From Escherichia phage vB_ESM-pEJ01, in the sequence record OP114734.1: a stretch of 64,000 bases of DNA; one strand, given 5' to 3'. Positions within the stretch are counted from its first letter, which is position 1. Every line of letters begins with the position of its first letter. Shown in pieces: positions 1 to 64,000 of this stretch. The position numbers were made by a program, and so were the translations under genes. The notes under the pieces are model-generated. The model did no database searches. It saw only the letters and a list, made by a program, of their open reading frames with translations, and was not told the DNA's origin.

Positions 1-1
1 C

Positions 2-982
2 AGTGCACAGGTTACTCCGGCGAAAGTAGGTCAGGAATCCGAAGATGAAGTTGTAACCAAACTGATCGAAGAAGGCAAACTGGCAGAAATCGCGCATGGC
101 ATGGCTACTTCCATTGCAGAAATTCAGGAAGGCTTTAACGGTTCCAGCAATAACCCGTGGTCTGAAATGTCAATGCGTATCGACAAACAGGTTGTTGAAG
201 CGAAATCTCGCCAACTGAAAGCTCGTTACTCTATCGAAGTTGCGCAGGATCTGCGTGCTGTACACGGTATGGACGCTGACGCTGAACTGAATGCTATTTT
301 GGCTAACGAAGTTCTGTTGGAAATCAACCGTGAAATCGTTGATGTAATCAACTTTACCGCTCAGGTTGGTAAAACTGGTATGACTCAGACCGTTGGTTCT
401 AAAGCTGGTGTATTTGACCTGCAAGACCCGATCGATACTCGCGGTGCTCGTTGGGCTGGTGAATCCTTCAAATCTCTGATCTACCAGATCGACAAAGAAG
501 CTGCTGAAATCGCTCGTCAGACTGGTCGCGGTGCTGGTAACTTTGTTATCGCTTCCCGTAACGTTGTAAACATTCTGGCTTCTGCTGATCAGGGTATCAG
601 TCTTGCTATGCAGGGTGCTGCAAAAGGTCTGAATACCGACACCACTAAAGCTGTTTTCGCTGGTGTTCTGGCTGGTAAGTACAAAGTGTTCATCGACCAG
701 TATGCTCGTCAAGACTACTTCACCGTAGGTTACAAAGGCGACAACGAAATGGATGCTGGTATCTACTATGCTCCGTATGTTGCTCTGACTCCGCTGCGTG
801 CAACTGACCCGCAGTCTTTCCACCCGGTTCTGGGCTTCAAGACTCGCTATGGCATCGGTATTAACCCGTTTGCAGACAGCAAATCCCAGGCACCGTCCGC
901 TCGCATCACCTCCGGTATGTTGAGCAAAGACAGCGTAGGTAAAAACGCATACTTCCGTCGTGTATGGGTTAAAGGTTGCTAA
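2..982 (+). CDS. 23: Major capsid protein gp23, C-terminal part (5' end lies upstream of window)
   Basis: Frame open from nt 2; translation matches T4 gp23 C-terminal region; terminator and late promoter follow. Confidence 0.9.
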   Translation, partial: SAQVTPAKVGQESEDEVVTKLIEEGKLAEIAHGMATSIAEIQEGFNGSSNNPWSEMSMRIDKQVVEAKSRQLKARYSIEVAQDLRAVHGMDADAELNAILANEVLLEINREIVDVINFTAQVGKTGMTQTVGSKAGVFDLQDPIDTRGARWAGESFKSLIYQIDKEAAEIARQTGRGAGNFVIASRNVVNILASADQGISLAMQGAAKGLNTDTTKAVFAGVLAGKYKVFIDQYARQDYFTVGYKGDNEMDAGIYYAPYVALTPLRATDPQSFHPVLGFKTRYGIGINPFADSKSQAPSARITSGMLSKDSVGKNAYFRRVWVKGC

Positions 983-1066
983 TATAAGCCATTCCTGAAA
1001 AACTCCGGTCGGGTGCAATACCCGACCTATCATAAACCTTATGACAGTGTAAAGTGTTAATTCCAA

Positions 1067-1097
1067 AGGGAAGACTCGAAAGGGTCTTCCCTTTTTG
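1067..1097 (+). terminator. Intrinsic terminator after gene 23
   Basis: 9 bp stem AGGGAAGAC/GTCTTCCCT followed by TTTTT. Confidence 0.6.
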
Positions 1098-1112
1098 CGT
1101 ATTATATCCCGT

Positions 1113-1120
1113 TATAAATA
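1113..1120 (+). promoter_or_regulatory. T4-type late promoter box TATAAATA
   Basis: Exact TATAAATA just after the gene 23 terminator. Confidence 0.5.
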
Positions 1121-1481
1121 AGGTTGCAAGCCTATATTCTATTGGGAGCGAAAATAGATACACACAACAAAGACAGGAAGATGCAGAACATCGGTGGGTT
1201 GCTAGCCTAAATCCGGTGGCTATGATATGTGATTTCTTTTGATGCTGGATTTATTAAAACACAACAAACAATTCCACCAATTTTCGTAGTAACTGCATGG
1301 CAAAGGGACCAATGAATGAAATGAGCGTTCATGTTGATATTGGGTCGGATAGATTTGGTAGATATACAGATCTGGTGTATGCCGACCTTGTTATGACATT
1401 CCAGTGTGACGCTAGCGGTAATTTTTGGTTTTGGTACGCTGTTCCCCGAATTAACCCAAAATTCTCCATAAGGAGGAATGC

Positions 1482-1634
1482 ATGAGTAAGAAAGAAAACA
1501 GCTATGTTATGACTCGTAAGGAATACAACGAATTGATGTTAGCATTAGCTTATGCAATTATTCGTTCTGATCATGCAATTAATCTGGTAAACAAAGTTAA
1601 CCGTAGCGTTGATAATGTTTCTAGGAAGAAGTAA
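1482..1634 (+). CDS. Small hypothetical protein (50 aa)
   Basis: ATG 6 nt after AAGGAGG; ORF MSKKENSYVMTRKEYNEL...; below the 60 aa cutoff of the ORF track. Confidence 0.45.
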   Translation: MSKKENSYVMTRKEYNELMLALAYAIIRSDHAINLVNKVNRSVDNVSRKK

Positions 1635-1673
1635 GTTTATTTTTGGAATCCTTTGGATTCCTTTTTCTTTTTG

Positions 1674-1681
1674 TATAAATA
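1674..1681 (+). promoter_or_regulatory. T4-type late promoter box TATAAATA upstream of gene 24
   Basis: Exact TATAAATA about 38 nt upstream of the gene 24 ATG. Confidence 0.6.
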
Positions 1682-1718
1682 TGATATATCCATTAAGGCA
1701 AATACAGGATTCATAAAC

Positions 1719-2960
1719 ATGACTCATATTTTTACTGAACTGTTGCGGGAATCTACTTCCTCAGTAGCTAACCAGACAGCGCGACCGCAACTATTATCAT
1801 TAACTCGCGCGGTAAACAACCTGATTTTCTCTGATCTGGTAGCAATCCAGCCAACGGATCAACCAGTATCTGCATTGTACGGCCTACGTTATCTTAATCA
1901 TGATGGTCAGATGACTTTCCGAACTGCTGCGACCTACGGTGGCGCGGCTGGTGATCGCACAGAGATTGAAGAGTTTTCAAAAGAAAAATCTTATGAAGAA
2001 GGCGCACTATTCAAATCAGGCGATGTTGTATACGAAGTTGTGACCGCTGGTACAGTCGGTGAAGATGCCGCAACTCCAGAAGCTGCGATCTTTAAAGGCG
2101 TAATGACAAACAAAATTCGTTTCTATAGCGATTGTGCATCGGTAGAATACTTTGAAGATAAAAACACCGAAATTTCGTCTACCTCTATGCAGTTTGATAA
2201 ATGGCAGGTTAATGTAGGTTCTCGTAAACTGAAAACCTCATTCACGACCGAATTGATGCAGGATCTTGAGGCAAGCCAAATCAACTCTGAAAACTCTGTA
2301 ATTGATCTTCTGGCTACTGTTGCTTCCGAAGAGATCAACAAAGATATTATTCAGAAGTTGATCACTGTATCATCTCGCTATAAAATTAAAGGGATCACCC
2401 CTGATGGCGTACTTTCTCTCGTTAGCGTTCAGGATGCACCAACACAAGCGCGTGAACTTTACCGCTACGCGTGCGAAATGAGCAATCAAATGTTGCGTAC
2501 TTCCTCCTTTGCTGGTACATACGTTTTGGCTTCTTCTCGCGTGGTTGGCCTCCTGCAATCTACCGGGTGGATGGAAGAAACCGACAATGCTCTAAGCGAA
2601 GGTCGTCTACGTTGCGGTCTGGAAGTGTACGCAGACACGACAACACCTTTCGATTATATGCTCGTTGGTTGTAAGCACATGATCGGTGATATGGAGAGTG
2701 TAGGTTCTCTGTTCTACTCCCCATATACAGAAGCCGACGGCGCTGGCGCGTATAAGAGCGTAATTGACCCTAATAGCTTCCAGCATCATGTAGCTATTAT
2801 GAATCGTTATTCACTCTCTGTCAACCCATACACATCAAAAGTTGATCAGGAAGAACACCAGGTCATCAAGGGTGACGATTGGGGTAAAATGGCTGGACGT
2901 TCAGAAATGTCCTACATTTTAGGAATCGAACTGCCACCGCTTGAGATTGACAACGCTTAA
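1719..2960 (+). CDS. 24: Capsid vertex protein gp24
   Basis: Translation from internal Met MTHIFTELLRESTSS... aligns with T4 gp24 (ELLRESTxT, SDxVAxQ, MAGRS motifs); late promoter upstream. Confidence 0.9.
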   Translation: MTHIFTELLRESTSSVANQTARPQLLSLTRAVNNLIFSDLVAIQPTDQPVSALYGLRYLNHDGQMTFRTAATYGGAAGDRTEIEEFSKEKSYEEGALFKSGDVVYEVVTAGTVGEDAATPEAAIFKGVMTNKIRFYSDCASVEYFEDKNTEISSTSMQFDKWQVNVGSRKLKTSFTTELMQDLEASQINSENSVIDLLATVASEEINKDIIQKLITVSSRYKIKGITPDGVLSLVSVQDAPTQARELYRYACEMSNQMLRTSSFAGTYVLASSRVVGLLQSTGWMEETDNALSEGRLRCGLEVYADTTTPFDYMLVGCKHMIGDMESVGSLFYSPYTEADGAGAYKSVIDPNSFQHHVAIMNRYSLSVNPYTSKVDQEEHQVIKGDDWGKMAGRSEMSYILGIELPPLEIDNA

Positions 2961-3548
2961 CTAAATATCTAACCAAGACAAGTCAGATCCGCCCAAGATT
3001 TTTTCGACGGCGGATCTATTTTCTTGATGATATAAGTTAAAACATGGTATCCCATGTCTACGGGCAACATAAACAGCAATTCGAGTTCCTCCCGAAACGA
3101 TTCCATTAACTTCTTTCGCCCAGAATATCACACAATCTACAGGATCATCAAGTGTCTCACCTAAGACTTGAGCAACATTTCTAGAAAACAGATTTTGCAT
3201 GTATAACGGTATAGAACGAGGATTATCATAAACGTGTTCTAATTCATCCATCGCCAGATTCTTTTGTTCTAAGGTTTGCCATGCAATAACATCATGACCG
3301 TTATGCTTATGGTCATAAAACTTCCAAATTGGAATGAAAATTTTTCTATAATCTGGATCGTAATACTTCATGAAAGCATTGTCCATACCGTAAGCCCCTC
3401 CAGAATGCGCTACAACGCGATTTTCTGACAATACCCTCCCAATGGTACTAGCCATTATCAAAATGTCGTTAGGCGCTTTTCTAGAGCCTATCAAAGCACA
3501 TCTACGAAGTGGTTTTACTCCAAATAGATCTTGTAACTGGTCAAACAT
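2961..3548 (-). CDS. DprA/Smf-like Rossmann-fold (SLOG superfamily) protein
   Basis: Motifs HSGGAYGMDNAF, FSRNVAQVLG and SGGTRIAVYVA resemble the DprA/LOG Rossmann core; sits where T4 has rnlB. Confidence 0.4.
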   Translation of the reverse strand: MFDQLQDLFGVKPLRRCALIGSRKAPNDILIMASTIGRVLSENRVVAHSGGAYGMDNAFMKYYDPDYRKIFIPIWKFYDHKHNGHDVIAWQTLEQKNLAMDELEHVYDNPRSIPLYMQNLFSRNVAQVLGETLDDPVDCVIFWAKEVNGIVSGGTRIAVYVARRHGIPCFNLYHQENRSAVEKILGGSDLSWLDI

Positions 3549-3572
3549 AATATTTCCTCCATAGAAAGCAAT

Positions 3573-3601
3573 ATCATACTACAAGTTAATAACAAATGCA
3601 A
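3573..3601 (-). promoter_or_regulatory. Sigma70-type promoter (TTGCAT-N17-TATGAT on - strand)
   Basis: -35/-10 hexamers with 17 nt spacer about 25 nt upstream of the 2961..3548 start. Confidence 0.5.
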
Positions 3602-3668
3602 GTATCCGCGTAGCGGAAGCGAGCACAGCGAGCAATAAAAACACTTCCAGTAATTGATTAATAAATGT

Positions 3669-3727
3669 TCGAAACAAATTTTTATTATTCTATAAGATAA
3701 GTCTTCGTTTTGATCATAATTTAATCA
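3669..3727. repeat. ~60 bp repeat unit, copy 1 (CGAAACAAATTTTTATTATTCTATAAGATAAGTCTTCGTTTTGATCATAATTTAATCA)
   Basis: Near-identical to 3817..3876 and, inverted, to 55212..55270. Confidence 0.7.
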
Positions 3728-3816
3728 TACATGTAAAAACTACACAAAAGGATATCGCTTCGCGAACCCCTACGGAGTATAACATTTGTGTTACAATATG
3801 TAGTGATTAATAATTA

Positions 3817-3876
3817 ACCAAAGATACATTTTCTATGTTCTAAAGATCTTTCTTCGTTTTGATCATAATTTAATCA
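3817..3876. repeat. ~60 bp repeat unit, copy 2
   Basis: Direct repeat of copy 1; both share the 26-mer TCTTCGTTTTGATCATAATTTAATCA. Confidence 0.7.
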
Positions 3877-3934
3877 AACAGTATTAATATTGTGCACATG
3901 TAAACTAAAATTATGTTAATAACAGATACAAAAA

Positions 3935-3954
3935 AGCCGCCCAGAAGGACGGCT
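3935..3954 (-). terminator. Intrinsic terminator (- strand)
   Basis: Stem AGCCGTCC/GGGCGGCT with one G-U pair, then T-run on the - strand. Confidence 0.55.
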
Positions 3955-3962
3955 AATGTTAA

Positions 3963-4400
3963 TTATTTGTTGATAACGATCTGATTTCGGCGAATGGTAA
4001 CATTACTCTTAGAGATGATCAGATCATCCGGCACTACGTTAGTTTTGTATGGTTGGAATCGAACAAGCATCTGATTGCGTTTAGACCATTCCTTAATCTT
4101 GATTTCCATCTGGATATTGTTGCCTACGTGAGCAACCGCAATTTCACCTTTATTCTCATAGACCCACTTGCTGGTAACGTCTCCAGCAAAAGCCTTAATA
4201 ACTTGCAATGCTTCGTCGTATGCGGTAGAGCTGTGAACTTTCAGAAGGCCAGCCGTAGCAAGACGGGAGCAGGTGATCGCCGGAGATTGCCAAACATCAA
4301 CATTAATTTGCTCAATCAGAGTAACACCGCCCTGATCAACTGCTTTGAATGCTTCGAACATTGCCTTTTTCATTGCTACGTGGTTTTTACGGAATTTCAT
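3963..4400 (-). CDS. Hypothetical protein (145 aa)
   Basis: ORF with terminator immediately downstream; no recognisable motif. Confidence 0.6.
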   Translation of the reverse strand: MKFRKNHVAMKKAMFEAFKAVDQGGVTLIEQINVDVWQSPAITCSRLATAGLLKVHSSTAYDEALQVIKAFAGDVTSKWVYENKGEIAVAHVGNNIQMEIKIKEWSKRNQMLVRFQPYKTNVVPDDLIISKSNVTIRRNQIVINK

Positions 4401-4446
4401 AATTAGTCACCTCTATTGATTAGTTATTCAGAATATTAATTACAAA

Positions 4447-4722
4447 TCAGGACATTGCCCGTTTGAATGCGTCCATTATAACAGTGTTATTTGGCTTGTC
4501 AACACGTTTTTGAACTTTATTTTTAAATTTTTTGTTGATGTGGTGTTTACGATAAACAACCTTTTCACGATTGGCGTAAGACTCTCGTGCATCTTTTACC
4601 ATCAACCATGCCTTAGCCGCATCTTGTCCGCTGATCCCGCCAATCTTCTTAGCAATATCAACAAAATTAAGACCGTGGTCTTCGCGTAGCATGTAAACCA
4701 TTAACGCTGTTTTCTTGTCCAT
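4447..4722 (-). CDS. Small HTH-like DNA-binding protein (91 aa)
   Basis: Helix-turn-helix-like segment FVDIAKKIGGISGQDAAKAWL; basic C-terminus. Confidence 0.45.
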   Translation of the reverse strand: MDKKTALMVYMLREDHGLNFVDIAKKIGGISGQDAAKAWLMVKDARESYANREKVVYRKHHINKKFKNKVQKRVDKPNNTVIMDAFKRAMS

Positions 4723-4919
4723 TACTTCGCCTCATTGACGATTAACAGGATAGTGATCAGTACCGGAAACTGGATCATGACAGTACCAAAAAACCGGATA
4801 AACGCATTTTCTGACTTCCACACATGACATGCGACTAGCTGATAGACCATTGTTGCAACCAAAGCCAGAAAATACATCTCGATTGGTGCTTCTTTGATCA
4901 ATCGTACAATCTCATTCAT
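4722..4919 (-). CDS. Small membrane protein (65 aa, two hydrophobic helices)
   Basis: Hydrophobic segments YFLALVATMVYQLVA and FFGTVMIQFPVLITILLIV; overlaps downstream start. Confidence 0.5.
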   Translation of the reverse strand: MNEIVRLIKEAPIEMYFLALVATMVYQLVACHVWKSENAFIRFFGTVMIQFPVLITILLIVNEAK

Positions 4920-4927
4920 ACTTCACC

Positions 4928-4999
4928 TCATACATTCATAAACACAACAACGAATAATACAGTAACAGTTATCAACGCCATTTTCAACCCCATATTCAT
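4928..4999 (-). CDS. Possible 23 aa hydrophobic micro-ORF
   Basis: ATG after GAGGAGAAG; MNMGLKMALITVTVLFVVVFMNV; just downstream of a promoter. Confidence 0.25.
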   Translation of the reverse strand: MNMGLKMALITVTVLFVVVFMNV

Positions 5000-5046
5000 A
5001 ATATTTTCTTCTCCTCACTATGGACAGTAGCATGTCGATGCGTGCC

Positions 5047-5074
5047 ATTATAGGCATCTAAATCGCTCTGTCAA
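5047..5074 (-). promoter_or_regulatory. Sigma70-type early promoter (TTGACA-N16-TATAAT on - strand)
   Basis: Consensus hexamers immediately downstream of the hoc terminator. Confidence 0.55.
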
Positions 5075-5089
5075 GCACAAAAACAAAAA

Positions 5090-5109
5090 AGCCACCCCGA
5101 AGGATGGCT
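5090..5109 (-). terminator. Intrinsic terminator after hoc
   Basis: Stem AGCCATCC/GGGTGGCT followed by T-run on the - strand. Confidence 0.6.
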
Positions 5110-5120
5110 GATAGATTTCA

Positions 5121-6335
5121 TTAAGCAGGATGCGTTTCACGAATGCGTAGAACTCGCTCTAACGTATCTCGGTCCAGTTTATGTAACTCTTTGGAATGAT
5201 ACATGAAACCATTGCGAGATTCCATGCAAGTGCAGTCACTATATTTTTCTTCCGCTGCCGCGATTGTCTCCAGATCTTTGGCGTACTTGCTGGTTGAATA
5301 AACTTCTCTGTTACGCCACTCTAACCCAGCCTCATTGAATTTAACAATCTCGTCAAATACCCACCATCCAATGTAGATAAATGAAGTTTTGCGCCACGGG
5401 ATCGGGTGTACGTAACGAAACATTTTAACAACTTCCATTGAACATTTTCTACTTGTACTTGTTGCAACTTCTACTGTTTCATCTTCGATCTGTTGATATA
5501 GTTTAGCAACACACCAGAATTTGGCTGTGTCATCGTAAGTAGCACTCTCTTTGAACAGATGACCGTCTGGAGTGATAGAAAATCCTTCCAGTGCTTCGCC
5601 AACCTCACTACCGATCAGAGTCGGTGGTATTTGCCCTTCGCGCTGCAAATACCAGTTATATTTGATCGTCAAATTAGGCATACCGCTAGAATCGCCTACA
5701 ATGTTCTCTGACACAACATAATTAAGTAAGATCTCATTACCTAGTGCCACGGTCTTTGATTCCACCACATCCTGATCTACGTTCATTGTTGCCAGCATGA
5801 TTTTAGTCGATGCGCTAGCGGCTGAATCTTCCGACTCACCCCACACTTTTACAGTATACACGCCGTTTTTATCTGCTGTAAATTCTTGGATCGTAATATC
5901 CTTTTTTGTGTCTATAACGCCATCGCCCTTACTCCAACTATAATGTAGTTCATAGTTGTCTGATGGAGTCTTCCCACCCGAAAATTTTACTGTTGCATGT
6001 AATTCTACGTTTGTTTGTGATGATACGTAGAAATGCTGCGGTTCGGTGATATTTACGATTAATTCAGCTTCTTCAATGAGGAAAACTTCAGATTCTACTG
6101 ATGTCATCGTATCGGTATCCTGTACCGTTACTTTATAGCTACCCGCATTTTCACTTGTTGCGTCTGCTACAGTTAGCGTAGCTGTGCTATTTTCATGCGG
6201 TTGGTCGTCTTTTGTCCATGTATATGTCAAATTGCTGGGTAATGGTTCGTCACCCGCTACAGTCGCCGTTAAGGTGAAACCATCTCCAGCAAGAAAACAT
6301 CTTTTGTCAGATTTAATTGATACTGTGAAAGTCAT
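5121..6335 (-). CDS. hoc: Hoc, highly immunogenic outer capsid protein
   Basis: Repeated Ig-like modules (TYTWTKDD, YSWSKGD) plus C-terminal module; position next to inh as in T4. Confidence 0.8.
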   Translation of the reverse strand: MTFTVSIKSDKRCFLAGDGFTLTATVAGDEPLPSNLTYTWTKDDQPHENSTATLTVADATSENAGSYKVTVQDTDTMTSVESEVFLIEEAELIVNITEPQHFYVSSQTNVELHATVKFSGGKTPSDNYELHYSWSKGDGVIDTKKDITIQEFTADKNGVYTVKVWGESEDSAASASTKIMLATMNVDQDVVESKTVALGNEILLNYVVSENIVGDSSGMPNLTIKYNWYLQREGQIPPTLIGSEVGEALEGFSITPDGHLFKESATYDDTAKFWCVAKLYQQIEDETVEVATSTSRKCSMEVVKMFRYVHPIPWRKTSFIYIGWWVFDEIVKFNEAGLEWRNREVYSTSKYAKDLETIAAAEEKYSDCTCMESRNGFMYHSKELHKLDRDTLERVLRIRETHPA

Positions 6336-6504
6336 ATAAAGCCACTCCCATAGAAAATCCGAATTTAATTAATTGAAATAGTTGATTGCCATCAACCAGA
6401 TAACCATTGCGAGATTCCAATACATGAGTATTAGAATAGTGATGCCACGAGGCCGAAATAGTATCGATCTCGTCTGGGTATTTGTTCTGTTTGATGTAAT
6501 ACAT
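6313..6504 (-). CDS. Small ORF resembling the Hoc C-terminal module
   Basis: HYSNTHVLESRNGYLVDGNQLFQL vs Hoc KYSDCTCMESRNGFMYHSKELHKL; shared 18-mer AACCATTGCGAGATTCCA at about 5207 and 6403. Confidence 0.35.
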   Translation of the reverse strand: MYYIKQNKYPDEIDTISASWHHYSNTHVLESRNGYLVDGNQLFQLIKFGFSMGVALYDFHSIN

Positions 6505-6600
6505 TGATTTTGTTAGACATGTAGTATCCTCTTTTTAATTGCATAACGGAACTACAATTAAAATTATAACAAATATTTCACAACTTTTATCACCCAAAAA

Positions 6601-7326
6601 TTACTTGAGTGTGTGGAATTGGCTGTGTTTAGTCTCTCGCACCTTGACAGACCCATCGCGTTTGATATAATAGATCAGCGACTTGAGGGTGTCGTGTACA
6701 TACGCGTGCGGGAAACGTTCTGGATACTTCTTCCAATCTGGAGTATTAACGATCCAGTCGAAAATCCACCACGGGCAGGAGTAGTAACCACGACCGCCAC
6801 CGATCAAGCAAATGGTCGGACGGAAGCCAGTAAGATCGCAAAATGAATCAGTGTCATGTGCTGGGGAACGATGCTCTGCTTCGTTAGAGAAAATGTTGGC
6901 TACCGGAGATTCCACTTTAACTTCCGGTGCTTCTTCAACATATGACTTAACTTCTTCGACCACTGGTTCAACTGCCGGAGATTCTTCTTTTGTTTCTTCA
7001 ATGACGATCTCAGGTTCTTTCATTGCTTCAACCAGAGACGGATCAACTTCGTCGAATACCACTTTATCATCTGCGGTGTCTGCTGCCAGAATAAGATCGT
7101 TAATACTGGTTCCTTCCGCCGGAGTTTCTTCTTCCATTTCGGAAGCCAGTTTAGTTAATTCTGTTTCTACGAACTCGATCATGTTCTCTAGCGAGAGCGT
7201 CTTTTTGACCTTTATATCAAATTGTTTTGCGTAGTCCGCTAATTCTGTTTTAGCGACTTTCTGTGATTCTTTGTCGTCGGACGCCGCAATAGCGCGGAGT
7301 TCTTCGAAATATTCTTTATCAAACAT
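6601..7326 (-). CDS. inh: Inh-like protein (inhibitor of prohead protease), putative
   Basis: Position upstream of hoc as in T4; acidic central region; identity not verified. Confidence 0.45.
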   Translation of the reverse strand: MFDKEYFEELRAIAASDDKESQKVAKTELADYAKQFDIKVKKTLSLENMIEFVETELTKLASEMEEETPAEGTSINDLILAADTADDKVVFDEVDPSLVEAMKEPEIVIEETKEESPAVEPVVEEVKSYVEEAPEVKVESPVANIFSNEAEHRSPAHDTDSFCDLTGFRPTICLIGGGRGYYSCPWWIFDWIVNTPDWKKYPERFPHAYVHDTLKSLIYYIKRDGSVKVRETKHSQFHTLK

Positions 7327-7352
7327 GTTATTCTCCTGATTGGGGGTGTTTG

Positions 7353-7360
7353 TATAAATA
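7353..7360 (+). promoter_or_regulatory. T4-type late promoter box TATAAATA upstream of uvsW
   Basis: Exact TATAAATA about 37 nt upstream of the uvsW ATG. Confidence 0.6.
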
Positions 7361-7396
7361 TTTGTATACTGTATTTATTGAGTGAGGCTATTCGCT

Positions 7397-8899
7397 ATGC
7401 AAGATATTAAAATTCACTTTCTGAACTACTCCCATGTTCAAATTGAATGTAGCGATTCAATTTTATTAGAAATGCGAGATTATTTTAGTTTTGAAGTCGA
7501 GGGAGCGCGGTTTCAAAAAAGATTTAAGTATGGTGGATGGGATGGGCGTATTCGTCTTTTAGATTACAACGGAAAGCTGCCAATCGGCCTAACTAAAACC
7601 GTGGGAATCTTCGCTAAAAATATGGGCTATAGCGTATGGGTAGATCCTCGCTTATTCGAAAAAGAACAAGTTACAGAAGAAGAAATTACAAAATGGTGTA
7701 ATGACTTAGAATTATATTCCGGTGCTAACAGGATCACCCCGCATTGGTATCAATCAAAGGCCGTCTTTGAAGGTATTCATCATAAACGCCGTATGTTAGT
7801 TTTGCCTACGTCCGCTGGTAAATCTGCGATTGCTTGTATGTTGTCTCGTTGGTACTTAGAGAACTACGAAGGGAAAGTGTTGATCATCGTTCCTACCACG
7901 TCGCTAGTGCTGCAAATGCGTGATGACTTTGTTGATTATCGCCAGTTTCCTTATGAAGCAATTCATACTATCATGAGCGGTACTAGTAAACACGTAGGTG
8001 ATCGCCTGATCGTTGTTAGTACGTGGCAATCTGCATGTAAACAACCTCGTGAGTGGTTCCAACAATTCGGGATGGTTATTGTTGACGAATGTCATAAAGC
8101 CACTGCTAAAAACCTGCTAAACATCGTTACTGATATGGATCATTGCCAGTTCAAAATCGGTATGACTGGTTCCCCGAAAGAATCAAAGTGCCATTTAATG
8201 CAGTATGTCGGGCTTTTCGGTGATATTTCTAAGATCGTGAGTATTGACCGCCTGATGGAAGAAGGCCAGGTGACAAAACTGAAAATTAACTGTCTTTTCC
8301 TTCGTTATACCGATGAGGAATGTAGCGCGGTTAAGGGGCGAGAATATGCGGAAGAGATCAAGTATATTACGTCTAACCCACGACGAAATAAGTTTGCTTG
8401 TAATTTGGCGCTAAAACTCGCTAAGAAGGGCGAAAACGTATTCCTGATGTTCCGCAATACTAAGCACGGAAAACTTATGTATGACGCGTTACAGAAGGTA
8501 CACGACAAGGTTTATTATATTGACGGTGGAGTTAAGACAGAAGAACGTGATGAATTTAAGAAAATGGCGGAGGGTGACACCGGGATCATTTGTGTTGCGT
8601 CTTATGGTGTGTTCTCTACTGGTGTTTCAATTAAGAATTTGCACCATGTTATTTTCGGTCATCCAGTGAAGGAATCAACTATCGTTCGTCAGAGTATCGG
8701 TCGTGCATTGCGCAAACATGGTTCTAAGGATATTGCAACGGTCTGGGATCTTATAGATCATCTGGCGGTGAAGACAAAGAGCAAGAATGCTAAGAAACAG
8801 TTTAGTCACCTTAATTATGCTCTTAAACATGCCCTTGAAAGAATAAAAATTTACAACACCGACCGATTTGAATATGTCACGAAAACCATCGAGATTTAA
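7397..8899 (+). CDS. uvsW: UvsW DNA helicase
   Basis: Aligns with T4 UvsW from MQDIKIHF; Walker A LPTSAGKS, DECH box, helicase C motifs. Confidence 0.93.
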   Translation: MQDIKIHFLNYSHVQIECSDSILLEMRDYFSFEVEGARFQKRFKYGGWDGRIRLLDYNGKLPIGLTKTVGIFAKNMGYSVWVDPRLFEKEQVTEEEITKWCNDLELYSGANRITPHWYQSKAVFEGIHHKRRMLVLPTSAGKSAIACMLSRWYLENYEGKVLIIVPTTSLVLQMRDDFVDYRQFPYEAIHTIMSGTSKHVGDRLIVVSTWQSACKQPREWFQQFGMVIVDECHKATAKNLLNIVTDMDHCQFKIGMTGSPKESKCHLMQYVGLFGDISKIVSIDRLMEEGQVTKLKINCLFLRYTDEECSAVKGREYAEEIKYITSNPRRNKFACNLALKLAKKGENVFLMFRNTKHGKLMYDALQKVHDKVYYIDGGVKTEERDEFKKMAEGDTGIICVASYGVFSTGVSIKNLHHVIFGHPVKESTIVRQSIGRALRKHGSKDIATVWDLIDHLAVKTKSKNAKKQFSHLNYALKHALERIKIYNTDRFEYVTKTIEI

Positions 8900-8905
8900 T
8901 AAATA

Positions 8906-8929
8906 GGGGCTTTAATGCCCCTTTATTCT
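8906..8929 (+). terminator. Weak intrinsic terminator after uvsW
   Basis: Stem GGGGC/GCCCC followed by TTTATT. Confidence 0.4.
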
Positions 8930-8942
8930 ACGGAGATTAAAA

Positions 8943-9179
8943 ATGATTAGCTTTAAACGTTTTTTGGTTGAGGCCGCTATTGACGGTTTCATGCGTAAGA
9001 TTTATTCTTGTAATACTATCGAGGGATTAAATGAACTTGAGGCATATTATGAGAAGCGCAAGAAAGAAACAGAATTGAAACCTGCTGATGATATTTCGAT
9101 CCGTGATGCCATCGCTGGACGCCGTAAGCAACTGGAAGCGGACAACGAGCCGGAAGAGGAGCCGGAAGAGGATTTTTAA
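8943..9179 (+). CDS. uvsW.1: UvsW.1 small helicase-associated protein
   Basis: 78 aa; LKPADDISIRDAIAGRRK and acidic C-terminus as in T4 UvsW.1. Confidence 0.8.
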   Translation: MISFKRFLVEAAIDGFMRKIYSCNTIEGLNELEAYYEKRKKETELKPADDISIRDAIAGRRKQLEADNEPEEEPEEDF

Positions 9180-9190
9180 GATATAAAAAA

Positions 9191-9209
9191 GCCCCATCAA
9201 TGATGGGGC
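9191..9209 (-). terminator. Intrinsic terminator (- strand oriented)
   Basis: Stem GCCCCATC/GATGGGGC; T-run on the - strand side. Confidence 0.5.
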
Positions 9210-9242
9210 AAAATAAACCAATTAAAATCGGTTATCAACAAA

Positions 9243-9419
9243 TTACATTAACAGCATTGTTTGCTCTACGAGTTGTTCTTGTTCTTCGCCGTTCGCATCT
9301 TCACTAATCGAACGTTCTGTTACTAGCTGTAAGCAGTAGCCAGTGTGAACAACGCCGTTTTCTGTCTGGACGGATAACGCATCCTCGACAGGTTGTTTAC
9401 AACAAATACAGATTTTCAT
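9243..9419 (-). CDS. Small Cys-rich protein (58 aa) in the uvsY.-1/-2 position
   Basis: ATG after GGAGG; MKICICCKQPVEDALSVQTENGVVHTGYC...; below the ORF-track cutoff. Confidence 0.45.
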   Translation of the reverse strand: MKICICCKQPVEDALSVQTENGVVHTGYCLQLVTERSISEDANGEEQEQLVEQTMLLM

Positions 9420-9440
9420 AAAAATTCCTCCTGCATGTAT

Positions 9441-9848
9441 TTAGCGACCAGATTCCAGCATACGCAATTCTATAGCATTCTTGATCGCAAAGCCACGAGA
9501 TTTAACGATATCAAGTGCGCGACCAGCAAAATCCATTACCATCTGGTAATATGCAATTTTCGTATCAAGCGGTAAGATCTCGTCGTCTGCTGCCATGACA
9601 ACTTTCAATTCTGATTTCTCATATTCAGCACGACACCAGTCATCACTACGGTTAGTGTAAAAATCAAGACGATTTTTCATAGCCTTTTTCTTTTTAGCCT
9701 CAAGAGCAATCGTCTCTCTTTTCGCCTCGCTGTAAATCCTTAACCACTTTGAGTATACTACCGGATTATTCAGCGCCTCCCATTGCAACTTAGTCGCATC
9801 GATCTTCATGTCAGCTTCTAATTGTTCTTTCAAATCGTTTAGGTCCAT
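9441..9848 (-). CDS. uvsY: UvsY recombination mediator
   Basis: 135 aa; KLQWEALNN...SRGFAIK aligns with T4 UvsY. Confidence 0.9.
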   Translation of the reverse strand: MDLNDLKEQLEADMKIDATKLQWEALNNPVVYSKWLRIYSEAKRETIALEAKKKKAMKNRLDFYTNRSDDWCRAEYEKSELKVVMAADDEILPLDTKIAYYQMVMDFAGRALDIVKSRGFAIKNAIELRMLESGR

Positions 9849-9895
9849 AATATCCCCTTATTCACACTAAGACCTATATCATATCACACACAAAA

Positions 9896-10282
9896 TCACT
9901 TTGCAAGTCTTATGCGTAGTTGTTCAAGATCATCTGGGTTATCTATTACTGAAAAGTAGATTGATACTATGATCGAGTTGTCATCATACTGCGGAGTTAC
10001 TTCTACTGTCAGGTTTCGGACCCGTGGTTCATAGTTTCGGATCGCCTCATTGATGTTTTTTGATAAGGTATCCACTGTCAGTGGGTTCATGTTCTCAAAC
10101 AGTGATTTATTGAGATCGCATCCAAACAGTGGATCAAATGGACGAGATCCTTTGCGAGTAGTTACGATCAGTAGAATAGAATCCTTAACCGCTTTAATCC
10201 CTATGTTCTTTTTAACGTCGTTATTCCACGATCTGGATATATTGAGATCCAAATCAGTATACATCTGATTAATAGTTGCCAT
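9896..10282 (-). CDS. 25: Baseplate wedge protein gp25
   Basis: TTRKGSRPFDPLFGCDL and FSVIDNPDD match T4 gp25; ATG chosen at MATINQ after GAGG. Confidence 0.9.
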   Translation of the reverse strand: MATINQMYTDLDLNISRSWNNDVKKNIGIKAVKDSILLIVTTRKGSRPFDPLFGCDLNKSLFENMNPLTVDTLSKNINEAIRNYEPRVRNLTVEVTPQYDDNSIIVSIYFSVIDNPDDLEQLRIRLAK

Positions 10283-10290
10283 GTTATACC

Positions 10291-10920
10291 TCAAAGAATT
10301 TTAAGGAAACTGGATAGACCTGATAATGAATATACACCAGATTCCCCGCATTCGCACTTGATCGGTACTGCCAGCGTGATTTGATTTCTTGTTAGCTCGT
10401 CGATCACTTCTTCCACTTTATCCGTGGTAAGCATATCCAGCACGCGGTCAAAGTCCTGTGCGTTCAGGTCGTCTATATTGAATTGCTGATCGCCGATCAC
10501 GATATATTCGATACATGCAATTACCATCTGCATAATATCAACATCTTCTGTAAACTTAGGTTGACGAAACTTGATTTTTACTTGTCCTAAGTCTAGAATA
10601 TATGGTTCAACTTCTGGTATCTGTGTGCGTGAAACATCAAGAGAGTATACTTTCTCTTTATTGCATACACCACACACCCAAGTAGCATCAATTTTCATCT
10701 TATTGAGGCTGTGACACCATAAGAGAAGAAAAATATATTCTGCTTCGCATTTCTCTAGCTCTAATGCATTGATCCCCGTACATTCATGTATGATCTCTAT
10801 AACAACCTCTGACAGCTTGCCAGTCTCTTTTGCTGCTACCAGTTTTTGAAATTCGCCGAAGGTGAAAGCACGGGCGTGTATCAACTTTTCGCCTAATTGG
10901 ATCTTGAAAAAGTATTGCAT
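10291..10920 (-). CDS. 26: Baseplate hub subunit gp26
   Basis: Size (209 aa) and position between 25 and 51 as in T4. Confidence 0.75.
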   Translation of the reverse strand: MQYFFKIQLGEKLIHARAFTFGEFQKLVAAKETGKLSEVVIEIIHECTGINALELEKCEAEYIFLLLWCHSLNKMKIDATWVCGVCNKEKVYSLDVSRTQIPEVEPYILDLGQVKIKFRQPKFTEDVDIMQMVIACIEYIVIGDQQFNIDDLNAQDFDRVLDMLTTDKVEEVIDELTRNQITLAVPIKCECGESGVYSLSGLSSFLKIL

Positions 10921-10962
10921 AATAAAACACCCTTTATAAACACATAGAATTATTTAGTATTT

Positions 10963-10970
10963 TATAAATA
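10963..10970 (+). promoter_or_regulatory. T4-type late promoter box TATAAATA upstream of gene 51
   Basis: Exact TATAAATA about 20 nt upstream of the gene 51 ATG. Confidence 0.55.
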
Positions 10971-10990
10971 CCCGAAAGGGGGATTATACC

Positions 10991-11761
10991 ATGAATATTA
11001 TCCGAATAAAACTACCGGAAGGTGTGCAGAGATTTAAACCATTCACGGTAAAAGATTATAGAGATTTCCTTCTGGTGTCAACTGAAATTAAGATGAATCC
11101 AGAAGAAGAACAAACGATTCTTGATGAGCTATTAGAAGAAATATATCCAGACGTAGATCCGGCATTTCGTGAATATATTTTCCTGAATGTCTTTACTAGT
11201 TCAATTGGTAAAACTAAGATACCGCTTTGTTTTACTTGCCCGACTTGCAACAAAGAAAGAAGAATGTTGCTTAACTTACAGGTTGAAGCACTAAAACCAA
11301 TCGTTCTAGAGGCCGCAGGGCTTAAAATAACTTTCCGGTATGTTAAACCATCAACCGACTATGCAAAAACGTTTCTGGATGCGATAGAGCGTGTATCTGA
11401 TGGTATTAATGACTATCTATGGACTGAATTGCCGGAAGAAGTTAGAGAACAGGTTATCGATTCAATCTCATTTTCTGAATTTGAAGAAGTTGTTAAGCAG
11501 ATGCACACAATCAAGATCGAACAAAAGATATCTTGTTGTGAGAGTCATGACCTGAAATACATAGGTCTTCTTCCATTATTCAAATTGTTGTTGAATCCAG
11601 ATGAGTTATTCATCTTTTATCGAATAAACCATCTATTGGCAAAATCAAATTATTCTATCAGTGATCTTATGGACATGTTACCCGTCGAGAGAAACATTGC
11701 ACTGACACTGGTCGAGAAAGACGTAAAAGAGGCAAACAATGCAAAGAACGGGGTTTCCTAA
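10991..11761 (+). CDS. 51: Baseplate hub assembly catalyst gp51
   Basis: Size and synteny (26-51-27); Cys pairs CPTC and CCESHD. Confidence 0.75.
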   Translation: MNIIRIKLPEGVQRFKPFTVKDYRDFLLVSTEIKMNPEEEQTILDELLEEIYPDVDPAFREYIFLNVFTSSIGKTKIPLCFTCPTCNKERRMLLNLQVEALKPIVLEAAGLKITFRYVKPSTDYAKTFLDAIERVSDGINDYLWTELPEEVREQVIDSISFSEFEEVVKQMHTIKIEQKISCCESHDLKYIGLLPLFKLLLNPDELFIFYRINHLLAKSNYSISDLMDMLPVERNIALTLVEKDVKEANNAKNGVS

Positions 11762-12848
11762 TGTCTCAATAAAACTTTATCAGGATTATGAGGCATTTCT
11801 AAATCATCGCTTTATAGAATTGGGTGCTACCTTTGTTACAATGACTCTGCGTGATTCGATTCGTGGGGTGAACGAAGGATTGTTGCAATTCTATGATAAT
11901 AAGGCGATGCATACAAAATTAAATGGACGAGAGATCATTCAGATTTCGCTATCCACTGCTAATACAGATGAAGTGTTTAACCGAATCTATGGGATCTCTC
12001 ATAGTAATGTAACGATTGACCAAAAATCTGACAACATTTTAACATTCCAGTTAAAGAGCTATCACGAAACACTAAACCTTAAATTTTCTCGCTCATTAAC
12101 AAATAACGCTGTTAATAACGTAACTAGCATGATCGATGCCATCTATAAGGAAGTTCCTTTATGGAAACCTACTATAAAGGGTGATAACGTTGTTATTCCT
12201 CGTTGTCCGTGGGTTAGTACCATAAATGACTATATGGATTTTGTTAGGGTATACGGGCAAAGCGTAGAAACCGAGTCTTTCGTGTATTGCTGGGAAGATT
12301 TTGATGGTATAACGATCGCTGGACACGATACAATATTAAAAAATGAGCCAATACCAGCTATAATCTGTGAGCCTAGACTCATGGGGCAATTTATTGATAT
12401 GTCGCCTAATCTGATGGTTTTTAATTTCGAGTGGCAGACTAAGAGCAATGCTAAAGTTAAAAATTCATTTAGCAATGTGACATACACAACTATTGATTTT
12501 GTTACTAAGCAGTATAATAAAATTGTTGTTGGTAATGGGGATAATATTGCACACTTTGCTCATGGTGGCGCTTATGGTAATTTAACTTATAAGAATGCGT
12601 TTTTGGAAGGTTCTAAACTTGCCACAATAGAACAATATGATTCATATGCTACCGCCGTGTGTCACGGTAATTTTTCGTTGCGCCCTGGTATGGTTATTCG
12701 ATTCTTTGATGAGAAGCAACAAGCACGCAATGATTTTATTGTTGACGAAGTGGTGCATGAAATTAGCCGAGAGCAATCATTAACTCACCTGTATATGATC
12801 GGTAACAGCGAAGAATTACAGGAAGTCAAATTTGAAGGTAAGATATAA
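11739..12848 (+). CDS. 27: Baseplate hub subunit gp27
   Basis: Aligns with T4 gp27 (YQDYEAF, MTLRDS, EGLLQFYDNK, IIQIS, SLTHLYM). Confidence 0.9.
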   Translation: MQRTGFPNVSIKLYQDYEAFLNHRFIELGATFVTMTLRDSIRGVNEGLLQFYDNKAMHTKLNGREIIQISLSTANTDEVFNRIYGISHSNVTIDQKSDNILTFQLKSYHETLNLKFSRSLTNNAVNNVTSMIDAIYKEVPLWKPTIKGDNVVIPRCPWVSTINDYMDFVRVYGQSVETESFVYCWEDFDGITIAGHDTILKNEPIPAIICEPRLMGQFIDMSPNLMVFNFEWQTKSNAKVKNSFSNVTYTTIDFVTKQYNKIVVGNGDNIAHFAHGGAYGNLTYKNAFLEGSKLATIEQYDSYATAVCHGNFSLRPGMVIRFFDEKQQARNDFIVDEVVHEISREQSLTHLYMIGNSEELQEVKFEGKI

Positions 12849-13366
12849 TGACAGAAACTAAACCTATGTTAAAATTTGTTGTTCCTGTAAAAAAATTAGA
12901 GATAAACGGGAAACATATCAAGATCCCAAAAATGGGGATTAAGCAACATCGATTATTAAAAGATGTTCGTAGCTGTGATGAAACATTAAAGATTCTTCTT
13001 GATTCAATCTGTCCTGGGTTAAACGCTGCCGAGTCTGAATTGGTTATGCTTAACCTTTGTGCGTTTAATGGTAAGTGTCTGGAAGAAAAAGATGGTCTTA
13101 AGCTGTCTGATGTGTATATTTGTACAGAGACTGAATTTACTTTAAATGGTAAAGTCTTTAAATTTAAAAATCCAATGTATACTTCTGACCCCATTATCGA
13201 TGACGCTGATTTCTTGAGTCATCATTATCACGATCCTAGCGTAGACTTCCATGATTTCCCAGCTTTTATTATGGATTGGGCTACAGGATTAAGAAAAACT
13301 ATTGCACTGGATACACCGGAAGGTACTATCTATGGTGGAATTAACATATTGGATCGCCTATCATGA
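12848..13366 (+). CDS. 28: Baseplate hub distal subunit gp28
   Basis: Size and synteny; start overlaps gp27 stop. Confidence 0.75.
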   Translation: MTETKPMLKFVVPVKKLEINGKHIKIPKMGIKQHRLLKDVRSCDETLKILLDSICPGLNAAESELVMLNLCAFNGKCLEEKDGLKLSDVYICTETEFTLNGKVFKFKNPMYTSDPIIDDADFLSHHYHDPSVDFHDFPAFIMDWATGLRKTIALDTPEGTIYGGINILDRLS

Positions 13367-15096
13367 ATGACGCATTAACATCATTTCGCGGGATGCGCAA
13401 GGAAGCGGAAGAAAACCCGATTGATAAACTTAACAAATTAGATAAACTTGATTCTATTGATAATTTGCAAGCCGCTACCGAATTGGTGGCGGAGACAGTA
13501 GAACAAAAATCTAATGAAGTTGTTGGTGCGGTAGAGGATAACACCGCAGCCAATGAATTGACGGCAGAGAATACCCAATCTACCGCTGGTAATACCCAAA
13601 AAACTTATGAAGAATTGCAAAAACTCAATAATTTCTCTTCTCAGATGAATGAGAAATTACGTGGTTTTGGTGTTATGATGGAACGTAGATTTGGTGTTGT
13701 CAGTAAAATGGCTAGCGGTATTGGTGCGATTGAAGAAGCACTGAAAAAACCGGAACAGCCGCAAACAATGCCATCACCTCAGCCAGTTTTGCCTACTGTA
13801 CCGGAACAGCCTAATAATGACAACTATCAAGGTCTTCCAAAGAAAAAACCAGATGTTGAGGAACGGAAGAAAAAGAACGCCACAGATAAGCGTAATGCCG
13901 ATTCTATGGAAAATCTTCTTAAAGTTGTTCGTGGAGGATTTAAAGAAACCATAGGTATCTCTAATAAGGTCTTAGGGATGTTATTTAAGATCACCTTGAC
14001 CGCTATGGCAGAAGCCGCAAAATGGGGCGCTATTTTGATGGGTATTGTTTTTGCCATCGACACCCTTATGATTCATTTCAGATATTGGAGTGATTTATTC
14101 GAAACAAAATTTGATGAATTTATGGATAAGGCCGGAGAATGGGCTGGACCAATTAGCGATATCTTAACCACGATTCGTCAAGTTCGAGATTATTGGTCTA
14201 AAGGCGAATATGGAGAATTAATTAAATCTCTTGTTATGGGTATTGGTGATGCATTCTATAAAACCTTTATCCAACTTGATCGAATTATCACTACTGGTAT
14301 TGCTAAAATTCTTCGCATGATCCCCGGTATGGGTGATTATGCCGATAAGTTAGAATACGGTGCTTTAAAGTCTGCTGTTGCTAAAGGCTATAAGCCAAAT
14401 GAAAGAGAACTTGAATTAATGGATAAGGTCGAGTCTGAACACGAAGAAGACAAATATGGAGAGCGCACAGGATGGACAGGAAAAGCCCGTGATATTGGCG
14501 AAGCTATTGGGGATTCTATTAAGGATAAAGTTAACGAAGGTCTTGTTAGTCTGGGCTGGAGAGATCAAAAGGATGTTGACGCAGAGAAACGACAAGAAGA
14601 ATTAAAACGCGGGGAATACAAGTCTGTTTCTGCTGAACAACGATCTGCTAGTCGTAAACTTAAAATTAAAAGTGAGGGAGCGATCAATAATATTAATGAA
14701 GTTATGGAGAATTTGAGCGGTGACTATGACAAAGAAAGAATGGGAGAGTTGAAAAAGGATATTGATGTTTACCGTGAGCAAGTTCAAGATCCTACATTAG
14801 TTGAAAGTGATCGTTCTCAGTTAGAGCGTCTTATTGAAAAATTTGATGAGATGTATGCTGATAAAACTAAGGGTGTGGTTCCAACTAATCCTGTTCCTGC
14901 AACTGAAACGGAAACAGCAAAACAAGCGGAACGTACTGAACAAATGCAGAAACAAGCTGCAATCCAGCAACAAACGACAAATCAGACCTCAAACGTAAAT
15001 AATACACAAATTGTAACAAACAATAGAACTATTAAACAGGGTGCACCAACAACTAGAATTGATGCTCCCGGTACAATTAATATGGGGAACTTTTAA
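13363..15096 (+). CDS. 29: Baseplate hub / tail length determinator gp29
   Basis: 577 aa, synteny, coiled-coil and Gln-rich C-terminus. Confidence 0.8.
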   Translation: MNDALTSFRGMRKEAEENPIDKLNKLDKLDSIDNLQAATELVAETVEQKSNEVVGAVEDNTAANELTAENTQSTAGNTQKTYEELQKLNNFSSQMNEKLRGFGVMMERRFGVVSKMASGIGAIEEALKKPEQPQTMPSPQPVLPTVPEQPNNDNYQGLPKKKPDVEERKKKNATDKRNADSMENLLKVVRGGFKETIGISNKVLGMLFKITLTAMAEAAKWGAILMGIVFAIDTLMIHFRYWSDLFETKFDEFMDKAGEWAGPISDILTTIRQVRDYWSKGEYGELIKSLVMGIGDAFYKTFIQLDRIITTGIAKILRMIPGMGDYADKLEYGALKSAVAKGYKPNERELELMDKVESEHEEDKYGERTGWTGKARDIGEAIGDSIKDKVNEGLVSLGWRDQKDVDAEKRQEELKRGEYKSVSAEQRSASRKLKIKSEGAINNINEVMENLSGDYDKERMGELKKDIDVYREQVQDPTLVESDRSQLERLIEKFDEMYADKTKGVVPTNPVPATETETAKQAERTEQMQKQAAIQQQTTNQTSNVNNTQIVTNNRTIKQGAPTTRIDAPGTINMGNF

Positions 15097-16154
15097 TGAA
15101 AATTAGTGTTATCAATGATGCCGTTGATAGCTTTAAAGCGGGGGTTAAAACCTCCGCTGGTTTTACCTCAAAAAATAAAGGGAAAACATTAACCGCTCAA
15201 TTCCCCGCTGAACGTGCTAGCGGTAATGATGCTAGCGGTTATTATATCAACGACTTATATAATAATGGTCTGTTATTCACTGCATACGATTATACATCTC
15301 GTACTACTGGTTCGTTGCGTGATTTCAGGAAAAAGAAAAATGTTGCTAGCGGTTTTGGTGGTAGCGTTAATATCGCTGGTTTTGATTTAAATTTGGGTGG
15401 GAGAAATGCTGCATTTGACCGAGAGGCAATTGCTAATATTCTTCTTCCTCGTAGTCAATCTGACGTTGACGCTGCTAGCCATAAGTTTAATGATGTTGGT
15501 GAATCTGTTATTTCTCGCGGTGGTGGTACTTTAGGCGGTGCTCTTTCTAATATGGCATCTACTGCCGTTTTTGGTGGTATCGAAAGTATTACTGGTGGAT
15601 ACCTTGCCGATCACGGTGAACAGATTTATAATACTGCGCGAAGCATGTATGCTGGTGCTGACGCACGAACTAAAAACTACGTATGGCATCTAACCCCACG
15701 TAGTATTGAAGACCTTCGCAATATTCTGATCATATACGAAACGTTTTTAGAGTTGTCTTATGGGTCTAGTGGTATTTCCAGCACCGCAAAAGAATTAAAA
15801 GCGGAAGTTGATGCGTGGTATAAAAATACACTATTGAGAAAATCCACCCCAGAGGAAGCGAAGAGAAATGATACTCTGTTTGAAGGGATCACCGATTTTC
15901 TATCAAACGCAATTACTGTATCTAACCCGACAATATGGATGATCTCTAACTTCGGCAAGCGTACATCGTTTGAAGGGCGTAGCGATGCATTTGGTCCCGC
16001 TCAGATCTCAAGTGTACGTCTGGACAAGTCGCCTGATGGTAAGTTTAATGGCCTTGCTATTTCTCCTAACTTGCCCAGTACATTTGTTCTGGAAGTATCA
16101 TTTAGAGAGATCTTGACACTTTCCCGTGGTACTATATTTGGGAGTGTGGTATAA
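15096..16154 (+). CDS. 48: Baseplate tail tube cap gp48
   Basis: Size and synteny (29-48-54), coupled starts. Confidence 0.8.
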   Translation: MKISVINDAVDSFKAGVKTSAGFTSKNKGKTLTAQFPAERASGNDASGYYINDLYNNGLLFTAYDYTSRTTGSLRDFRKKKNVASGFGGSVNIAGFDLNLGGRNAAFDREAIANILLPRSQSDVDAASHKFNDVGESVISRGGGTLGGALSNMASTAVFGGIESITGGYLADHGEQIYNTARSMYAGADARTKNYVWHLTPRSIEDLRNILIIYETFLELSYGSSGISSTAKELKAEVDAWYKNTLLRKSTPEEAKRNDTLFEGITDFLSNAITVSNPTIWMISNFGKRTSFEGRSDAFGPAQISSVRLDKSPDGKFNGLAISPNLPSTFVLEVSFREILTLSRGTIFGSVV

Positions 16155-17086
16155 TGTTTGATTTAAATGATTTTAACGAACAAGCCGCTAACCTTGACTT
16201 TCAGCGATCTAACTTATTCAGCGTGGCATTTGCCACCACTCCAAGTAATAAGACACAAGCGATCCTAGAAAGTATGGGCGGTGCGGTATATGATATTATA
16301 CCAAATGCATTAAATGACTATTTCGGGATTACTCGTGGTGATTATACTGACGCATTAACAAATCTTGCTGTACAGGGTGTTAGGCGTGCTGTTGATTCAT
16401 CCGGTGTCAAAAAGTATCTTTTAGGTGCAATGTCATCCCGCGTAGTTCAATCTCTTCTGGGGCAATTTGATGTTGGTACATATGCGCTTGACTGGTTCAA
16501 TATGGCATATAAGACAAGCGGTCTTCTGGTGTATGCTGTTAAGGTTCCAGAAAACAGATTGAATTATGAAATGGACCGTAACCACAATGCGCCAAACATT
16601 CGAATTACCGGACGTGATTTTGATCCGCTTGTATTGAGCTTTAGAATGGACTCCAGCGCATCAAACTATAGAGCAATGCAGGATTGGGTTAACTCAGTAG
16701 AAGACCCCGTTACAGGGCTTCGTGCGCTTCCTGTTGACGTTGAAGCAGATATTCAGGTTAACTTACATAACCGAATGGGAGTTCCTCACACGATCATGAT
16801 GTTTAATGGTTGTGTTCCTGTTGGTGTGAGTGCACCGGAATTAACCTATGAAAATAACAACGAAATTACAACATTCGATGTTACTTTTGCGTATAGGACT
16901 ATGCAAACTGGTGCTGTAGGAGAGCAAGCCGCTCGAGAATGGATTGAGGATAAGGCAATAAACGCAATAACAAACACTTTCGGCAATAATTTACTTGATA
17001 GTGGGTTATCTGCTGCTGGTAATGCTTTATCGCGTCTAAATGGCGTTGGTGGACGTGTGGTGAATACTGTCACTAACTGGTTCTGA
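16154..17086 (+). CDS. 54: Baseplate tail tube initiator gp54
   Basis: Size and synteny. Confidence 0.8.
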   Translation: MFDLNDFNEQAANLDFQRSNLFSVAFATTPSNKTQAILESMGGAVYDIIPNALNDYFGITRGDYTDALTNLAVQGVRRAVDSSGVKKYLLGAMSSRVVQSLLGQFDVGTYALDWFNMAYKTSGLLVYAVKVPENRLNYEMDRNHNAPNIRITGRDFDPLVLSFRMDSSASNYRAMQDWVNSVEDPVTGLRALPVDVEADIQVNLHNRMGVPHTIMMFNGCVPVGVSAPELTYENNNEITTFDVTFAYRTMQTGAVGEQAAREWIEDKAINAITNTFGNNLLDSGLSAAGNALSRLNGVGGRVVNTVTNWF

Positions 17087-17094
17087 TAAACGAA

Positions 17095-17120
17095 AGGCGG
17101 GGATAATCCCCGCCTTTTTA
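17095..17120. terminator. Bidirectional intrinsic terminator between gene 54 and the convergent lipoprotein gene
   Basis: Stem AGGCGGGGA-TAA-TCCCCGCCT followed by TTTTTATTTT. Confidence 0.65.
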
Positions 17121-17603
17121 TTTTGCTAAATCATTGCAATATTTTAGTGCCTTAGTTTGAAATTCTGAGCTGTTAAGTTCTTCATAACGGTCATAATCAC
17201 CGTTTAATGCTGCCTTTCTTGCTTCTTGCTCTATCTGCATGTCAGACATGATAATACAGCGATCCCGCGCTTTCATCTTCTCAAGTTGTATAGACTCTTC
17301 TTTCTGCTTGCGCAATTCTTCTTGACGCTTCTTTTCTTCTTGTGCTTTCTCTTCCCGCGCTTCTTTGATTGCCTCCTTGAACATCTGCGTTTGTGGTGCT
17401 AAACCAACTTTAACTCGATCTACGTCTCGACGTTCCATTTTAGAAATAAAGCATGATTCGATCTGATCATCACTTGCATATGCTGCTTTACATTCACGAA
17501 GCAAGAAAACCGGATCTGATTTAGCATTCATCATAGCTTCCATGTTGGCACAACCAGTAAGCATGAATGCAGCCGCAAGACCAATCAGTTTAATCATTTT
17601 CAT
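17118..17603 (-). CDS. Predicted lipoprotein (161 aa)
   Basis: Signal peptide with lipobox LTGC; charged coiled-coil-like middle. Confidence 0.6.
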   Translation of the reverse strand: MKMIKLIGLAAAFMLTGCANMEAMMNAKSDPVFLLRECKAAYASDDQIESCFISKMERRDVDRVKVGLAPQTQMFKEAIKEAREEKAQEEKKRQEELRKQKEESIQLEKMKARDRCIIMSDMQIEQEARKAALNGDYDRYEELNSSEFQTKALKYCNDLAK

Positions 17604-18424
17604 TTAGTCACCTCACCGAAAATTGTAAATTGTCTACGATTCTCATCGCCGAAAGATTCTACTACGTCGTTTACCTTGACGCAAGTCCCTCGCGGTAAAA
17701 TTACTTCACATTCGCAAGGGTTCCATGCAATTGACCCAACAACAAAACCTTTATGATCTTTTACGTCAATTACCCATGATACATTACAAGAATGTTGCAT
17801 CTTTCCGGTCATTGATTCATATCGATTCTCACAATAAAGGCTAGTGCTGTTTGATAGCCATCCTCCAAAGATGATCGGTGTCATGCTGGTAGATACAAAG
17901 TTTTTAAAGGTAAACTCCTTATCTTCAATGATACGCTCTATTGTCTGAATGTCAAGATGTTGACCTCGATAAAGAGTACCGTTTAACTTTTCGGTTTTAT
18001 CCATGACACAATCCATCAAATCAACAATCTCTGATATCTCATCGGTCATGTCTTCTTCCCCTAAGAGAGCACCATTTACCCATTCGTATTGTTCAGACAC
18101 ATAATCACAGATTGCATTATATTCTGCTGGGGTTATGTTGTTATGTTTGTAATGTTTGAATACATTATCTCCAAAGTCTTCGGAGTGTACTTCATACATC
18201 ACATTAATGATTTTCTTGACAAATCCATAATCTTGTGTCTCGCGCTCAAGGAAGCGGATAACCTTCACATAATCATCAAAGTTAATCTGATCGCTGATCA
18301 TCTCAGTGATCATGTAACCATTAATCCCCTCAATGTCATATGTTTCGATGTAATTATCCATACGTTCCATCATTGATTCGCGTGATTCTTCTGAAAGACG
18401 AAAATCCTGTAATTTCTTGAACAT
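17600..18424 (-). CDS. ADP-ribosyltransferase, Alt/Mod-like (274 aa)
   Basis: R-S-ExE triad: LYRGQ, STS, ECEVILPRG; paralogous to the Alt catalytic domain. Confidence 0.7.
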   Translation of the reverse strand: MFKKLQDFRLSEESRESMMERMDNYIETYDIEGINGYMITEMISDQINFDDYVKVIRFLERETQDYGFVKKIINVMYEVHSEDFGDNVFKHYKHNNITPAEYNAICDYVSEQYEWVNGALLGEEDMTDEISEIVDLMDCVMDKTEKLNGTLYRGQHLDIQTIERIIEDKEFTFKNFVSTSMTPIIFGGWLSNSTSLYCENRYESMTGKMQHSCNVSWVIDVKDHKGFVVGSIAWNPCECEVILPRGTCVKVNDVVESFGDENRRQFTIFGEVTK

Positions 18425-18502
18425 TTTAAACCTCCCATATAACAGAAAACGGGGCTAGTATAAAACTAGTCCCCGTTTGAGTCAACCATTATTTCTTAAA
18501 AA

Positions 18503-20554
18503 TTACATTTTAAATTTATCTGGCATTGCGTCTACAGATACCAGATCAGCGATAAGCTGACGTAGAGTTGCCTTATCTGCTTTCTTACGTTCGGTTTTAG
18601 CTTCGCTAATGAAGCTGGAGAAAGACAGGTCAGAAGCAGGTTTAATAACACCTTCACGGATGAATGCATCACCGTCCGCGATCATCTCGCCAGATTCTTG
18701 TAATGCTGCCAGTTCATTTTTGTTCATAATATGTGCCTCAATGTAATAAGTTTCTTGTGAATCAGTCGATGCCGTGGCACTAGTTACCGTATCAAAGGAT
18801 AACACAACACCGCGAGGAAGTAAAATCTCGCATTCTTTGTAAGCAAATGCTTTGTTACCTACTGGCAATACAGGGATGTTTTCCGCGCCAGCAATGGAGA
18901 AAGCAACATTAGCGCCACCTTCACCGCGAGAGCCAGCCATAGAATCAACACCAGCAACGGCACTAGCCACGTTTGCATTCCAGCCGCCAAAAATGTTAGG
19001 TGCAAGGGAAGTGCTCACATAGTTTTTAAAGTAAAACGCTTTTTGCTTACGTGCAGTTTCCCACATTTGCGACCGGAAGTCCATACCACGATACAGAATA
19101 GTACCCGGATCAAGTTTAACGCCATAGTTGGAGAAGGCATTATCCAGTGCATCGCACATCTTGACCAATTCTTCTGGATCTGCGATGCCTTCAAACTCTT
19201 CCAGCTTACGGTCGGTTAGGAAGTTGTTCATATTGATGTATGCTGCATCGGCATATTCGCTCAACACAAAACCTTCCGCGCCTGGCAGATCAAGATCAAT
19301 ATCTGCCATCATTTCACCCATGTTGCTAGCAATTGCTTCAAACATACCGGACGCAACATTACGTAGGGCATCGGTTTTAATCTGGGTGATATGACTACGC
19401 AGCATTTCAGCTTTTACATCTGCTGGCATAGACTGGTCTACTCGATCCATTGCCAGGGCGGTGATCTTGTTTTCGAATACTTCCTCGCTCATGATTTCTT
19501 TTAAGCGTTTGACCGAGGCTGCGATAACTTCCGCAGACAACGGATCATATTGATCCTGAACTTTTACCAGTTCGCTTACTGCGTATTTTGCATCGGCTTC
19601 GCTTTCAAAAATAGTACGCATGAAACCATAGCGAGTGATAATATCACTTGTCCAGTCATTCAGAGAACGGGCGGTTGAACGTTCTAAGGCTTGACGGTCA
19701 ATCAGAGTATTAAACTGTTTCTTAGGTTCGGCTTCGGTGATATCTTCTTCCGGTTTAAGATTAATTTTTTCTGGATGATTCACATAGTCGCTGTTATAGG
19801 TCGCTTGAGTTTTCAGCATTTCTTCTTTAGTCAAACGAGATTTAGCCGCTACGCGTTGTTCCGCTTCCGCGTTTCGTTCTTCTTCTGACACAAGACTAGC
19901 CGCATACGCTTCATCTTTAGTCAGAGATTCACCGGTAGCCTTAGATACCCAGCGATCACCTAAATCACTTTCTACTTTAGTGAACAGGGAATCATCAAGT
20001 TTAATCCCTTTAATCTTATCAATCGCCATACCGCGACGCTTGACAACAACTAAAGCGATCTTTTTGCTGGTCATTACTTCCTGCTGGAATACTTCAAACT
20101 TCGGTGTACGACGCACCAAACGCTCTATAACGCGCTTAACCAGTTCGGTCTTACCTTTCATGCGGGATACGTTAAAACGGAACATAACAGCGTCTAATTG
20201 CGCTTTACGGGCTGTTTCCATAACCACATCAAAAGCACTTGCCATAACTGCAATCGGGTTATCACCTAGACCATTTTTAAGCTGTACAATACGACCGCTT
20301 TTGTTCATTTCGCACAGTACAACATGTGCGGTCTTGTCACCCATACGAATGATTTTAGGTGTTTTGTTGGTGAAGTTACAAAGACGGACAATCACATCTT
20401 TATCGCGTGTCTGTACTGCAAAAAGCTGTTTAGGATTCTGCTTAGGCTTTAAGCACTGTACCGGGGCAATACTACCAAAGTTTTCTTCCTCTTCCGTCAA
20501 CAGCCATTTCTCGAAAGATTCAATCATTAGATCGTCGATTTCTAAGTTAAACAT
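18503..20554 (-). CDS. alt: Alt ADP-ribosyltransferase (virion-packaged RNAP modifier)
   Basis: 683 aa (T4 Alt 682 aa); C-terminal ART motifs LYRGMD, STSLAP, ECEILLPRG. Confidence 0.85.
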   Translation of the reverse strand: MFNLEIDDLMIESFEKWLLTEEEENFGSIAPVQCLKPKQNPKQLFAVQTRDKDVIVRLCNFTNKTPKIIRMGDKTAHVVLCEMNKSGRIVQLKNGLGDNPIAVMASAFDVVMETARKAQLDAVMFRFNVSRMKGKTELVKRVIERLVRRTPKFEVFQQEVMTSKKIALVVVKRRGMAIDKIKGIKLDDSLFTKVESDLGDRWVSKATGESLTKDEAYAASLVSEEERNAEAEQRVAAKSRLTKEEMLKTQATYNSDYVNHPEKINLKPEEDITEAEPKKQFNTLIDRQALERSTARSLNDWTSDIITRYGFMRTIFESEADAKYAVSELVKVQDQYDPLSAEVIAASVKRLKEIMSEEVFENKITALAMDRVDQSMPADVKAEMLRSHITQIKTDALRNVASGMFEAIASNMGEMMADIDLDLPGAEGFVLSEYADAAYINMNNFLTDRKLEEFEGIADPEELVKMCDALDNAFSNYGVKLDPGTILYRGMDFRSQMWETARKQKAFYFKNYVSTSLAPNIFGGWNANVASAVAGVDSMAGSRGEGGANVAFSIAGAENIPVLPVGNKAFAYKECEILLPRGVVLSFDTVTSATASTDSQETYYIEAHIMNKNELAALQESGEMIADGDAFIREGVIKPASDLSFSSFISEAKTERKKADKATLRQLIADLVSVDAMPDKFKM

Positions 20555-20596
20555 TTTATATCCTCTAGTTGATAACCTATAAACCTATATTTATGA

Positions 20597-20620
20597 AAAG
20601 GGGGCTTAACGCCCCCCTTT
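20597..20620. terminator. GC hairpin with flanking A/T runs (bidirectional terminator-like)
   Basis: AAAGGGGGC-TTAA-CGCCCCCCTTT. Confidence 0.5.
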
Positions 20621-20621
20621 A

Positions 20622-20834
20622 TTATAATGCACCATCGAGCAATTGCTCTAATGTGTATCCTGAATAGTCTTTTTCAATCAGGATATATTTTCCTACTCGT
20701 TTAATACAACCGCGCATTTCAACGTATTCTGCGTAGTTGATGGTGCGAGTTGTTCCATCTTCTAGCAAAGCAGTACCGATTTCGTTAATGCGGTCATAAG
20801 TTACGTCGGTAATGATGATTTCGATGTTAGCCAT
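20622..20834 (-). CDS. Hypothetical small early protein (70 aa)
   Basis: ATG at MANIEIIITD preceded by AGGAG; promoter 40 nt upstream. Confidence 0.55.
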   Translation of the reverse strand: MANIEIIITDVTYDRINEIGTALLEDGTTRTINYAEYVEMRGCIKRVGKYILIEKDYSGYTLEQLLDGAL

Positions 20835-20870
20835 TTGATACTCCTTAGTAGTTCGTTTCGGTATGTGTGC

Positions 20871-20900
20871 ATTATAGGGGATCACCGATCCCCCTGTCAA
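20871..20900 (-). promoter_or_regulatory. Early promoter (TTGACA-N18-TATAAT on - strand) with GGGGATC/GATCCCC palindrome in the spacer
   Basis: Plus strand reads ATTATAGGGGATCACCGATCCCCCTGTCAA. Confidence 0.6.
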
Positions 20901-20907
20901 CAACTTT

Positions 20908-21426
20908 TTAGTTATTTTTTAATTGTTCATCTTGCAATAATGCAATCACATGCTGGCGATGCTCTTCTGATTGAGGCACACCAAAAAAGTTTGTTTTGTA
21001 GAAATACTCTAATCGGTCTTCTCGTGTGCTCTCTTCCATCATGATCGCGGGTAGTCCGAGATTTCGGAAACGTCGCTTTTCTGCTGGCGTAAAATCACTG
21101 TAATACAACATAGAATCATCATTACCAGCAATGCTAAACTCATCCTTCATGAAAGAGAATATTGCGTTTAAACGCTGTTTACCGTCCACGATTTCGATCT
21201 CATAGCGAGAGCCATCATCAATCTTAGCCATTGCGATAGAGCCTACCGGAAAATCATTAATCATGTTTTCGATAAACATACGTTTGTTTTCGGTGTCCCA
21301 TACCAAAGGACGCTGATAATCTGGGTTCATGTTGATATAGCCATCTTCTAACCATGCCTCATAAACAGAGATGACAAAGTTTTTAGTATTGGTATAGTAA
21401 CGGCGTTTAGGCGTTAAACGGTTCAT
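20908..21426 (-). CDS. DUF262 / ParB-like nuclease-domain protein
   Basis: NPDYQRPLVWD and IVDGKQRLNAI (DGQQR-type motif); ATG at MNRL after AGGAG. Confidence 0.6.
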   Translation of the reverse strand: MNRLTPKRRYYTNTKNFVISVYEAWLEDGYINMNPDYQRPLVWDTENKRMFIENMINDFPVGSIAMAKIDDGSRYEIEIVDGKQRLNAIFSFMKDEFSIAGNDDSMLYYSDFTPAEKRRFRNLGLPAIMMEESTREDRLEYFYKTNFFGVPQSEEHRQHVIALLQDEQLKNN

Positions 21427-21427
21427 G

Positions 21428-21760
21428 TTATAGTCTCCTGAATGGATCATCACGTAAATCAATATCTTTTAAGAACTCATCCCATGAATGGCGGATATTA
21501 TTCTTAATTCTCCAGATAAGCGAAGGGATTGAACGCTCTCCCATCTGGAAGTATGGATCATATGATCCGTATGCCCAATATGCTACTACAATTCCGCAAT
21601 CAGTGCAATAGTATTCTATCTCGCTTGCTGGCGACCAAAGTCCATCAATATGATCACGGATCTTGCTTTCAATGTTATGACTATGGCAATCAGGGCAACG
21701 GATGCAATGACCTTGTTTGTCATAATTTGACGTTAGCGAATACTTAAACAATCTCATCAT
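21428..21760 (-). CDS. Zinc-ribbon protein (110 aa)
   Basis: CIRCPDC...CTDC (two CxxC pairs); start overlaps upstream stop. Confidence 0.5.
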   Translation of the reverse strand: MMRLFKYSLTSNYDKQGHCIRCPDCHSHNIESKIRDHIDGLWSPASEIEYYCTDCGIVVAYWAYGSYDPYFQMGERSIPSLIWRIKNNIRHSWDEFLKDIDLRDDPFRRL

Positions 21761-22473
21761 AGATCCTTATTGGCTTCAAATACTGCCTTTGCGAATCCTC
21801 GCGGGGTAAGTGACCTGATAGTCTTTGTTCTGGTTCCTTTCCCGCCTAGCTTAGAATGCTGTTTACTGTACCCTTTATTAATCGGCAACGGTTTCTTTTC
21901 TGGCATTATAAAGCCTTGTCCGGTCCATAAGCAAGTCTTTTTCGGGTACATATCACGGGCGGCAATATACTCAGGAAACGTAGGATGTATATCATCTTCC
22001 GGCAAATAACCGCCATATTCCCACGGGTGGAACATGTAATCAGGCTTACGCCACATGCTAGAGATAACGCTTACAGGATTCTCTATCATGTAGGGAACTC
22101 CTAGCCATTCACCCAAATAAGCGGTTATTTTAGCTGCCCGTACATCATGAACTTGAATCAACGGTCCTTGTTCTAGTTTCTTTCGTTCAAAGTGCGCAGC
22201 GCCACTAACAGCTAAATTGGTGCACGGTGGGAATGCAAAGATAATATCCGGTTTCCCCCATTCAAGGTCCATTGCTCTTTCCAGCCAGTTCAAATCAATC
22301 CAGGTGTTTACATAGGTAATGTTTTGATGTTCAAATCGGGTATTATATTTTTTGTATGTACCGTGGTCGCCATCGTCAGCATTAAAGCAGATCACCTTAT
22401 GACCTGCTTTAGCCCATTCTAACCCCATTATCCCCGATCCGTCAAAGTTGCAGAATATTAATTTTTGTTTCAC
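21757..22473 (-). CDS. C5-cytosine methyltransferase-like protein, truncated (238 aa)
   Basis: Motif I-like FCNFDGSG, motif IV-like FPPCTNLAVSGA (Pro-Cys), motif VI-like MIENP; no obvious target-recognition domain. Confidence 0.4.
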   Translation of the reverse strand: MKQKLIFCNFDGSGIMGLEWAKAGHKVICFNADDGDHGTYKKYNTRFEHQNITYVNTWIDLNWLERAMDLEWGKPDIIFAFPPCTNLAVSGAAHFERKKLEQGPLIQVHDVRAAKITAYLGEWLGVPYMIENPVSVISSMWRKPDYMFHPWEYGGYLPEDDIHPTFPEYIAARDMYPKKTCLWTGQGFIMPEKKPLPINKGYSKQHSKLGGKGTRTKTIRSLTPRGFAKAVFEANKDL

Positions 22474-22721
22474 GCTGCCCCCATTGGTTTGATAGTAACA
22501 GAATCTAAAAGACCTTTGTTAGCCAGTTCGCGGCAAGTTTTCAGATCCGCAACTTCCCAGCCAGCCGCAATCAGGTTATCGATTAGGCTGTTAGCAACTT
22601 CTTCGCTCATGAAAGAGCACTGTTTGCCGATGGTGTAGCGTACACGCTGTAATTTCAGTTTACGGAAGCCTTTAACGTTCAGGTCTTTAGCGATTTTCTT
22701 TGCGGTTTCGATGTTAGCCAT
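22470..22721 (-). CDS. Hypothetical small early protein (83 aa)
   Basis: First gene after promoter 22762..22790; coupled to downstream gene. Confidence 0.55.
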   Translation of the reverse strand: MANIETAKKIAKDLNVKGFRKLKLQRVRYTIGKQCSFMSEEVANSLIDNLIAAGWEVADLKTCRELANKGLLDSVTIKPMGAA

Positions 22722-22761
22722 TGTTTGATTCTCCTAAGTGGTATCTCGTCTTGATGGTTGT

Positions 22762-22790
22762 ATTGTAGGGGAGTTATCCTCCCCTGTCAA
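22762..22790 (-). promoter_or_regulatory. Early promoter (TTGACA-N17-TACAAT) with GGGGAG/CTCCCC palindrome
   Basis: Plus strand reads ATTGTAGGGGAGTTATCCTCCCCTGTCAA. Confidence 0.55.
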
Positions 22791-22804
22791 CACTTTTTAT
22801 AAAA

Positions 22805-22972
22805 TTATTTGTTAATTTCTGGTGCGTTGCTAGGATAGTAACCTTCTTTAACTCCGAGATATTTCGCAACCATCCCTACAATCTTCTGTGCTACTACAAT
22901 GTCAAATTTCAGATAATCTTCGCCGTGGGTTTCAATGATATATGCTTCACATGCTGCTTTAGTCTCGAACAT
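22805..22972 (-). CDS. Small early protein (55 aa), paralogue of 26083..26250
   Basis: MFETKAACEAYIIETHGEDYLKFDIVVAQK...; about 85% nt identity to the second copy. Confidence 0.6.
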   Translation of the reverse strand: MFETKAACEAYIIETHGEDYLKFDIVVAQKIVGMVAKYLGVKEGYYPSNAPEINK

Positions 22973-23005
22973 TTTGATTCTCCTATTTCGTTTCGTTATG
23001 TGTGT

Positions 23006-23034
23006 ATTATAGGGGATCTCCAGATCCCCGTCAA
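23006..23034 (-). promoter_or_regulatory. Early promoter (TTGACG-N17-TATAAT) with GGGGATC/GATCCCC palindrome
   Basis: Plus strand reads ATTATAGGGGATCTCCAGATCCCCGTCAA. Confidence 0.6.
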
Positions 23035-23048
23035 CAACTTTTTTAAAA

Positions 23049-23330
23049 TTATTCGTGATTAGTTTCGATGTTGTGCATTTTGCACCAGTTCAGCCAATCA
23101 CCCAGATCCTGATAGTTAATGCTTTTATCTGCTGCCATCGTTTTTGTCTTGATACCCATATGTGCGTTATGAGTAAGCATTTTTACAGTGAACTCAATTT
23201 TATCACCTTTAGCTTTAACATCAACCAGTTTGGTCCACTGGCTACCAGCGCCGCGAATGTTCATACCAACGATGTTTCCGATGTATGCTTCTTTGTTTTT
23301 CAGGATTTCGGTTGCTTTGATGAATTTCAT
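23049..23330 (-). CDS. Hypothetical small early protein (93 aa)
   Basis: ORF with own promoter and AGGAG ribosome-binding site. Confidence 0.55.
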   Translation of the reverse strand: MKFIKATEILKNKEAYIGNIVGMNIRGAGSQWTKLVDVKAKGDKIEFTVKMLTHNAHMGIKTKTMAADKSINYQDLGDWLNWCKMHNIETNHE

Positions 23331-23363
23331 TTTTGATTCTCCAGTTCGTTTCGGTATGTGTGT

Positions 23364-23392
23364 ATTATGCTATGTTCTTACTTTGGTGTCAA
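23364..23392 (-). promoter_or_regulatory. Early promoter (TTGACA-N17-CATAAT)
   Basis: Same upstream AAAAAGTTGTTGACA context as neighbours. Confidence 0.5.
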
Positions 23393-23400
23393 CAACTTTT

Positions 23401-23670
23401 TTAGATATTTTCAGAAATAAATTTTAAAACTTGACGTAAATGTTTCTCATCTTTGATAGTCGCCGGAAGTTCTTCTTTTACTTCCTGTGCAAGATAGATA
23501 TTTCCGTTCCAAGTGAAAGATCCGTCTTCGTTTACGCGATAGCTGAACATCCACTCGCAATCATTTTCGATTTCATATACACACAGAAGGGTGTAATCGT
23601 TAAAGCTATTGATTTCAAGGTCGAAGCCGTGACGTTTTGCAAAGTTGGTAGTGGTTTTAGTCAGCGCCAT
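23401..23670 (-). CDS. Hypothetical small early protein (89 aa)
   Basis: ORF with own promoter and AGGAG ribosome-binding site. Confidence 0.55.
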   Translation of the reverse strand: MALTKTTTNFAKRHGFDLEINSFNDYTLLCVYEIENDCEWMFSYRVNEDGSFTWNGNIYLAQEVKEELPATIKDEKHLRQVLKFISENI

Positions 23671-23710
23671 TGTTTGATTCTCCTAAGTGGTATCTCGTTT
23701 CGATGGGTGT

Positions 23711-23739
23711 ATTATGCTATAGGCGTGATCTGGTGTCAA
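23711..23739 (-). promoter_or_regulatory. Early promoter (TTGACA-N17-CATAAT)
   Basis: Plus strand reads ATTATGCTATAGGCGTGATCTGGTGTCAA. Confidence 0.5.
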
Positions 23740-23768
23740 CAACTTTTTTAAAATTTTATGCAATAAAA

Positions 23769-23788
23769 AGCCGACACTAAGGTCGGCT
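23769..23788 (-). terminator. Intrinsic terminator (- strand)
   Basis: Stem AGCCGAC/GTCGGCT with T-run on the - strand. Confidence 0.55.
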
Positions 23789-23795
23789 AATAAAA

Positions 23796-24104
23796 TCATT
23801 TAGACAAATAATCATTCAGTGCAATCCGGTCGGCATGTTCCGGCGTTACGTCAATCGCAATCAGTTTAACGCGTGCTTTCTTGCGACCTGGGTTTTCTCG
23901 TAACCAGTGCTCATGACCGTGAACATTTTTATACTGCGATGCTTCTTCGAAGGTACGGATCGGACCTGGGTAATCAGCGTAAAGGATCTCTAGGTCATCG
24001 GTGATGTAAAAATATACGTTGTAATTGCTGTTCTCTAGTTTAAGCAGAGACATTCGGAACATTGGGAGATTTTCGCGGGTAAATTCAAAGATATTATCTT
24101 TCAT
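23796..24104 (-). CDS. HxHW-family small protein, member 1 (102 aa)
   Basis: ATG at MKDNIFEF after GAGGA; motif HGHEHW...VKLIAIDV. Confidence 0.55.
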   Translation of the reverse strand: MKDNIFEFTRENLPMFRMSLLKLENSNYNVYFYITDDLEILYADYPGPIRTFEEASQYKNVHGHEHWLRENPGRKKARVKLIAIDVTPEHADRIALNDYLSK

Positions 24105-24153
24105 AGTATTATCCTCAATAGTTGGATGAAACGGGGGCTTAACGCCCCGTATA

Positions 24154-24441
24154 TTAAAACAGCCCTTCCTGTACACCGTAGTAGAGTTCATCGCTGATAA
24201 TTTCATTAATGCGACGGTGTGCATATTCCTGATTTGCGAAGTTGTCAGCAAGTTCTACTTTAGTTTCGCCGTCATGAGTCCATTTAGTGATAACTTTACC
24301 ATCTGCAAATTTGAAGTTGAACTCTTTAGCTACCGCATCGCGTACCAGACGTGCAAACTTGTTGTTGCGGATTGCATTGTCGGTTTCGTGTGCAGCGTGA
24401 GCGAATTTGTTAACTTTCAGAGTGATAGTAATGTATGCCAT
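24154..24441 (-). CDS. Hypothetical small early protein (95 aa), paralogue of 27727..28038
   Basis: Shared segment VRDAVAKEFNFK vs VRKALAKEFNTK. Confidence 0.5.
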   Translation of the reverse strand: MAYITITLKVNKFAHAAHETDNAIRNNKFARLVRDAVAKEFNFKFADGKVITKWTHDGETKVELADNFANQEYAHRRINEIISDELYYGVQEGLF

Positions 24442-24487
24442 AATTTGATTCTCCTAGTTAGAAAGTGTATCTCGTTTCGATGGGTGT

Positions 24488-24516
24488 ATTATGCTATACA
24501 CCCGATCTTATGTCAA
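24488..24516 (-). promoter_or_regulatory. Early promoter (TTGACA-N17-CATAAT) with GGGTGTA/TACACCC palindrome around the -10
   Basis: Plus strand reads ATTATGCTATACACCCGATCTTATGTCAA. Confidence 0.5.
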
Positions 24517-24522
24517 CACTTT

Positions 24523-24801
24523 TTATAAAATAATTTTTTGATATTTTTCTATGATGTTCGTGTAAGTCACATCAACCGCTATCACCGTTGCTTCGAATCC
24601 ACCGTTTAGCCAATGGCTATGGTCATGATCGTGAAAGAAACCAAGACCAGTACGAAGACCTTCTTTATATTCGGCGCGTACATTTAGATCATCATCGATA
24701 AACAGATAAAACCATGAATTTTTACTAGGATTGATGATACAACCTTTCAGATTAGGGAGAATATCACGACTAAGAATAAACTTATCACCTACTTTGAACA
24801 T
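24523..24801 (-). CDS. HxHW-family small protein, member 2 (92 aa)
   Basis: ATG at MFKVGDK after GAGGA; motif HDHDHSHW...VIAVDV. Confidence 0.55.
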   Translation of the reverse strand: MFKVGDKFILSRDILPNLKGCIINPSKNSWFYLFIDDDLNVRAEYKEGLRTGLGFFHDHDHSHWLNGGFEATVIAVDVTYTNIIEKYQKIIL

Positions 24802-24815
24802 AATATTTTCCTCAC

Positions 24816-25124
24816 TTATAAAGTTTGACCGTTGTTTTTCGCGTAATGCTGAATGCGTGCTTGATCTGCTTCCGCTGGTGATAGATTCCATGCAACCACT
24901 ACAACTTCTGACGCATCGTCATCCGTTTCTGATACCCAATGATTGTGATTCATACAGTTATTTGCTATCGAGTGAGCAAATGATTTCATCACTGGAGACG
25001 TATAATCATAGTAACGGATTTTCAGATTTTCATCAACATACAAGTAGATCGTATAAGGTTTATATTCAGTAACCAGTAACAGACAGTTACGCAATTCTGG
25101 GAAAATCTTTTTAGTTAATTTCAT
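24816..25124 (-). CDS. HxHW-family small protein, member 3 (102 aa)
   Basis: ATG at MKLTKK after GAGGA; motif NHNHW...VVVVAW. Confidence 0.5.
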   Translation of the reverse strand: MKLTKKIFPELRNCLLLVTEYKPYTIYLYVDENLKIRYYDYTSPVMKSFAHSIANNCMNHNHWVSETDDDASEVVVVAWNLSPAEADQARIQHYAKNNGQTL

Positions 25125-25125
25125 T

Positions 25126-25344
25126 TTATAATCCTCGGTCTCGGCTATAGTACACGGTACGCCATACAATTTCATGTTTCGTGTCGCTCCAGCACACGAT
25201 CTCATTTACTCTTAAATCTTTGTTATCAACAAAAGATGAACATTGTGACGCTTCTTTCATCATTTTATCTGCTGTTTTCTCATCAAATACAGCACAGATT
25301 TCTTTATACACTCGATAATCTTTGAATTGACTCTGAATACCCAT
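25126..25344 (-). CDS. Small Cys-containing protein (72 aa), paralogue of 25304..25567
   Basis: SQFKDYRVYKEICAVFDEKTADKMMKEASQCSSF vs SKFKEYKAYQQILRVYAPEFAEKMMEDASKCPSF. Confidence 0.45.
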   Translation of the reverse strand: MGIQSQFKDYRVYKEICAVFDEKTADKMMKEASQCSSFVDNKDLRVNEIVCWSDTKHEIVWRTVYYSRDRGL

Positions 25345-25567
25345 AATTAACACCATTCCAACCAATTGTTTTTGAGAAAACGTCTATCCACTGTTGAGTG
25401 TAGCATGTTTCTTTCCATGATACAATACGAGTGGAATAATGGTTTTTGTTTCCAGAAAAGGACGGGCATTTTGATGCATCTTCCATCATCTTTTCGGCGA
25501 ACTCTGGTGCGTATACTCGCAGGATCTGTTGATATGCTTTGTATTCTTTAAATTTGCTCATAATCAT
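25304..25567 (-). CDS. Small Cys-containing protein (87 aa), paralogue of 25126..25344
   Basis: See paralogue; overlaps neighbours by a few codons. Confidence 0.45.
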   Translation of the reverse strand: MIMSKFKEYKAYQQILRVYAPEFAEKMMEDASKCPSFSGNKNHYSTRIVSWKETCYTQQWIDVFSKTIGWNGVNYGYSESIQRLSSV

Positions 25568-25826
25568 TCACTACCTTATCAGCTTCTTTTGTTGTTTTTA
25601 CATCAACTGCGATAACTCGTAAAGGTTCGTCATGGTTCCACCAGTGGTCATGAATATCAGCTTGTGATTTATCACCAAAGGAATCACGAATATCATTTTT
25701 ACATTTATAGCTAATGTGACCTTCATAGTCAACATAAAGGTAATTATCGAAAATCGGCGTTTTTAAGATCATACCGAAAAATCTTTCTTTGTGTGTCTTA
25801 TCCAGCGTTACAGTAATTCGCATCAT
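25548..25826 (-). CDS. HxHW-family small protein, member 4 (92 aa)
   Basis: Motif HDHWWNHDEPLRVIAVDV; AGAGGA ribosome-binding site. Confidence 0.55.
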   Translation of the reverse strand: MMRITVTLDKTHKERFFGMILKTPIFDNYLYVDYEGHISYKCKNDIRDSFGDKSQADIHDHWWNHDEPLRVIAVDVKTTKEADKVVNDYEQI

Positions 25827-25838
25827 AATATATTCCTC

Positions 25839-26018
25839 TTAGAAAGGGATGGTCATTTCTTGAGCTTGTACATTCTCGTTAGGATTAAACTTCATCCAAC
25901 CGATATTGTCTACCAGCATATGTACATTTTTATCATATCCTACGTGAGTAGTCAACACTAAATGTGCTTTACCTTCAACGATGATTTCCATGTACTTCTG
26001 AACTTCGATAGCTTTCAT
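25839..26018 (-). CDS. Hypothetical small early protein (59 aa)
   Basis: ATG after GGAGAATCAAA leader; MKAIEVQKYMEIIVEGKAHLV... Confidence 0.45.
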   Translation of the reverse strand: MKAIEVQKYMEIIVEGKAHLVLTTHVGYDKNVHMLVDNIGWMKFNPNENVQAQEMTIPF

Positions 26019-26050
26019 TTTGATTCTCCGTTTGTTGTCTTGATGGGAGT

Positions 26051-26079
26051 ATCTTACTACTCCCTTTAATCATTGTCAA
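26051..26079 (-). promoter_or_regulatory. Early promoter (TTGACA-N17-TAAGAT) inside GGGAGTA/TACTCCC palindrome
   Basis: Plus strand reads GGGAGTATCTTACTACTCCCTTTAATCATTGTCAA. Confidence 0.5.
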
Positions 26080-26082
26080 CTA

Positions 26083-26250
26083 TTATTTGTTAATTTCCGG
26101 TGCGTTGCTCGGATAGTAACCTTCTTTAACACCTAGATATTTTGCAACCATTCCGGTGATCTTCTGTGCTACTACGATATCGAATTTCAGGTAGTCTTCA
26201 CCGTGGTTTGCTACAATGTATGCTTCGCATTCTGCTTTAGTCTGGAACAT
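26083..26250 (-). CDS. Small early protein (55 aa), paralogue of 22805..22972
   Basis: MFQTKAECEAYIVANHGEDYLKFDIVVAQK... Confidence 0.6.
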   Translation of the reverse strand: MFQTKAECEAYIVANHGEDYLKFDIVVAQKITGMVAKYLGVKEGYYPSNAPEINK

Positions 26251-26284
26251 TTTTGATTCTCCTATATCTCGTTGGTATGTGTGC

Positions 26285-26313
26285 ATTATAGGGGATCGGT
26301 GATCCCCTGTCAA
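26285..26313 (-). promoter_or_regulatory. Early promoter (TTGACA-N17-TATAAT) with GGGGATC/GATCCCC palindrome
   Basis: Plus strand reads ATTATAGGGGATCGGTGATCCCCTGTCAA. Confidence 0.6.
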
Positions 26314-26320
26314 CAACTTT

Positions 26321-26623
26321 TTATTCTTCATCTTTATCTTGATATGCGTACTTCATAAATTTGTCTGCTACTTTGTCCGCGTTTTCAGGTTCTACGTCTG
26401 ACGCTAGGACAACAGCTAGTTCGGTTTTGTCGTTTCCATCATACCAATGATTATGAGTGTCGTTTTCTTCGATATAAAACGAATCGTTTGGAGTTGTGCG
26501 ACAATATACGTCTAAATTCCCATCGATATAAAAGATCCAATCCGAATACAAAATGATTGTTTTAGCAAGATTTTTATTGTCTCTTACAAAAGGTTCCGCG
26601 ACAAATAGCTTAGTTTGTTCCAT
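26321..26623 (-). CDS. HxHW-family small protein, member 5 (100 aa)
   Basis: ATG at MEQTKLF after GAGGA; motif THNHWYDG...LAVVLASDV. Confidence 0.55.
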   Translation of the reverse strand: MEQTKLFVAEPFVRDNKNLAKTIILYSDWIFYIDGNLDVYCRTTPNDSFYIEENDTHNHWYDGNDKTELAVVLASDVEPENADKVADKFMKYAYQDKDEE

Positions 26624-26639
26624 AATATTTTCCTCAAAA

Positions 26640-26828
26640 TTATACAGCTTCGTAAACTTCCCAATGTTCAGCACCAACACGCTTAACGAAAAGGTTTTCT
26701 TTGATGTTATTCATAAACGTCTGGATGGATTTAATGCGGTTGGAAGGTTTCCAGTCTTCGTTGGCATTGCGGTGATACATAATATTACCAGTTCGCTTAT
26801 ATTCAGCAACCATTTTAAGACCACACAT
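26640..26828 (-). CDS. Hypothetical small early protein (62 aa)
   Basis: ATG after GAGGA ribosome-binding site. Confidence 0.45.
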   Translation of the reverse strand: MCGLKMVAEYKRTGNIMYHRNANEDWKPSNRIKSIQTFMNNIKENLFVKRVGAEHWEVYEAV

Positions 26829-26884
26829 AATATTATCCTCAATTTGTGGGAGAGTATTACCCTCCCGATTATTGTTATACTACA

Positions 26885-27187
26885 TTACGCAAAATGGCGT
26901 GTCAATGCTTCTTTTGCTGTTCCGCTAAGATTCTCGATCTCTCCTGGCATAACATCAACCGCCAGAACTTCTACAACATCCTCTGATCCTAACCAGTGAG
27001 TATGACCTTTGTAGAACTTGATATCCCATTTATCGCTATCGCTAGCCCACCACACATCACCGTCTATAAAGTTGATGTAAAGCACACTACGACACATTGA
27101 ATTAGTTACTTTCAATACTGCGCCTTTCATCTCTTCCACGGTATGGTCTTCCATTTTGAAGACCTCGCCTACCTTAACTTTTGCCAT
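26885..27187 (-). CDS. HxHW-family small protein, member 6 (100 aa)
   Basis: ATG at MAKVKVG; motif GHTHW...VLAVDV. Confidence 0.55.
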   Translation of the reverse strand: MAKVKVGEVFKMEDHTVEEMKGAVLKVTNSMCRSVLYINFIDGDVWWASDSDKWDIKFYKGHTHWLGSEDVVEVLAVDVMPGEIENLSGTAKEALTRHFA

Positions 27188-27188
27188 G

Positions 27189-27455
27189 TTACATGCTCCG
27201 AATATGTTTAGATGCATCTTCCAGTTCGTCGATAGTGACACTGTGAGCCAGTAAGTGTACTGGTTGTGGTTCTTCACCTTCCATAGTATTGATCAGATGA
27301 CCGTTTCCTGGGTGGAATGTATCGTTGCCGTTCCAAATAGCATACACATCATCTTCTGTTACGTAGATAATAAGTCCAATCGGTGATTCTGGTAATTGAA
27401 AAATTTTACCCACTGCATCTTTGCGATTGTTTACGATATCTTTTACTGTCTTCAT
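27189..27455 (-). CDS. Small early protein (88 aa), possible divergent HxHW-family member
   Basis: FHPGNGHLIN...VHLLAHSV in the equivalent position; GAGAGG ribosome-binding site. Confidence 0.45.
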   Translation of the reverse strand: MKTVKDIVNNRKDAVGKIFQLPESPIGLIIYVTEDDVYAIWNGNDTFHPGNGHLINTMEGEEPQPVHLLAHSVTIDELEDASKHIRSM

Positions 27456-27474
27456 TTAGTTACCTCTCGTTAAA

Positions 27475-27654
27475 TTACATCACAATCACGCCAGCCGTTG
27501 AAAGTTGATGTTTCAACTGAGCATTTTCTGCTACTGTCAAATCAATGATTTCTTGTGACGCTGCAATCATATAGCCATTGGTGATATTGTTTTGCATCAG
27601 TTCAATGGTCTCTTCGTTGTAGCGGATTTTAGCGATGATTTCGTTGAAGTTCAT
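27475..27654 (-). CDS. Hypothetical small early protein (59 aa)
   Basis: ATG after AGGAGAATCAATT leader; MNFNEIIAKIRYNEETIELMQ... Confidence 0.45.
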   Translation of the reverse strand: MNFNEIIAKIRYNEETIELMQNNITNGYMIAASQEIIDLTVAENAQLKHQLSTAGVIVM

Positions 27655-27688
27655 AATTGATTCTCCTAGTTCTTTTCGGTATGTGTGT

Positions 27689-27718
27689 AGTATAGGGGAG
27701 TTTAACCTCCCCTGTCAA
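27689..27718 (-). promoter_or_regulatory. Early promoter (TTGACA-N18-TATACT) with GGGGAG/CTCCCC palindrome
   Basis: Plus strand reads AGTATAGGGGAGTTTAACCTCCCCTGTCAA. Confidence 0.55.
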
Positions 27719-27726
27719 CAACTTTT

Positions 27727-28038
27727 TTAAAGTTTTTCCATGATAACGGTCATAATTACATCTTCTGCGCGAGCGGTCAGATTATCGGCGTCAGCATGTG
27801 GGCGGTTGGTTGTTACAGAGATAACACCGTTGCGCACTGGTTTAATATTGATATCAAGATGGTCCGCGAAACGTTCGCCAGTTACAGAATGAATTTTGGT
27901 GTTAAATTCTTTTGCCAGTGCCTTGCGAACTTCACGAATCAGGGTAGCGTTTTTCAGTTGGTTCTCCGCGCTCATGGTCTTCTGGGTGTTCATGGTTCCG
28001 TCGAAGTCAATCATTGGCAGCGTTACGATGTATTTCAT
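27727..28038 (-). CDS. Hypothetical small early protein (103 aa), paralogue of 24154..24441
   Basis: Shared AKEFN segment. Confidence 0.5.
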   Translation of the reverse strand: MKYIVTLPMIDFDGTMNTQKTMSAENQLKNATLIREVRKALAKEFNTKIHSVTGERFADHLDINIKPVRNGVISVTTNRPHADADNLTARAEDVIMTVIMEKL

Positions 28039-28083
28039 TTTTGATTCTCCGTTTAAGAAAGTATGTTTCGTTTTGATGTGTGT

Positions 28084-28112
28084 AGTATAGGGGATATGTG
28101 ATCCCCTGTCAA
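28084..28112 (-). promoter_or_regulatory. Early promoter (TTGACA-N17-TATACT) with GGGGAT/ATCCCC palindrome
   Basis: Plus strand reads AGTATAGGGGATATGTGATCCCCTGTCAA. Confidence 0.55.
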
Positions 28113-28125
28113 CAACTTTTTTGAA

Positions 28126-28602
28126 TTATTTTTCTTGATGCTCGCGCTCGTACTTTTCGAAATAAAATTCTACTGGCTGGTCATGAATTGACAGCAAGCC
28201 AAAGCGTTTAGCCGCTCGCAATCCCATATTGCGCTGAATGTACTTCTGGAAGTTCTCGCGTATACACTTACGCCAGTATTCTAAGCCCATACAGCTTTTA
28301 TAAAGATTGCATTGCACACACGCCGGATTCATGTTATCAAGTATATCATGTTCCGGTTTATGCATTCCTACAACCTTATACTTCCACGATCCATCATCAT
28401 TACGGGCAATTCGTCCATTTTCATCATAGACTACCTTTGAGCGTCGCAATACTGGTTTGATGTGGTCTGCGTGCCAGCGATCCCCTAGTTCCTCGCCACA
28501 ATAGGCACAACGTCCACCGTATTTCATTTTCAGGATCTGGCGTTGCTCTTTCTTTGACAATTTTTTAGGTTTAGGGGCTTTCGCCCCTTCATTATCACAC
28601 AT
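28126..28602 (-). CDS. HNH endonuclease (158 aa)
   Basis: CAYCGEELGDRWHADHIKPV...CVQCN zinc-HNH motif. Confidence 0.7.
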   Translation of the reverse strand: MCDNEGAKAPKPKKLSKKEQRQILKMKYGGRCAYCGEELGDRWHADHIKPVLRRSKVVYDENGRIARNDDGSWKYKVVGMHKPEHDILDNMNPACVQCNLYKSCMGLEYWRKCIRENFQKYIQRNMGLRAAKRFGLLSIHDQPVEFYFEKYEREHQEK

Positions 28603-30097
28603 CGAATACCTCTTTTACTGTATTTGCAGTGGTCTTGTCGTAGCGAATACGTTTGATGATTGGGAGAAATAAAGAGAACTCCGGTTCATCTTCTTTACGT
28701 GATTTGCTGCGGATATACCCGTTGCATGTCATCTCAATGACTTTTCCGATCAGGTTATGCCGATCAGCCCATAACATTTCTCGGTCAAGTTCATTTCGAC
28801 GATCGAACGGAATTACACGTTCAATACCATCATCACATTTTTCGGTTGTAGTGTCGGTTAATCCCGATCCGGTGTTAGTCATCATTCGTCCGCACGCACT
28901 ACGGACAGTAAAACCGCCTACCTTATTAGGATCTTTACTATGCGGATATACATCAACAATTTCAGCGTCGAAGTCAATCACTTCTTTAAATTTAACCTGG
29001 TCTTTACTACGGCGATCTTCAAATACACCATGTAAATTTTTAAGGATAATACCTTCTAAGCCCATGTTTACATAGCGATGATATACTTCGCGAGCTTCAT
29101 CGATATTGTTAACTACAGTGTTTTCGATTATCTGAACACGAGGATCGTTAAGTTCTTCAACAATCTGTTTTAGTTCTTCGAATCGATCTTTATATTGCTT
29201 AGTTGCTTTCTCGTTTCCGTAATACACATCACGGTCGATAACATCCCAGACAGTATAAACAATACATTGGGCTTCTTCTTTTGGAATAGTTCCTTTAAGT
29301 GATTTGTTGAGGATACCATTTCCGGTCTGACGATCTGCAACAACGGATTCTTTCACTGCTTCCGCTACTGGCGTTAATGGCATTTCCTCTTCTTCAAATA
29401 TCCATGACAGAGTACCATCATAAACGCTTTCAACGAAGTTCTGCGCTGGTGTTTGCGAAAGGGTAGGCATATATACCAATTCGCCATCTAGAACAATTCC
29501 ACGGCCTCGTAGACGCTCTAAAACCGCAAACAAATCATCAAGTCCCTGATAGGTATTACCTGAACGGGTATAGATTGCTAATGTTTCCCCGTCAATATCA
29601 GCCATACCACGAGCGCCATCGCTTTTAAGTTGTGCATACGCCGGATACTTGATATTAGCAATAGTCTTATCAGAACATGACGATGCAAGGTGGCACGGCT
29701 GCTGGGGGATCAGTTTCTTCCATACCTTGTTTGCAGTGGTAGCGGAACAACCGCATTCCAGATCACGATTCAGGACCATCATTGCAACTTTAGCATCATC
29801 TTCTGACAAGCAAGTCAGAGTATCGGTAACTAGCTGTAATGCTGCGTTACCAGTTACTTGACGCGTGGCAAGTTTATTTTTAAAGACCTGTAATGCACCG
29901 GATAAAGACAATACAGACGAATAACGCGATGGTTTATCGTATTTCTTTACGCCAAACGTAACCTGTTTGCAATATGCCAGATAAAAGCATTCTTTCAGAG
30001 TTTCATTGCTTGCGGATTCTTTCAGGATCTTTTCTTTCAGCGATGTTTTGTCGGTCGCTGCAAGCTGGTTAATGATATTAAGAATTGACATTTTCAC
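28595..30097 (-). CDS. 30: ATP-dependent DNA ligase gp30
   Basis: KxDG adenylation motif (AQLKSDGARG); aligns with T4 ligase over its length. Confidence 0.92.
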   Translation of the reverse strand: MKMSILNIINQLAATDKTSLKEKILKESASNETLKECFYLAYCKQVTFGVKKYDKPSRYSSVLSLSGALQVFKNKLATRQVTGNAALQLVTDTLTCLSEDDAKVAMMVLNRDLECGCSATTANKVWKKLIPQQPCHLASSCSDKTIANIKYPAYAQLKSDGARGMADIDGETLAIYTRSGNTYQGLDDLFAVLERLRGRGIVLDGELVYMPTLSQTPAQNFVESVYDGTLSWIFEEEEMPLTPVAEAVKESVVADRQTGNGILNKSLKGTIPKEEAQCIVYTVWDVIDRDVYYGNEKATKQYKDRFEELKQIVEELNDPRVQIIENTVVNNIDEAREVYHRYVNMGLEGIILKNLHGVFEDRRSKDQVKFKEVIDFDAEIVDVYPHSKDPNKVGGFTVRSACGRMMTNTGSGLTDTTTEKCDDGIERVIPFDRRNELDREMLWADRHNLIGKVIEMTCNGYIRSKSRKEDEPEFSLFLPIIKRIRYDKTTANTVKEVFDV

Positions 30098-30557
30098 CTC
30101 GTTTTGTTAAACGTTCACGAATATCATTGAGGATACTACAAAATTCCGATTCAGTCAATATAGTCTTTAACGGATCAGTTCCACCTATGCTATGACGTAA
30201 TTTCTTATTTCCGGTAGCGAGTAATGCTTTACAAAATTCTGGGTTATTCCGTGCCATCGTAACAAATGCCAGATGTACCAGTCTGTAATAATGCTCACTC
30301 ATTCGATGAATCTGGCGACCCTGAAAATATAACAGGTGATTCTCAATCTTTTCAGTTCTTCCGGTTCTTTTTGCTTTGCCACCGTGCATCAAAAAGATTT
30401 CTCTTTGTCTCTGGGGGTTCTTAAATCTTAGCCCCTGTAAAAATCCTTCTGTGCTGTTAATATCGCAACCAAATAAACGGAATGGTCTTTTATTGAAATT
30501 ACTCAATTCACCCGATGGATAAGGTCCACCCGCATAGATATCAATTTCAGAAGTCAT
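30078..30557 (-). CDS. NADAR (YbiA/DUF1768)-like protein
   Basis: N-terminal GPYPSGELSNFNKRPFRLFGCDINSTEGFLQGLRF resembles the NADAR signature. Confidence 0.5.
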   Translation of the reverse strand: MTSEIDIYAGGPYPSGELSNFNKRPFRLFGCDINSTEGFLQGLRFKNPQRQREIFLMHGGKAKRTGRTEKIENHLLYFQGRQIHRMSEHYYRLVHLAFVTMARNNPEFCKALLATGNKKLRHSIGGTDPLKTILTESEFCSILNDIRERLTKRGENVNS

Positions 30558-30711
30558 TGAAACTAATCTCGCTAATTAGAGAGAACGGATCATAATCGTC
30601 ATTAGGAATATCGATAGTAATCGAATGAGGATTTACCCATACACCAAACTGGCCTTCTTCGGTGAATACTTCGGTATGGATTTCGTGGATGTTTACATTC
30701 ATAGTTTTCAT
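30547..30711 (-). CDS. Hypothetical small protein (54 aa)
   Basis: ATG start; stop overlaps the NADAR-like gene start; below the ORF-track cutoff. Confidence 0.35.
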   Translation of the reverse strand: MKTMNVNIHEIHTEVFTEEGQFGVWVNPHSITIDIPNDDYDPFSLISEISFNDF

Positions 30712-30794
30712 AATAAAATTTCCTTAATAATCAATAACTTACAAAATCATATAGCCAAAATATAGGCGGGATTATTTCCCGCCGTTTAAAATCA

Positions 30795-31118
30795 TTAACC
30801 GTAAACTACCACAATATTCTGTTTGTGTGTTACAGTCCATTTCAGGTCGATCTCTTCTTCCTTCTTAACGCCGTTAATAACGTCTGGATGAGGAACTTTA
30901 TTAAGTTTCCCATGAGGAAGCAATACAGTCTTGCCCAGCAATTCTTTATCAACGTTATCACCGATATCAATAATTTTACCGACTAAAGGAATCTCTCCCA
31001 TAGTTCTTTTTTGCTCGATGATAATACCAAAATCGCTCTTTACTTCTGTCCCTGCGCTTTCCGCTTTAGCTTCAATGATCACATAGTCACCAAGTGCTTT
31101 AGGAGTTTTAACGGTCAT
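30795..31118 (-). CDS. 31: Co-chaperonin gp31 (GroES-like)
   Basis: 107 aa; GroES-like pattern (GDYVIIEA, mobile-loop Gly, NVPHPDV); synteny with 30 and cd. Confidence 0.8.
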   Translation of the reverse strand: MTVKTPKALGDYVIIEAKAESAGTEVKSDFGIIIEQKRTMGEIPLVGKIIDIGDNVDKELLGKTVLLPHGKLNKVPHPDVINGVKKEEEIDLKWTVTHKQNIVVVYG

Positions 31119-31154
31119 AATTTTCTTACCTCTTCAATTCATCTCAATAGTAAA

Positions 31155-31772
31155 TTATTTATATTTCGCGACCTTTGGATTTCGCCGCAGACCGGAATGT
31201 ATTTGCGCTATACAACAATAAGAAACATTAAACATATCAGCTATAATTTGCTTCTTAACTTTTCCTTTAAGCCGCATTATTTCTTCGACTTGCGCATTTG
31301 TCAGTTTTGCCCGTGAGTGGTTTTCACCGACATTGTTATTGAGTCCAGTTCTAAATGAATGTCTCATATTTTCTAGTAAGGTTACTATTTCTAGATTCCA
31401 CACATAATTGCAGGTTTTTACACCATTGATGTGATTAACCTCAAGTCCGGTAACGTCTCCTAGAAATGCATTTGCTACAAGTCGATGTATCTTTTCGGCT
31501 TTAACTGAGATTTTACCATTGTCGTTTTGTTTTGACAATGTTGAATAATAATATCCATATCGGTCTAAAATTGGTTTTATTATTTTACCAGCACGTTTTT
31601 GTTTTACGAGCTTAATATTACCGGGAGAAACTTCTCTATAAAATTCGATACTTCGGTCAATAGATCTCAACCTACCATAATTAGAGATTTCATACCACGG
31701 ATAACCTACAGCTTGTCTCCATTCTTCCGGTGCTGGTAATATGATATTATCATCTTTTGTTTCCATTGTCAA
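31155..31772 (-). mobile_element. Homing endonuclease gene (NUMOD4 plus HNH, 205 aa)
   Basis: WYEISNYGRLRS (NUMOD4) and HINGVKTCNYVWNLE (HNH); inserted between 31 and cd-side genes. Confidence 0.7.
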
Positions 31773-32101
31773 CTGCCACCGTGAATTTCGACGATCTGCG
31801 CTGGAGTCAGCCCGTCCACATTAATCAGACTATCAAGCCCAAAACTACGGAAACCTTCAACTGCAATTTCATATACTGGCAAAGATGTTTCTGATTCTTT
31901 ACGCGGTTTTTCAACATTCGGAACTAACCACTTTTCGTATGTTTCGAAAGGCATCAGTGCCGGATCTCGCGTGGCGATCATATCTCGGACAGTACCATCT
32001 TTCTTAGTAAACTGCAAAGAGTGAGTACCGACCGAAAACATTTTCTTTAGTGCTTCACGAGGTGCGATATTATCAATTTGTTCAGTCATTATCAATACCA
32101 T
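31769..32101 (-). CDS. Hypothetical protein (110 aa); start uncertain
   Basis: ORF overlapping cd stop; two candidate ATGs (32101, 32089). Confidence 0.5.
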   Translation of the reverse strand: MVLIMTEQIDNIAPREALKKMFSVGTHSLQFTKKDGTVRDMIATRDPALMPFETYEKWLVPNVEKPRKESETSLPVYEIAVEGFRSFGLDSLINVDGLTPAQIVEIHGGS

Positions 32102-32588
32102 TCAAATCTGTCAATAATGCTTTTGGAATACGCGTGATCGTAATATCTGCATTATTCAGAATATCAGCCCAATCACGCCCACCATTTCGATCATATGTGT
32201 CGCAATAGTATAGATGTTTAATTCCACTGTTTGCAATTGCTTTAGCGCAATCTGGACACGGTGAAGCAGTACACCACATACTAGCGCCTTCAATCGATAC
32301 ACCGCTACGGGCAGCAAACAAAATAGCATTTAATTCAGCATGGATTTCGTTTTTCTGTGACCATGCACTATGCTCTGGTCGTTTTTCTGGGATCATTTTG
32401 CCGTCATCATCCAGCCAACCGCTTTTATGTGCATGACAGCTACAATTTACTTGCCCTGCTGGAGTTCCGTTAAATCCAGTAGAAATGATTCGCCCGTCTT
32501 TTTCGATCAGTGCTCCTACCTTCCACGAAACACATTTAGAGTTCTTTGCGATCAGATAGGCGATCTGCATGTAAGTTTGTGACAACAT
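32082..32588 (-). CDS. cd: dCMP deaminase
   Basis: HAELNAI and SPCPDCAKAI zinc-binding motifs; aligns with T4 Cd. Confidence 0.92.
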   Translation of the reverse strand: MLSQTYMQIAYLIAKNSKCVSWKVGALIEKDGRIISTGFNGTPAGQVNCSCHAHKSGWLDDDGKMIPEKRPEHSAWSQKNEIHAELNAILFAARSGVSIEGASMWCTASPCPDCAKAIANSGIKHLYYCDTYDRNGGRDWADILNNADITITRIPKALLTDLNGIDND

Positions 32589-32609
32589 AATATAATCCTC
32601 ACATATTAA

Positions 32610-32813
32610 TTAACCGTATACGCGAAAGTATTCTACTGATCCGTCGCTATACTGTTTTACATTGAATGTATTCACACCATGATTATTTCTCATGATGACA
32701 TATACACTGCGACGTTCATCGCTAAACGGCATAACTGGCGCTGGTTCAATATCAACACTAAAACCACGTTTAGCAAGTGCTTCGCCTAATTGCTTGATTT
32801 TATCGGTAAACAT
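32610..32813 (-). CDS. Hypothetical small protein (67 aa)
   Basis: ORF between pseT and cd. Confidence 0.5.
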   Translation of the reverse strand: MFTDKIKQLGEALAKRGFSVDIEPAPVMPFSDERRSVYVIMRNNHGVNTFNVKQYSDGSVEYFRVYG

Positions 32814-33691
32814 TAAAAGTCTCCGTAGTTAACCTGAAAACATTCTACACCAATTGAGCGGTACATGTCAACCACTTGATCACGGTCATCTACCGCCAAA
32901 ACAACATGATAACGCGGTGCAATTTCAGAGAAGAAAATCTCTTTCTTCACTTCATGATCAGGACGACGATCATTAGTTTCACGTTGAAAGTGATCACTCG
33001 GTTCAATACCCTGTTCACGCAACCATTGCAGAGTATCTTCTTCGCAAACATCCTCACGCCCTGAGCATGTAATGATACGATAACCATTATCACGATACAG
33101 TTTAAGCATTTCGATCACTTGCGGACGCGGTTTATCTTCTTTGACCTTTGTCCAGTCAAACGGATGACGACCGCCCTTATCCGCTAATGTTCCATCAATA
33201 TCAAAGATCACTGCCTTCGGCAGCATGGTATTCGGTTTGTATACTTCTTGACCCATATATTCCTGGGTCAGATAAAATTGGTTACGCAAATGAGAAAGTG
33301 GAATTGCTTTCTCGCCTCGATAGAAATTACGTTTCTTTAGTGTCTCAAATGATTCATTGAACACTTGTTCAGTATACACCGCGTTAAATTCTTTTGCAAG
33401 TTCTTTGTAGAATACACGATGTTTTTCTTTCAGGTTAGTATCAGAGATAATGATACTTAATCCGCGTGATAGAGTCTCACGAGCAATCATTCTCTGAATA
33501 GACTCTACCAGTTTTTCTTTTTCCTTAGTATACTTGTATTTCAAATGTGAGTCAACACCAAACAACATAAGACGAAGATCATCGCGATTCACATTACGAT
33601 AATTACTAAACCGTTTACACGTTTCCATAGCCCATGTAGTTTTACCGGACCCAGAACAACCAACGGTTAAAATCACTTCACATTTCGGCAT
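32813..33691 (-). CDS. pseT: Polynucleotide 5'-kinase / 3'-phosphatase
   Basis: Walker A GCSGSGKT (kinase) and DIDGTL (HAD phosphatase); ATG chosen at MPKCEVIL. Confidence 0.9.
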   Translation of the reverse strand: MPKCEVILTVGCSGSGKTTWAMETCKRFSNYRNVNRDDLRLMLFGVDSHLKYKYTKEKEKLVESIQRMIARETLSRGLSIIISDTNLKEKHRVFYKELAKEFNAVYTEQVFNESFETLKKRNFYRGEKAIPLSHLRNQFYLTQEYMGQEVYKPNTMLPKAVIFDIDGTLADKGGRHPFDWTKVKEDKPRPQVIEMLKLYRDNGYRIITCSGREDVCEEDTLQWLREQGIEPSDHFQRETNDRRPDHEVKKEIFFSEIAPRYHVVLAVDDRDQVVDMYRSIGVECFQVNYGDF

Positions 33692-34143
33692 TATTTCTCC
33701 TTCGGTTTGCACCGTTCCTCATTAAGTTCTTTTCGATAATAACACATGATCAACTTACTTTCAAGTGTATATCTCTTAATATCCGCAAGCCAGACTCTAA
33801 ATTTTTGGGAGTCCTCCCACGACATAGAAACTCTAGGTTTACCGTCTATTGTATCCACTTTCAGGTCAATGTCAACTTTTTCTATTGGTGCTGGTAGTGA
33901 AGGATGTAATTTCGGTTCCTGTGAATAATGGTCCAGTGTACACGAAGAAAGCGCAAATACAATAGGCACAGCGAATACATGGATTATGGCGGTCTGAAAA
34001 TTCTTATGTGCTTTCTTAAACATCCAGTGTATCGCAAAAATTGAAAACACCATCAGGATAATAATGCTTGCACCTATCCCCAGATAATCAACCAGATTAA
34101 AATTGCTTATCTGCTCTTGCGTAGGCAATATTTCTATGCTCAT
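33691..34143 (-). CDS. Membrane protein; candidate o-spanin lipoprotein if translated from internal Met (about 34023)
   Basis: Hydrophobic N-terminus, then MFKKAHKNFQTAIIHVFAVPIVFALSSC (lipobox L-S-S-C); adjacent to pseT where T4 has pseT.2/pseT.3. Confidence 0.4.
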   Translation of the reverse strand: MSIEILPTQEQISNFNLVDYLGIGASIIILMVFSIFAIHWMFKKAHKNFQTAIIHVFAVPIVFALSSCTLDHYSQEPKLHPSLPAPIEKVDIDLKVDTIDGKPRVSMSWEDSQKFRVWLADIKRYTLESKLIMCYYRKELNEERCKPKEK

Positions 34144-34463
34144 TTAGTAGCCTCCTTTAATTCTTCGGTAAACTCCTTAAATGAGTCATTAAGCTGTTTC
34201 TCTACCAACTTGGGTTTTTGTGCTACTACATAGCCTCGTGTAGCGTCTTTCATTGCTTTGTTTTGTTCTTCTGCAAACTTAGTTCTTATTCCGTACATCT
34301 CCTTTTGTAGTGAGTCTACGACCTTCATCTTCTCATCTGTCTTTTTCTTATACTCTGTAAATTCCTGATTCAGTCGATCTACCTCCTTTTTATTTTCCCA
34401 CCACATATTTCCACCTACCCCCAGCAACACAGAGATGATAACAATGTATACCAGCTTTGACAT
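34140..34463 (-). CDS. Candidate i-spanin (N-terminal TM helix plus coiled coil, 107 aa)
   Basis: ATG at MSKLVYIVIISVLLGVGG; charged helical periplasmic part; precedes lipoprotein ORF. Confidence 0.4.
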   Translation of the reverse strand: MSKLVYIVIISVLLGVGGNMWWENKKEVDRLNQEFTEYKKKTDEKMKVVDSLQKEMYGIRTKFAEEQNKAMKDATRGYVVAQKPKLVEKQLNDSFKEFTEELKEATK

Positions 34464-34483
34464 ATTACCCCCAACGACAAAAG

Positions 34484-34501
34484 GCGGGGAACTAGCCCCG
34501 C
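34484..34501 (-). terminator. GC hairpin after rnlA (terminator-like)
   Basis: Stem GCGGGG/CCCCGC flanked by A/T runs. Confidence 0.45.
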
Positions 34502-34507
34502 TTATTA

Positions 34508-35677
34508 TTACCAATCAATCTTATCAGCCGGAATCAGTTTCTTATAATTCCGTAGATAGTAAGTTTTCATTGAATCCAGAATACGGTCATAATCAAGACC
34601 ATCAAATGCAATCATCAGACACATGAAAATATATGCTTGTGCATCACCATGTTTACGTGATTCGATAGTCGCATTTGATGCATATGTCTTTCTGTCTTCT
34701 CCCGCGTGTGCGTTATAAAATTCTGTTGCTGTCGTGAAGGCATTGCGAAGAATAGACCTGAATGCTTCCTCGAATAACTCGATTCGTTCCAGTGCTTCTG
34801 GTTCGCCTTCATATGCAGCACGCAAATCATCGGTTTCGCTTTCTACGACATAGTAGATCAGGTTATTAGGAAACATCGATGTGTTTTTAATGTTATGCAC
34901 ACCAATATACCATTCACTCTTCACCTTGAACAGTTGACCGTCTTTAGTGCGTGCAACAATTCCTTCGATACCTTCTGCGGTCCGAACTTCATCAAGAATA
35001 TTGCTAAAACGCGCTGAATCAACCTGTAGCGCATTTACCAGATGAGGACGTAGGATTGCGTCAGCAAATAGCATTTGATGCGGTACGTACTCTCCTGTGA
35101 CGTTATGGCGTACATTCAGAAGTGTTAGCGACGGTTCAGAATATTCTACAACAATTCGGTTGCTGGGTGCTGTATATTCAAAGTTGAAAGTATAATCAGA
35201 CCCAATATCAGCAATCTTAGCGCGTAGATCCGCATACTTCTCTGAATACAGAAGACCGTTTGCTCTCTCTGCCTGGCTTGAGTACAAGGCCGCTTTAGAC
35301 TTCAACTGAACATAGCCGGTATCAATGTATGTGCTTACTAGACTACCGTCCATTTTGTCCATGACCATTTCCACATCTTCCGGCTTAAAGCGAGCGCGAT
35401 CATTCTCACCCAAATTAAAAAACTTCTCCATAGGACGAGATGCAATGCGGACCGGACGACCTTTATCGTCAATTTCAAACATGATCCCGCGACACTCTAA
35501 CGCATCTGGTTTATTCCACATTTCAGGTTTGCTCAAGTACAGATAGCTAAAAATGCGCATACGGGTTTGCATCGCCGTAATTTCATCTTTGTAGTAGAAC
35601 GTATCAGATCCGTCACATAGTGCCATCAGATTTTTGAACAATACTAAAACTTTTTTGTTGTTTTCTTTTGTTGACAT
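34508..35677 (-). CDS. rnlA: RNA ligase 1
   Basis: KMDGSL (KxDG) and ALECRGIMFE...RIASRPMEKFFNL align with T4 Rnl1. Confidence 0.9.
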   Translation of the reverse strand: MSTKENNKKVLVLFKNLMALCDGSDTFYYKDEITAMQTRMRIFSYLYLSKPEMWNKPDALECRGIMFEIDDKGRPVRIASRPMEKFFNLGENDRARFKPEDVEMVMDKMDGSLVSTYIDTGYVQLKSKAALYSSQAERANGLLYSEKYADLRAKIADIGSDYTFNFEYTAPSNRIVVEYSEPSLTLLNVRHNVTGEYVPHQMLFADAILRPHLVNALQVDSARFSNILDEVRTAEGIEGIVARTKDGQLFKVKSEWYIGVHNIKNTSMFPNNLIYYVVESETDDLRAAYEGEPEALERIELFEEAFRSILRNAFTTATEFYNAHAGEDRKTYASNATIESRKHGDAQAYIFMCLMIAFDGLDYDRILDSMKTYYLRNYKKLIPADKIDW

Positions 35678-36074
35678 AATTTGTGTTCCATTCTGGTTTA
35701 AATTTGGTGATCAAAACAGGTTCTTCGATATCGGCAGTGCTTATAATATCCTTACCCGTTGGATTCTCAATATATAACTCAAAGCACTGACGGTAATAGA
35801 ATGTTACTGTCTTACCTTCCTCTAGCGCCTTATGAATATTCTTACTCTTGCGAGTATCCGCCGTTGGTGTTTGTCTGTTAATGCTAGTCCGGTAATAATT
35901 GATCCGCTTTCTGAGATTGACAGTCTGTCCAATATATACCAGTTCATCATCAACCACAATAGCATAAAGAACATTTAAACGGTTCTTCTGAGGCGGTAGA
36001 ATCACATCACCATCTTTACACTCTAAACATGAATATTTAACGAATCCATAGTTTTCTATTAGCTCATTAATCAT
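35613..36074 (-). CDS. denA: Endonuclease II (GIY-YIG)
   Basis: VLYAIVVDDELVYIGQTVNLRKRINYYRTSINR closely matches T4 DenA. Confidence 0.88.
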   Translation of the reverse strand: MINELIENYGFVKYSCLECKDGDVILPPQKNRLNVLYAIVVDDELVYIGQTVNLRKRINYYRTSINRQTPTADTRKSKNIHKALEEGKTVTFYYRQCFELYIENPTGKDIISTADIEEPVLITKFKPEWNTNYVNKRKQQKSFSIVQKSDGTM

Positions 36075-36124
36075 TATCCTTTCCTCACGTCACAACAAAG
36101 GCGGGATTTCTCCCGCCCACCTTA

Positions 36125-36523
36125 TTAACTTTCCAGAATATCGCGAGCTTCGTTACGCTCCTTGATGATTTTCAGGACAAATTCCAGTTTTTCTTTGTTC
36201 AGCGTTCCATTTTCCATTGCTTCTTTGACGGTAAACACTCCGCCACCTTGCCCGTATACAGTGACAGTGATTTCACCTAACATCGTGGTATGAAAACCTC
36301 CAATTTTCGGTGATTCGAAAGAAACAATTACCTCGCGGACAGTATTACCGTCGTTGATTTCTGAGAGGGTAATGTCGTTTTTGTAGGCGGTTGCTTTAAC
36401 CATACGGATCAGCATAGTCTGATCTGGGGAGATGGTCATTTTGTCCATTGCATGTTGCAATGCAGCGTAACCGAAAACTTTAACGAAGTCCAGAACGTCT
36501 TTGCGAGTTTGAAATTTAATCAT
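36125..36523 (-). CDS. Hypothetical protein (132 aa)
   Basis: ORF with own promoter; no recognisable motif. Confidence 0.55.
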   Translation of the reverse strand: MIKFQTRKDVLDFVKVFGYAALQHAMDKMTISPDQTMLIRMVKATAYKNDITLSEINDGNTVREVIVSFESPKIGGFHTTMLGEITVTVYGQGGGVFTVKEAMENGTLNKEKLEFVLKIIKERNEARDILES

Positions 36524-36556
36524 CTTGATACTCCTTAGTTGTTTTGGTATGGGAGT

Positions 36557-36585
36557 ATCTTACTACTCCCGTGATATGCTGTCAA
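36557..36585 (-). promoter_or_regulatory. Early promoter (TTGACA-N17-TAAGAT) inside GGGAGTA/TACTCCC palindrome
   Basis: Plus strand reads GGGAGTATCTTACTACTCCCGTGATATGCTGTCAA. Confidence 0.5.
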
Positions 36586-36593
36586 CTGCTTTT

Positions 36594-36743
36594 TTATGCA
36601 ACCGCAAACATCAACATTTGAACATTCTTGGCTGTCTGGCTTTCAAAGTTCTGACATTCTTTGATAATGTCCTCTACTTTCTCGCCGGAGATCTCCGCGT
36701 AAGTTTCGATTGCCATTTTCAGTACCGAGTCAAAGTTGTTCAT
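36594..36743 (-). CDS. Hypothetical small protein (49 aa)
   Basis: ATG after AGGAGAATCAAA leader; MNNFDSVLKMAIETYAEISGEK... Confidence 0.4.
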   Translation of the reverse strand: MNNFDSVLKMAIETYAEISGEKVEDIIKECQNFESQTAKNVQMLMFAVA

Positions 36744-36783
36744 TTGATTCTCCTTAAAGTGTATTTCGTTTCGATGGGGGGGT

Positions 36784-36812
36784 ATATTACTACCCCCGTT
36801 TCATGCTGTCAA
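36784..36812 (-). promoter_or_regulatory. Early promoter (TTGACA-N17-TAATAT) with GGGGGTA/TACCCCC palindrome
   Basis: Plus strand reads GGGGGGGTATATTACTACCCCCGTTTCATGCTGTCAA. Confidence 0.5.
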
Positions 36813-37031
36813 CTACTTTTTAATGACAAGTTCGAATTTTGCTACCTTGCGTCCTCGTTTATTGAAAGCAACCCACGGACGGTTTTCAATGTAGAACAAT
36901 TCTTCGCCAATAATGAATACTGGCTGATTGTAAAGGCGACCCATCAGGTCACGCTGGCGAATGGTAGTAGATTCGTATACTTCGCCTACTACAAAGTGCT
37001 TGCTGATAGAGTCGGTGCAAGTAAATTTCAT
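36813..37031 (-). CDS. Hypothetical small protein (72 aa)
   Basis: ORF with own promoter and ribosome-binding site. Confidence 0.5.
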   Translation of the reverse strand: MKFTCTDSISKHFVVGEVYESTTIRQRDLMGRLYNQPVFIIGEELFYIENRPWVAFNKRGRKVAKFELVIKK

Positions 37032-37064
37032 TTTGATTCTCCTTTGTTTCGTTTCGATGTGGGT

Positions 37065-37093
37065 ATATTACTACCACCGTTATTCAGTGTCAA
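37065..37093 (-). promoter_or_regulatory. Early promoter (TTGACA-N17-TAATAT)
   Basis: Plus strand reads ATATTACTACCACCGTTATTCAGTGTCAA. Confidence 0.5.
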
Positions 37094-37100
37094 CTACTTT

Positions 37101-37319
37101 TTACTTGTTGTATTCATTCCACCATTGGGTTAGCTTATCAATTATTTTTGTGTTTCTATCCAACTTCTCCCACCGTTTTCTAGGGTTTATCAACCGGAAT
37201 AGGTAAGGTGTACTTGTTAAGTGAACTCGGTCAATGTAGTGATTGATGTACTGCTTTTCGATTCTAAGTTTCATCTTTTTACGATGAAAATATGCAATGA
37301 CTTGTTCTTCTGTTTCCAT
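37101..37319 (-). CDS. Hypothetical small basic protein (72 aa)
   Basis: ORF with own promoter and ribosome-binding site. Confidence 0.5.
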   Translation of the reverse strand: METEEQVIAYFHRKKMKLRIEKQYINHYIDRVHLTSTPYLFRLINPRKRWEKLDRNTKIIDKLTQWWNEYNK

Positions 37320-37343
37320 ATGTTCCTCCGTTTCGATGTGCGT

Positions 37344-37372
37344 ATTATGCTATGGCAAGATCAGATTGTCAA
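37344..37372 (-). promoter_or_regulatory. Early promoter (TTGACA-N17-CATAAT)
   Basis: Plus strand reads ATTATGCTATGGCAAGATCAGATTGTCAA. Confidence 0.5.
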
Positions 37373-37390
37373 CACCCAATAACAAAAAAA

Positions 37391-37409
37391 GTCGCCACTA
37401 TGGGCGACT
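37391..37409 (-). terminator. Intrinsic terminator (- strand)
   Basis: Stem GTCGCC/GGCGAC with T-run on the - strand. Confidence 0.55.
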
Positions 37410-37420
37410 TTGAACAAACA

Positions 37421-37897
37421 TTAATCATGACCGTGATTTGCAATATCCGCTCGCGTCTTATCTTTGTGATTTCCTACGTCAAAGACACGATAACCATTTT
37501 CACGCAAAACTTTAATCACTTCTGGGTTATCCTCAAAGACTCCGACAACTTCATCTTTATCAAAGGATTTAATTACCTCTAATTTGATGTGATAGTCTTT
37601 ACGGGAATCGGTACGGCCTCTCATAAAGATTTTATCAAAACACACCCCGTTAGAAATTAACCAATCAATTGTTTCCATGTAAGCATGTGAACTTCGTCCG
37701 GTGAGGATGTAAATCAAATGCCCGTTGTCGGAAAGAGCATTAATAACACGAATTACATCGTAAATGGGGGAATCTCCCCCACATGCCTTGTTATATTCGA
37801 TCCATGACTCGACTTTATCAAGATTTTCGGTTGGCATCTTTGCTAGTCGATGTGTTGGATCTGTGATCGTAAAATCTAAATCGACAAAATATATCAT
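37421..37897 (-). CDS. HAD-superfamily phosphatase (possible nucleotidase)
   Basis: HAD motifs VDLDFTITD (DxDxT), ILTGRS, FEDN. Confidence 0.6.
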   Translation of the reverse strand: MIYFVDLDFTITDPTHRLAKMPTENLDKVESWIEYNKACGGDSPIYDVIRVINALSDNGHLIYILTGRSSHAYMETIDWLISNGVCFDKIFMRGRTDSRKDYHIKLEVIKSFDKDEVVGVFEDNPEVIKVLRENGYRVFDVGNHKDKTRADIANHGHD

Positions 37898-39081
37898 AGA
37901 TATTTCCCGAATCGGTTGTAGTCATCGTCTGTTAAATCGGTATTAACCTGAGATACCAGATACATAATCTCTACTTCCTGCGCTGCATTCTGTACTTCGT
38001 CAGAGTTCAACCATTTACGCATCCACGGTAACGGATGACGACGAACACTAAACTGGCTTTTCAGTCCGGCAGCACGCATACGGGAATCTGCCAGGTATTC
38101 TACATAGGTTTTCAGAATTTCCGGCGACAGGTTAGGAATTGCCCCCATTGCGAATAAGTGATCTACCCATTCTTTTTCTTGCTCGACAACATCCAGAAAG
38201 ATTTTCGTTGCTTCGCCTTCAAGTTCTTCCGCAATCTGTTTCCACTCATCACCATCAGCCCCCGTTTGCCATTGACGAATAATGTATTGTGTGCCTTTTA
38301 AGTGAAGTTGTTCATCACGCGCAATAAATTTCATGATCTTCGCGTTACCTTCCAGTAAACCACGTTCGGCAAAGCTGAAAGTACATGCAAAGGACACATA
38401 AAAACGTATTGCTTCCAGTGCATTTACGCAGTGTGCACACAGATAAATCGAAGCCATCAGATCTCGTTTTGTATCTTCAAAAAATCTTCTTGCATCATCT
38501 AATTCTGTCTGATCGTCTCGTTCTTCCCAATAGTGGTGGAGAACTTCTTCTTCCCAATAGCGGAGATCTTCTTTTGCATTCTCATACTTACGAATCCAAT
38601 AGAGAACATCATCATAATATTTCCCGATAGATTCCGCTCGCTTCATGATAGCAGGGTTATCGATGATCTGGTCGAACTCACTAGCCGGATCAATGAAACA
38701 GTTACGCATAATGTGTGTATAGCTTCGGCTATGAATCGTTTCGCTGAATGTCCATGTTTGCAACCATGTATCGAGAGTTGGATCAGATACAATTGGACCA
38801 AATGCTGCGGACGGTGCGCGACCTTGAATAGAATCAAGTAATGTCTGATACTTCAAGTTTTCGGTAAAGAAACGCTTTTCAACGTCACCCATATTAAGAT
38901 ATTGAATGCGGTCGGTTGCAAGTGAAATCTCTTCTGGACGCCAGAAAAATGACAATTGCTTTTCGATCAGTTCTTCAAATACTTGATGACGCTGAATATC
39001 ATAGCGAGCGATACCCAACCCACTACCCAGAAACATTGGTTCGTTCATAATATCAACATGTTCGCGGTTAAATACGCTCAT
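37894..39081 (-). CDS. nrdB: Ribonucleotide reductase small subunit
   Basis: 395 aa ferritin-like R2 with conserved Glu/His pattern; synteny with nrdA; uninterrupted ORF. Confidence 0.9.
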   Translation of the reverse strand: MSVFNREHVDIMNEPMFLGSGLGIARYDIQRHQVFEELIEKQLSFFWRPEEISLATDRIQYLNMGDVEKRFFTENLKYQTLLDSIQGRAPSAAFGPIVSDPTLDTWLQTWTFSETIHSRSYTHIMRNCFIDPASEFDQIIDNPAIMKRAESIGKYYDDVLYWIRKYENAKEDLRYWEEEVLHHYWEERDDQTELDDARRFFEDTKRDLMASIYLCAHCVNALEAIRFYVSFACTFSFAERGLLEGNAKIMKFIARDEQLHLKGTQYIIRQWQTGADGDEWKQIAEELEGEATKIFLDVVEQEKEWVDHLFAMGAIPNLSPEILKTYVEYLADSRMRAAGLKSQFSVRRHPLPWMRKWLNSDEVQNAAQEVEIMYLVSQVNTDLTDDDYNRFGKYL

Positions 39082-39096
39082 TAATTCACCTCACTA

Positions 39097-39264
39097 TCAC
39101 TTTTTAACACAAAAGAACTTAGTATTTCTGTTTATTTCGCTATCCTGCTGCAATTCCTGCACAGCTTCAAAACAATTTTGATATGATGAAAACTCTACGC
39201 TGGTAACAGTTCCTTTATTATATACGCCTACGCTAACGGAAAGCAATAACCATAATGTAGCCAT
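39097..39264 (-). CDS. Small hydrophobic-N-terminus protein (55 aa), paralogue of next ORF
   Basis: MATLWLLLSVSVGVYNKGTVTSVEF...C...C. Confidence 0.45.
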   Translation of the reverse strand: MATLWLLLSVSVGVYNKGTVTSVEFSSYQNCFEAVQELQQDSEINRNTKFFCVKK

Positions 39265-39437
39265 TAGTTCACCTTTTGTTTTTCAACACAGTACAGATTC
39301 ATAAAGCGTTTATTGTCTTCACGGATAATCTCGCGAGCTTTAACGCAATCCTGCTTTGTTGCAAACTCAATGCTTGACATATTTCCGTAATTATACATTG
39401 AATTGCTTATTGCAATCAATAACCATACAGTAGCCAT
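39264..39437 (-). CDS. Small hydrophobic-N-terminus protein (57 aa), paralogue of previous ORF
   Basis: MATVWLLIAISNSMYNYGNMSSIEF...C...C; TAATG coupling. Confidence 0.45.
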   Translation of the reverse strand: MATVWLLIAISNSMYNYGNMSSIEFATKQDCVKAREIIREDNKRFMNLYCVEKQKVN

Positions 39438-39634
39438 TATCCGACAACCTCAAAACATTTATCATCAGGAAGAATCGCCCATTCTACACCGTATTCATCC
39501 TCGACGTAGTAGCAAGTCCCATCATGTCGAGCATCATATTCATCACCAACAACAAAGCTATCAGCTAGTTCAAAATCTACAGCAACACATTTAATTTGGT
39601 CATAATAAAATCCTCACTTGTTTTTGATGGTTGT

Positions 39635-39663
39635 ATTATAGCGGGGATTTCTCCCCGCGTCAA
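39635..39663 (-). promoter_or_regulatory. Promoter (TTGACG-N17-TATAAT) with GCGGGGA/TCCCCGC palindrome
   Basis: Plus strand reads ATTATAGCGGGGATTTCTCCCCGCGTCAA. Confidence 0.5.
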
Positions 39664-39671
39664 CACTTATT

Positions 39672-41915
39672 TTACAGCTTGCAAGATGAGCACTCGCTAG
39701 CGTCTTCCGTACCATCAGCACCATCACGCACGTTAGCGTAATACAGGGTTTTCAGACCGTAATATTGAGCAAACAACATATCATCTAACACATCAGCAAT
39801 ATCGACTTTACCAGTCTTATAAGTGCTTGGATCGTATGATGTATTGGAACTAATCGCCTGATCCACAAACTTCTGCATGATCGCTGCCAGTGTGAGATAA
39901 GGCTTGTTACCTTTCTTGATCAGTGTCCAAAGCAGGTCAATAACATCAGCATTATTCTCTACGTTCGGAATAACCTGATTAAATTGCCCTTCTTTCGATC
40001 CTTTAACCGATACAATCCCGCGAGGCGGTTCAATACCGTTTGTGCTGTTAGATACCTGAGAAGACGACTCACAAGGCATCAGCGCCGACAGTGTACTGTT
40101 ACGAATGCCATATTTTTTCAGGTCTTCGCGCAGTTCTTCCCAATCCATCTCATACACCGGATCAACCAGTTCATCTACTGTCTTTTTGTACCAGTCGATA
40201 GGAAGTTCACCGCGACCATAGCGTGTTTCGTGCATCAGTTCGCAAGCACCCTTCTCTTTAGCCAGTCGCACACTAGCCTTAATCAGAGCATATTGCAAGC
40301 GTTCAAACGTTTTATGCGTAAACTCGTTAGCGTCTTCATATGTGAAGAAATTATCTGCTAGATATGATGCAAAGTTAGTAACACCAATACCCAGAGAGCG
40401 ACGTTTTTTGGCTGTCAGAGCTTGTTCTACAGGATAATCCTGATAATCTAACAGGTTGTCAAGTGCACGCACCATAACCATAGCAATGCGTTCTACTTCT
40501 TCCATATTTTCGATATCGAAATTACCTAAAACATATGCTGCCAAAGTACATAGGCTGATCTCTGAATCATCACGCCCCATCGGTTTTGTTGGCAGCGCAA
40601 TTTCACAACACAGGTTAGATTGTTTAATCGGTGCTACATTACGAATAAACGCCCCGTGATTGTTCATGTTGTCTGTGAACGTTGGGTAGATTCGACCTGT
40701 GTTAAAACGTTCAATTGCCACCGCTAAAAACAGGTCTTCGGCTTTAACACGAGTTTTACGAACACTCGGATCTTTTTCCAGTTTTTCGTAAAGCTGGCGG
40801 AAACCTTCCTCATCTCGGAAGTATAGATCCCACAATAAGCCACCCGCAACATCTGGACTAAACAGAGTAATGTAATCCCGTTTAAGGAATCGCTCTACCA
40901 TCAGGTTATTAATCTGTACGCCGTAATCAAGATGACGAATGCGGTTATCTTCCACCCCCTTATTGTTCTTTAACACAATCAGACTTTCAAACTCTAAATG
41001 CCACATTGGGTAATAGAGAGTAGCTGCCCCGCCACGAATACCGCCTTGTGAGCATGACTTAACGGCAGTCTGAAAATGTTTCCAGAATGGGATAACGCCA
41101 GTATGACGAACTTCACCATGCCCGATCTTAGATCCTTCCGCGCGAATCATACCAGCATTGATACCGATACCAGCACGCTTGCTAATATACTTGATGATTG
41201 CATTTGCTGTTTCGTTGATGCCCTGCAATGAGTCATCACTTTCAATCACCACACACGAACTAAATTGGCGTGTTTGGGTACGCACACCTGCCATAATCGG
41301 AGTAGGCAGAGAGATTTGCTTATTCGCAACAGCATTATAAAAATCAATCACATGTTCAAGTCGATTTTCTGTCTCTTCTTGATGCAAGCACATACCGATC
41401 AGCATATACGCAAATTGCGGTGTTTCGATGATTTTCTTAGTGCTGCGATCCTGAACAAGATATTTCTCTTTTAACTGCATCGCACCAGCATAGGTCATTT
41501 TAAAATCAAGTTTATGGTCGATGAATTTCTCCAGATATTCCACTTCTTCACGGGAATATTTTTGCAGAATTTCGCGATCATATTTTCCGGTTGCAATATT
41601 ACGCTCAATATGGCTATAAAAATCAATAGGTTGGAATTGACCGTATACTGATTTACGAAGCGCGAACATTGCAAGGTTACTTGCTACATATTGATAATCA
41701 GGTGTTTCTACAGTAATGTTATCTGCGGCGACCTTAATCAATACTTTCTGGATATCATTGGTAGACATACCTTCTGTCAGAAGTGGTTCAACCATATCAA
41801 ACAATTCATATGGATCAACGTTATGACCTTCGGCTGCCGCTTCCAGAATTTTCATTACTTTTTCTTTTTCAAACGGAACAGTCAGACCGGAAGACTTAAC
41901 AACATTTTTAATCAT
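39672..41915 (-). CDS. nrdA: Ribonucleotide reductase large subunit
   Basis: 747 aa; N-terminal ATP-cone, catalytic Cys regions, C-terminal CxxC tail. Confidence 0.93.
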   Translation of the reverse strand: MIKNVVKSSGLTVPFEKEKVMKILEAAAEGHNVDPYELFDMVEPLLTEGMSTNDIQKVLIKVAADNITVETPDYQYVASNLAMFALRKSVYGQFQPIDFYSHIERNIATGKYDREILQKYSREEVEYLEKFIDHKLDFKMTYAGAMQLKEKYLVQDRSTKKIIETPQFAYMLIGMCLHQEETENRLEHVIDFYNAVANKQISLPTPIMAGVRTQTRQFSSCVVIESDDSLQGINETANAIIKYISKRAGIGINAGMIRAEGSKIGHGEVRHTGVIPFWKHFQTAVKSCSQGGIRGGAATLYYPMWHLEFESLIVLKNNKGVEDNRIRHLDYGVQINNLMVERFLKRDYITLFSPDVAGGLLWDLYFRDEEGFRQLYEKLEKDPSVRKTRVKAEDLFLAVAIERFNTGRIYPTFTDNMNNHGAFIRNVAPIKQSNLCCEIALPTKPMGRDDSEISLCTLAAYVLGNFDIENMEEVERIAMVMVRALDNLLDYQDYPVEQALTAKKRRSLGIGVTNFASYLADNFFTYEDANEFTHKTFERLQYALIKASVRLAKEKGACELMHETRYGRGELPIDWYKKTVDELVDPVYEMDWEELREDLKKYGIRNSTLSALMPCESSSQVSNSTNGIEPPRGIVSVKGSKEGQFNQVIPNVENNADVIDLLWTLIKKGNKPYLTLAAIMQKFVDQAISSNTSYDPSTYKTGKVDIADVLDDMLFAQYYGLKTLYYANVRDGADGTEDASECSSCKL

Positions 41916-41963
41916 ATTACCTCACTTCATATTTTAGTAGGAACAAGTTTTATCCTCCATATT

Positions 41964-41980
41964 GGGGGCTTTCGCCCCCC
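41964..41980. other. GC hairpin with tetraloop between td and nrdA
   Basis: GGGGGC-TTTC-GCCCCCC; T-run only on the + side. Confidence 0.4.
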
Positions 41981-41985
41981 TTTGT

Positions 41986-43206
41986 TTATACTGCCATTTG
42001 AGCGGTGATCGCTGGATGGCTTTGATAGTTGTGAATTTTAAAATCTTTCGGAGTCTTTGTCAATACCTCATCTAAAGATTTAAATTCCGGCAACTCAATT
42101 GTTGGTTTATCAAACGGAACACGGCTTAACTGTTCCATAACTTGATCAAAATGGTTTTTGTAAATGTGAGTATCTCCACCAGAGAAAATCAGTTCTCCTA
42201 CCTCAAGATCACACATTTTCGCTATGATGTGAGTTAACAGCGCATAGCTGGCGACGTTAAAGGGCAAGCCCAAAAAGCTGTCTACGCTTCGCTGAAACCA
42301 CATACAAGACAGTTTACCTTCATTGACGTAGAATTGTACGAACGGATGACATACACCCAATACAGCATTATGTGTTCCTTGTACGTTCCATGAGTCAATG
42401 ATGATACGTCGATCCGTTGGATTGTTTTTAATTTGTTCAATCACGTTTTGTAACTGGTCTTCCCAAATCTTCGGGCGATAGACATATTCTTCATCGTCTT
42501 TAGTGCTTGATGTGTCTACGTCCATACTAACAAACATCGTGGTATCCGGTGCTATAATATCCCCACCCAGATAATCACTATCAAGCAGATAACCGAAATA
42601 ACCATCATCTACCCATTCCTGGAATCCCCACAAGCAATATGCATCATTAACAAAATTAGATTGAGTCTTCCAGTGGTCTGCTACCAGAATATAATCAAAC
42701 TCTTCATAACGCATACCACGCCAGATAGCACATAAACGGTCTTCTGTGTCATTGGTTGGCGTAAAGTCTTCTACCCACGGGTGCTTAAATGTATGTGTAT
42801 ATTTGCTCTTAACGCGCTTAATTTTGATTTCACCATGTGGATGAATCGGTTTGCGTCTCCACGCCATACCATACATATTGCCGACATTATAACCATTGAA
42901 TCGCAAGGGATTCTTTTCTTTCATATCAAGACAGTTGCCGCGCCAAATATCAAAGGCTTCCTCGTCAAACTTGCCGCGTGTAATTTCCTGTAAGCGACGG
43001 CGGTCAAGTGATCCCTCCATAAACCATAGCAATTCGCCAATTACAGAGGCTGTAGCCATCTTTTTAGTGGTCAGTAATGGGAAACCCTTGCTTAAATCAA
43101 TTCGCATCTCTGCGCCGAATTTAGAGAGCGTACCTACCCCCGTGCGGTCTTCACGAGGACAGCCATTATCAAGAACATCACGCAATAGTTTCAAATATTC
43201 TTTCAT
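41986..43206 (-). CDS. td: Thymidylate synthase with a large in-frame insertion (406 aa)
   Basis: DRTGVGTLS and catalytic CHPFVQFYV core; about 120 extra residues between YGMAWRR and DQLQNVIEQIKNNPTDRRIII. Confidence 0.85.
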   Translation of the reverse strand: MKEYLKLLRDVLDNGCPREDRTGVGTLSKFGAEMRIDLSKGFPLLTTKKMATASVIGELLWFMEGSLDRRRLQEITRGKFDEEAFDIWRGNCLDMKEKNPLRFNGYNVGNMYGMAWRRKPIHPHGEIKIKRVKSKYTHTFKHPWVEDFTPTNDTEDRLCAIWRGMRYEEFDYILVADHWKTQSNFVNDAYCLWGFQEWVDDGYFGYLLDSDYLGGDIIAPDTTMFVSMDVDTSSTKDDEEYVYRPKIWEDQLQNVIEQIKNNPTDRRIIIDSWNVQGTHNAVLGVCHPFVQFYVNEGKLSCMWFQRSVDSFLGLPFNVASYALLTHIIAKMCDLEVGELIFSGGDTHIYKNHFDQVMEQLSRVPFDKPTIELPEFKSLDEVLTKTPKDFKIHNYQSHPAITAQMAV

Positions 43207-43447
43207 CCCACATCACCTTTTTCTTATTGATTGCTTTCTTACGCAGTTTTGCTACTGTCTCGTCAATGTCTATAAAGATAACACCACGGTCGAATATAGT
43301 AGCAGGTCTTGATATATCGCTATTTTCTTGCACAGGAAGCCATGATGCGCTCGCTTCATCATAGAGATATTGTAAACCGTAATAATCTACGGCTACTGCG
43401 TAGTTTTCACTGGTAGCTGACCATAATTGAATAATACCGACTTTCAT
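43178..43447 (-). CDS. Hypothetical protein (89 aa)
   Basis: ATG at MKVGIIQLW; overlaps td start. Confidence 0.45.
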   Translation of the reverse strand: MKVGIIQLWSATSENYAVAVDYYGLQYLYDEASASWLPVQENSDISRPATIFDRGVIFIDIDETVAKLRKKAINKKKVMWDERIFETIA

Positions 43448-43539
43448 TATTGTTCCCGTCCGCAATGTAAACACCGACTACCAGCAAACATCAAAGATTC
43501 ACCACAATGTTTGCACTCATAATCTGTCAGAATTTTCAT
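43447..43539 (-). CDS. Possible 30 aa zinc-ribbon peptide
   Basis: MKILTDYECKHCGESLMFAGSRCLHCGREQ (two CxxC); TAATG overlap. Confidence 0.3.
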   Translation of the reverse strand: MKILTDYECKHCGESLMFAGSRCLHCGREQ

Positions 43540-43540
43540 G

Positions 43541-44122
43541 TTACGCCTTCTTACGTTCTAAAATTTGTTCGCTGATCAGGTAATCATCAAGGAAGTAATT
43601 ATGTTCTTCTTTTGTTGCAAAGTCAAAATATAATTCCTGAATCATTTCCTTAGAGATGCCAACATCATATTCAAACAGATCATTAATTCCTGATCGTTGA
43701 ACATACGTTAACACAATACGGTCCGCAAAGTCAACTGCTTTTTCAATCAGGGAAGGTCCGCCAATAACGCTTACCAAACCTTGCAATTTCTCTATGACTT
43801 CTAATAATTCCTTCAATCCACCATCATTAGTAATCTCGGTATACACATCTGGTTGGTCGCCGTTTTTTGCTTTCGGTGCTGGCTTACTGGTATCGGTGCT
43901 AACAACCACATTCACACGACCTTCCAGTGCTTTAGGGAGACTTTCAAAGGTATTACGTCCCATTACAACCGCCGCAAGATCAACATCTCCCATAGTGCGC
44001 ATTTTAAAGTTTTCCATGTCCTTTTTGATTGGACGTCCCCACGGTAAACCGCCTTTAAAACCAAAAGCCCAATTTTCATCTGACATTTTAGTATCACCAA
44101 TCGCAAATACACATTGAATCAT
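43541..44122 (-). CDS. frd: Dihydrofolate reductase
   Basis: 193 aa, same length as T4 Frd; GGLPW and MGRNTFESLP motifs. Confidence 0.9.
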   Translation of the reverse strand: MIQCVFAIGDTKMSDENWAFGFKGGLPWGRPIKKDMENFKMRTMGDVDLAAVVMGRNTFESLPKALEGRVNVVVSTDTSKPAPKAKNGDQPDVYTEITNDGGLKELLEVIEKLQGLVSVIGGPSLIEKAVDFADRIVLTYVQRSGINDLFEYDVGISKEMIQELYFDFATKEEHNYFLDDYLISEQILERKKA

Positions 44123-44137
44123 AATATAAATCTCCCA

Positions 44138-44467
44138 TCAAATCAGTTTGAAATAGTTTTCGTTTACATTTTCTTCTGTGATTGCTGTCTTAAATTCTTG
44201 ACCGTTATCCGGTGTGATGAAATAACGGTCTGAATAATCACGAAAACGTTTTAAGTGAGATACCCCAACATTAACACCATGTTCCCAAAAACGAAAGGTA
44301 ATCATTTTTGGTTCATATCGATAGTCGCTGGTTAACACAGTACCATCACCGCGACGGGCTTCATAAACCGTAATACATTCACGATTAGCGGCTTTAAGGC
44401 ATTCTTCAATAGTGCCGCACGAGATAATACTTACTTTTTCATCTACGATTTGTTCTACAGTCCACAT
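44138..44467 (-). CDS. Hypothetical protein (109 aa)
   Basis: ATG at MWTVEQIV after GAGGA; promoter upstream. Confidence 0.5.
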   Translation of the reverse strand: MWTVEQIVDEKVSIISCGTIEECLKAANRECITVYEARRGDGTVLTSDYRYEPKMITFRFWEHGVNVGVSHLKRFRDYSDRYFITPDNGQEFKTAITEENVNENYFKLI

Positions 44468-44498
44468 AATATAATCCTCTCTTTGTTTCGATATGTGC

Positions 44499-44527
44499 AT
44501 TATACTTTGATTCTTACAAACTTGCAA
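44499..44527 (-). promoter_or_regulatory. Promoter (TTGCAA-N17-TATAAT) embedded in the 3' end of the upstream gene
   Basis: Hexamers with 17 nt spacer about 30 nt upstream of the 44467 start. Confidence 0.45.
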
Positions 44528-44937
44528 CCTAATTCTTTTTCAATTTGTTTCTGGCGCTCTATGTCCTGAGTAATTTTGTATTTGTGTTCCGGTTCGTCGA
44601 TTTCATAAGCAACGTTATTAACCGGATCATAACCATCAATTCTATACCCCAATATAGGGTATTGTCGTTTTAATTTTATATTCAAAAGCTGTTCTATTGT
44701 GTCTAGTGCAATCTTTTCGGCAGCTGATAATCCAAAACGTATTCCAAAATATTGTTTCCTCACCGCTTCCGCAAGTTCTTCTGTTAAAATTATTTGCTTC
44801 TGTTTTCTACCATACACATCAAAATATTCACTATAATCATAACACAGACCTGTGTTTCTTGCAACCTTTTTTATGTCTCTAGTTACATGGGCATGACGTT
44901 TATTAAATTCTTTCGCAATATCCAGTGAGCTAATCAT
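44500..44937 (-). CDS. Rha-like N-terminal domain protein (145 aa)
   Basis: N-terminus LDIAKEFNKRHAHVTRDIKK resembles phage Rha family; C-terminal GYRIDGYD...EIDEPEHKYK. Confidence 0.4.
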   Translation of the reverse strand: MISSLDIAKEFNKRHAHVTRDIKKVARNTGLCYDYSEYFDVYGRKQKQIILTEELAEAVRKQYFGIRFGLSAAEKIALDTIEQLLNIKLKRQYPILGYRIDGYDPVNNVAYEIDEPEHKYKITQDIERQKQIEKELGCKFVRIKV

Positions 44938-44964
44938 TTTATCCTCCGTTGCTTAGATGAGTGT

Positions 44965-44992
44965 ATTATACATTACCACATCATCATGTCAA
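44965..44992 (-). promoter_or_regulatory. Early promoter (TTGACA-N16-TATAAT)
   Basis: Plus strand reads ATTATACATTACCACATCATCATGTCAA. Confidence 0.5.
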
Positions 44993-45023
44993 CACCTTTT
45001 CATAAAATTTTAGGCAATAAAAA

Positions 45024-45043
45024 AGCCTCCCCTAAGGAAGGCT
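45024..45043 (-). terminator. Intrinsic terminator after gene 32
   Basis: Stem AGCCTTCC/GGGGAGGCT with T-run on the - strand. Confidence 0.55.
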
Positions 45044-45053
45044 TTAAAATTCA

Positions 45054-46028
45054 TTACATCCCTAACAGAGCGTCAAGATCATCCAGATCAGAAGCGGAGG
45101 AAGTACCGCCACCCAGGTCCAGAGATGCCATCAGGTCATCAGCGGAAGAACTCGACGCTGCGATAGCTGCGGTAGAAACAGACGCGGCGATAGCTGAGGT
45201 AGTGCCAGCATCGAATGCATTCATCTGTGCGTCAAAATCGTCAAGCTGGCTGTTAATCGCTGCCGCAGCACTGGAAGCCGCCGCACCAGCTACCATAGAA
45301 ACGCCCATAGTTTTCTTAAATTTGGTTTCCAGTTCATCGAACGGTTTAAACTGGCTAGGCGCTACAATCTCACCCAGATCAACCATGTTTTCCATCAGAT
45401 ATTTCTGATATGCTTCGTCTTCAATCTTCGGAAGCTGTGATTGCTGCATGAAACGAGAATCATCATAGTTCTGGTGTTTATCAACCTTCTTAGCTTTCAG
45501 GAGGAAGTTAGCACCGGAGAACACACAAGTTACATCTACAGGAACTTCGCCCATATCGGTATTCACGTTCACCATTGCAACGATCTTATCATAAATTTTC
45601 TGACCGAAGCGGAATTTGAATACATTACCTTCATTTTCTGGTGCTTGAGGATCTTTCAGTACCAGAATATTTGCGTAGTAAGAGGCTTTACGCTTAATCA
45701 GTTGCCATTCGGTTTTATCGGTATTGTACAGGTCTTTTTCGTTAATATATTTGCACACAGGGCAAGAATCAAAATCACCGTGGGTGCTTGAGCAGTTTTC
45801 CCAATACCATTTACCATTAACTTTGAAGGAATGGTTTACCAGTTTCACAATCGGCAGACCGTCTTCTGTCTTAGACGGCAGGAAGCGAATCAGGGCTTCA
45901 CCGTTACCTGCTGCATCAGTCTTAATCTTCCACTCTTTCGGATCTTCTTTGGAGAAACCGTTGCCACCTTTCAGTGCGGCCAGTTGAGCTTGCAGTTTGG
46001 AAGAATCTTGACGACGAAACATGTTCAT
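45054..46028 (-). CDS. 32: Single-stranded DNA-binding protein gp32
   Basis: Aligns with T4 gp32 (FLPSK, zinc site CSSTHGDFDSCPVC, LYNTD); acidic C-terminal tail. Confidence 0.93.
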   Translation of the reverse strand: MNMFRRQDSSKLQAQLAALKGGNGFSKEDPKEWKIKTDAAGNGEALIRFLPSKTEDGLPIVKLVNHSFKVNGKWYWENCSSTHGDFDSCPVCKYINEKDLYNTDKTEWQLIKRKASYYANILVLKDPQAPENEGNVFKFRFGQKIYDKIVAMVNVNTDMGEVPVDVTCVFSGANFLLKAKKVDKHQNYDDSRFMQQSQLPKIEDEAYQKYLMENMVDLGEIVAPSQFKPFDELETKFKKTMGVSMVAGAAASSAAAAINSQLDDFDAQMNAFDAGTTSAIAASVSTAAIAASSSSADDLMASLDLGGGTSSASDLDDLDALLGM

Positions 46029-46088
46029 AATTATACCTCTTTATACATTAACTATTGATTAATTTACGTTTTATACTATATCAGATAC

Positions 46089-46685
46089 TTAATTGCTTGT
46101 CAATACTTTATCAATTATATCTAACAGTTTTGGCTTTCTATTTTCAAATTCTAACATCTCTTCGGGAGAAATGTCAACTACTTCTGTTTTGTTGAAAAAG
46201 TTTGGGTCTATAGCATCAGCAACAAAGTTTCTCGCAAGTGCTGCCGCTTTCTCATGAACATATATTCCCAAATATATCAACTTCTTTCTTTCGACCTGAA
46301 TATTGGCAACATATTTACCATCTCGTTTATAAAGACTAACACCGATATATTCAGACGATCGACCTTTCTGTTTACCCATATTTCTTGAGTTTTGTTGCTC
46401 GTTCGCATCTCTCAAGTTTTCAATCCGATTATCTGTTATAATTCGGTTAACATGGTCAACGTATTTTGGCATGTATCCATGATGCATAAAGAAAATTATT
46501 CTATGCTCTTTATGATGTTTACCATCGATACACACCAATCTGTATCCATGACTAGGATTAACTCCACCCGCTCTAGATCCGACTTTATGCTTTCGGTTTG
46601 TCGATATCTTGCGAATCAGCTTACCGTTATCATATTTAAAGAGTTCATGACAACGAGCATACAATTCAGGATCATATGTTTTCAC
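46089..46685 (-). mobile_element. HNH-AP2 homing endonuclease gene (198 aa)
   Basis: HNH motif VDHVNRIITDNRIENLR...QQN and AP2-like SEYIGVS...KYVANI; inserted between 32 and 59. Confidence 0.65.
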
Positions 46686-47349
46686 CTTTTAACCTCGATA
46701 TTTCTTTACACTCTTTAACTACTTTAACAAATAATGCTCTTGCTTTTGCGGCGTCAATAACAAGTAGTTTCTTGTACGCCTTCATTTTAACACTATAAGT
46801 TTGCCAAATCAAGTCTTTGGCTACCTTGTCGTGTGCGTCGATTATATTTAGAAAGCTATCTAACAACATAAACGACTCAAACGATATAATCCGATTTTGC
46901 AGTAGTTTAAAGATACCGCTAGTTTCGGTTGCGGGATTGTATGTAATTAGCTCTTTAAGAGTAACCCCGCGTTTCTCTGAGAAGTATACCAGACTTTTAA
47001 TGTCATCGTCAAATCGTGTTGCTGCATCGGTTATCTTTCCTATGTATTCCATATAAAAGCCGTATGCGTCAACATCAGTGATTTCACCTACCCATGCATC
47101 GGTATTAGCTACCAGATTGCTTAGGAATAGGAAGTATAATTCTCTTAGATTGTACTTTTCCGCTAATTTTGCGAAATAATACTTATCTCTGCGTTTATTG
47201 AATGCGGCATCAGACAACCGCATCCTCCAATTGTATTTTACGCAATCATAACGCCCGTTCATGTGAGCTTTCATCATGCAATATAACATATACACAGATT
47301 TAGCATTAATTCGCATATCTGGATCTGGAGGAAGACGGTTTCTGATCAT
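46672..47349 (-). CDS. 59: Helicase loader gp59
   Basis: Aligns with T4 gp59 (KSVYMLYCMMKAHMNGRYD, ISFESFMLLDSFLNIID). Confidence 0.9.
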   Translation of the reverse strand: MIRNRLPPDPDMRINAKSVYMLYCMMKAHMNGRYDCVKYNWRMRLSDAAFNKRRDKYYFAKLAEKYNLRELYFLFLSNLVANTDAWVGEITDVDAYGFYMEYIGKITDAATRFDDDIKSLVYFSEKRGVTLKELITYNPATETSGIFKLLQNRIISFESFMLLDSFLNIIDAHDKVAKDLIWQTYSVKMKAYKKLLVIDAAKARALFVKVVKECKEISRLKGENI

Positions 47350-47358
47350 ACATACCCC

Positions 47359-47613
47359 TTAAATATCGAGAGTGTTTGTCGGTTCGTCGATCACTCCCTT
47401 CCTGAGCGTTCTATTTACTATACATTCTTGTGTGATCTTGTCAATAATGGACACCGGAATATATTTCTGATAGTGACCATATTCGATAGAGTTTTCCTCT
47501 ACAAACTGCGTTGTCGCTTCAAGATAAGTCAATCCATCTTCAACAACCAGTTTTTCGATTGCAAGACCGTTTGCTGTTTTGTTCGCGGCTTTTACCGCAT
47601 GTTCATTAAGCAT
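47359..47613 (-). CDS. 33: Late transcription co-activator gp33
   Basis: YLEATTQFVEENSI matches T4 gp33; ATG chosen at MLNEHAV. Confidence 0.8.
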   Translation of the reverse strand: MLNEHAVKAANKTANGLAIEKLVVEDGLTYLEATTQFVEENSIEYGHYQKYIPVSIIDKITQECIVNRTLRKGVIDEPTNTLDI

Positions 47614-47881
47614 TGAACACCCGATCATAGAGTTCTACCGCTTCATCGCGTTCTGCTTCGAAGGTTTCGCGCTGTTGCTGGTGATACAGTTTAAACAGAA
47701 TACCCCACATTTTACCGTCTACGCCCAATTCTTCTTTAGCACGCTGTTTGATCTCTTTGATCTTATCGCCGTATGCTTCTTGAATGGTTTTCTGATCGCT
47801 GGCTTCTTTAATCAGTTGTGCCAGGGTATTTCCGTGCACTGCTTCGTCAAATACTACTTTTTCTTTTTTCTGTTCAGTCAT
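47606..47881 (-). CDS. dsbA: DsbA double-stranded DNA-binding late transcription protein
   Basis: 91 aa; position between 33 and rnh as in T4. Confidence 0.7.
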   Translation of the reverse strand: MTEQKKEKVVFDEAVHGNTLAQLIKEASDQKTIQEAYGDKIKEIKQRAKEELGVDGKMWGILFKLYHQQQRETFEAERDEAVELYDRVFNA

Positions 47882-47885
47882 AATA

Positions 47886-48482
47886 TTAACCCTCTTTCGT
47901 CATTAATTGAAAACCACGTTCAGCTTTTGAAATTTCGCTAGGACTTAAATCGTCACCCACATATTCTAGCATCATTTCTCGGATAATGTCAAGTGCTTTT
48001 TCATCACCTGATTTTAACTCGAACTTAAGTTCATAGTGAGCATCTCCCATGACTTCGCCGACTTTGCAATAATAGAAAGTGTCTTTGCACATTTCCACTA
48101 TAGCACCCTCAAGGTCAAGTGTCAATGACTTGCGGTATGTCATTACTTGCAATAAAGGAACGATAAGGTCGGAGTTTACGCCTAGACTATCAACATAGTG
48201 ATAGAAATCATCCATTGTTGAAAAAGTAATTTCTTCTCGGTTGAATAGTCCAGATTCACCATCACCTATTTTGACCATGATCAATGATCTATTAACGTCA
48301 AGTCGAGCATAAATTCCTTTTCGACGCAGTGCATGATCTTCGGTATCATAATAAAATTCGTGTTTTAGTGTGTTAGCATGATCTACGATATTGTACCCGT
48401 CATACATTGCTACCCACAAATCACAGATTGTTTCGACGCCAATTTGTGAGTGTGCATAGTATTTTAATTCAAGTTCTTTCAT
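47886..48482 (-). CDS. CYTH-like (triphosphate tunnel) domain protein, putative
   Basis: N-terminal ELELKY (ExExK) and C-terminal HYELKFELK pattern; inserted between dsbA and rnh. Confidence 0.35.
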   Translation of the reverse strand: MKELELKYYAHSQIGVETICDLWVAMYDGYNIVDHANTLKHEFYYDTEDHALRRKGIYARLDVNRSLIMVKIGDGESGLFNREEITFSTMDDFYHYVDSLGVNSDLIVPLLQVMTYRKSLTLDLEGAIVEMCKDTFYYCKVGEVMGDAHYELKFELKSGDEKALDIIREMMLEYVGDDLSPSEISKAERGFQLMTKEG

Positions 48483-48492
48483 ATGTCAACCC

Positions 48493-49440
48493 TTAGAACT
48501 CACCAATTTTCTGCAACATTTTAACTAACGCATTTGTTACAAAATAGTTATAAATTTTACCGCGTGGTGCTGGTTTAGATTTTTCCCATGACTCCAGAAT
48601 CTGATTCTGAATATCATCTGGGATGTAATCGAAATCAATAAGTTCGCGGTTTTCGTCAAAGCGTCGTGCTTCTTCCTCTGTCATCAAAGACTTTGGATCT
48701 TCGGCATCGAAAATTTGCTCTAACCATTTGGTCGCAATTGGTTTAGCTCGTTCCCCTTCCAGTCGTGAGATAATGAAATCACTACGGCACTTGACAGAAG
48801 CTACACCGTCTTTTGCGTCACCCTTAACACATTTTACCATAAGGTCTTTGTAAGGGCTACCATATTTGCATTTCTTCCATGCTTTCTGTACTGGCGCCCA
48901 CTGTTTCACGTTTTTGTATTTGTGCAACTGTGTGTAGTCACCATCGCCGGAGTTGATCAGCACCTGACGACCTTCTACAGAAAACTTTTTAGTTAACACA
49001 GCGATTATATCATCTGCCTCAACTTTGTCAACCTTAATAACGTGATAAGGCATGTTCTCTTTAAACTCTTCGGTGATCTTATTGATCGCGGCAAAGATCA
49101 TCTCCCAATCACGCGGATCTGCGTCTCGTTTTTCCTTACGGTTGCGTTTATAGTAAGGGGCGATATCACGTCGCCAGTAACCTTTACTTGAATCAAAAGC
49201 AAGTACCGTAATTGGGTATTGTTCTTTGAATTTTGTCATATTATAACGCATGGTGTCAAGGATAAGATGACGGATCATGCCTTCATTAATAGGATCTTCC
49301 GGTTTAAAGGTATGCGAGATAGTAGCAATCATAAGCTGCGACATATCAATCAAATGCACACCTTCCGGTAGTTTATCTTCTGGATCATCGAAGAAATCAT
49401 TAAGTGTAGCGGTAGTTTTTGTAAACGGGTTATACGTCAT
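48493..49440 (-). CDS. rnh: RNase H (5'-3' exonuclease / FEN family)
   Basis: 315 aa; acidic active-site clusters (VLAFDSS, EADDIIA, NSGDGDYTQL); synteny before gene 34. Confidence 0.88.
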   Translation of the reverse strand: MTYNPFTKTTATLNDFFDDPEDKLPEGVHLIDMSQLMIATISHTFKPEDPINEGMIRHLILDTMRYNMTKFKEQYPITVLAFDSSKGYWRRDIAPYYKRNRKEKRDADPRDWEMIFAAINKITEEFKENMPYHVIKVDKVEADDIIAVLTKKFSVEGRQVLINSGDGDYTQLHKYKNVKQWAPVQKAWKKCKYGSPYKDLMVKCVKGDAKDGVASVKCRSDFIISRLEGERAKPIATKWLEQIFDAEDPKSLMTEEEARRFDENRELIDFDYIPDDIQNQILESWEKSKPAPRGKIYNYFVTNALVKMLQKIGEF

Positions 49441-49442
49441 AA

Positions 49443-49628
49443 TTAAGTTCTCTCCACTCTCACAACAACATATTCGCCAAACGAGTTAGATACTTCACGA
49501 TCATACCCGTACTTCTCCATAACTCGCAGAATTGCATTGTTTAGTTCTGCGCGAAAATAATTATAATCCTTATCAGGGATTCTGTCAACTACCCATTTTG
49601 CACCATCAGACAAATCAAATTTAACCAT
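49443..49628 (-). CDS. Hypothetical small protein (61 aa)
   Basis: ORF coupled to rnh start. Confidence 0.45.
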   Translation of the reverse strand: MVKFDLSDGAKWVVDRIPDKDYNYFRAELNNAILRVMEKYGYDREVSNSFGEYVVVRVERT

Positions 49629-49634
49629 AATATA

Positions 49635-50216
49635 TCATCCTCTTTTTGGAAAATTTAAATAAGCATACTCGCCAACTATTTCATGTGCTGCACGGTCATA
49701 AGCCTTAGCCGCCTCAACTTCTGTCTCAAAGTATCCTAGATGTATATTCTTTCGATTGATAACAATATACGCCTTCCACGGCTTTTTCTTGCTTGGTGAT
49801 AATGATACACCTTTATATTTGCTATGGCAAGCCTTTTTCTTTGAGACGTTAAACTGATTTTGCTGTTCGGTTGCTTCTCTCATGTTTGACGGTCTATTGT
49901 TAGTTTTGTCTTGGTCTATGTGATCTATTCGTTCAACCTGAGTACCATACTCTAAAAACCAGACAACTCTATGTACAAACAGATTAAGTTTATGACCATT
50001 GTTGTAAAATGTAAAGTATAAATATCCTTCTTTATGGAGACATACCCTTACCACATCACCTTTTTTGTATATGGACCCTTCTTTTCGGAATCCAGCAGCT
50101 ACAGAATCCTTTAAATGGTATAATATTCCATCGACATGATAGAATCTACCTTTTATCGCTTTCTGTGTCTCGATATCCCAAAATTTTGTTTTTGCCACAA
50201 CAAACACCTCACACAA
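49635..50216 (-). mobile_element. HNH-AP2 homing endonuclease gene (193 aa)
   Basis: HIDQDKTNNRPSNMR...QQN (HNH) and YKGVS...WKAYI...GYFETEVEAAKAYD (AP2); inserted between rnh and 34. Confidence 0.65.
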
Positions 50217-50250
50217 TAAATAATTTCATATTATAACAGGAGACCCAATA

Positions 50251-53200
50251 ATGGCAGATTTTTCTCAACATTTCAAGGCCACCTTTGGCTTTGACGCTGG
50301 TAATGAAAAGGTCGTCAATGTAGCATACGCAGATAAAAACACATCAACGGATGCGGTCAACGTTGAATTTTTCAATTACCATAATGGTATTACTCAGTAT
50401 GACACAACTCGCGGTTATGATCAATACGGAACTACAATCTATCAAAACCGTCCGTATTATGCAAAAGAAGATATCACAAAGCCAGCAGGTGATTTTGACC
50501 CGACTAAATGGCAAGCACTGCGCACGGACCCACGTTGGGATTATGTTGCAGCAACTTCCGGCGATACTCCTTTAAAGTCTGGTGATTATATCGCAGCGGA
50601 CTGTCAGTTTGCAAACTTGACATTCTCAATGCCTACTAATCCGGCAGAGGGAGACACTATAACAGTAAAAGATATCGGTGGCAAGTGTGGTGTTAACGAA
50701 TTATCGTTCTTGAGTACAGGACATGAGTTTTACCATAACGGTAATGTGTACAACCGAAAATGGTATTGCACTACCCCGTATGCAATGAACTATTTCATCT
50801 TTGTTCGTAATCGTTGGCATGTTTATCAGACAGGAACAGAGCCACGCGGTGTGTACGCACAGCCAGCGATTGATGCTATTCAAATGCAGAATGGTGATCA
50901 GGTATTTCGTCGTAGTTCGTTGGGTAATATTACCTTAGTGCTTCCTAAGTTTGCCAACAATGGCGACATGATCCAGACTACAGACCTTGACGGATTAACC
51001 GCAACCAACCACGTTACGGTTAAAGTTCATGAGCACGCAGAAGAACAATCAATTGGCACGTCCGGTCTAAAAGAGATTATCGGTAAGCGTAGCGGTCATG
51101 GTGTATTCATCTTTGACAAGACGGAAAACTTATGGCGTTTGTGGGATGGTGATCAGTCTGTTCGTCTTAAACCGATCATCGATGACACTCGCTTGCAACC
51201 TAATAGCTATGTTGCTGTATTTGGTGATCGTGATGTTACTCTGACGCTGCCGACCAATGTCGAGCCGGGTGATCGTATTCAAGTTTCTATGCAGTATATG
51301 AACGGAAACCAGAATTGCCGTATTATCACCGCCACAGAGGATACAAAAATCCTTATGCAGAAAAACATGGTTCAGTTTCCTAAGCGTAGCGAGTACCCAT
51401 TCAATGGGACCGATACATGGACGGGAGTATCTGAATTGTCTTTCAACGCTGCAAATGATTATGTACCTTATGTGGAGTTCTCTTATTCAGAAGGTGATGA
51501 TGGTAAGAAATACTGGTTGGTGGCACATGCTCACCCGATTGTAGAACGAGTAGATCCGACTCGTAAAGATCGTGTTGGTGTAATTGCACTGGCTACCCAA
51601 ACTGAAACGAATAAAAACCATGAAGAGAATCCTAGCGACGAAGTTGCAGTAACACCAAAAATGCTGGCTAATAAAACCGCCAACGAAACTCGACGCGGTA
51701 TTGCTCGCATTGCGACTCAAGCGGAAACGCATCAAGATACTGGTTCCAACTTCCTGGATGATGTTATCGTTACGCCTAAAAAGTTAAATGACTGTGTTGC
51801 TACCGAAGCCCGTCGTGGTGTGATGGAAATTGCAACCCAGCACGAAACCAATGAAGGTTTAGACGATACCCGCGCTATTACTCCTAAGAAATTAGAAGAA
51901 CGTCGCGCTTCCGAAGATCTCGCTGGTATTGCTGAAATTGTTCAGGCTGGCGGCAGTGCTGCCGCTCGACGTGGCGAAGCTGGTACAGGGATCTATAACA
52001 TCAATGACCATGCTAAAATTGTTACGCCAAAAAACATCAACGAAGTCAAGGCGACCGAAACTTCCCGTGGTGTTGGCTATCTGGCAACTGACGCGGAAGT
52101 GCAAGGGGCTACAGAATCAACCCCGCAAGATGCTTTACTCATCACGACTCGCACGCTAACGAAACGTACTGCTACCGAATCGCGCACTGGTATCGCTGAA
52201 ATTGCAACTCAGGAAGAAACAAACTTAGGTCAAAGTGATAACCATATCATCACGCCTAAAAAGCTGCATACTCGCCGAGCAACGGAAACTTTACACGGTT
52301 TAGCAGAAATTGCAACTCAACCGGAGTTTGACGCAGGTCGTGACGATTCTCGCATTTCTACCCCATTGAAGATTAAAACCTTCTTTGAGAATGCACAGCG
52401 TTTGAAAGTAGATCCGACTCAGGGGCTTAACCTTACTGGTGATTTGTGGCAAGGTATCATGATCAGCGGTCTGGATGCAACCGAAGACACAAAAGGTGTC
52501 GCTAAAGTTGCGACTACTCAGCTTACTGACGCTGGTCAAGATGATACTACAATCATCACGCCTAAAAAGCTGCAAGGCAAGAAGGCCACCGAAGGTAAAG
52601 AAGGCATTATCCGAGTTGGTACTCAAGCCGAAACCGTGGCTGGTATTATGGACAATGTAGCAATTTCTCCGAAGAACTTCAAATATGTTGTTCAGACAGA
52701 GGATACATGGAAAGCAACCGAAGCGCGTCGTGGCTTCTTGAAAGTTGCTACTCAGGAAAACTGTTTTGTTGGTGATAATCTGCAAGGTTCTACTCAAGAA
52801 CTAGGAAACTACCAGCATGACGGAATTGCTGTTACCCCTAAAGGATTAAACTACGCACTTGCTAATTTCTTACCTAAGATGGCAACCGCTCAGAATAGTT
52901 TGAAATTAGGTAACGTAGAGGCCGCTAAATGGGCGCGTAGAGACATTGACCAGACCATAGAGAGCAATTACACGTTTAATAAAAACGTTAACGTGAAGGG
53001 CGATTTAGAGTGCTTAAAATCAGGTTCCTTTGAAACTCTGTCTGTGACTAAGAACTCGACCGATGTTCCGAGTAATGGTCATCTGGTGTTGGGTGAGCGT
53101 GGAGTTGACGGTCACACCGGAATTACTCTGCATGGCACAACCGCATCGGAAGGCATGAAAAACTCTTGGTCTATTATCGTTGGTGGTACTGGAACAGCGC

Positions 53201-53991
53201 AAGTTGTTGATAGTGATGCTATCGCTTTCGGTAAAATCAATGATGGTGGAGTCGTTCAGCATTACGCCTTTGCTATGAAACACAATGGCGATGTGACAGC
53301 ATATAGAGACTTTATTGCAGGTCGTAACCTGTATGCGAAACAAGGCGGGTTATACATTGTTGACCAGTCTAATCCGGCAATGACTCGTTCCCCAGATGGT
53401 ATGCTGAATATCGGTCACGGTGGAAGTGTTAACATCAAGGCAGGTCATCAAACGTTAACTACAGAGATCGCCGGACAGAAATATCAGATCGTACACGCAG
53501 GAAACGCTGACGAAGTTCTTAACCGTCAGTTTGTTAAGAATGCTGGCGATACAATGGTCGGTAAGCTGACTATGGATAATGCGCCTATTGTTTCCGTTAA
53601 GCATGAAGCTAGCGCGGCAACCGCTCCGGCAATCGGTAACATCGGTTTCTGGAATATGCGAGTTACTACCCAGAACATCAAAGAAACTTATCCAGAGAAG
53701 AAAAACGGTACTCTGATGCAATGGGGTACTGACGCGGACGGGCTTACCCAGCTTTGGTCCCCTGATGGTACTCATAAACATTATATCCGTTCCGGTACTG
53801 GTGGTCAATGGACAGCATGGGGTGAAATTTACACCAAACAGAATAAGCCTACCGCTCAGGAAATCGGGGCAGTAGTTGCAGAAGGTGGTTTAATGAACTC
53901 TATGACGGTTCGTGATTGGATCAAAGTTGGTAATGTTAAAATCATCGCCAATAATCTGACTCGTACCGTAGACTTTATCTGGGAAGACTAA
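50251..53991 (+). CDS. 34: Long tail fibre proximal subunit gp34
   Basis: 1246 aa; N-terminus matches T4 gp34 pattern; repeated TPKKL units. Confidence 0.9.
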   Translation: MADFSQHFKATFGFDAGNEKVVNVAYADKNTSTDAVNVEFFNYHNGITQYDTTRGYDQYGTTIYQNRPYYAKEDITKPAGDFDPTKWQALRTDPRWDYVAATSGDTPLKSGDYIAADCQFANLTFSMPTNPAEGDTITVKDIGGKCGVNELSFLSTGHEFYHNGNVYNRKWYCTTPYAMNYFIFVRNRWHVYQTGTEPRGVYAQPAIDAIQMQNGDQVFRRSSLGNITLVLPKFANNGDMIQTTDLDGLTATNHVTVKVHEHAEEQSIGTSGLKEIIGKRSGHGVFIFDKTENLWRLWDGDQSVRLKPIIDDTRLQPNSYVAVFGDRDVTLTLPTNVEPGDRIQVSMQYMNGNQNCRIITATEDTKILMQKNMVQFPKRSEYPFNGTDTWTGVSELSFNAANDYVPYVEFSYSEGDDGKKYWLVAHAHPIVERVDPTRKDRVGVIALATQTETNKNHEENPSDEVAVTPKMLANKTANETRRGIARIATQAETHQDTGSNFLDDVIVTPKKLNDCVATEARRGVMEIATQHETNEGLDDTRAITPKKLEERRASEDLAGIAEIVQAGGSAAARRGEAGTGIYNINDHAKIVTPKNINEVKATETSRGVGYLATDAEVQGATESTPQDALLITTRTLTKRTATESRTGIAEIATQEETNLGQSDNHIITPKKLHTRRATETLHGLAEIATQPEFDAGRDDSRISTPLKIKTFFENAQRLKVDPTQGLNLTGDLWQGIMISGLDATEDTKGVAKVATTQLTDAGQDDTTIITPKKLQGKKATEGKEGIIRVGTQAETVAGIMDNVAISPKNFKYVVQTEDTWKATEARRGFLKVATQENCFVGDNLQGSTQELGNYQHDGIAVTPKGLNYALANFLPKMATAQNSLKLGNVEAAKWARRDIDQTIESNYTFNKNVNVKGDLECLKSGSFETLSVTKNSTDVPSNGHLVLGERGVDGHTGITLHGTTASEGMKNSWSIIVGGTGTAQVVDSDAIAFGKINDGGVVQHYAFAMKHNGDVTAYRDFIAGRNLYAKQGGLYIVDQSNPAMTRSPDGMLNIGHGGSVNIKAGHQTLTTEIAGQKYQIVHAGNADEVLNRQFVKNAGDTMVGKLTMDNAPIVSVKHEASAATAPAIGNIGFWNMRVTTQNIKETYPEKKNGTLMQWGTDADGLTQLWSPDGTHKHYIRSGTGGQWTAWGEIYTKQNKPTAQEIGAVVAEGGLMNSMTVRDWIKVGNVKIIANNLTRTVDFIWED

Positions 53992-53996
53992 TTAAA

Positions 53997-54012
53997 GGGG
54001 GCGAAAGCCCCC
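53997..54012 (+). other. GNRA-tetraloop hairpin between genes 34 and 35
   Basis: GGGGGC-GAAA-GCCCCC directly after the gene 34 stop; no T-run. Confidence 0.45.
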
Positions 54013-54024
54013 TATGGGGTTATT

Positions 54025-55164
54025 ATGACACAAGATATAGAATTACGCAACACTGGAATTAGGTTTGCGCATTTCGACGAAGACTCTGCGACATTTACCA
54101 GCATTTCAGAAAATAACTCTGTGATGTATAAGCTGGAAGTGCGCGGATCTAATGCGGATTCTACCAAACCAGCAAGGATTAGATTTAATGGAGTGGAGAT
54201 CGTTGGCACTGGCTATGAAAATGGCCTAAATTTTAAAGTTCTTACTCCAACTGGACAACTACACGAAGAAAAGGTATTCTATGGTCGCGGTGCTGTTTTG
54301 GCAATGCGTGATTATCTTTCTTTGCTGAAAGGTGACTATATCATTGCGATGGCAACGCATGGAGAATTGTTTGCAGATCCGATCAGTGATGGTGTATTCT
54401 CTAAGCTGGGATCTGTATCATTCCCGAATCACATTTTGCTACAGCAAATGCCTCGTGTATCATATGCAGCAATTTATTCTACTAAAATGGGTAAAATTGT
54501 GTGCGAAGGGATGCAAGCAACTCACGGGGAAGGACAAGATTCATCTATACAAATTGAGAAAGTCTATGATACTATAGATGATCTTGCTATAACAGGAACA
54601 CCACAACGATTTTTAGATTATCCGGTTGAGTATGTTAGCGAAGATGCCGAACATTTCGAGCTAATACAATGGCCTCATGATGAGACCAGCGCCCCACTTG
54701 AGGATTTTAACATAAAGGCAGGTGACAAACTATCAATATCCTTTGAATTGTTCCGTGATAGTGCCGCAGCCGCAGCCAACGTAACAGCGCGTTTCTATCA
54801 CAACTACTTCACCGATGGACAATATCAAACTGGTGTTCGATACAATGCCAGCAAAAAAGACCAATGGGAAAAGTTTGAAGCCGTCTATACCGTACCGGAA
54901 GGAGTTGATAGTGTAGTAACTGGTTGTATCAGATATCCAACCAACTCCAATGAAGGTATTGTTAAAATTAGAAACATACTAATAACGCCGATCAGTGGAG
55001 TCGTCAAAACTACTGGTCCTACTTCATTTGGTGTTAATGGTGTTAGAACAACTCATATTCAGGATAACGGTGATTTTACTAACCCTGTAATGAGTCTTCT
55101 TAAACTACCCAGAGATAATAAACACATCACATCCAACAACTTTAAAGAGTTCGATGTTGATTAA
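54025..55164 (+). CDS. 35: Long tail fibre hinge protein gp35
   Basis: 379 aa (T4 gp35 372 aa); synteny. Confidence 0.8.
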   Translation: MTQDIELRNTGIRFAHFDEDSATFTSISENNSVMYKLEVRGSNADSTKPARIRFNGVEIVGTGYENGLNFKVLTPTGQLHEEKVFYGRGAVLAMRDYLSLLKGDYIIAMATHGELFADPISDGVFSKLGSVSFPNHILLQQMPRVSYAAIYSTKMGKIVCEGMQATHGEGQDSSIQIEKVYDTIDDLAITGTPQRFLDYPVEYVSEDAEHFELIQWPHDETSAPLEDFNIKAGDKLSISFELFRDSAAAAANVTARFYHNYFTDGQYQTGVRYNASKKDQWEKFEAVYTVPEGVDSVVTGCIRYPTNSNEGIVKIRNILITPISGVVKTTGPTSFGVNGVRTTHIQDNGDFTNPVMSLLKLPRDNKHITSNNFKEFDVD

Positions 55165-55175
55165 CATTTTTAACA

Positions 55176-55205
55176 AGCCGATCCATGTGGTCGGCTTTAT
55201 TTTTA
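55176..55205 (+). terminator. Intrinsic terminator after gene 35
   Basis: Stem AGCCGATCC/GGTCGGCT followed by TTATTTTTAT. Confidence 0.55.
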
Positions 55206-55211
55206 TACAGT

Positions 55212-55313
55212 TGGTTAAATTGTAACCAAAACGAAGAAAGATCTTTAGAATAATAGAAAATTTGTTTCGGTTAAAAAATAGCCAGTGCCTACGGCACGTC
55301 GCGAAGCGATATT
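55212..55313. repeat. Inverted copy of the 3669..3876 repeat unit plus shared CGCGAAGCGATAT segment
   Basis: Reverse complement of 55212..55270 matches 3817..3876 over about 55 nt; 55289..55313 matches 3750..3773 in inverse. Confidence 0.65.
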
Positions 55314-55325
55314 TTGTTAACATTC

Positions 55326-55333
55326 TATAAATA
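55326..55333 (+). promoter_or_regulatory. T4-type late promoter box TATAAATA upstream of gene 36
   Basis: Exact TATAAATA about 34 nt upstream of the gene 36 ATG. Confidence 0.6.
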
Positions 55334-55366
55334 CTCGGAACTATAACTAATTTTTGAGGTTACTTT

Positions 55367-56857
55367 ATGGCAGATTTGAAATATGGATCTACTGTAGGTG
55401 GATCTCCCATTTGGACGCAAGGAAACTTGACGATCCAGCCAGCAGGGGATCAGCTTTTCTACAAAGGTCATAAAATCTATACCGCTTTTGATAGACCTTC
55501 GGCTACCGATTTTGATGCTGTTAGTGCATCCGAAGGTGGCACATTTCAAAAGCAAGTTCATTTCGAGGAAGGTTTAAGCGTAGGTAGCGCATCGGCAGGT
55601 GAAACCAAAAAGAATGGTATCTTTAAAGGTCAGAGCGACGCTGCTAATTTTGACGGCGTAAGCTGGGGTTTGCATTCATGGAAGTCAATCGGCTTTGTTA
55701 ATGCCCGTGATGGCGTTATTATGGCGTATATTGACACCACAACGGGCGAATTTAAGTCTAAAGGGACTATCGAAGGGACAACCATTAAAGACACAGGTCA
55801 ACGCGTCTATAGCCCTGTTAATAAACCAACGAATAATGATTTGGATTTAGTTTCCCGTCGCGGTGATACTCTCTCAGGAACGTATAATTTAAACACTGTC
55901 ACTGTTAAACTATCGGTTGATTCGAAATTAATTGCAAGGGAACGTGATTTAATTAATTTTGATGCGACTAAGATCTATTATGGTAACGTTCTTGATACGT
56001 TGGTCTTCCGAAGTAAAGATGAGCCTACCATTTTTGTTAATGGCAAAGAAGGTCGTTTTTATCACACCAACAATAAACCAACTAAAGCCGATGTTGGGCT
56101 AGGCAATGTCACCAATGATGCACAGGTTAAACGTGCTGGTGATATTATGGAAGGTAACTTGCAAGCGCCTAGAATGTTGGCGACAAACGATCCTGCTGGT
56201 CCTAATGAATTGGTTCGTTTGAGCTACTTTGAGAGAAAATCAATGGTAGCAAATCCAACCATCATTGGAAACGTTGATTGGAACACTCTTATTAATCGCG
56301 GTATCTATCGTGTGGAAAATGCTGGGTCGGGTACTAATAAACCGTCTGATAGCTATTATAATGGCGTTTTGATGGTATATCGCCCAGAAGATGCGGTCGG
56401 TACTCGTCGAATTGTTCAGGTGTATTATCCTGAATCTATTGACCATCCGATGTGCTGGCGTTCGTGTTCTAATGAATCATGGACTGCATGGAACTATGTA
56501 GATCACCGTAAATTAGCCGATATTCGCTATGTTAACGTAACTGGCGATACCATGACAGGACCGTTAACTGTTCCGGCTGTAAACGGTGTTAGAACAGCTA
56601 AAACTAACTATAACGGGGATAACTGTTATGCGGCGTTAAGCGGTGCTGATGGTACTGCTATGATTCACCGCATTAGTGATATTAAAGGGACCGAAAAGCT
56701 GGGGATCACCCACGACTCAAAGGTCGTGTTTTTCCGTTCTCGAAACAATACTCAAACCGTGGACCGCTATCAGCTTTATCATGAAGGTAATAAACCTACT
56801 CCGGCTGATGTTGGAGCGGTTCCACTTAATGCGGTGATTGATTTTGGTACTTTCTAA
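55367..56857 (+). CDS. 36: Long tail fibre distal connector gp36 (enlarged, 496 aa)
   Basis: N-terminus MADLKYGSTVGGSPIWTQGN matches T4 gp36; longer than T4's 221 aa. Confidence 0.8.
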   Translation: MADLKYGSTVGGSPIWTQGNLTIQPAGDQLFYKGHKIYTAFDRPSATDFDAVSASEGGTFQKQVHFEEGLSVGSASAGETKKNGIFKGQSDAANFDGVSWGLHSWKSIGFVNARDGVIMAYIDTTTGEFKSKGTIEGTTIKDTGQRVYSPVNKPTNNDLDLVSRRGDTLSGTYNLNTVTVKLSVDSKLIARERDLINFDATKIYYGNVLDTLVFRSKDEPTIFVNGKEGRFYHTNNKPTKADVGLGNVTNDAQVKRAGDIMEGNLQAPRMLATNDPAGPNELVRLSYFERKSMVANPTIIGNVDWNTLINRGIYRVENAGSGTNKPSDSYYNGVLMVYRPEDAVGTRRIVQVYYPESIDHPMCWRSCSNESWTAWNYVDHRKLADIRYVNVTGDTMTGPLTVPAVNGVRTAKTNYNGDNCYAALSGADGTAMIHRISDIKGTEKLGITHDSKVVFFRSRNNTQTVDRYQLYHEGNKPTPADVGAVPLNAVIDFGTF

Positions 56858-56861
56858 TTTT

Positions 56862-56888
56862 AGCGGGGATTATCTCCCCGCTTTTCTA
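56862..56888 (+). terminator. Terminator-like hairpin between genes 36 and 37
   Basis: AGCGGGGA-TTATC-TCCCCGCT followed by TTTTCT. Confidence 0.45.
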
Positions 56889-56927
56889 AATAATATTATT
56901 CTAATAACCGTTTAAGGATTTTATAAA

Positions 56928-59834
56928 ATGGCAGATTTAAGCAGAATCCAATTTAAACGCACTAGCACTAAAGGTCGTAAACCGGATGCTAGTACGATGA
57001 ATCCGGGGGAATTGGCAATCAACCTTGCGGATCAATATCTTCTTACTAAAAATGATTCCGGTACTATTATCAATTTAAGTTGTCCTCCGGTTTATGACCG
57101 CGATGTTACAATGGCGGGTAAGGTTAAAGGTAATAATTATATCTTAAGTAAAACCGCTAACTATCTGGAAGATCAGACAGCGAGAGATCTTAACTACTTT
57201 GGCGCTTTCCGTACCAATGGTCTTGATGGTCTTCTCGAACTCACGCTAAACGTTCCTCACTCTTCCGGTGTCCAGCATGGTCGAGGATTTACTTTCCAGT
57301 ATGGACATACTGGATCACGAGTAGAAACCTATGGATACAATAAAGAAGGTCAAAAAGCATTTAGCTATAAAATGTATCACGAAGGTGATAAACCTACTCC
57401 CTCAGAATTGAACGTTTATAGCAAACAAGAAATTGACAGAATGTTTATTAAAAACGTTAAAATGTCTGTTCCTTCCGGTGACGCAACTCGTGGTTACTTT
57501 AAGATCGCGACCGCAATGATTCCGCAGAATGGTCGAATGGCATTTTTACGGATTTACGGCGGAAACGGATATAATGTTAACTCCTACGATCAGGTGGATT
57601 TCCTTGAAATTGTGATTCGTGGTGGTAATAATAACCCTAAAGGTGTTAGTATTGCTGCATATCGTCGTAATTCTTTGAACGTCCATGAAGTATTTGCAAT
57701 TAATACTTCCGGTGATAACTATGACATTTATGTTAACTATGGTCGTTACACCGATAACGTTATTGTAGAGTTTGGAAAAACTGTTGATGTTGCATTGACT
57801 GTTCACGATGTTCCTGAATTTTCGGCGACTAAACCCGCAACCGGAACTAAATTTGATGCTCGTGTTATTACGATGTTCAACACCGAAAACAAAGCCGGAA
57901 CGTTGATGTTTGATAATAACGGTCAAGGAACATATGATATTATCAGCTTGAATAACTCGACTGATAGCAATAAAAAATATCTTCGTAAGTTTCGTAGCAA
58001 ATCCGCAGAAACAATATGGCATGAGGTTGTCGAGGGTAGCGTATATCGTTTAGCTACTGGTTTTACTGATACAGCGGATCAATTAAAAATTGATTTTAAT
58101 GGTGTTACTGTAAACCGCCTTTTTGTTAAGGGTAATAACGCTATTAGAATGGAACGCCGCGACGGGCAAAGTAACTATATCGAATTCTTTGATTATCGTT
58201 CTGGTGCTAATCGTCGTCAGGGTTATCTAGGTTATGGTGATGGTACTACTAACACTGTACAGTTAGTAAATGAATTAACGGAAGGTAATAACTCTGTAAG
58301 ACTGGATGAGAACGGTCAAGTTTCATTATCCACAGGTAAAACAAAAATTGTATACACAAACGGCGAATATGTTGCTGCATACGCTAACGCATTCCGTATG
58401 ATCTACGGAAACTATGGTGCATTCTGGCGTAATGATGGTGGTAAAATTTATCTTCTGTCTACTGCCGAAAATGATAAATTTGGTAGCTGGAACGGCAACC
58501 GACCATTCATTTATTATTTGACTACCGGTAAAGTTACTTTAGGTGGTGATGGTAACGAAGGTGCATTAGTTCTCGAAAGAGATAGCCGTGCGGCTAGATT
58601 TGCAGGTGACATTTACGTCGGTAAAGGAATGCTAACCTTTGATGCTGGTCGATTAAATTCCCGCGATTACTTCCGGTTTAACCATTGGGGCGATAGCAAT
58701 AACGGTCGCGATAACATCCTACAGATTGAAGACAGTCAGGGCGCACATTTTATCACTGAACGTGCTATGGGTACTGGTAACATAACAGCACGTTTTAAAG
58801 GCTTTGTACGTGTAGAATCTGGTGAAATTGCATTTGATGCTAATCGGGGGTCGCAGTCTCAATTTACCTTACATACATGGGGTAACGAGCAACGCAAACA
58901 GGTTTTTGAATGTAAGGATGCTACAAGTTATCACTGGTATACTGAACGTACTCAGGGTGGCACTGGACCTATTCTGTTCTCTATGGCGGGTAGTCTAAAC
59001 GTTGGTAGCAATATCACAACAACTGGTGCTGATATTACGTTTAAACGCGCTGGCAATAAGCACATCTGGTTTAGAGATCCAGACGGTTTAGAGTTAGGCT
59101 TGATGTACTGCGATGATGCTGGTGTTATTCGCTTCCGTGGTCAGAAACAAGCCCAGGCGTGGAAACTTGCGGATAAGATGATTCATCTTGAATCTGGTAG
59201 CGTCGGCGGGTCTGATAAAGGTTTGATTCGTGGTAGTGTTGCTGGTGGTAGTTGGGCTGGCTGGCGTGACCGTGCTTCCGGTTTACAAGTTGATTGTCCT
59301 CAATCAACCAATTCCGCTCATAACATCTGGAAAGCTACTCATTGGGGTCAATATCATATTGCGGCAATGGGTGTACACGTTCCTGATGGTACTATCGGAA
59401 ATGCTATGGTGCGTATGCACGTACACGATGCAACTTTTGACTTTAGCGCAACTGGTGATTTCCAAGCAGGTCGTAACGGTAATTTTAACGATGTTTACAT
59501 TCGCTCTGATGCTCGCCTGAAAATCAATAAGGAAGAGTATAAGGAGAATGCCACCGATAAAGTTAATCGCTTGACGGTATACACCTATGACAAGGTTAAA
59601 TCTTTAACCGACCGTACTGTCATTGCCCATGAAGTTGGCATTATCGCACAGGATCTTGAGAAAGAATTGCCGGAAGCAGTAACAACTTCTAAGGTTGGCG
59701 ATCCAGATAAACCAGAAGAGATCTTAACAATTTCTAACTCTGCTGTCAACGCTCTTTTAATTAAGGCGTTTCAGGAAATGAGCGAAGAATTGAAAGCCGT
59801 TAAAGCTGAACTAGCGGAACTTAAAAAGAATTAA
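56928..59834 (+). CDS. 37: Long tail fibre distal subunit gp37 with C-terminal intramolecular-chaperone-like domain
   Basis: N-terminus LSRIQFKRTSTKGRKPDAS...GELAINL like T4 gp37; C-terminus has SDARLKINK and coiled coil. Confidence 0.8.
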   Translation: MADLSRIQFKRTSTKGRKPDASTMNPGELAINLADQYLLTKNDSGTIINLSCPPVYDRDVTMAGKVKGNNYILSKTANYLEDQTARDLNYFGAFRTNGLDGLLELTLNVPHSSGVQHGRGFTFQYGHTGSRVETYGYNKEGQKAFSYKMYHEGDKPTPSELNVYSKQEIDRMFIKNVKMSVPSGDATRGYFKIATAMIPQNGRMAFLRIYGGNGYNVNSYDQVDFLEIVIRGGNNNPKGVSIAAYRRNSLNVHEVFAINTSGDNYDIYVNYGRYTDNVIVEFGKTVDVALTVHDVPEFSATKPATGTKFDARVITMFNTENKAGTLMFDNNGQGTYDIISLNNSTDSNKKYLRKFRSKSAETIWHEVVEGSVYRLATGFTDTADQLKIDFNGVTVNRLFVKGNNAIRMERRDGQSNYIEFFDYRSGANRRQGYLGYGDGTTNTVQLVNELTEGNNSVRLDENGQVSLSTGKTKIVYTNGEYVAAYANAFRMIYGNYGAFWRNDGGKIYLLSTAENDKFGSWNGNRPFIYYLTTGKVTLGGDGNEGALVLERDSRAARFAGDIYVGKGMLTFDAGRLNSRDYFRFNHWGDSNNGRDNILQIEDSQGAHFITERAMGTGNITARFKGFVRVESGEIAFDANRGSQSQFTLHTWGNEQRKQVFECKDATSYHWYTERTQGGTGPILFSMAGSLNVGSNITTTGADITFKRAGNKHIWFRDPDGLELGLMYCDDAGVIRFRGQKQAQAWKLADKMIHLESGSVGGSDKGLIRGSVAGGSWAGWRDRASGLQVDCPQSTNSAHNIWKATHWGQYHIAAMGVHVPDGTIGNAMVRMHVHDATFDFSATGDFQAGRNGNFNDVYIRSDARLKINKEEYKENATDKVNRLTVYTYDKVKSLTDRTVIAHEVGIIAQDLEKELPEAVTTSKVGDPDKPEEILTISNSAVNALLIKAFQEMSEELKAVKAELAELKKN

Positions 59835-59875
59835 GGAAAATTCCCAGGGAAGGGAACTACTAAGGAGAAACGGCT

Positions 59876-60115
59876 ATGGTCTATAATATCGTCATTGGTG
59901 CTTTGTCTAATTTCGGAATGAAATTATTGTCAAAGTTAATTAGTGAAAAGATGCTCACTAAAATTTTCTTCTATTGCGCTCGTCGTCTTGCGGCTTATAC
60001 CAATACGCCAATTGATGATCGTTTTGTGGAAGAACTTTATAAGGAGTTTAATAAAGATCAGTCAGAAGATAGTAACGAGCAAGATAAACCTAGTGATAGT
60101 CAACTACCTAAATAA
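59876..60115 (+). CDS. Hypothetical small protein (79 aa) in the gp38 position
   Basis: AGGAG ribosome-binding site; hydrophobic N-terminus, acidic C-terminus; too small for gp38. Confidence 0.45.
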   Translation: MVYNIVIGALSNFGMKLLSKLISEKMLTKIFFYCARRLAAYTNTPIDDRFVEELYKEFNKDQSEDSNEQDKPSDSQLPK

Positions 60116-60148
60116 GAGTACACTGTCATAGTTATCTTAGGGCATTAT

Positions 60149-60805
60149 ATGCAAGTTTCTGAAAAAGGGAAAGACTTTGCTATCTCAAATGTCCTGCGCG
60201 CTATTTTCACAACTAAAAGCACGGAGTTGCTCGTACTTCGTGTTTTTGCTGCCGTCGTGTTGTCCATATTAGCATTTGTCGTTTATAGTAAAAACGAGTT
60301 ATTTGCGCTTTATAAAGAGACTCGTTATGAGACTTATGCTCACATTCTCCAGGTAGAGAAAGACCGCAATTTTGATAATGCAGCACAGGAGCAGTTACAG
60401 ATAGTTCATGTGTCGGCTGATGCCGATTTTTCTGCTGTTTTTAGCTTTCGTCCGAAAAACCTAAACTATTTTGTTGATTTGGTGGCATATGAAGGAAAGC
60501 TACCGCATACGATCGATGAAAAGAATTTAGGCGGGTTCCCTATCAATAAAACGAGTGAAGAATATCGTAGGCATCTTTTAGGTAAATCATATTTTACCGA
60601 TAAAGATTTCCAGTATATTCCATCGAGGGAGAAAAAATTAGAGAATATCGATATAGGGTTTATGTATTCTTGTCCTATATTCAATCTCGATAATGTCTAT
60701 TCTGGTAGTATCGCCATTGCATGGAAGAATAAACCGGATATTGACATTGAGAATTTGGATACTCTTTGCAATCAATCTGCCAGAATCCTCGGAAGGATTA
60801 GATAA
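60149..60805 (+). CDS. t: Holin T
   Basis: 218 aa, same length as T4 T; LEQLQIVH.S.EADFSAV.SFRPKNLNYFVD and YSCPYFNLDN-like motifs. Confidence 0.92.
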   Translation: MQVSEKGKDFAISNVLRAIFTTKSTELLVLRVFAAVVLSILAFVVYSKNELFALYKETRYETYAHILQVEKDRNFDNAAQEQLQIVHVSADADFSAVFSFRPKNLNYFVDLVAYEGKLPHTIDEKNLGGFPINKTSEEYRRHLLGKSYFTDKDFQYIPSREKKLENIDIGFMYSCPIFNLDNVYSGSIAIAWKNKPDIDIENLDTLCNQSARILGRIR

Positions 60806-60810
60806 CTTAA

Positions 60811-60842
60811 AGGGGAAGCCTTTCGGCCTCCCCTTCTTTTTT
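60811..60842. terminator. Bidirectional intrinsic terminator after t
   Basis: Stem AGGGGAAGCC-TTTC-GGCCTCCCCT followed by TTCTTTTTT. Confidence 0.6.
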
Positions 60843-61089
60843 ATTGGCGCATAGAAGCCCCTGAATCACATTTTGACGCTGTATGATGAAAACAGGTAGC
60901 GTACCAGTCATCGGCTTGTTTGTCTTCGTCAGAAAACGCGTAATTGCGTTGTATGCCGTTTTCTACTTTGACCAGTGCAATAGCTGTTTCTGGAAGATCA
61001 ATCAATCGGACAAAATCGCCATCTTCCCATTCTACACGAGCAATATCATAACCCATCTCAAAATAAACAATCGCTTGTTCTAATTTCAT
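60841..61089 (-). CDS. DUF2829 (Tad2-like) candidate small protein (82 aa)
   Basis: N-terminal pattern EQAIVYFEMGYDIARVEWEDGDFVRL and later ADDWY resemble the DUF2829 signature as remembered. Confidence 0.35.
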   Translation of the reverse strand: MKLEQAIVYFEMGYDIARVEWEDGDFVRLIDLPETAIALVKVENGIQRNYAFSDEDKQADDWYATCFHHTASKCDSGASMRQ

Positions 61090-61418
61090 TCTGGAAACTT
61101 CCCGTAAATGTTCTCTGCCAACATACGCGCATCGCTAATGATATCTTTCATGCTATGACCGTAGTGTTCAGCCATTGAGTTGACACAATCAACAAAGAAA
61201 TTATAACGGCGACGGTTTAAGATTTCTTCTCTGCTATAGTTTTCATATTTGACGGTCGAGTGTGCTTTCTCGATTGCCTTGATTGCTATATTGACTTCAT
61301 TGATAATGGTTTTAGCATTGTATGCGCCACGACGGATCAGGATATTTGTCAATTCTCTTGCAATATCTTGCAATTCTTCATATTCATGTTCAAACATAAT
61401 CAACCTCTCAAAATACAA
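61086..61418 (-). CDS. Hypothetical protein (110 aa)
   Basis: ORF in coupled - strand early cluster. Confidence 0.5.
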   Translation of the reverse strand: MYFERLIMFEHEYEELQDIARELTNILIRRGAYNAKTIINEVNIAIKAIEKAHSTVKYENYSREEILNRRRYNFFVDCVNSMAEHYGHSMKDIISDARMLAENIYGKFPE

Positions 61419-61421
61419 TCC

Positions 61422-61754
61422 TTACAGATGAAAACCTGTTACGATCACCGCATCGATCTTACCGCTAGGAATAAACGGTTCGCCCTCTTTTATTTCAACT
61501 TTGAATTGATGCCATTTCGCTAATACTTCTTCCGGTACACCCAGCGATTCGGCGTCTGCTTTAGTTTCATCCATAATCCAACTAGGCTGCATGAGAGCAT
61601 AGTTTACATAGTCCATTTCTGGGGTCATGTCATCAATGTTAATATATTTGCAGTTGACGCGTTTCAGAATTTCAAATTCTTTATTGTCAACCTGTACCAT
61701 GTATAATTCAGTAGTTTCTGGAATCAGTTCCCACACAATCAGTACATTTTTCAT
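61422..61754 (-). CDS. Hypothetical protein (110 aa)
   Basis: ORF in coupled - strand early cluster. Confidence 0.5.
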   Translation of the reverse strand: MKNVLIVWELIPETTELYMVQVDNKEFEILKRVNCKYINIDDMTPEMDYVNYALMQPSWIMDETKADAESLGVPEEVLAKWHQFKVEIKEGEPFIPSGKIDAVIVTGFHL

Positions 61755-61762
61755 AGTTCACC

Positions 61763-62131
61763 TCACTTAACAAAGATTTTCTTTAATGCTTTCAGGATCG
61801 TTGCTTCCGGCGCTTCTTCCGGTGGAGGAAGCAATTCTACCACTTCCTCTTCCAACTCGATATAGTCTACCAGATATTCTACATAGAATGCAAGTGCTTC
61901 CATGAAATTAGATGCTACATCCGATTCACCACAAGCGCCTACATGCATTGTATAAACATCACTGCGATCAAGTTTGTGGATGCTTCCCAGATAGTTTCGG
62001 TTATACCAGACTTCCCACACTTTCAGCTTTCCGGTTTTGGTTGCTGTTTTATAATCGGTTTCGTAATGATGCAATTGACGTTGCAAATCATTGATAATAA
62101 CACATTTTTCGTAATTGTTTTGAATTTCCAT
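61763..62131 (-). CDS. Hypothetical protein (122 aa)
   Basis: ORF in coupled - strand early cluster. Confidence 0.5.
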   Translation of the reverse strand: MEIQNNYEKCVIINDLQRQLHHYETDYKTATKTGKLKVWEVWYNRNYLGSIHKLDRSDVYTMHVGACGESDVASNFMEALAFYVEYLVDYIELEEEVVELLPPPEEAPEATILKALKKIFVK

Positions 62132-62141
62132 GATGTAATCC

Positions 62142-62333
62142 TCACTTATCGTTAAGAAGTTCTAAAACTTTCTGTCGTACTTTGTCAATATTAGTTGATT
62201 CAAAAACTGTACGGTATCCCCAGCTTTGACCGTATGATCGGTTGCAATCTCCATATCCCCATTGTTCAACCTGATAGTATTCAAGGAATGGATGCTGCCG
62301 AACTATGATACCATCTCTATTAAAAATTACCAT
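62142..62333 (-). CDS. Hypothetical small protein (63 aa)
   Basis: ORF with GAGGA ribosome-binding site. Confidence 0.45.
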   Translation of the reverse strand: MVIFNRDGIIVRQHPFLEYYQVEQWGYGDCNRSYGQSWGYRTVFESTNIDKVRQKVLELLNDK

Positions 62334-62355
62334 AATATAATCCTCACGTCAAAAC

Positions 62356-62643
62356 TTATTTTCGGTTGTGGTCACGATATGTTTTAAAATATCCCTCGTA
62401 CCACGGTAAAACATCTGGATTTTTACCACTATACAGACCTTTAACCATCATGTCAATAAGGCCATCTGGTGTTTGATAGTTTCCAGCTTTTATAAGCTCT
62501 CTGATTAAAATCTCTCTGTATATGTCTTTCGGATCTTCGTAATCAACTTGTATTGTGGTTGTGGTCTCATTCAATTTGGTTTCTGGATTATCTCGCATTG
62601 CATCCCACCAATCTTTTGTGACCTTCATGTTATTGAATTGCAT
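62356..62643 (-). CDS. Hypothetical protein (95 aa)
   Basis: ORF in coupled - strand early cluster. Confidence 0.5.
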   Translation of the reverse strand: MQFNNMKVTKDWWDAMRDNPETKLNETTTTIQVDYEDPKDIYREILIRELIKAGNYQTPDGLIDMMVKGLYSGKNPDVLPWYEGYFKTYRDHNRK

Positions 62644-62654
62644 AATTTAACCTC

Positions 62655-63413
62655 TTACTTGCAAACGTATTGATCTACATCAATTGCTCCACCGAATGTA
62701 GGATGACGTTTTTCAAATCGAATAGTTCCGTCGTTTGGTTCGAAAACGGAGTATTCATATAGATCTTTCTTGCCAACATTCTTATAAAACCCGCCTTTAG
62801 TCATAACGGTTTCTTGTACGTTTGCTTTGTGTACGTTGTATTCGTCAATGTATACAAAATCAACCATCTTCCCATTTTTAATGGTTACTTTAAGATCTCC
62901 TGGTTGATTTCCATATTTGGCATACAGTGGCGCTTCTTTAATTTTTGTGGAAATTCCATCTTTCATACTCCACTCATAACGAACGGTGCATTGATAGGTA
63001 AAAGTTTCGACCTTCGGTTCTTCCACCACTTTTTCTTCCTGTTTCGGTTGTTCTTCTTCAACCTTCGCAGAAGTCTCTGAATCGCTTTCTGACGCGGTTT
63101 CTTCTTTAGGTAATACATTCATCAAGTTTTGGATTTGAGCGTTGTATACAGCCTCCAGTGGCTGAATCTGCCCGATATTGATCATTGTATCACGAACAGT
63201 TTTATTCCAGTTGCGTTGCTCTTGTTTAAGAGACGGATCAATCTTAACAGCCTTAACATACACCTCATGAAGTTTCGAATCCAGTGCTGAGATTGACTCA
63301 TTAGCACAAATAAACTTCTCTGATTTGGTAGTGGCTTTAGCGCAATCAAAGGACGCAGCATTAGCACCGAAAGCAGTAGCGGAAATAACGATAGCAGCGA
63401 TAATGTTTTTCAT
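62655..63413 (-). CDS. Secreted protein with DUF1311/LprI-like N-terminal domain (252 aa)
   Basis: Signal peptide MKNIIAAIVISATAFGANA; SFDCAKATTKSEKFICANE pattern; acidic linker. Confidence 0.5.
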   Translation of the reverse strand: MKNIIAAIVISATAFGANAASFDCAKATTKSEKFICANESISALDSKLHEVYVKAVKIDPSLKQEQRNWNKTVRDTMINIGQIQPLEAVYNAQIQNLMNVLPKEETASESDSETSAKVEEEQPKQEEKVVEEPKVETFTYQCTVRYEWSMKDGISTKIKEAPLYAKYGNQPGDLKVTIKNGKMVDFVYIDEYNVHKANVQETVMTKGGFYKNVGKKDLYEYSVFEPNDGTIRFEKRHPTFGGAIDVDQYVCK

Positions 63414-63447
63414 AATATATTCCTCAATGTTTTGTCTTGATGGGAGT

Positions 63448-63476
63448 ATCTTACTACTCCCTTAATCCGGTGTCAA
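63448..63476 (-). promoter_or_regulatory. Early promoter (TTGACA-N17-TAAGAT) inside GGGAGTA/TACTCCC palindrome
   Basis: Plus strand reads GGGAGTATCTTACTACTCCCTTAATCCGGTGTCAA. Confidence 0.5.
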
Positions 63477-63483
63477 CTACTTT

Positions 63484-63696
63484 TTAATTTTTACCCGCTC
63501 GTGCATTAATACGCATTTTCTGCATAGCCATAATCTGGTTTACTGCTTCTTCTTTGCGTTTTTGCGTGATAACGTGACCAGATTCCGCAAACTCTCCCGC
63601 AACTTCTTCTACGATCTCGCGAACTTGAGAACGTCCAAAGATGCGGTTTCCTTCGTAGCTCATAAATTCAGTCACTACTTGCTCAATAGATTTCAT
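63484..63696 (-). CDS. Hypothetical small protein (70 aa)
   Basis: ORF with own promoter and ribosome-binding site. Confidence 0.5.
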   Translation of the reverse strand: MKSIEQVVTEFMSYEGNRIFGRSQVREIVEEVAGEFAESGHVITQKRKEEAVNQIMAMQKMRINARAGKN

Positions 63697-63729
63697 GTGA
63701 TTCTCCTTCTTTCGTTTCGGTGTGGGAGT

Positions 63730-63758
63730 ATGTTAATACTCCCATTTCTTTACGTCAA
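63730..63758 (-). promoter_or_regulatory. Early promoter (TTGACG-N17-TAACAT) inside GGGAGTA/TACTCCC palindrome
   Basis: Plus strand reads GGGAGTATGTTAATACTCCCATTTCTTTACGTCAA. Confidence 0.45.
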
Positions 63759-63761
63759 CAA

Positions 63762-63992
63762 CTATTTTAAATTATTTTCGACCTTCATCCATTCCGCGTA
63801 TTCTTGCGCGGCTACTTTCGGATTTAGTCCGTCTTCGTACATTGCTTCAAGTAATTCTTCGTCGGTGGGCTTATACCCTAGATAAGCCTCCACCTGATTT
63901 TTCCAAATTTTATACCAGTTCATATTATCACCAGTCAAGAGCGCGTGTCTCTGCGTCTTCCCATGCTTGATCCATAACAGCCTTGAAAACAT
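63762..63992 (-). CDS. Hypothetical small protein (76 aa); start may lie at an internal Met
   Basis: ORF at window edge. Confidence 0.4.
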   Translation of the reverse strand: MFSRLLWIKHGKTQRHALLTGDNMNWYKIWKNQVEAYLGYKPTDEELLEAMYEDGLNPKVAAQEYAEWMKVENNLK

Positions 63993-64000
63993 ATTCTAAA

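Follow-up and report, generated by a model that had tools for sequence, protein, structure and literature searches.

A stand-alone DprA-like SLOG protein encoded beside gene 24 of a Krischvirus belongs to a large, mainly phage-borne family

Which protein does a Krischvirus encode next to gene 24, at the place where T4 encodes RNA ligase 2 (rnlB), and what might this protein do? The DNA that raises the question is a stretch of 64,000 nucleotides from Escherichia phage vB_ESM-pEJ01 (OP114734.1; hereafter the window). It belongs to a Krischvirus, i.e. a T4 relative of the RB49/Phi1/JSE type; phage Phi1 is 99% identical to the window, and the 2-kb stretch around the gene shows 99.8% identity to phage kvi and 95-99% identity in 56 of 58 records. 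The original prediction, made from the sequence alone, had put a DprA/SLOG-like Rossmann protein with its own promoter into the rnlB slot, and had suggested a nucleotide-handling accessory gene. The features of this locus that concern its transcription and translation are as follows.

2961..3548, minus strand: CDS of the stand-alone SLOG-fold DprA-like protein (PHROG 768; orthologue of Phi1 phi1p164/ORF164)
3556..3560, minus strand: Shine-Dalgarno sequence GGAGG, 7 nt before the ATG, as read from the sequence
3573..3601, minus strand: putative early sigma-70-type promoter, TTGCAT (3601-3596), 17-nt spacer, TATGAT (3578-3573)
3935..3954, minus strand: intrinsic terminator of the upstream ORF 3963..4400 (minus strand), an eight-pair stem with 6 G-C pairs, then TTTTTTG

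The ORF read from the window starts with ATG and encodes 195 aa, followed by a stop codon. Both motifs that had been quoted for it were found in the translation (HSGGAYGMDNAF at residues 48-59, SGGTRIAVYVA at residues 152-162), and the KxDG nucleotidyl-transferase motif is absent from the 195-aa protein, as had also been stated. Its placement downstream of gene 24 on the minus strand is right for the ORF but not for gene 24, which occupies 1653..2960 on the plus strand; the two genes are convergent, with abutting stop codons. The gene order of Phi1 and the window (23-24, then ORF164(DprA-like)-ORF165-24.3-ORF167-hoc-inh-uvsW in Phi1) is syntenic with that of T4 (23-segD-24, then rnlB-24.2-24.3-hoc-inh-uvsW), which bears out the match to the rnlB slot. 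In the window, the ORF is flanked by gp24 and by a 145-aa ORF (3963..4400, minus strand) that has no Pfam match. An HMM of the family detected a single copy of the gene in the 64-kb window, no further copy in Phi1 positions 1-157,000, and no homologue in a 16-kb region of T4. The gene is real, and it encodes a small DprA-like (SLOG-fold) protein.

The promoter that had been proposed, TTGCAT-N17-TATGAT, is present at 3601..3573 on the minus strand. With no more than 8 of 12 positions in agreement with the sigma-70 consensus, it was missed by a generic promoter scan. We therefore counted sites of the class TTGnnn-N17-(≥ 5/6 TATAAT) on both strands of the window and in shuffled sequences. The minus strand carries 38 such sites, as compared with 7.8 ± 2.8 in the shuffles (approximately fivefold), and the plus strand carries 10. 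Several minus-strand sites have the form TTGCAA/TTGCAT...TAT(G/A)AT, and near-identical ones are located at 9906, 44864, 44527 and 1129. Since the site belongs to this enriched and strand-biased class, it can be counted among a real class of early promoters. It is plausible that this putative element is the promoter of the DprA-like gene and one of the strand-biased early class, in which case the gene would be expressed early. A strong terminator (3954..3935, minus strand) closes the upstream unit, so that the DprA-like gene needs a promoter of its own; judged from the sequence, this terminator probably isolates the gene as a separate transcription unit. No T4-type late promoter (TATAAATA) was found upstream of the gene.

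The shared position does not make the protein a stand-in for RNA ligase 2. The slot is syntenic, but there has been no substitution: the DprA-like gene and rnlB occur side by side in Citrobacter phage Moon, in Klebsiella phage PMBT1 and in two metagenomic T4-like contigs (L015 and L024), and the former is therefore no replacement for the latter. The order is gp24, DprA-like gene, rnlB in Moon, and gp24, DprA-like gene, one small gene, rnlB in L015 and L024. The DprA-like gene is thus nearest to gp24 in these three, while the PMBT1 stretch examined does not contain gp24. T4 itself has rnlB only, with no DprA-like gene at the locus. Searches by tblastn with T4 Rnl2 gave no homologue in the 64-kb window or in Phi1 positions 1-157,000. 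A decayed rnlB in the 415-bp gap upstream of the gene was considered and rejected, as this gap (GC 30%) gave no tblastn signal, no ORF of > 32 aa and no Rfam match. Phi1 does encode rnlA, pseT, the NADAR protein gp30.3, Alt, ModB and a further ADP-ribosyltransferase. What is new here is that the DprA-like gene coexists with rnlB rather than replacing it.

Profile searches assigned the protein to PHROG 768, 'DprA-like DNA recombination-mediator protein' (E 6.3e-60, 203 bits; residues 15-187 against profile positions 4-181 of 191). The Pfam DprA family PF02481 aligned with residues 15-60 only and scored 22.4 bits, under its gathering score of 29.6, and the TIGR00732 DprA equivalog scored 14.5 against a cut-off of 191.15; the protein thus stays below the curated DprA/Smf thresholds. 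No Pfam domain other than PF02481 was found in it, and the PADLOC models of the DprA-like antitoxins PsyrA and ShosA matched weakly, over residues 15-61 only. A confident AlphaFold2 model based on an alignment of seven sequences (pLDDT 86.9, pTM 0.85) showed a Rossmann-like alpha/beta fold. The model consists of a single Rossmann domain, three-layered and built around a parallel sheet, which resembles SLOG members in structure; short terminal helices and a helical insert at approximately residues 73-115 are added to it. Foldseek against the PDB returned Helicobacter pylori DprA as the top match (E about 1e-5). Against BFVD, the model matched phage proteins of the PHROG 768 clade at TM 0.75-0.79; after a clear gap, YspA/YAcAr-type SLOG proteins and a Marseillevirus Rossmann-fold protein followed at TM of about 0.46. 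Both lines of analysis uphold the predicted DprA/SLOG-like Rossmann fold. This assignment was already known: RefSeq names the orthologues of Phi1, GEC-3S, ECD7 and JSE 'DprA-like DNA recombination-mediator protein', and the present work mainly confirms the existing annotation. We are all but certain that the gene product is a single-domain SLOG protein, probably transcribed early, of the large and mainly phage-borne clade PHROG 768, and that, among characterised proteins, DprA and ShosA come closest to this clade with their Rossmann-fold domains.

Conservation was measured over 112 diverse members of the family. Seven residues (G21, G50, D56, R123, G153, G154 and T155) are invariant, and a further 13 (S22, R23, P26, S49, A52, G54, P73, N124, Q127, G130, A158, A162 and N171) nearly so; the polar residues among them are R23, D56, R123, N124, Q127, T155 and N171. 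The elements expected of a SLOG domain are found here, with G21-S22-R23 following strand 1, and with R123-N124-x-x-Q127 and G153-G154-T155 invariant or nearly so. Three motifs of the protein bear on its function.

3480..3488, minus strand: DprA 'G-S/T/A-R' loop after strand 1, G21-S22-R23 (G21 100%, S22 90%, R23 99% conserved)
3177..3191, minus strand: DprA 'F/L/Y-x-x-R-N/D' helix motif, L120-F121-S122-R123-N124 (L120 80%, R123 100%, N124 96% conserved)
3075..3092, minus strand: GGT loop, G153-G154-T155-R156-I157-A158 (G153, G154 and T155 100%, A158 96% conserved)

The first two are the motifs that were defined as essential for single-stranded DNA (ssDNA) binding by H. pylori DprA (HpDprA; Wang et al., 2014; PMC3950713), and both are present in the window protein. 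R23 and R123 correspond to HpDprA R52 and R143, at which the exchanges R52E and R143E lowered ssDNA affinity by 315-fold and 173-fold respectively (PMC3950713), and to ShosA R139 and R234, both of which ShosA needs to bind ssDNA and to act as an antitoxin (PMC12961424). The third HpDprA arginine, R170, has no equivalent: it is not conserved here, and Tyr160 is aligned with it. The motifs had originally been called DprA/LOG-like, and only the DprA half of this label stands. The LOG signature PGGxGTxxE is replaced in the window by V-S-G-G-T-R-I-A, the catalytic Glu position (T155 + 3) being Ala158, which is Ala in 96% of the 112 members, none of which gave a PF03641 (LOG) hit. We therefore see in the protein a putative binder that has a DprA-type nucleotide pocket, and not an N-glycosidase of the LOG type. 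The Arg-Asn pair and the glycine loops recur throughout the superfamily, and bind free AMP in LOG and 3'cADPR in ThsA. As these parts of the pocket hold free nucleotides elsewhere among SLOG proteins, the sequence does not reveal the ligand, and conservation of the motifs cannot tell whether it is a nucleic acid or a soluble molecule. The Krischvirus protein has a pI of 6.4 and a net charge of -2, which argues mildly against an ssDNA-coating protein; family pI values are widely spread (median 8.3), and pI was therefore discarded as uninformative for discriminating an ssDNA-binding from a small-ligand role.

Also new here, from comparison with characterised systems, is that the protein is neither a canonical DprA nor a LOG enzyme. 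Its similarity to DprA (PF02481; H. pylori 4LJK and 4LJR, Rhodopseudomonas palustris 3MAJ) is limited to the N-terminal 50-60 residues; the SAM and/or C-terminal winged-helix (DML1) domains typical of DprA are both absent, and the helical insert is extra. The genomic context differs likewise, DprA being found with competence and recombination genes, and the phage family with phage accessory, ligase and NAD genes. ShosA (PDB 8ZVA) is longer, at 328 aa, has a SAM domain and an additional helix (alpha14) at its C-terminus, and is encoded together with a PRTase toxin; all of these are absent here, and neither a toxin neighbour nor a PADLOC match beyond the N-terminal residues links the window protein to the ShosA/PsyrA antitoxins. 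The LOG 'lysine decarboxylase-like' phosphoribohydrolases (PF03641) have the catalytic Glu that the window protein lacks. In ThsA-type sensors (Thoeris), a SLOG domain that binds 3'cADPR is fused to a SIR2/Macro effector, unlike the single domain found here.

Two sets of phage proteins are closer in kind. Iyer et al. (2021, 2022) described viral SLOGs that comprise stand-alone phage proteins, recurrent fusions to NADAR, Macro and DUF4326 and sporadic fusions to nucleic-acid enzymes; we recovered such fusions independently for the PHROG 768 family. According to these surveys, most viral SLOGs fall into a YpsA-like clade predicted to sense or degrade soluble ADPr immune signals (PMC9503650, PMC7824862), whereas for PHROG 768 DprA is a better match than either YpsA or YAcAr. 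The sections consulted in the 2022 survey make no mention of a ligase linkage. The second case is ORF83, a phage protein annotated as Smf/DprA and reported to counter Avs3 (EVADES preprint, 10.1101/2025.06.06.658234). ORF83 resembles the window protein in being a small phage SLOG protein with an R-N pair, a conserved Thr and DUF4326-fused relatives. It differs in its reported site, R89-N90...T112-x-D114, with 23 residues from R to T as compared with 32 here, and with Asp at T + 2, where the PHROG 768 family has Thr or Ile; moreover, its reported best PDB match is LOG, that of the window protein DprA. Set apart by this reported description, ORF83 looks unlikely to belong to the same family. It nevertheless sets a precedent: small phage SLOG proteins can be anti-defence factors.

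The family is large. An exhaustive profile search recovered 4,349 cluster representatives (50% identity clusters) at E ≤ 1e-3 and 2,770 at E ≤ 1e-10, most of them stand-alone proteins of about 160-200 aa, and tblastn detected a homologue in 1,344 phage records, with hosts including Klebsiella, Pseudomonas, Escherichia, Aeromonas, Vibrio and Acinetobacter. No Pfam family covers the clade at its own threshold; PF02481 was weakly matched by 79 of the 112 members (best E 8e-7) and LDcluster4 by 13. Among the longer members with an identifiable partner domain, we counted four NADAR fusions, two of which (approximately 1,480 aa) also contain YAcAr and LDcluster4 SLOG domains, three DUF4326 fusions (P0133, P0153 and P0209), one Macro fusion and one fusion to RecJ (DHH-DHHA1-OB; P0092). 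The fusion partners are mostly ADP-ribose-processing domains. The family alignments offered no stretch of sufficient conservation for scanning viral contigs, a scan with the single protein P0167 found no related loci, and the open-access papers and bioRxiv yielded no experimental data on any member of the clade.

To see which genes accompany the family, the ORFs flanking it at approximately 19 loci, a small and non-random sample of annotated phages and metagenomic contigs, were clustered all-against-all. Only two non-structural neighbours recurred in this sample, an Rnl2-type RNA ligase (six loci) and NAMPT (four loci). The Rnl2-type ligase gene adjoins the DprA-like gene in Moon and overlaps it by 11 nt in PMBT1; it lies one gene away in L015, L024 and Sinorhizobium phage phiM7. 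Other ligases are found in the T5-like Vibrio phage VspSw_1 (Rnl1-type, one gene away), in contig L026 (ATP-dependent DNA ligase, one small ORF away), and in phiAS5 and contig L014 (RNA ligases within about 5.5 kb). The four NAMPT genes are located within 4 kb; in L014, which is among these loci, PRPP synthase is present as well. A Sir2 gene is near the family gene in VEcB and a Nudix gene in phiM7, and further loci have an Acb2/Tad1-like gene, SSB, PIF1, Cas4-like genes, or PhoH with NrdG nearby. About half of the ~19 neighbourhoods have no ligase. At the Krischvirus locus itself, neither a ligase nor NADAR nor NAMPT is among the neighbours, and the sample as a whole shows no recurrent recombination gene next to the family gene. 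The Straboviridae examples share ancestry and hence are not independent. A ligase within two genes occurs in three unrelated lineages, which exceeds a rough chance expectation that we estimate at a few per cent per locus. We also looked for a conserved small partner between ligase and SLOG gene and rejected it: the ORFs that lie in between (PF25735 in L015 and L024; ORFs without a name in phiM7, VspSw_1 and L026) are homologous neither to each other nor to the window ORF 3963-4400. Two associations that recur in the family are new here: its genes have ligases and NAMPT in their neighbourhood, and its fusions are to domains that process ADP-ribose. Together, neighbours and fusions point to nucleic-acid repair or counter-defence, and not to classical DprA recombination.

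On this basis we tentatively favour, at somewhat less than even odds, a non-catalytic binder of a nucleotide or a single strand, possibly at an ADP-ribosylated site, that acts with ligases and ADP-ribose glycohydrolases in repair or counter-defence. Such a protein would bind rather than hydrolyse. Its DprA-type pocket would be formed by the G21-S22-R23 loop, the L120-x-x-R123-N124 helix motif, the S49-G50-G51-A52-x-G54-x-D56 loop and the G153-G154-T155 loop, and would grip one nucleotide with the base inside and the phosphate on R23 and R123. The gripped nucleotide would be part of single-stranded DNA or RNA, perhaps where the strand is damaged, nicked or ADP-ribosylated, and the protein would protect this site or present it to repair enzymes encoded nearby or, in other phages, fused to it. 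Candidate partners are RNA and DNA ligases, the ADP-ribose glycohydrolases NADAR or Macro, and RecJ; the outcome would be survival of the phage under attack by host nucleases or by ADP-ribosylation. The more general suggestion of a nucleotide-handling accessory gene is reasonable, and it agrees with published predictions (PMC9503650).

A rival reading follows Iyer, Burroughs, Anantharaman and Aravind (PMC9503650, PMC7824862), according to whose prediction SLOG domains of viruses counter a soluble immune signal derived from NAD+ or ADP-ribose. Applied to this protein, the SLOG pocket would sequester or cleave an ADPr-type messenger or toxin, e.g. the cADPR isomers of TIR/Thoeris-like systems. 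We consider this somewhat improbable, and yet the most serious competitor of the binder proposed above. In sequence as well as structure, ssDNA binders stand closest to the protein, ahead of ThsA and LOG; with the LOG catalytic Glu absent, no residue is identified that would catalyse N-glycosidase chemistry; neither the recurrence of ligases nearby nor the RecJ fusion would be explained; and a phage SLOG sponge or hydrolase was not reported in the open-access papers and bioRxiv searched. Cleavage of another kind, by a LOG-like phosphoribohydrolase that turns AMP or a modified nucleotide into base and ribose-5-phosphate, has been proposed in silico for ORF83. For the window protein it is very improbable, given the Ala at the Glu position, the lack of LOG hits throughout the 112 members, and the differences from ORF83 in R-to-T spacing, T + 2 residue and best PDB match. 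The Marseillevirus protein D2XAL2 in BFVD, which comes from the same giant-virus family as a Tunisvirus protein cited as related to ORF83, is a distant match (TM 0.46, E 2e-3).

The RefSeq name implies a true DprA-type recombination mediator, i.e. a protein that binds phage or host ssDNA and loads UvsX or RecA. DprA is indeed the best match in both structure and sequence, and both ssDNA-binding motifs are kept; furthermore, ShosA is an example of a short DprA-like protein capable of binding both ssDNA and RecA, and the DprA/Smf copies of jumbo phages have been proposed to be extra ssDNA-binding proteins (PMC7824862). We regard this role as quite unlikely all the same, because the scores fall under the Pfam and far under the TIGR00732 cut-off, only the Rossmann domain is present, Krischvirus already has UvsX, UvsY, gp32 and gp59, no recombination gene recurs as a neighbour in the ~19 loci, and the fusion partners mostly process ADP-ribose. 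The likeness to ShosA could also mean a phage copy of a ShosTA/PsyrTA DprA-like antitoxin that keeps the host toxin silent during infection. The chance of this is slight: the PADLOC matches are confined to the shared N-terminal motif, the SAM domain and helix alpha14 (in ShosA, stability or contact with the dimer partner) are absent, and the family is spread over phages of many hosts, far past the known distribution of ShosTA.

The proposed binder has a more specific version, which we think unlikely as it stands. Here, the PHROG 768 SLOG domain would read single-stranded nucleic acid in concert with ligases for nucleic acids and with ADP-ribose glycohydrolases. On ssDNA or RNA, it would detect a base that is flipped out or ADP-ribosylated, a nick or an end, and hand this site to NADAR/Macro enzymes and to Rnl2, Rnl1 or DNA ligase. 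If true, this would reveal an unrecognised phage module for repair or counter-defence against DarT-type ADP-ribosylation or nuclease effectors such as Avs, of which the stand-alone Krischvirus protein would be the minimal form.

To our knowledge, the in vivo role of T4-type RNA ligase 2 is still unclear. Pinning down the function of the DprA-like protein might give this ligase its first physiological partner. It would also annotate a gene found in > 1,300 sequenced phages and in about 4,350 clusters, and could reveal a phage factor of a new type, for repair or against host defence.

The window holds two features upstream of the DprA-like gene:

Window 3963-4400, - strand: 145-aa ORF, equivalent to Phi1 ORF165
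Window 3549-3934: 415-bp gap, bounded by the terminator of this ORF and by the DprA-like gene

The ORF product had zero Pfam matches, and none of the other loci that were compared has a homologue of it beside the DprA-like gene. The gap is unusually AT-rich (30% GC); it was searched for ORFs of > 32 aa, for Rfam families and for an rnlB remnant, and none was found.

Across the window, the - strand carries 38 TTGnnn-N17-TATAAT-like sites, as against 7.8 expected from shuffled sequence, and the + strand carries 10. Among the early-promoter-like sites of the - strand is a very strong subgroup, aaaaagttgTTGACAggggatc...gatccccTATAAT, in which the 17-nt spacer contains the inverted repeat GGGGA...TCCCC:

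Window ~22790, 23034, 26313, 28112 and 39663, - strand: starts of the subgroup -35 hexamers

Two Krischvirus records carry RNA-ligase labels, one of them a 'putative RNA ligase' that is annotated in vB_EcoM_Skers inside the matched 2-kb stretch around the DprA-like gene, and the other as follows:

Phi1 (L021) 10428-10892: gene 57B, RefSeq label 'RNA ligase'

Because neither the Phi1 57B region nor the region annotated in vB_EcoM_Skers shows any likeness to T4 Rnl2, both labels look like annotation carry-over errors.

An Rnl2 gene does lie beside the DprA-like gene in two metagenomic T4-like phages, in each case as two ORFs:

Contig L015, 4540-5540: Rnl2 gene as two ORFs
Contig L024, 4639-5647: Rnl2 gene as two ORFs

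This arrangement suggests a frameshift or a pseudogene. Between the split Rnl2 and the SLOG gene, both contigs encode a Phage_L5_gp82 (PF25735) gene, and each has two gp24 paralogues.

Two further loci have other neighbours:

Pseudomonas phage UNO-G1W1 (L006), 3058-3546: 162-aa ORF labelled 'phosphatase', situated 0.4 kb upstream of this phage's DprA-like gene
L026, 4663-6711: tight cluster of an ATP-dependent DNA ligase (PF01068 + OB_2), a 68-aa ORF and the overlapping DprA-like gene

BLAST clustering places the 162-aa ORF with the SLOG family, but the family HMM does not pick it up; possibly this ORF is a divergent second SLOG paralogue, next to NAMPT. Downstream of the L026 cluster lie a PD-(D/E)XK/Cas4-like nuclease and a cREC gene. 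Since the ligase of this cluster is a DNA ligase, the ligase association of the DprA-like gene extends beyond RNA ligases.

Follow-up and report, generated by a model that had tools for sequence, protein, structure and literature searches.

A repeated intergenic cassette with a conserved predicted hairpin fold is common to Krischvirus phages and a temperate Escherichia coli prophage and coincides with sites of recombination

Introduction

Two long non-coding gaps (3549-3962 and 55165-55366) in a 64,000-nucleotide stretch of the genome of Escherichia phage vB_ESM-pEJ01 (OP114734.1; this whole stretch is called the window below) hold copies of the same short repeat, and the question we address is what such a repeat does in either place. 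An initial annotation, made from the letters of the window, described a unit of about 60 bp that occurs twice in direct orientation in the first gap and once, inverted, in the second, and offered protein-binding sites, recombination hotspots and small RNA genes as possible explanations. The source of the window is a Krischvirus, an RB49-like T4-type coliphage. When the first site (700 bases) and the second site (the 202-base gap) were compared with phage records, each was matched at at least 95% identity by 58 records, which were Krischvirus throughout (RB49, phi1, JSE, GEC-3S, kvi and others). By the annotation of RB49, the first gap is flanked by RB49p165 and the DprA-like RB49p164, on the minus strand of the gene 24-hoc region, and the second lies between the homologues of genes 35 and 36. 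The explanation that we tentatively prefer is a cis-acting DNA hairpin or cruciform cassette, which would offer an entry site and a homology linker for recombination or replication; it is weighed below against a structured RNA, a selfish repeat, a replication origin and a pair of operators.

Results

That the repeat is real and specific is, in our judgement, practically certain. The 26-mer TCTTCGTTTTGATCATAATTTAATCA reported for the two direct repeats is present without a mismatch at 3702-3727 and 3851-3876 on the + strand, and the inverted third copy reported near 55.2 kb is also there (Table 1). A degenerate 23-nt core, TTAAATTRTRAYCAAAACGAAGA, gave 3 matches against 0.00 expected (100 shuffles), and a covariance model of the unit recovered exactly four copies in RB49 and three in the window, with none besides in the 300 kb searched. 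An origin by chance or from low-complexity sequence is ruled out by the shuffles and the covariance model, and the likeness between copies is thus specific rather than confined to AT-rich low-complexity DNA. The length first proposed for the unit did not hold: what repeats is a hairpin core of 73 nt, within a cassette that measures about 100-125 nt when its GC hairpins are included. Similarly, only part of a second segment said to be shared by the two sites survived comparison. Its 14-mer ATATCGCTTCGCGA does recur (3752-3765 on the + strand, 55299-55312 on the - strand; 2 matches where 0.03 would be expected), but the part containing CCTACGG proved to be a small palindromic hairpin, whose sequence is CC-GTA-GG behind one unit and GTGCC-TAC-GGCAC behind the other, and not a shared oriented segment.

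The core of the cassette is an imperfect palindrome, the units being 69-80% A+T. In its predicted fold an outer (lower) helix pairs TG(A/G)TTA with TA(A/G)(T/C)CA (TGATTA/TAATCA); a conserved internal loop of about 6 + 6-9 nt separates this from an inner (upper) helix of 12-14 pairs with one or two mismatches, formed by N-CAAAACGAAGA with TCTTT-N-TTTTG-N (CAAAACGAAGA/TCTTTNTTTTG); and the apical loop, of ~21 nt, is variable, with ATCTTTAGAAT at its centre in most copies. Beyond the pairing, primary sequence is conserved in the outer arms (TGATTAAA / TTAATCA) and in CAAAACG, and the terminal inverted repeats TGATTAA...TTAATCA are found in all lineages. Each copy is followed by one or two GC mini-hairpins with 3-nt loops and is preceded either by a terminator (u2, u3) or by another GC hairpin. 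The last of the downstream GC hairpins (P5) is terminator-like in u3 and u4, although it has only 5 pairs; in u3 it is the second of the two and is followed by ATTTTGTT. No terminator was flagged among the GC hairpins that follow u1, u2 or the prophage unit described below, and the 73-nt unit itself does not qualify as a terminator.

Table 1. Positions in the window of the three repeat copies and of the features that surround them.
Feature	Position	Strand	Details
u2 hairpin	3804..3876	-	TGATTA (3876-3871) with TAATCA (3809-3804)
u2 covariance-model match	3791-3886	-	78 bits, E = 8e-12
u1 hairpin, tandem second copy	3655..3727	-	149 nt further downstream than u2 (sense direction)
u1 covariance-model match	3642-3737	-	70.7 bits, E = 2.5e-10
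u3 hairpin, upstream of the gene-36 homologue	55212..55284	+	TGGTTA with TAGCCA
u3 covariance-model match	55202-55297	+	95.9 bits, E = 2.5e-15
GC mini-hairpins after u2	3755..3777	-	CTCC-GTA-GGGG (3777-3767), TCGC-GAA-GCGA (3765-3755), then a U/T-rich tract
GC-rich block after u1	3605..3640	-	hairpin TCCGC-TAC-GCGGA (3617-3605) and direct repeat GCTCGC-TGT-GCTCGC
GC mini-hairpins after u3	55285..55310	+	GTGCC-TAC-GGCAC (55285-55297), GTCGC-GAA-GCGAT (55298-55310)
Intrinsic terminator of the upstream gene (ORF 3963-4400, RB49p165 homologue)	3935..3954	-	insulates the u2/u1 gap
Intrinsic terminator after the gene-35 homologue (54025-55164)	55175..55197	+	insulates u3; 9-bp stem
T4-type late promoter TATAAATA of the gene-36 homologue (55367-56857)	55326..55333	+	34 nt before the ATG
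DprA-like gene, RB49p164 homologue	2961..3548	-	downstream of u1; lacks its own canonical promoter, late or early

The fourth copy, u4, lies beyond the window in the gap upstream of gene 3 (RB49 62785-62889, - strand), where the hairpin on the gene-3 side reads GTCGC-AAA-GCGAC. A start position that sequence records have in common lies 19 nt from this copy. It is 95% identical over 87 nt to u3, the copy before gene 36, which is ~87 kb away; u1 and u2 on the one hand and u3 and u4 on the other are old paralogues, about 75-80% identical. Read in the direction of the neighbouring gene, u1, u2 and u3 can be aligned over ~95 nt, and all four copies are co-oriented with the next gene downstream. The loci are the same in 58 of the 58 Krischvirus records, with four copies per genome at syntenic positions; on the RB49 map they fall at ~62.8, ~97.6 and ~150.0 kb.

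It is the predicted fold that is conserved. When 19 distinct units were aligned with MAFFT, 85% of cells were paired, against 30-51% in slid controls; the pair 24-72 occurs as C-G, A-U, G-U and G-C with zero mismatches, and several pairs are G-U on the sense strand. The RNA minimum-free-energy (MFE) structure is the same nested hairpin for u1, u3 and the prophage copy, three of the four contexts folded. Two divergent prophage variants, L155 (NZ_CP116044.1) and L156 (NZ_CM136169.1), retain TGATTA/TAATCA and keep the inner helix with other bases (CAAACGU(A)/(U)ACGUUUG instead of CGAAGA/UCUUU), while their apex has been replaced and lengthened to 24-26 nt; a covariance model built without these two still detects them (E = 6e-7 and 7e-4). 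In a model-fitted alignment, which favours structure, both partners had changed in 9 of 20 pairs, whereas slid controls gave 0-2. Compensatory changes in the divergent variants thus keep both helices, which argues that the fold is under selection, and its persistence by such changes in paralogues and prophage variants whose flanks are unalignable indicates, at the level of sequence, purifying selection. An alternative fold of two local hairpins had weaker support than the nested one and was broken in L156 and several other prophage variants.

The fold is thermodynamically weak, with consensus structure energies of -6 to -12 kcal/mol and fold z-scores of -0.3 to -1 for three of the four copies, and with DNA parameters the MFE favours small local hairpins. 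A strand bias, which the G-U pairs had suggested, was gone once the energies of both strands were compared: the sense strand was the more stable in 14 of 26 sequences, and this lack of preference is expected for a duplex palindrome.

Every copy sits in a spacer without predicted transcription. The unit u3 is flanked by a terminator on one side and a late promoter on the other, u2 and u1 come after a terminator, u4 lies between the back-to-back genes 3 and p130, each with AATAAATA, and the prophage copy lies between divergent sigma-70 promoters ~840 bp apart; the units are 40-170 bp upstream of promoters. The late promoter that had been noticed beside the 55-kb copy is indeed there, 42 nt downstream of the unit, and its motif is absent from all units, so that a late promoter within the unit was rejected. 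A promoter scan of the four Krischvirus copies and the prophage copy found none in or before any unit, and a sigma-70 promoter on either strand was likewise discarded, the -35-like (TTGATC/TTGGTT) and -10-like (TAGAAT) hexamers picked out by eye being unconserved. In the window Rfam 15 gave nothing at the gathering threshold, and a permissive search of the two regions returned only noise (E up to 5); a tRNA or other known RNA is ruled out by these negatives. Two further candidates were set aside: a leader peptide, since the u2 frame (ATG ATC AAA ACG AAG..., MIKTKKDL*) has by eye no counterpart start codon in u3, u4 or the prophage copies, and GATC/Dam sites, which are found in the Krischvirus copies and missing from most prophage copies. 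The lack of promoters, the shielded contexts, the equal folding of the two strands and the modest stability lead us to favour, without strong conviction, an element that works at the level of DNA.

The alternative of a structured RNA is possible and, we think, doubtful. The cassette would be transcribed by read-through of a terminator or from an unrecognised promoter, and its irregular AU-rich hairpin and two GC hairpins would serve either as an intercistronic processing or stability element (RNase III-type, as in T7 intergenic regions) or as a small RNA of ~130 nt, with the last hairpin as its terminator. Such an RNA would account for the nested MFE structure, the compensatory changes with their sense-strand G-U pairs, the common orientation of the four Krischvirus copies with the gene that follows and the terminator-like P5 hairpin with its T-run in u3 and u4, but it would have to be made from copies before which no promoter was found, two of the contexts lying between divergent promoters and two directly after strong terminators. 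RNAalifold gives the prophage region an outer helix and a four-hairpin architecture, and the 10-mer ATCRAAACGA of the unit recurs in the 5' leaders of early RB49 transcripts (7 matches, with 0.73 expected), both in keeping with an RNA; the negative Rfam result, the stability without strand bias and the weak z-scores are not. The literature searched yielded no Krischvirus transcriptome paper, and the small RNA gene among the functions first proposed is, on this evidence, unsupported.

The initial annotation asked whether the unit marks rearrangement boundaries in related phages, and copies do sit at such boundaries. Krischvirus LF73P4 (OZ035795.1) carries a reciprocal inversion of ~87 kb whose breakpoints are the gene-3 and gene-36 copies. 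At one junction the gene 5-2-p130 side runs through a unit into gene 36 (locus L152, in which 1-3110 corresponds to RB49 65882 to 62775 and 3001-4842 to RB49 150000-151844), and at the other, gene 3 with its GTCGC-AAA-GCGAC hairpin is joined to the gene-35 terminator (locus L154, in which 1-3852 corresponds to RB49 59031-62882 and 3744-5501 to RB49 150109 to 148351). LF73P4 is a single unannotated assembly among the 58 records and, among the records compared by hand, the sole exception to the RB49 spacing and relative strand of the two window loci. Identity to RB49 is 98.7% to the left of the gene-36 copy and 86% to its right, with the step at the left edge of the copy, and in AV108, phiS and an IMG/VR contig a homing-endonuclease cassette of ~600 bp is inserted directly after the gene-3 copy, between its P5 hairpin and the gene-3 promoter. 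Inversion joints and an insertion site are thus found at the cassette edges, which serve as joints, and the suggestion of a recombination hotspot is upheld to this extent. Their joint use may be a simple consequence of homology in a T4-type phage. Judged from the sequences, recombination between the copies has probably occurred, with a confidence limited by reliance on one assembly; T4-type hyper-recombination would act on any 90-nt repeat, and the inversion therefore proves homology, not function.

The cassette has a second home. Pattern scanning of IMG/VR returned Krischvirus contigs and ~30 loci on proviral contigs of 20-45 kb with a related unit (tttgattaaatcatcatcaaaacgaagaagtatctttagaatataagaatctttcttttggagaaataataatcagg), which is ~80% identical to the Krischvirus cassette and present once per genome. 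This unit occurs in 57-58 of 5,426 complete E. coli genomes, chromosomal every time; BLAST of the prophage region against phage records (2.3 Gb) found Krischvirus only (E down to 1e-9), and the same region had zero matches among plasmids. In strain ETEC1703 the element lies within a prophage of ~38 kb inserted in ycdX, whose genes include those for a large serine recombinase (at the prophage end, acting as its integrase), a lambda-gpA-type terminase, a Rha-family regulator and homing-endonuclease-like proteins. The prophage is temperate, siphovirus-like and uncharacterised, the best match of its terminase among isolated phages being 44% at the amino acid level, with a close relative absent. 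Its unit stands at one margin of an ORF-free stretch of 1.4 kb, which contains about ten TTTCAGGGGCAAAAAT iterons in a phase of ~21 nt, four TCTAGAATCATCTAGTAAC repeats and many GC triloop hairpins, and this region looks like an origin or control region.

Prophage and RB49 also have genes in common: a UvsW helicase (80% amino acid identity over 510 residues, 81% at the nucleotide level), a gp37-like tail fibre (44% over 919 amino acids), a homologue of RB49p194 (46%) and a GIY-YIG C-terminal domain; a DNA-binding protein common to both was not found by tblastn of all prophage ORFs against RB49. The helicase, tail fibre, unit and other sequences held in common imply that the two phage groups exchange DNA. 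Other hosts of the element did not appear in three IMG/VR pattern scans (in the third, among the matches listed), in a GTDB scan with one genome per species or in a covariance-model screen of 80 loci. From the conserved fold and this distribution we consider it very probable that the repeat is a fold-constrained cassette spread by horizontal exchange.

These same observations bear on the possibility, which we regard as unlikely, that the cassette is a selfish or neutral palindromic repeat (MITE/ERIC-like) or a left-over linker without function for the phage. It would have been spread and homogenised by recombination between co-infecting phages and prophages, and its conservation would reflect recent transfer and gene conversion. 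Target-site duplications and a transposase are absent, however, and a repeat free to spread is hard to reconcile with a number of just four copies per genome, whose syntenic positions are constant across the 58 Krischvirus records, or with a fold held by compensatory change in old paralogues and prophage variants, even if its multiple copies, its terminal inverted repeats, the near-identity of u3 and u4 despite their distance, its presence in unrelated phages that also swap genes, its location at rearrangement and insertion boundaries and its narrow distribution are all traits of such elements.

Discussion

We return to the cis-acting DNA cassette as the explanation that we tentatively prefer. 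In a portable intergenic element of ~100-125 bp the DNA itself, and not an RNA copied from it, would work in cis. Where the duplex is unwound or negatively supercoiled, the cassette would extrude as a hairpin or cruciform, and at the branched or single-stranded DNA of the extruded form the replication-recombination machinery of the phage could enter, much as at a T4 origin or recombination hotspot; the GC hairpins with their 3-nt loops may clamp its downstream side. Hairpin formation in DNA and the recruitment of replication or recombination proteins would then be the function on which selection acts. Because they are near-identical, the copies would also serve as homology linkers, and exchange between them could invert the intervening genome and join modules with different ancestry.

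A more specific and rather improbable version is that the cassette is the origin or recombination-initiation site of the MotA-less RB49 group, with a cruciform or hairpin as the entry site, unlike the R-loop promoter-type origin of T4. Cassette and UvsW helicase would have passed together between this group and a temperate E. coli phage, in which the cassette would serve beside the phage's own iteron array, and the inverted gene-3 and gene-36 copies would maintain a population of two genome isomers that differ by the ~87 kb inversion. Very improbable, finally, are paired operators, in which the two arms would be inverted sites for a host or phage regulator of the adjacent late or divergent promoters and the apparent covariation would come from half-sites co-evolving with the regulator protein: the conserved primary sequence of the outer arms and CAAAACG and the position of the units upstream of promoters would suit such sites, but the arm spacing varies (the apex from 21 to 24-26 nt, with 3-nt insertions), prophage and RB49 lack a DNA-binding protein in common, the arms fit none of the IHF, FNR, Fur, ArcA, H-NS, PurR and Cra sites (by eye, against their consensus sequences), and variable spacing combined with compensatory change points to a stem-loop and away from a fixed two-site operator.

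Under the preferred DNA-cassette reading, the MotA-less RB49 group gains a concrete candidate for a cis-acting site or origin, one that is small, conserved, fold-constrained and placed at three fixed loci and that is amenable to cloning, deletion and mapping. The finding that lytic T4-type phages and temperate E. coli phages have not only genes (UvsW, tail fibre) but also non-coding DNA in common bears on how modules move between them. An inverted repeat of ~90-110 bp is able to invert over half of the genome of a T4-type phage, which matters for assembling, comparing and engineering therapeutic Krischvirus isolates.

Several known systems invite comparison. Crossover sites of the hix/gix type are 26 bp long, with two 12-bp inverted half-sites and a 2-bp core, whereas the arms of the cassette are 21-26 nt apart; no serine invertase gene is annotated in RB49. 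With REP/BIME, ERIC and Correia/MITE-like elements the cassette has in common that it is a short, non-coding, imperfect palindrome, multi-copy and intergenic, able to fold as DNA or RNA and a substrate for recombination, and its TGATTAA...TTAATCA ends are a MITE/ERIC-like trait. Unlike them, it is a resident of phages with only four copies per genome at fixed positions, it shows neither target-site duplications nor variable insertion sites in the 58 Krischvirus records, and Rfam and BLAST were negative for those families.

The flanking GC hairpins have a parallel of their own. Hirao et al. reportedly described DNA mini-hairpins of unusual stability, such as d(GCGAAGC), in which a C-G pair closes a GNA triloop, and TCGC-GAA-GCGA, CC-GTA-GG, CCC-GAA-GGG and GCCAC-GCA-GTGGC are of this form. 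They differ from d(GCGAAGC) mini-hairpins as such in being, here, putative accessory clamps that are separate from the repeat itself, and because a GNA loop occurs on either strand, a strand-specific role cannot be read from them.

T4 origins offer another comparison. T4 has an origin close to gene 5 (oriE), one inside uvsY (oriF) and one inside gene 34 (oriG); the latter two are reported by Kreuzer and colleagues to be recombination hotspots as well. These origins consist of a MotA-dependent middle promoter, which makes the primer RNA, and a downstream unwinding element; a plasmid that bears such an origin replicates autonomously in infected cells, and the UvsW helicase acts on the origin R-loops. 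The three Krischvirus loci are, as we presume from a post-hoc comparison of the maps, no further than about 1-6 kb from the genes with oriE, oriF and oriG in T4. Like those origins, the cassette is present in each genome as several AT-rich cis sites, which map among the late genes and are associated with recombination, and its prophage partner carries UvsW. Unlike oriF and oriG, it has no promoter, and similarity to T4 sequence was not found; the analogy is one of map position, a MotA promoter, which helps to define a T4 origin, being absent. RB49 has neither motA nor middle promoters (PMC1524935).

Counterparts of the cassette within the same phages are the PeSLs (promoter-early stem-loops) of RB49 and phi1, conserved and repeated intergenic stem-loop cassettes described by Arbiol et al. 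2010 (PMC2839356) and Comeau et al. 2014 (PMC4122927), who proposed modular shuffling by recombination. These 'mobile regulatory cassettes' border variable modules and go along with insertions, deletions or replacements. PeSLs have near-consensus sigma-70 early promoters with a stem-loop in the spacer and belong to hyperplastic early regions (PMC2839356, PMC4122927). The window holds typical PeSLs as well, in its repeat families D1-D5. Neither the PeSL papers nor a five-genome comparison mentions the cassette, and no description of it was met among the literature searched. It differs from PeSLs in having no near-consensus sigma-70 promoter (TTGACA-N17-TATAAT) in or beside any unit on the sense strand, in its GC hairpins, which are downstream of the unit and outside any -35/-10 spacer, and in being a 73-nt palindrome found in late-gene clusters and also in a temperate siphovirus-like prophage. 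It resembles them in being repeated, intergenic and stem-loop-bearing in the same phages, in having ATCRAAACGA in common with them, and in its place at the boundaries of variable modules, as seen at the LF73P4 junctions, the step in identity and the homing-endonuclease insertion.

Rearrangement and insertion at the hairpin cassette

We found that copies of the hairpin cassette (a 73-nt imperfect-palindrome core followed by GC mini-hairpins) coincide with the breakpoints of a large genome rearrangement. In Krischvirus LF73P4 (OZ035795.1), approximately 87 kb is inverted relative to RB49, and the breakpoints are the cassette copies at gene 3 and gene 36. The gene-3 copy, a fourth one that lies outside the window (Table), shares 95% identity with its gene-36 counterpart; in the gene-3 copy the last GC hairpin (P5) now reads GTCGC-AAA-GCGAC, with the loop altered but the stem retained and lengthened. 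The 14-mer TATTTTTATACAGT occurs immediately 5' of the unit at gene 36 (window 55198-55211) and again at gene 3 (RB49 62890-62903), in direct orientation on the genome whereas the units themselves are inverted; an earlier exchange within the 5' palindrome of the unit may have left this arrangement behind.

The gene-3 copy is also a site of insertion. In AV108 (OR352938.1, L277 620-1215), a homing-endonuclease gene is placed exactly between the last hairpin of the cassette and the gene-3 promoter, and phiS and an IMG/VR locus (L041) carry a homing-endonuclease insertion at the same site; at the insertion junction (CAATTG/ACA), a TTGACA sequence is formed that provides the inserted gene with a -35 hexamer. 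Two independent records, kvi (MN850615.1) and Skers (MW748999.1), have the same base 1, starting with GTAATAAATAAAACGGG 19 nt from this cassette copy; the Skers record ends at base 154769 with TATTTTTATACA, and the kvi record is without approximately 700 nt that include gene 3 and its cassette copy. This common start could be a matter of convention, or it could mark a physical end or a place where assembly broke at the repeat.

Coordinates of repeats, cassette copy, inversion junctions and prophage loci
Feature	Location	Strand	Remark
Cassette copy between gene 3 and RB49p130	RB49 NC_005066.1 62785-62889 (= L004 12785-12889)	-	outside window
LF73P4 inversion junction 1	~56.8 kb of OZ035795.1, L154 3744-3852		
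LF73P4 inversion junction 2	~141.5 kb of OZ035795.1, L152 3001-3110		
ETEC1703 prophage UvsW	L084 17871-19361		
ETEC1703 prophage tail fibre	L083 5702-9226		
Terminator family	window 3914-3957, 5069-5112, 23748-23791		~44 nt in common (AAAAAAGCCNCCC-GAAGG-NGGCT)
43-nt direct repeat	window 55032-55074, 56578-56620, 58094-58136		
20-nt inverted repeat, AAACTACCGGAAGGTGTGCA	window 11009-11028 and 49355-49374		perfect; arms 38 kb apart

Relation to a temperate prophage and to other repeats

Among the genes of the temperate, lambda-terminase-type prophage in ycdX of E. coli ETEC1703 are those for a T4-type UvsW helicase with 80% identity to its RB49 counterpart and for a tail fibre with 44% identity to RB49 gp37. 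The prophage's 1.4 kb ORF-free region, a probable origin or control region, contains four TCTAGAATCATCTAGTAAC repeats and approximately 10 TTTCAGGGGCAAAAAT iterons at a phase of approximately 21 nt (L083 20284-20510 and 20705-20893), flanked by divergent promoters. One copy of the terminator family matches the prophage over 34 nt at 97% identity (L083 4195-4228; RB49 98968-99000). Two GC-rich strings, GCGGAAGCGAGCACAGCGAGCAA (window 3605-3640(+)) and GAGCGAAGCGAGCGAGCAA (prophage L083 20436-20462(+)), are also alike, in opposite orientation relative to the hairpin unit; their likeness may be due to chance. The 43-nt direct repeat, which lies close to the 3' end of both the gene-35 and the gene-36 homologue and recurs within the gene-37 homologue, presumably encodes a protein motif common to tail-fibre subunits.

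Many copies of the RB49-type promoter-early stem-loop (PeSL) cassette, composed of GTTGACA, a GGGG...CCCC stem-loop, TATAAT and the leader ATCGAAACGA, are present on the minus strand of the window (20839-28131, 36536-37108, 39624-39674, 63423-63771). The PeSL leader and the hairpin-unit core have the 10-mer ATCRAAACGA in common (7 matches versus 0.73 expected); the RB49-type PeSL family itself is already known (Arbiol 2010, PMC2839356).

Follow-up and report, generated by a model that had tools for sequence, protein, structure and literature searches.

The ADP-ribosyltransferases (ARTs) Alt, ModA and ModB of phage T4 are the classic model for phage reprogramming of host transcription and translation, and the RNAylation activity of ModB has revived interest in them (PMC10468400). 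In Escherichia phage vB_ESM-pEJ01 (record OP114734.1), a stretch of 64,000 nucleotides of which was analysed here (the window), an alt gene is followed directly by a second, shorter ART gene. The locus raises the question of what this second enzyme is: a Mod protein that has moved, a decaying copy of alt, a second ART packaged in the virion, or an enzyme with its own regulation. The window is 98.8–99.3% identical in DNA sequence to RB49-type phages, and its source is an RB49-type (Krischvirus) T4-like coliphage.

The three open reading frames (683, 274 and 161 amino acids, all on the minus strand) have the boundaries first assigned to them (Table 1). A sequence-only reading had described two Alt-family ARTs in tandem with a coupled lipoprotein gene, and the reading frames, the PF03496 matches and a 4-nucleotide overlap, ATGA at 17600–17603, which joins the lipoprotein start to the ART stop codon, all agree with this description. 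The hairpin upstream of alt closes an early open reading frame, with the alt promoter directly after it; at the other end, a single terminator is common to the ART–lipoprotein operon and the convergent gene 54. The whole layout (terminator and ATAAATA motif, alt, PeSL cassette, short ART, overlapping lipoprotein gene and convergent gp54) also occurs in an uncultured relative, L010, the proteins of which are 46% (Alt), 44% (short ART), 38% (lipoprotein) and 81% (gp54) identical to those of the window. The pair of short ART and lipoprotein genes is kept in L010–L012.

Table 1. Features of the alt locus, in window coordinates.
Feature	Position	Strand	Basis and properties
alt, T4 Alt orthologue, 683 aa	18503..20554	-	BLASTP, phrog_802, PF03496, RB49 annotation
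short Alt-family ART, 274 aa (RB49 ORF183c/RB49p183)	17600..18424	-	N-terminal helices 1-97 and catalytic part 98-274
lipoprotein, 161 aa (RB49p182)	17118..17603	-	signal peptide, lipobox, 4 invariant Cys, charged helix 72-133
intrinsic-terminator hairpin GGGGGGC-GUUAA-GCCCCC + UUUU	20597..20621	-	terminator scan; -17.7 kcal/mol, z -3.7
late-promoter-like motif cATAAATA	20588..20595	-	34 nt 5' of alt ATG; motif search
PeSL cassette	18447..18486	-	promoter scan, motif count, RNA fold, L010 conservation
strong bidirectional terminator, 12-bp stem	17092..17118	both (.)	terminator scan; -19.6 kcal/mol, z -5.4

T4 Alt is an internal protein, an arginine ADP-ribosyltransferase delivered with the virion. 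Judged by its sequence, the 683-aa protein is a full-length orthologue: it matches T4 Alt from end to end (BLASTP, 27% identity, E = 3e-61) and phrog_802 (E = 1e-179), it carries PF03496 at residues 425–610 (E = 1.9e-9, 37.6 bits), and its RB49 counterpart is annotated as alt. Both flanks of a full-length Alt, the ~420 N-terminal residues and a C-terminal tail, are present in it and absent from the 274-aa protein. By analogy with T4, this Alt would be a late product that is packed into the head and enters the cell along with the phage DNA.

The 274-aa protein is itself a member of the Alt/VIP2-type R-S-E ADP-ribosyltransferases, by profile, motifs and predicted fold, a likeness much too strong to be due to chance. 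PF03496 (ADPrib_exo_Tox) matches it with E = 4.3e-16 and 59.3 bits (cut-off, 23.4 bits), and the complete R-S-ExE triad that had been read from the letters is present and unsubstituted: R153 in LYRGQ (codon 17968–17966), STS at S178–S180 (17893–17885), and E238 (17713–17711) and E240 (17707–17705) in ECEVILPRG. These motifs are invariant across eight sequences of the family and its relatives, down to 24–28% identity, and members of the short-ART family that are 42–83% identical share 70 invariant columns that include the full triad. An AlphaFold model (pLDDT 80, pTM 0.77) predicts a C3-like mixed alpha/beta ART fold, for which Foldseek returned the Vis, Certhrax, C3 and iota-toxin ARTs (E = 1e-10 to 1e-8), with a probability of 1.00 for Vis, Certhrax, C3bot, Ia and CDTa. 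C3, Vis, Certhrax and iota-Ia resemble the short ART in fold and catalytic motifs at 13–19% identity; C3 has QxE, whereas the short ART has ExE, the arginine-type ARTT motif, and ~65 extra N-terminal residues. A sequence search of solved structures returned only Tre1, without significance (E = 0.07). The protein is most likely an arginine-specific mono-ART, a specificity that we infer.

The likeness to Alt is confined to the catalytic part. In an hhalign comparison with 75 Alt-like proteins, residues 98–274 align with Alt 424–610 (probability 100%, E = 1.2e-42). BLASTP places the match at T4 Alt 413–593 (31% identity, E = 1e-23); both proteins have the R/STS/ExE residues and, behind STS, an FGGW insertion. 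The N-terminal ~412–420 residues of Alt are absent, as is its C-terminal tail of ~75–90 residues ending in MPxKF; tail and N-terminal part are kept in full-length Alts and even in other truncated Alt-like proteins. The claim that the short ART has a different N-terminal region stands in that residues 1–97 have no sequence-level homology to the Alt family (hhalign probability, 0.3%), but the supposed distinct domain is only a helical extension of about 65–95 residues in the model. In isolation this N terminus matches only its own family, phrog_15144, and it was rejected as a diverged middle region of Alt at the sequence level; a structural likeness is possible. Query-normalized Foldseek TM-scores are 0.65–0.68 to models of Alt-like and split-Alt proteins and ~0.5 to C3-type structures, so part of the extension may be diverged Alt scaffold, with helices partly akin to those that precede the Alt catalytic core, which weakens the case for a new targeting module. 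A target other than that of Alt is plausible. The PHROG alignment passed through the N terminus of the short ART, and some HMM matches reached profile positions 3–28.

The sequence-only reading took the arrangement to be unusual, which it is not, as RB49 is already annotated alike and T4-like phages often carry additional copies of alt here. RB49 ORF183c (RB49p183; NP_891754.1; PHROG 15144; BFVD A0A482MMH4) is the same gene, equal in position, neighbours and length, and nothing substantive differs; its annotation reads ‘similar to C-terminal part of T4 Alt’ and Nolan et al. listed it in 2006 as an alt paralogue (PMC1524935). A search of the accessible literature found no experimental report on the function of ORF183c. 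The short ART is a real, functional-looking and already known gene. In T4, the alt locus is the same, between gene 54 and gene 30, and holds the remnants alt.-1 and alt.-2; JS98 has two full-length alt genes in tandem, and 44RR has a full-length and a partial copy (ORF187c/188c) (PMC1524935). Acinetobacter phages ZZ1 and Henu6 have a ‘split RNA polymerase ADP-ribosylase’, known here only from structure-search matches. Duplication, splitting and truncation of alt are recurrent in T4-like phages; the examples from coliphages and the Aeromonas phage share this locus. The Krischvirus form differs from other extra copies in its minimal catalytic domain, N-terminal helices of its own, early promoter and coupled lipoprotein gene.

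The two ART genes differ in their control regions. PeSLs (promoter-early stem-loops) were defined for RB49 and phi1 by Arbiol et al. in 2010 as sigma-70-type −35/−10 boxes preceded by an AT-rich stretch with the preceding gene's stop codon, combined with a GC-rich stem-loop over or between the boxes and followed by a Shine–Dalgarno sequence and a start codon, and those assayed had both promoter and terminator activity (PMC2839356). Between alt and the short ART, the TAA of the upstream gene lies in an AT-rich stretch 5' of an early promoter (GTTGACT-17-TATACT, 18457–18486, minus strand); a stem-loop at 18447–18478 covers the −10 box and is followed by UUUUC (−20 kcal/mol, z −3.9), with a GGGAGG Shine–Dalgarno sequence downstream, before the short-ART ATG. 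The window has 13 matches to GTTGAC-N16-19-TATAMT where 0.09 would be expected, all of them on the minus strand, and the cassette is kept in L010, with changes in the stem. The cassette qualifies as a PeSL under the definition of Arbiol et al., and the activity of this copy is predicted from that likeness: it would act as a stem-loop terminator and as a strong sigma-70-type early promoter that drives the ART–lipoprotein operon.

The short ART has an early-type promoter, whereas alt lies behind a motif of late type. The window contains 11 copies of ATAAATA (22.9 expected), mostly just 5' of late structural genes on the coding strand; one copy precedes alt and the window motif search found none before the 274-aa gene. 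In the distant relative L010, AATAAATA stands at the same place as the late motif of alt, and the putative late-promoter role of cATAAATA before alt follows from the T4/RB49 late consensus (PMC1524935). We favour, with some reserve, a locus of two separately regulated ART units, a late alt and an early short-ART operon. The short ART would most likely be newly synthesized within minutes after infection begins, a timing inferred from the motifs, although read-through of the PeSL hairpin by the late alt transcript could give late expression as well.

The 161-aa product of the overlapping gene begins with a signal peptide and lipobox (MKMIKLIGLAAAFMLTG-C18; LTG-C18, codon 17552–17550), with Ala at +2, and carries the bacterial-type lipoprotein signature ([LVI][ASTVI][GAS]C after a positively charged region and a hydrophobic core). 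MKMIK-LIGLAAAFM-LTG-C18 is invariant in 10 homologues, including alleles that are ~30% identical in the mature part, and four Cys are invariant in the homologues. The model is all-helical (pLDDT 86), and its long, highly charged helix (72–133), together with the signal peptide, the lipobox and the ATGA overlap, bears out the coupled, charged lipoprotein that had been proposed. Under the E. coli +2 rule, Ala at this position points to Lol-dependent sorting to the outer membrane, and the lipoprotein is probably anchored there. It belongs to phrog_16112, a family without functional annotation; searches of Pfam and NCBIfam gave no match, and a PDB fold search with the model gave none better than E = 1.3. 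The lipoprotein is fast-evolving. Phage E26 encodes an ART with 100% identity but a lipoprotein with only ~29% identity in the mature part. The mature part is an allele exchanged between otherwise near-identical phages.

Several other readings of the short ART have to be weighed against two separately regulated units. An ordinary ModA/ModB orthologue relocated beside alt would be of similar size class and likely also expressed early, but the alignment that could have shown full-length Mod homology gave the opposite result. BLASTP of the short ART against T4 ModA and ModB was not significant (E = 0.4–1.2), and the protein does not match the Mod family phrog_832, which T4 ModA, T4 ModB and the modB-like RB49p014 all match (E = 1e-20 to 1e-41). 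RB49 still has its modB-like gene at the canonical srd-56 position, and just three ART genes were found in the window and the remainder of RB49: alt, the short alt-like gene and that modB-like gene. Homology to ModA/ModB is rejected at the level of the sequence family, and we give this reading almost no chance at all. A decaying, nonfunctional remnant of a tandem alt duplication is hardly more credible, although T4 has such remnants (alt.-1/alt.-2) at the same locus and Nolan et al. place ORF183c among them (PMC1524935). Between Krischvirus genomes the short ART has 12–20 synonymous and 0–2 nonsynonymous differences (dN/dS 0–0.03), with none of the latter in three of six pairwise comparisons or between the window and RB49, and at least one Krischvirus record (E26) encodes the identical protein; the gene is under strong purifying selection. 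Invariant catalytic columns, a promoter of its own with a strong Shine–Dalgarno sequence and retention in L010 also speak against decay. Of the 73 Alt relatives of the short ART, the adjacent Alt comes only 35th, so the gene is not a recent local copy, and recent local duplication of alt is ruled out as its origin. The selection data have already effectively refuted the remnant.

A second virion-packaged ART, expressed late by read-through from alt and directed to the prohead by an N-terminal segment of its own, is unlikely but less so. The gene adjoins alt and late structural genes, the protein has a weak match to the head maturation protease family phrog_595 (E = 3e-5), and its N terminus, MFKKLQDFRLSE, contains an L-x-E tripeptide and presumably has a loose likeness to the capsid-targeting leader of T4 internal proteins. 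According to surveys, many phage Alt/VIP2 ARTs are delivered from the head (PMC9503650). Against packaging stand the early-type promoter without a late motif, the missing ~420 N-terminal residues and C-terminal tail of Alt, an L-x-E that family members do not share in register, and an N-terminal leader that recurs in no other open reading frame of the window or of the remaining RB49 genome. From its promoter type and lack of the Alt flanks, the short ART is probably unpackaged; a literature search on Krischvirus virion proteomics found nothing relevant. A search for a capsid-targeting leader like MFKKLQDFRLSE or that of the T4 internal proteins, run without a positive control on all open-reading-frame N termini of the window and the remainder of RB49, matched only the query and the unrelated gp61.1, with the best N-terminal pair score at noise. 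That the ART and lipoprotein form a functional pair, such as a toxin and its immunity protein or an exported effector system, is quite improbable. The ATGA overlap suggests translational coupling, the gene pair is kept in L010–L012, and the closest solved ART relative, the non-significant Tre1, is a T6SS effector with a cognate immunity protein; but 4-nucleotide overlaps are routine in T4-type early operons, the lipoprotein is exported whereas the ART, lacking a signal peptide, presumably stays in the cytoplasm, and the E26 comparison shows no co-evolution of the two, evidence against a specific protein–protein partnership. The lipoprotein would be exported, disulfide-containing and helical, probably a factor of the cell envelope whose expression accompanies that of the ART but which is not its partner.

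As an early unit separate from alt, the short ART would use NAD+ to ADP-ribosylate host proteins, a functionally Mod-like early enzyme built on the catalytic domain of an Alt; the phage has a single Mod-family gene, compared with two in T4. It shares with T4 ModA and ModB the proposed mode of a small, free-standing R-S-ExE ART made early, but differs from them in sequence family, and the phage has its separate modB-like gene. By analogy it might stand in for ModA; an RNA polymerase alpha target is not predictable from sequence alone. Krischviruses would have a natural variant of the T4 toolkit, with an Alt that is injected, a free Alt-type catalytic domain made early and a single Mod, and the targets of the 274-aa enzyme could show how target choice is encoded outside a conserved catalytic core. 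The gene was already annotated in the RB49 genome and recognized as an alt paralogue in 2006, so the observation itself contributes little; of more interest, as a loose end, is the exchangeable allele of the lipoprotein. We can speculate, with considerable doubt, that the short ART is an early takeover enzyme whose N-terminal helices direct it to a host target other than that of Alt, in the ModA niche of single-Mod phages, that the lipoprotein allele is an envelope-level superinfection-exclusion or receptor-masking factor under arms-race selection, and that both form a conserved early cassette for takeover and exclusion that is moved by PeSL recombination.

A lipobox regular expression found no other lipoprotein and missed the PseT.2 homologue, so it is too strict for a lipoprotein census. 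Other identities considered for the lipoprotein were T4 alt.-3, to which it has no similarity, and an o-spanin or u-spanin, rejected as it has neither an i-spanin neighbour nor a C-terminal transmembrane helix. Homologues of the T4 spanins PseT.2 and PseT.3 lie elsewhere in the window (~33706–34391; E = 1.7e-19 and 4.7e-10).

The locus belongs to a Krischvirus (an RB49-type T4-like coliphage): positions 17000-20700 match 58 phage records, including RB49, Phi1, JSE and GEC-3S, over their full length at 98.8-99.3% identity. The ORF list returned the three minus-strand genes that the sequence-only reading had described, and the features discussed here are collected in the table. The 683-aa protein aligns end to end with T4 Alt (27% identity, E = 3e-61; phrog_802, E = 1e-179), and we assign it as a full-length T4 Alt orthologue. 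The gene for the 274-aa ADP-ribosyltransferase (short ART) is real but already known. It is RB49 ORF183c, annotated in the RB49 RefSeq as 'ADP-ribosyltransferase; similar to C-terminal part of T4 Alt protein' and represented by PHROG 15144 and a BFVD entry; a literature search found no experimental work on it. Nolan et al. (2006) list ORF183c among the paralogous duplications of alt, together with 44RR ORF188c and T4 alt.-1/alt.-2 (PMC1524935), and extra copies are common at this locus: JS98 has two full-length alt genes, and Acinetobacter phages have 'split' Alts. Our points are incremental: a late/early promoter split, strong purifying selection on and non-recent origin of the short ART, retention of the module by a distant relative, and an exchangeable lipoprotein allele.

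Features of the alt locus and other genes considered
Feature	Coordinates	Strand	Basis or remark
alt, 683 aa	18503-20554	-	ORF list; RB49 RefSeq alt (RB49p184)
short ART, 274 aa	17600-18424	-	ORF list; RB49p183
lipoprotein, 161 aa	17118-17603	-	ORF list; RB49p182 'hypothetical protein'; phage W115 'putative lipoprotein'
baseplate/tail-tube genes 29, 48, 54	13363-17086	+	convergent to alt, short ART and lipoprotein genes
bidirectional terminator, 12-bp stem, end of short ART-lipoprotein operon	17092-17118	both	z -5.4
GTTGAC-N16-19-TATAMT early promoters	4475, 11055, 18457, 20871, 23006, 26285, 27689, 28084, 33527, 39635, 44965, 49004, 49560	-	motif search
mechanical 93-aa TTG-start ORF	20622-20903	-	really a 70-aa ATG-start gene (ATG 20834), RB49p185
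PeSL promoter of RB49p185	20871-20901	-	perfect consensus
GmrSD_N/DUF262 protein, 184 aa	20908-21462	-	PF03235, E 4e-20
238-aa ORF	21757-22473	-	DNA methyltransferase in RB49 annotation
PseT.2 (o-spanin) homologue	~33706-33909	-	E 1.7e-19
PseT.3 (i-spanin) homologue	~34143-34391	-	E 4.7e-10

The short ART matches Pfam PF03496 well over threshold (E = 4e-16), T4 Alt residues 413-593 (31% identity, E = 1e-23) and resident Alt residues 487-593 (37%, E = 1e-16). The complete R-S-ExE triad claimed for it is present without substitution (LYR153GQ, S178-T-S180 and E238-C-E240). ExE, rather than QxE, in the ARTT motif is the arginine-specific form in the R-S-E clade. The proposed alignment with T4 Alt, ModA and ModB placed the protein with Alt; as a Mod homologue it fails, with non-significant BLASTP results against T4 ModA and ModB and no match to phrog_832, the family that T4 ModA, T4 ModB and the RB49 modB-like protein all match. 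An 8-sequence alignment gave a confident AlphaFold model (pLDDT 80, pTM 0.77), poor only in its first four residues and in the loop that follows the STS motif (187-210); the model resembles Vis, Certhrax, C3, iota-Ia and CDTa (Foldseek E 1e-10 to 1e-8).

The N-terminal region had been called distinct, which holds in sequence and less sharply in structure. In a profile-profile comparison with Alt-like proteins (75 full-length sequences), residues 98-274 correspond to Alt 424-610 (probability 100%, E = 1.2e-42), whereas residues 1-97 have no match among them (probability 0.3%); the isolated N terminus matches its own PHROG family alone. Also missing is the ~75-90-residue C-terminal tail, with MPxKF at its end, that Alt and other truncated Alt-like proteins (for example, P0007 and P0008) retain. 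Predicted Alt-like or 'split Alt' proteins in BFVD superpose on the model with query-normalised TM-scores of 0.65-0.68 over ~300 columns, compared with ~0.5 for C3-type structures, so some N-terminal helices may be diverged Alt scaffold; the only true surplus over a C3-type fold is a stretch of about 65 residues, with helices at 12-28, 36-41 and 49-63. When 1.8 billion cluster representatives were searched exhaustively by HMM, the short architecture turned up in only a few clusters (P0005, P0006, P0050 and a fragment). The remaining strong matches are mostly 600-710-aa Alt-like proteins, with some ART domains inside giant multidomain proteins. Among the best non-family matches, P0051, P0056, P0059 and P0086 (1700-3250 aa) have 5-8 stretches matching the short-ART profile, as Alt-type domains repeated or embedded in polyvalent-type proteins.

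Could the gene be a decaying remnant, like T4 alt.-1/alt.-2? Between Krischvirus genomes it shows 12-20 synonymous versus 0-2 nonsynonymous differences (dN/dS 0-0.03), and in an alignment of six family members with 42-83% identity, 70 columns never vary, those of the full triad among them. These values rule out decay, and by this measure the short ART is a working gene. Selection on Alt is looser (dN/dS 0.09-0.11); gp54 is similar to the short ART. Nor is the gene a recent copy of its neighbour, because the resident Alt comes only 35th when the 73 Alt relatives are ranked against the short catalytic domain, with T4 Alt higher; we regard it as an old paralogue or an import. Between Krischvirus genomes, synonymous divergence in the short ART (dS 0.08-0.14) is roughly threefold that in adjacent alt (0.03), which suggests different recombination histories for neighbouring genes flanking a promoter-early stem-loop (PeSL).

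Upstream of alt, a terminator hairpin (z -3.7) is followed at once by cATAAATA, 34 nt 5' of the ATG. ATAAATA is depleted in the window (11 observed versus 22.9 expected), lies mostly just 5' of late structural genes and agrees with the core of the T4/RB49 late promoter (PMC1524935). The alt-short ART gap instead reads TAA...GTTGACT-17-TATACT, with a stable stem-loop (-20 kcal/mol, z -3.9) covering the -10 box, then UUUUC, GGGAGG and ATG. GTTGAC-N16-19-TATAMT occurs 13 times in the window, 13/13 on the minus (early) strand (0.09 expected), and in many of them the spacer contains a G/C-rich (GGGG...CCCC) hairpin. By sequence, these are the PeSL cassettes that Arbiol et al. (2010) described in RB49 and phi1; those tested combined strong sigma-70-type promoter activity with effective termination, and modules are shuffled by way of PeSLs (PMC2839356). 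Judged by these motifs, alt would be expressed late and its product packaged, by analogy with T4, whereas the short ART and lipoprotein would be expressed early from the PeSL. RB49p185 (phrog_10679), with its own PeSL promoter and terminator, is a putative single-gene early cassette.

This proposed timing is strengthened by conservation of the same elements in L010, an uncultured T4-like contig with identical gene and element order. There, a hairpin and AATAAATA precede alt; TTGACA-17-TATACT and a stem-loop with base changes on both arms precede the short ART gene, whose stop codon overlaps the start codon of the lipoprotein gene. Protein identity to the window is 81% for gp54 and gp48, 46% for Alt, 44% for the short ART (29% in the N-terminal part, 53% in the catalytic part) and 38% for the lipoprotein. 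The precomputed Pfam list for L010 Alt (3930-5936) includes PF26846 (Tevenvirinae_ADPRT), a family for the non-catalytic Alt part, which the Pfam scan did not report for the window Alt.

Tblastn searches of the window and the rest of RB49, with the short ART, the RB49 ModB-like protein and T4 Alt, ModA and ModB as queries, found three ART genes only. Besides alt and the short ART gene there is a single modB-like gene, in the canonical srd-56 position. T4 has Alt, ModA and ModB, whereas this phage has Alt, a short Alt and one Mod; it is therefore a reasonable hypothesis that an Alt-type domain does a Mod-type early job.

The lipoprotein begins with a textbook signal peptide and lipobox, MKMIKLIGLAAAFMLTG-C18-A, in which Ala at +2 suggests outer-membrane sorting. 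Its invariant C38, C51, C116 and C156 fit a periplasmic, disulfide-bonded lipoprotein. The model (pLDDT 86) is all-helical with a 60-residue charged helix; no match was found in Pfam, NCBIfam or PDB folds. It is unrelated to T4 alt.-3, and it is not the spanin because the PseT.2 and PseT.3 homologues sit elsewhere, at ~33.7-34.4 kb (our strict lipobox regex missed the PseT.2 homologue). At this site, six Krischvirus records carry an alternative allele with ~29% identity, in which the four cysteines are kept. In one of these, E26 (L009), DNA identity to the window is 97-100% across alt, the PeSL cassette, the short ART, the terminator and gene 54, and falls to 30-50% from ~17570, after the first ~11 signal-peptide codons, to ~17120, at the stop codon (L009 2350-2831). 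The mosaic boundary is sharp, with signal-peptide codons and terminator as conserved flanks. The E26 short ART is 100% identical to that of the window; the two genes are not co-evolving, which argues against a specific functional pair. Common lipoprotein alleles differ by 0 synonymous versus 1-3 nonsynonymous changes (small numbers). Together, the pattern suggests a factor that interacts with the envelope and is under pressure to diversify; our guess, by analogy with T5 Llp and Cor, would be a role in receptor masking or superinfection exclusion.

Two genes upstream of the 238-aa ORF annotated as DNA methyltransferase in RB49, the 184-aa protein consists of the GmrSD_N/DUF262 domain alone. In a phage, this N-terminal part of a type IV restriction enzyme, occurring by itself, might act as a decoy or in anti-defence.
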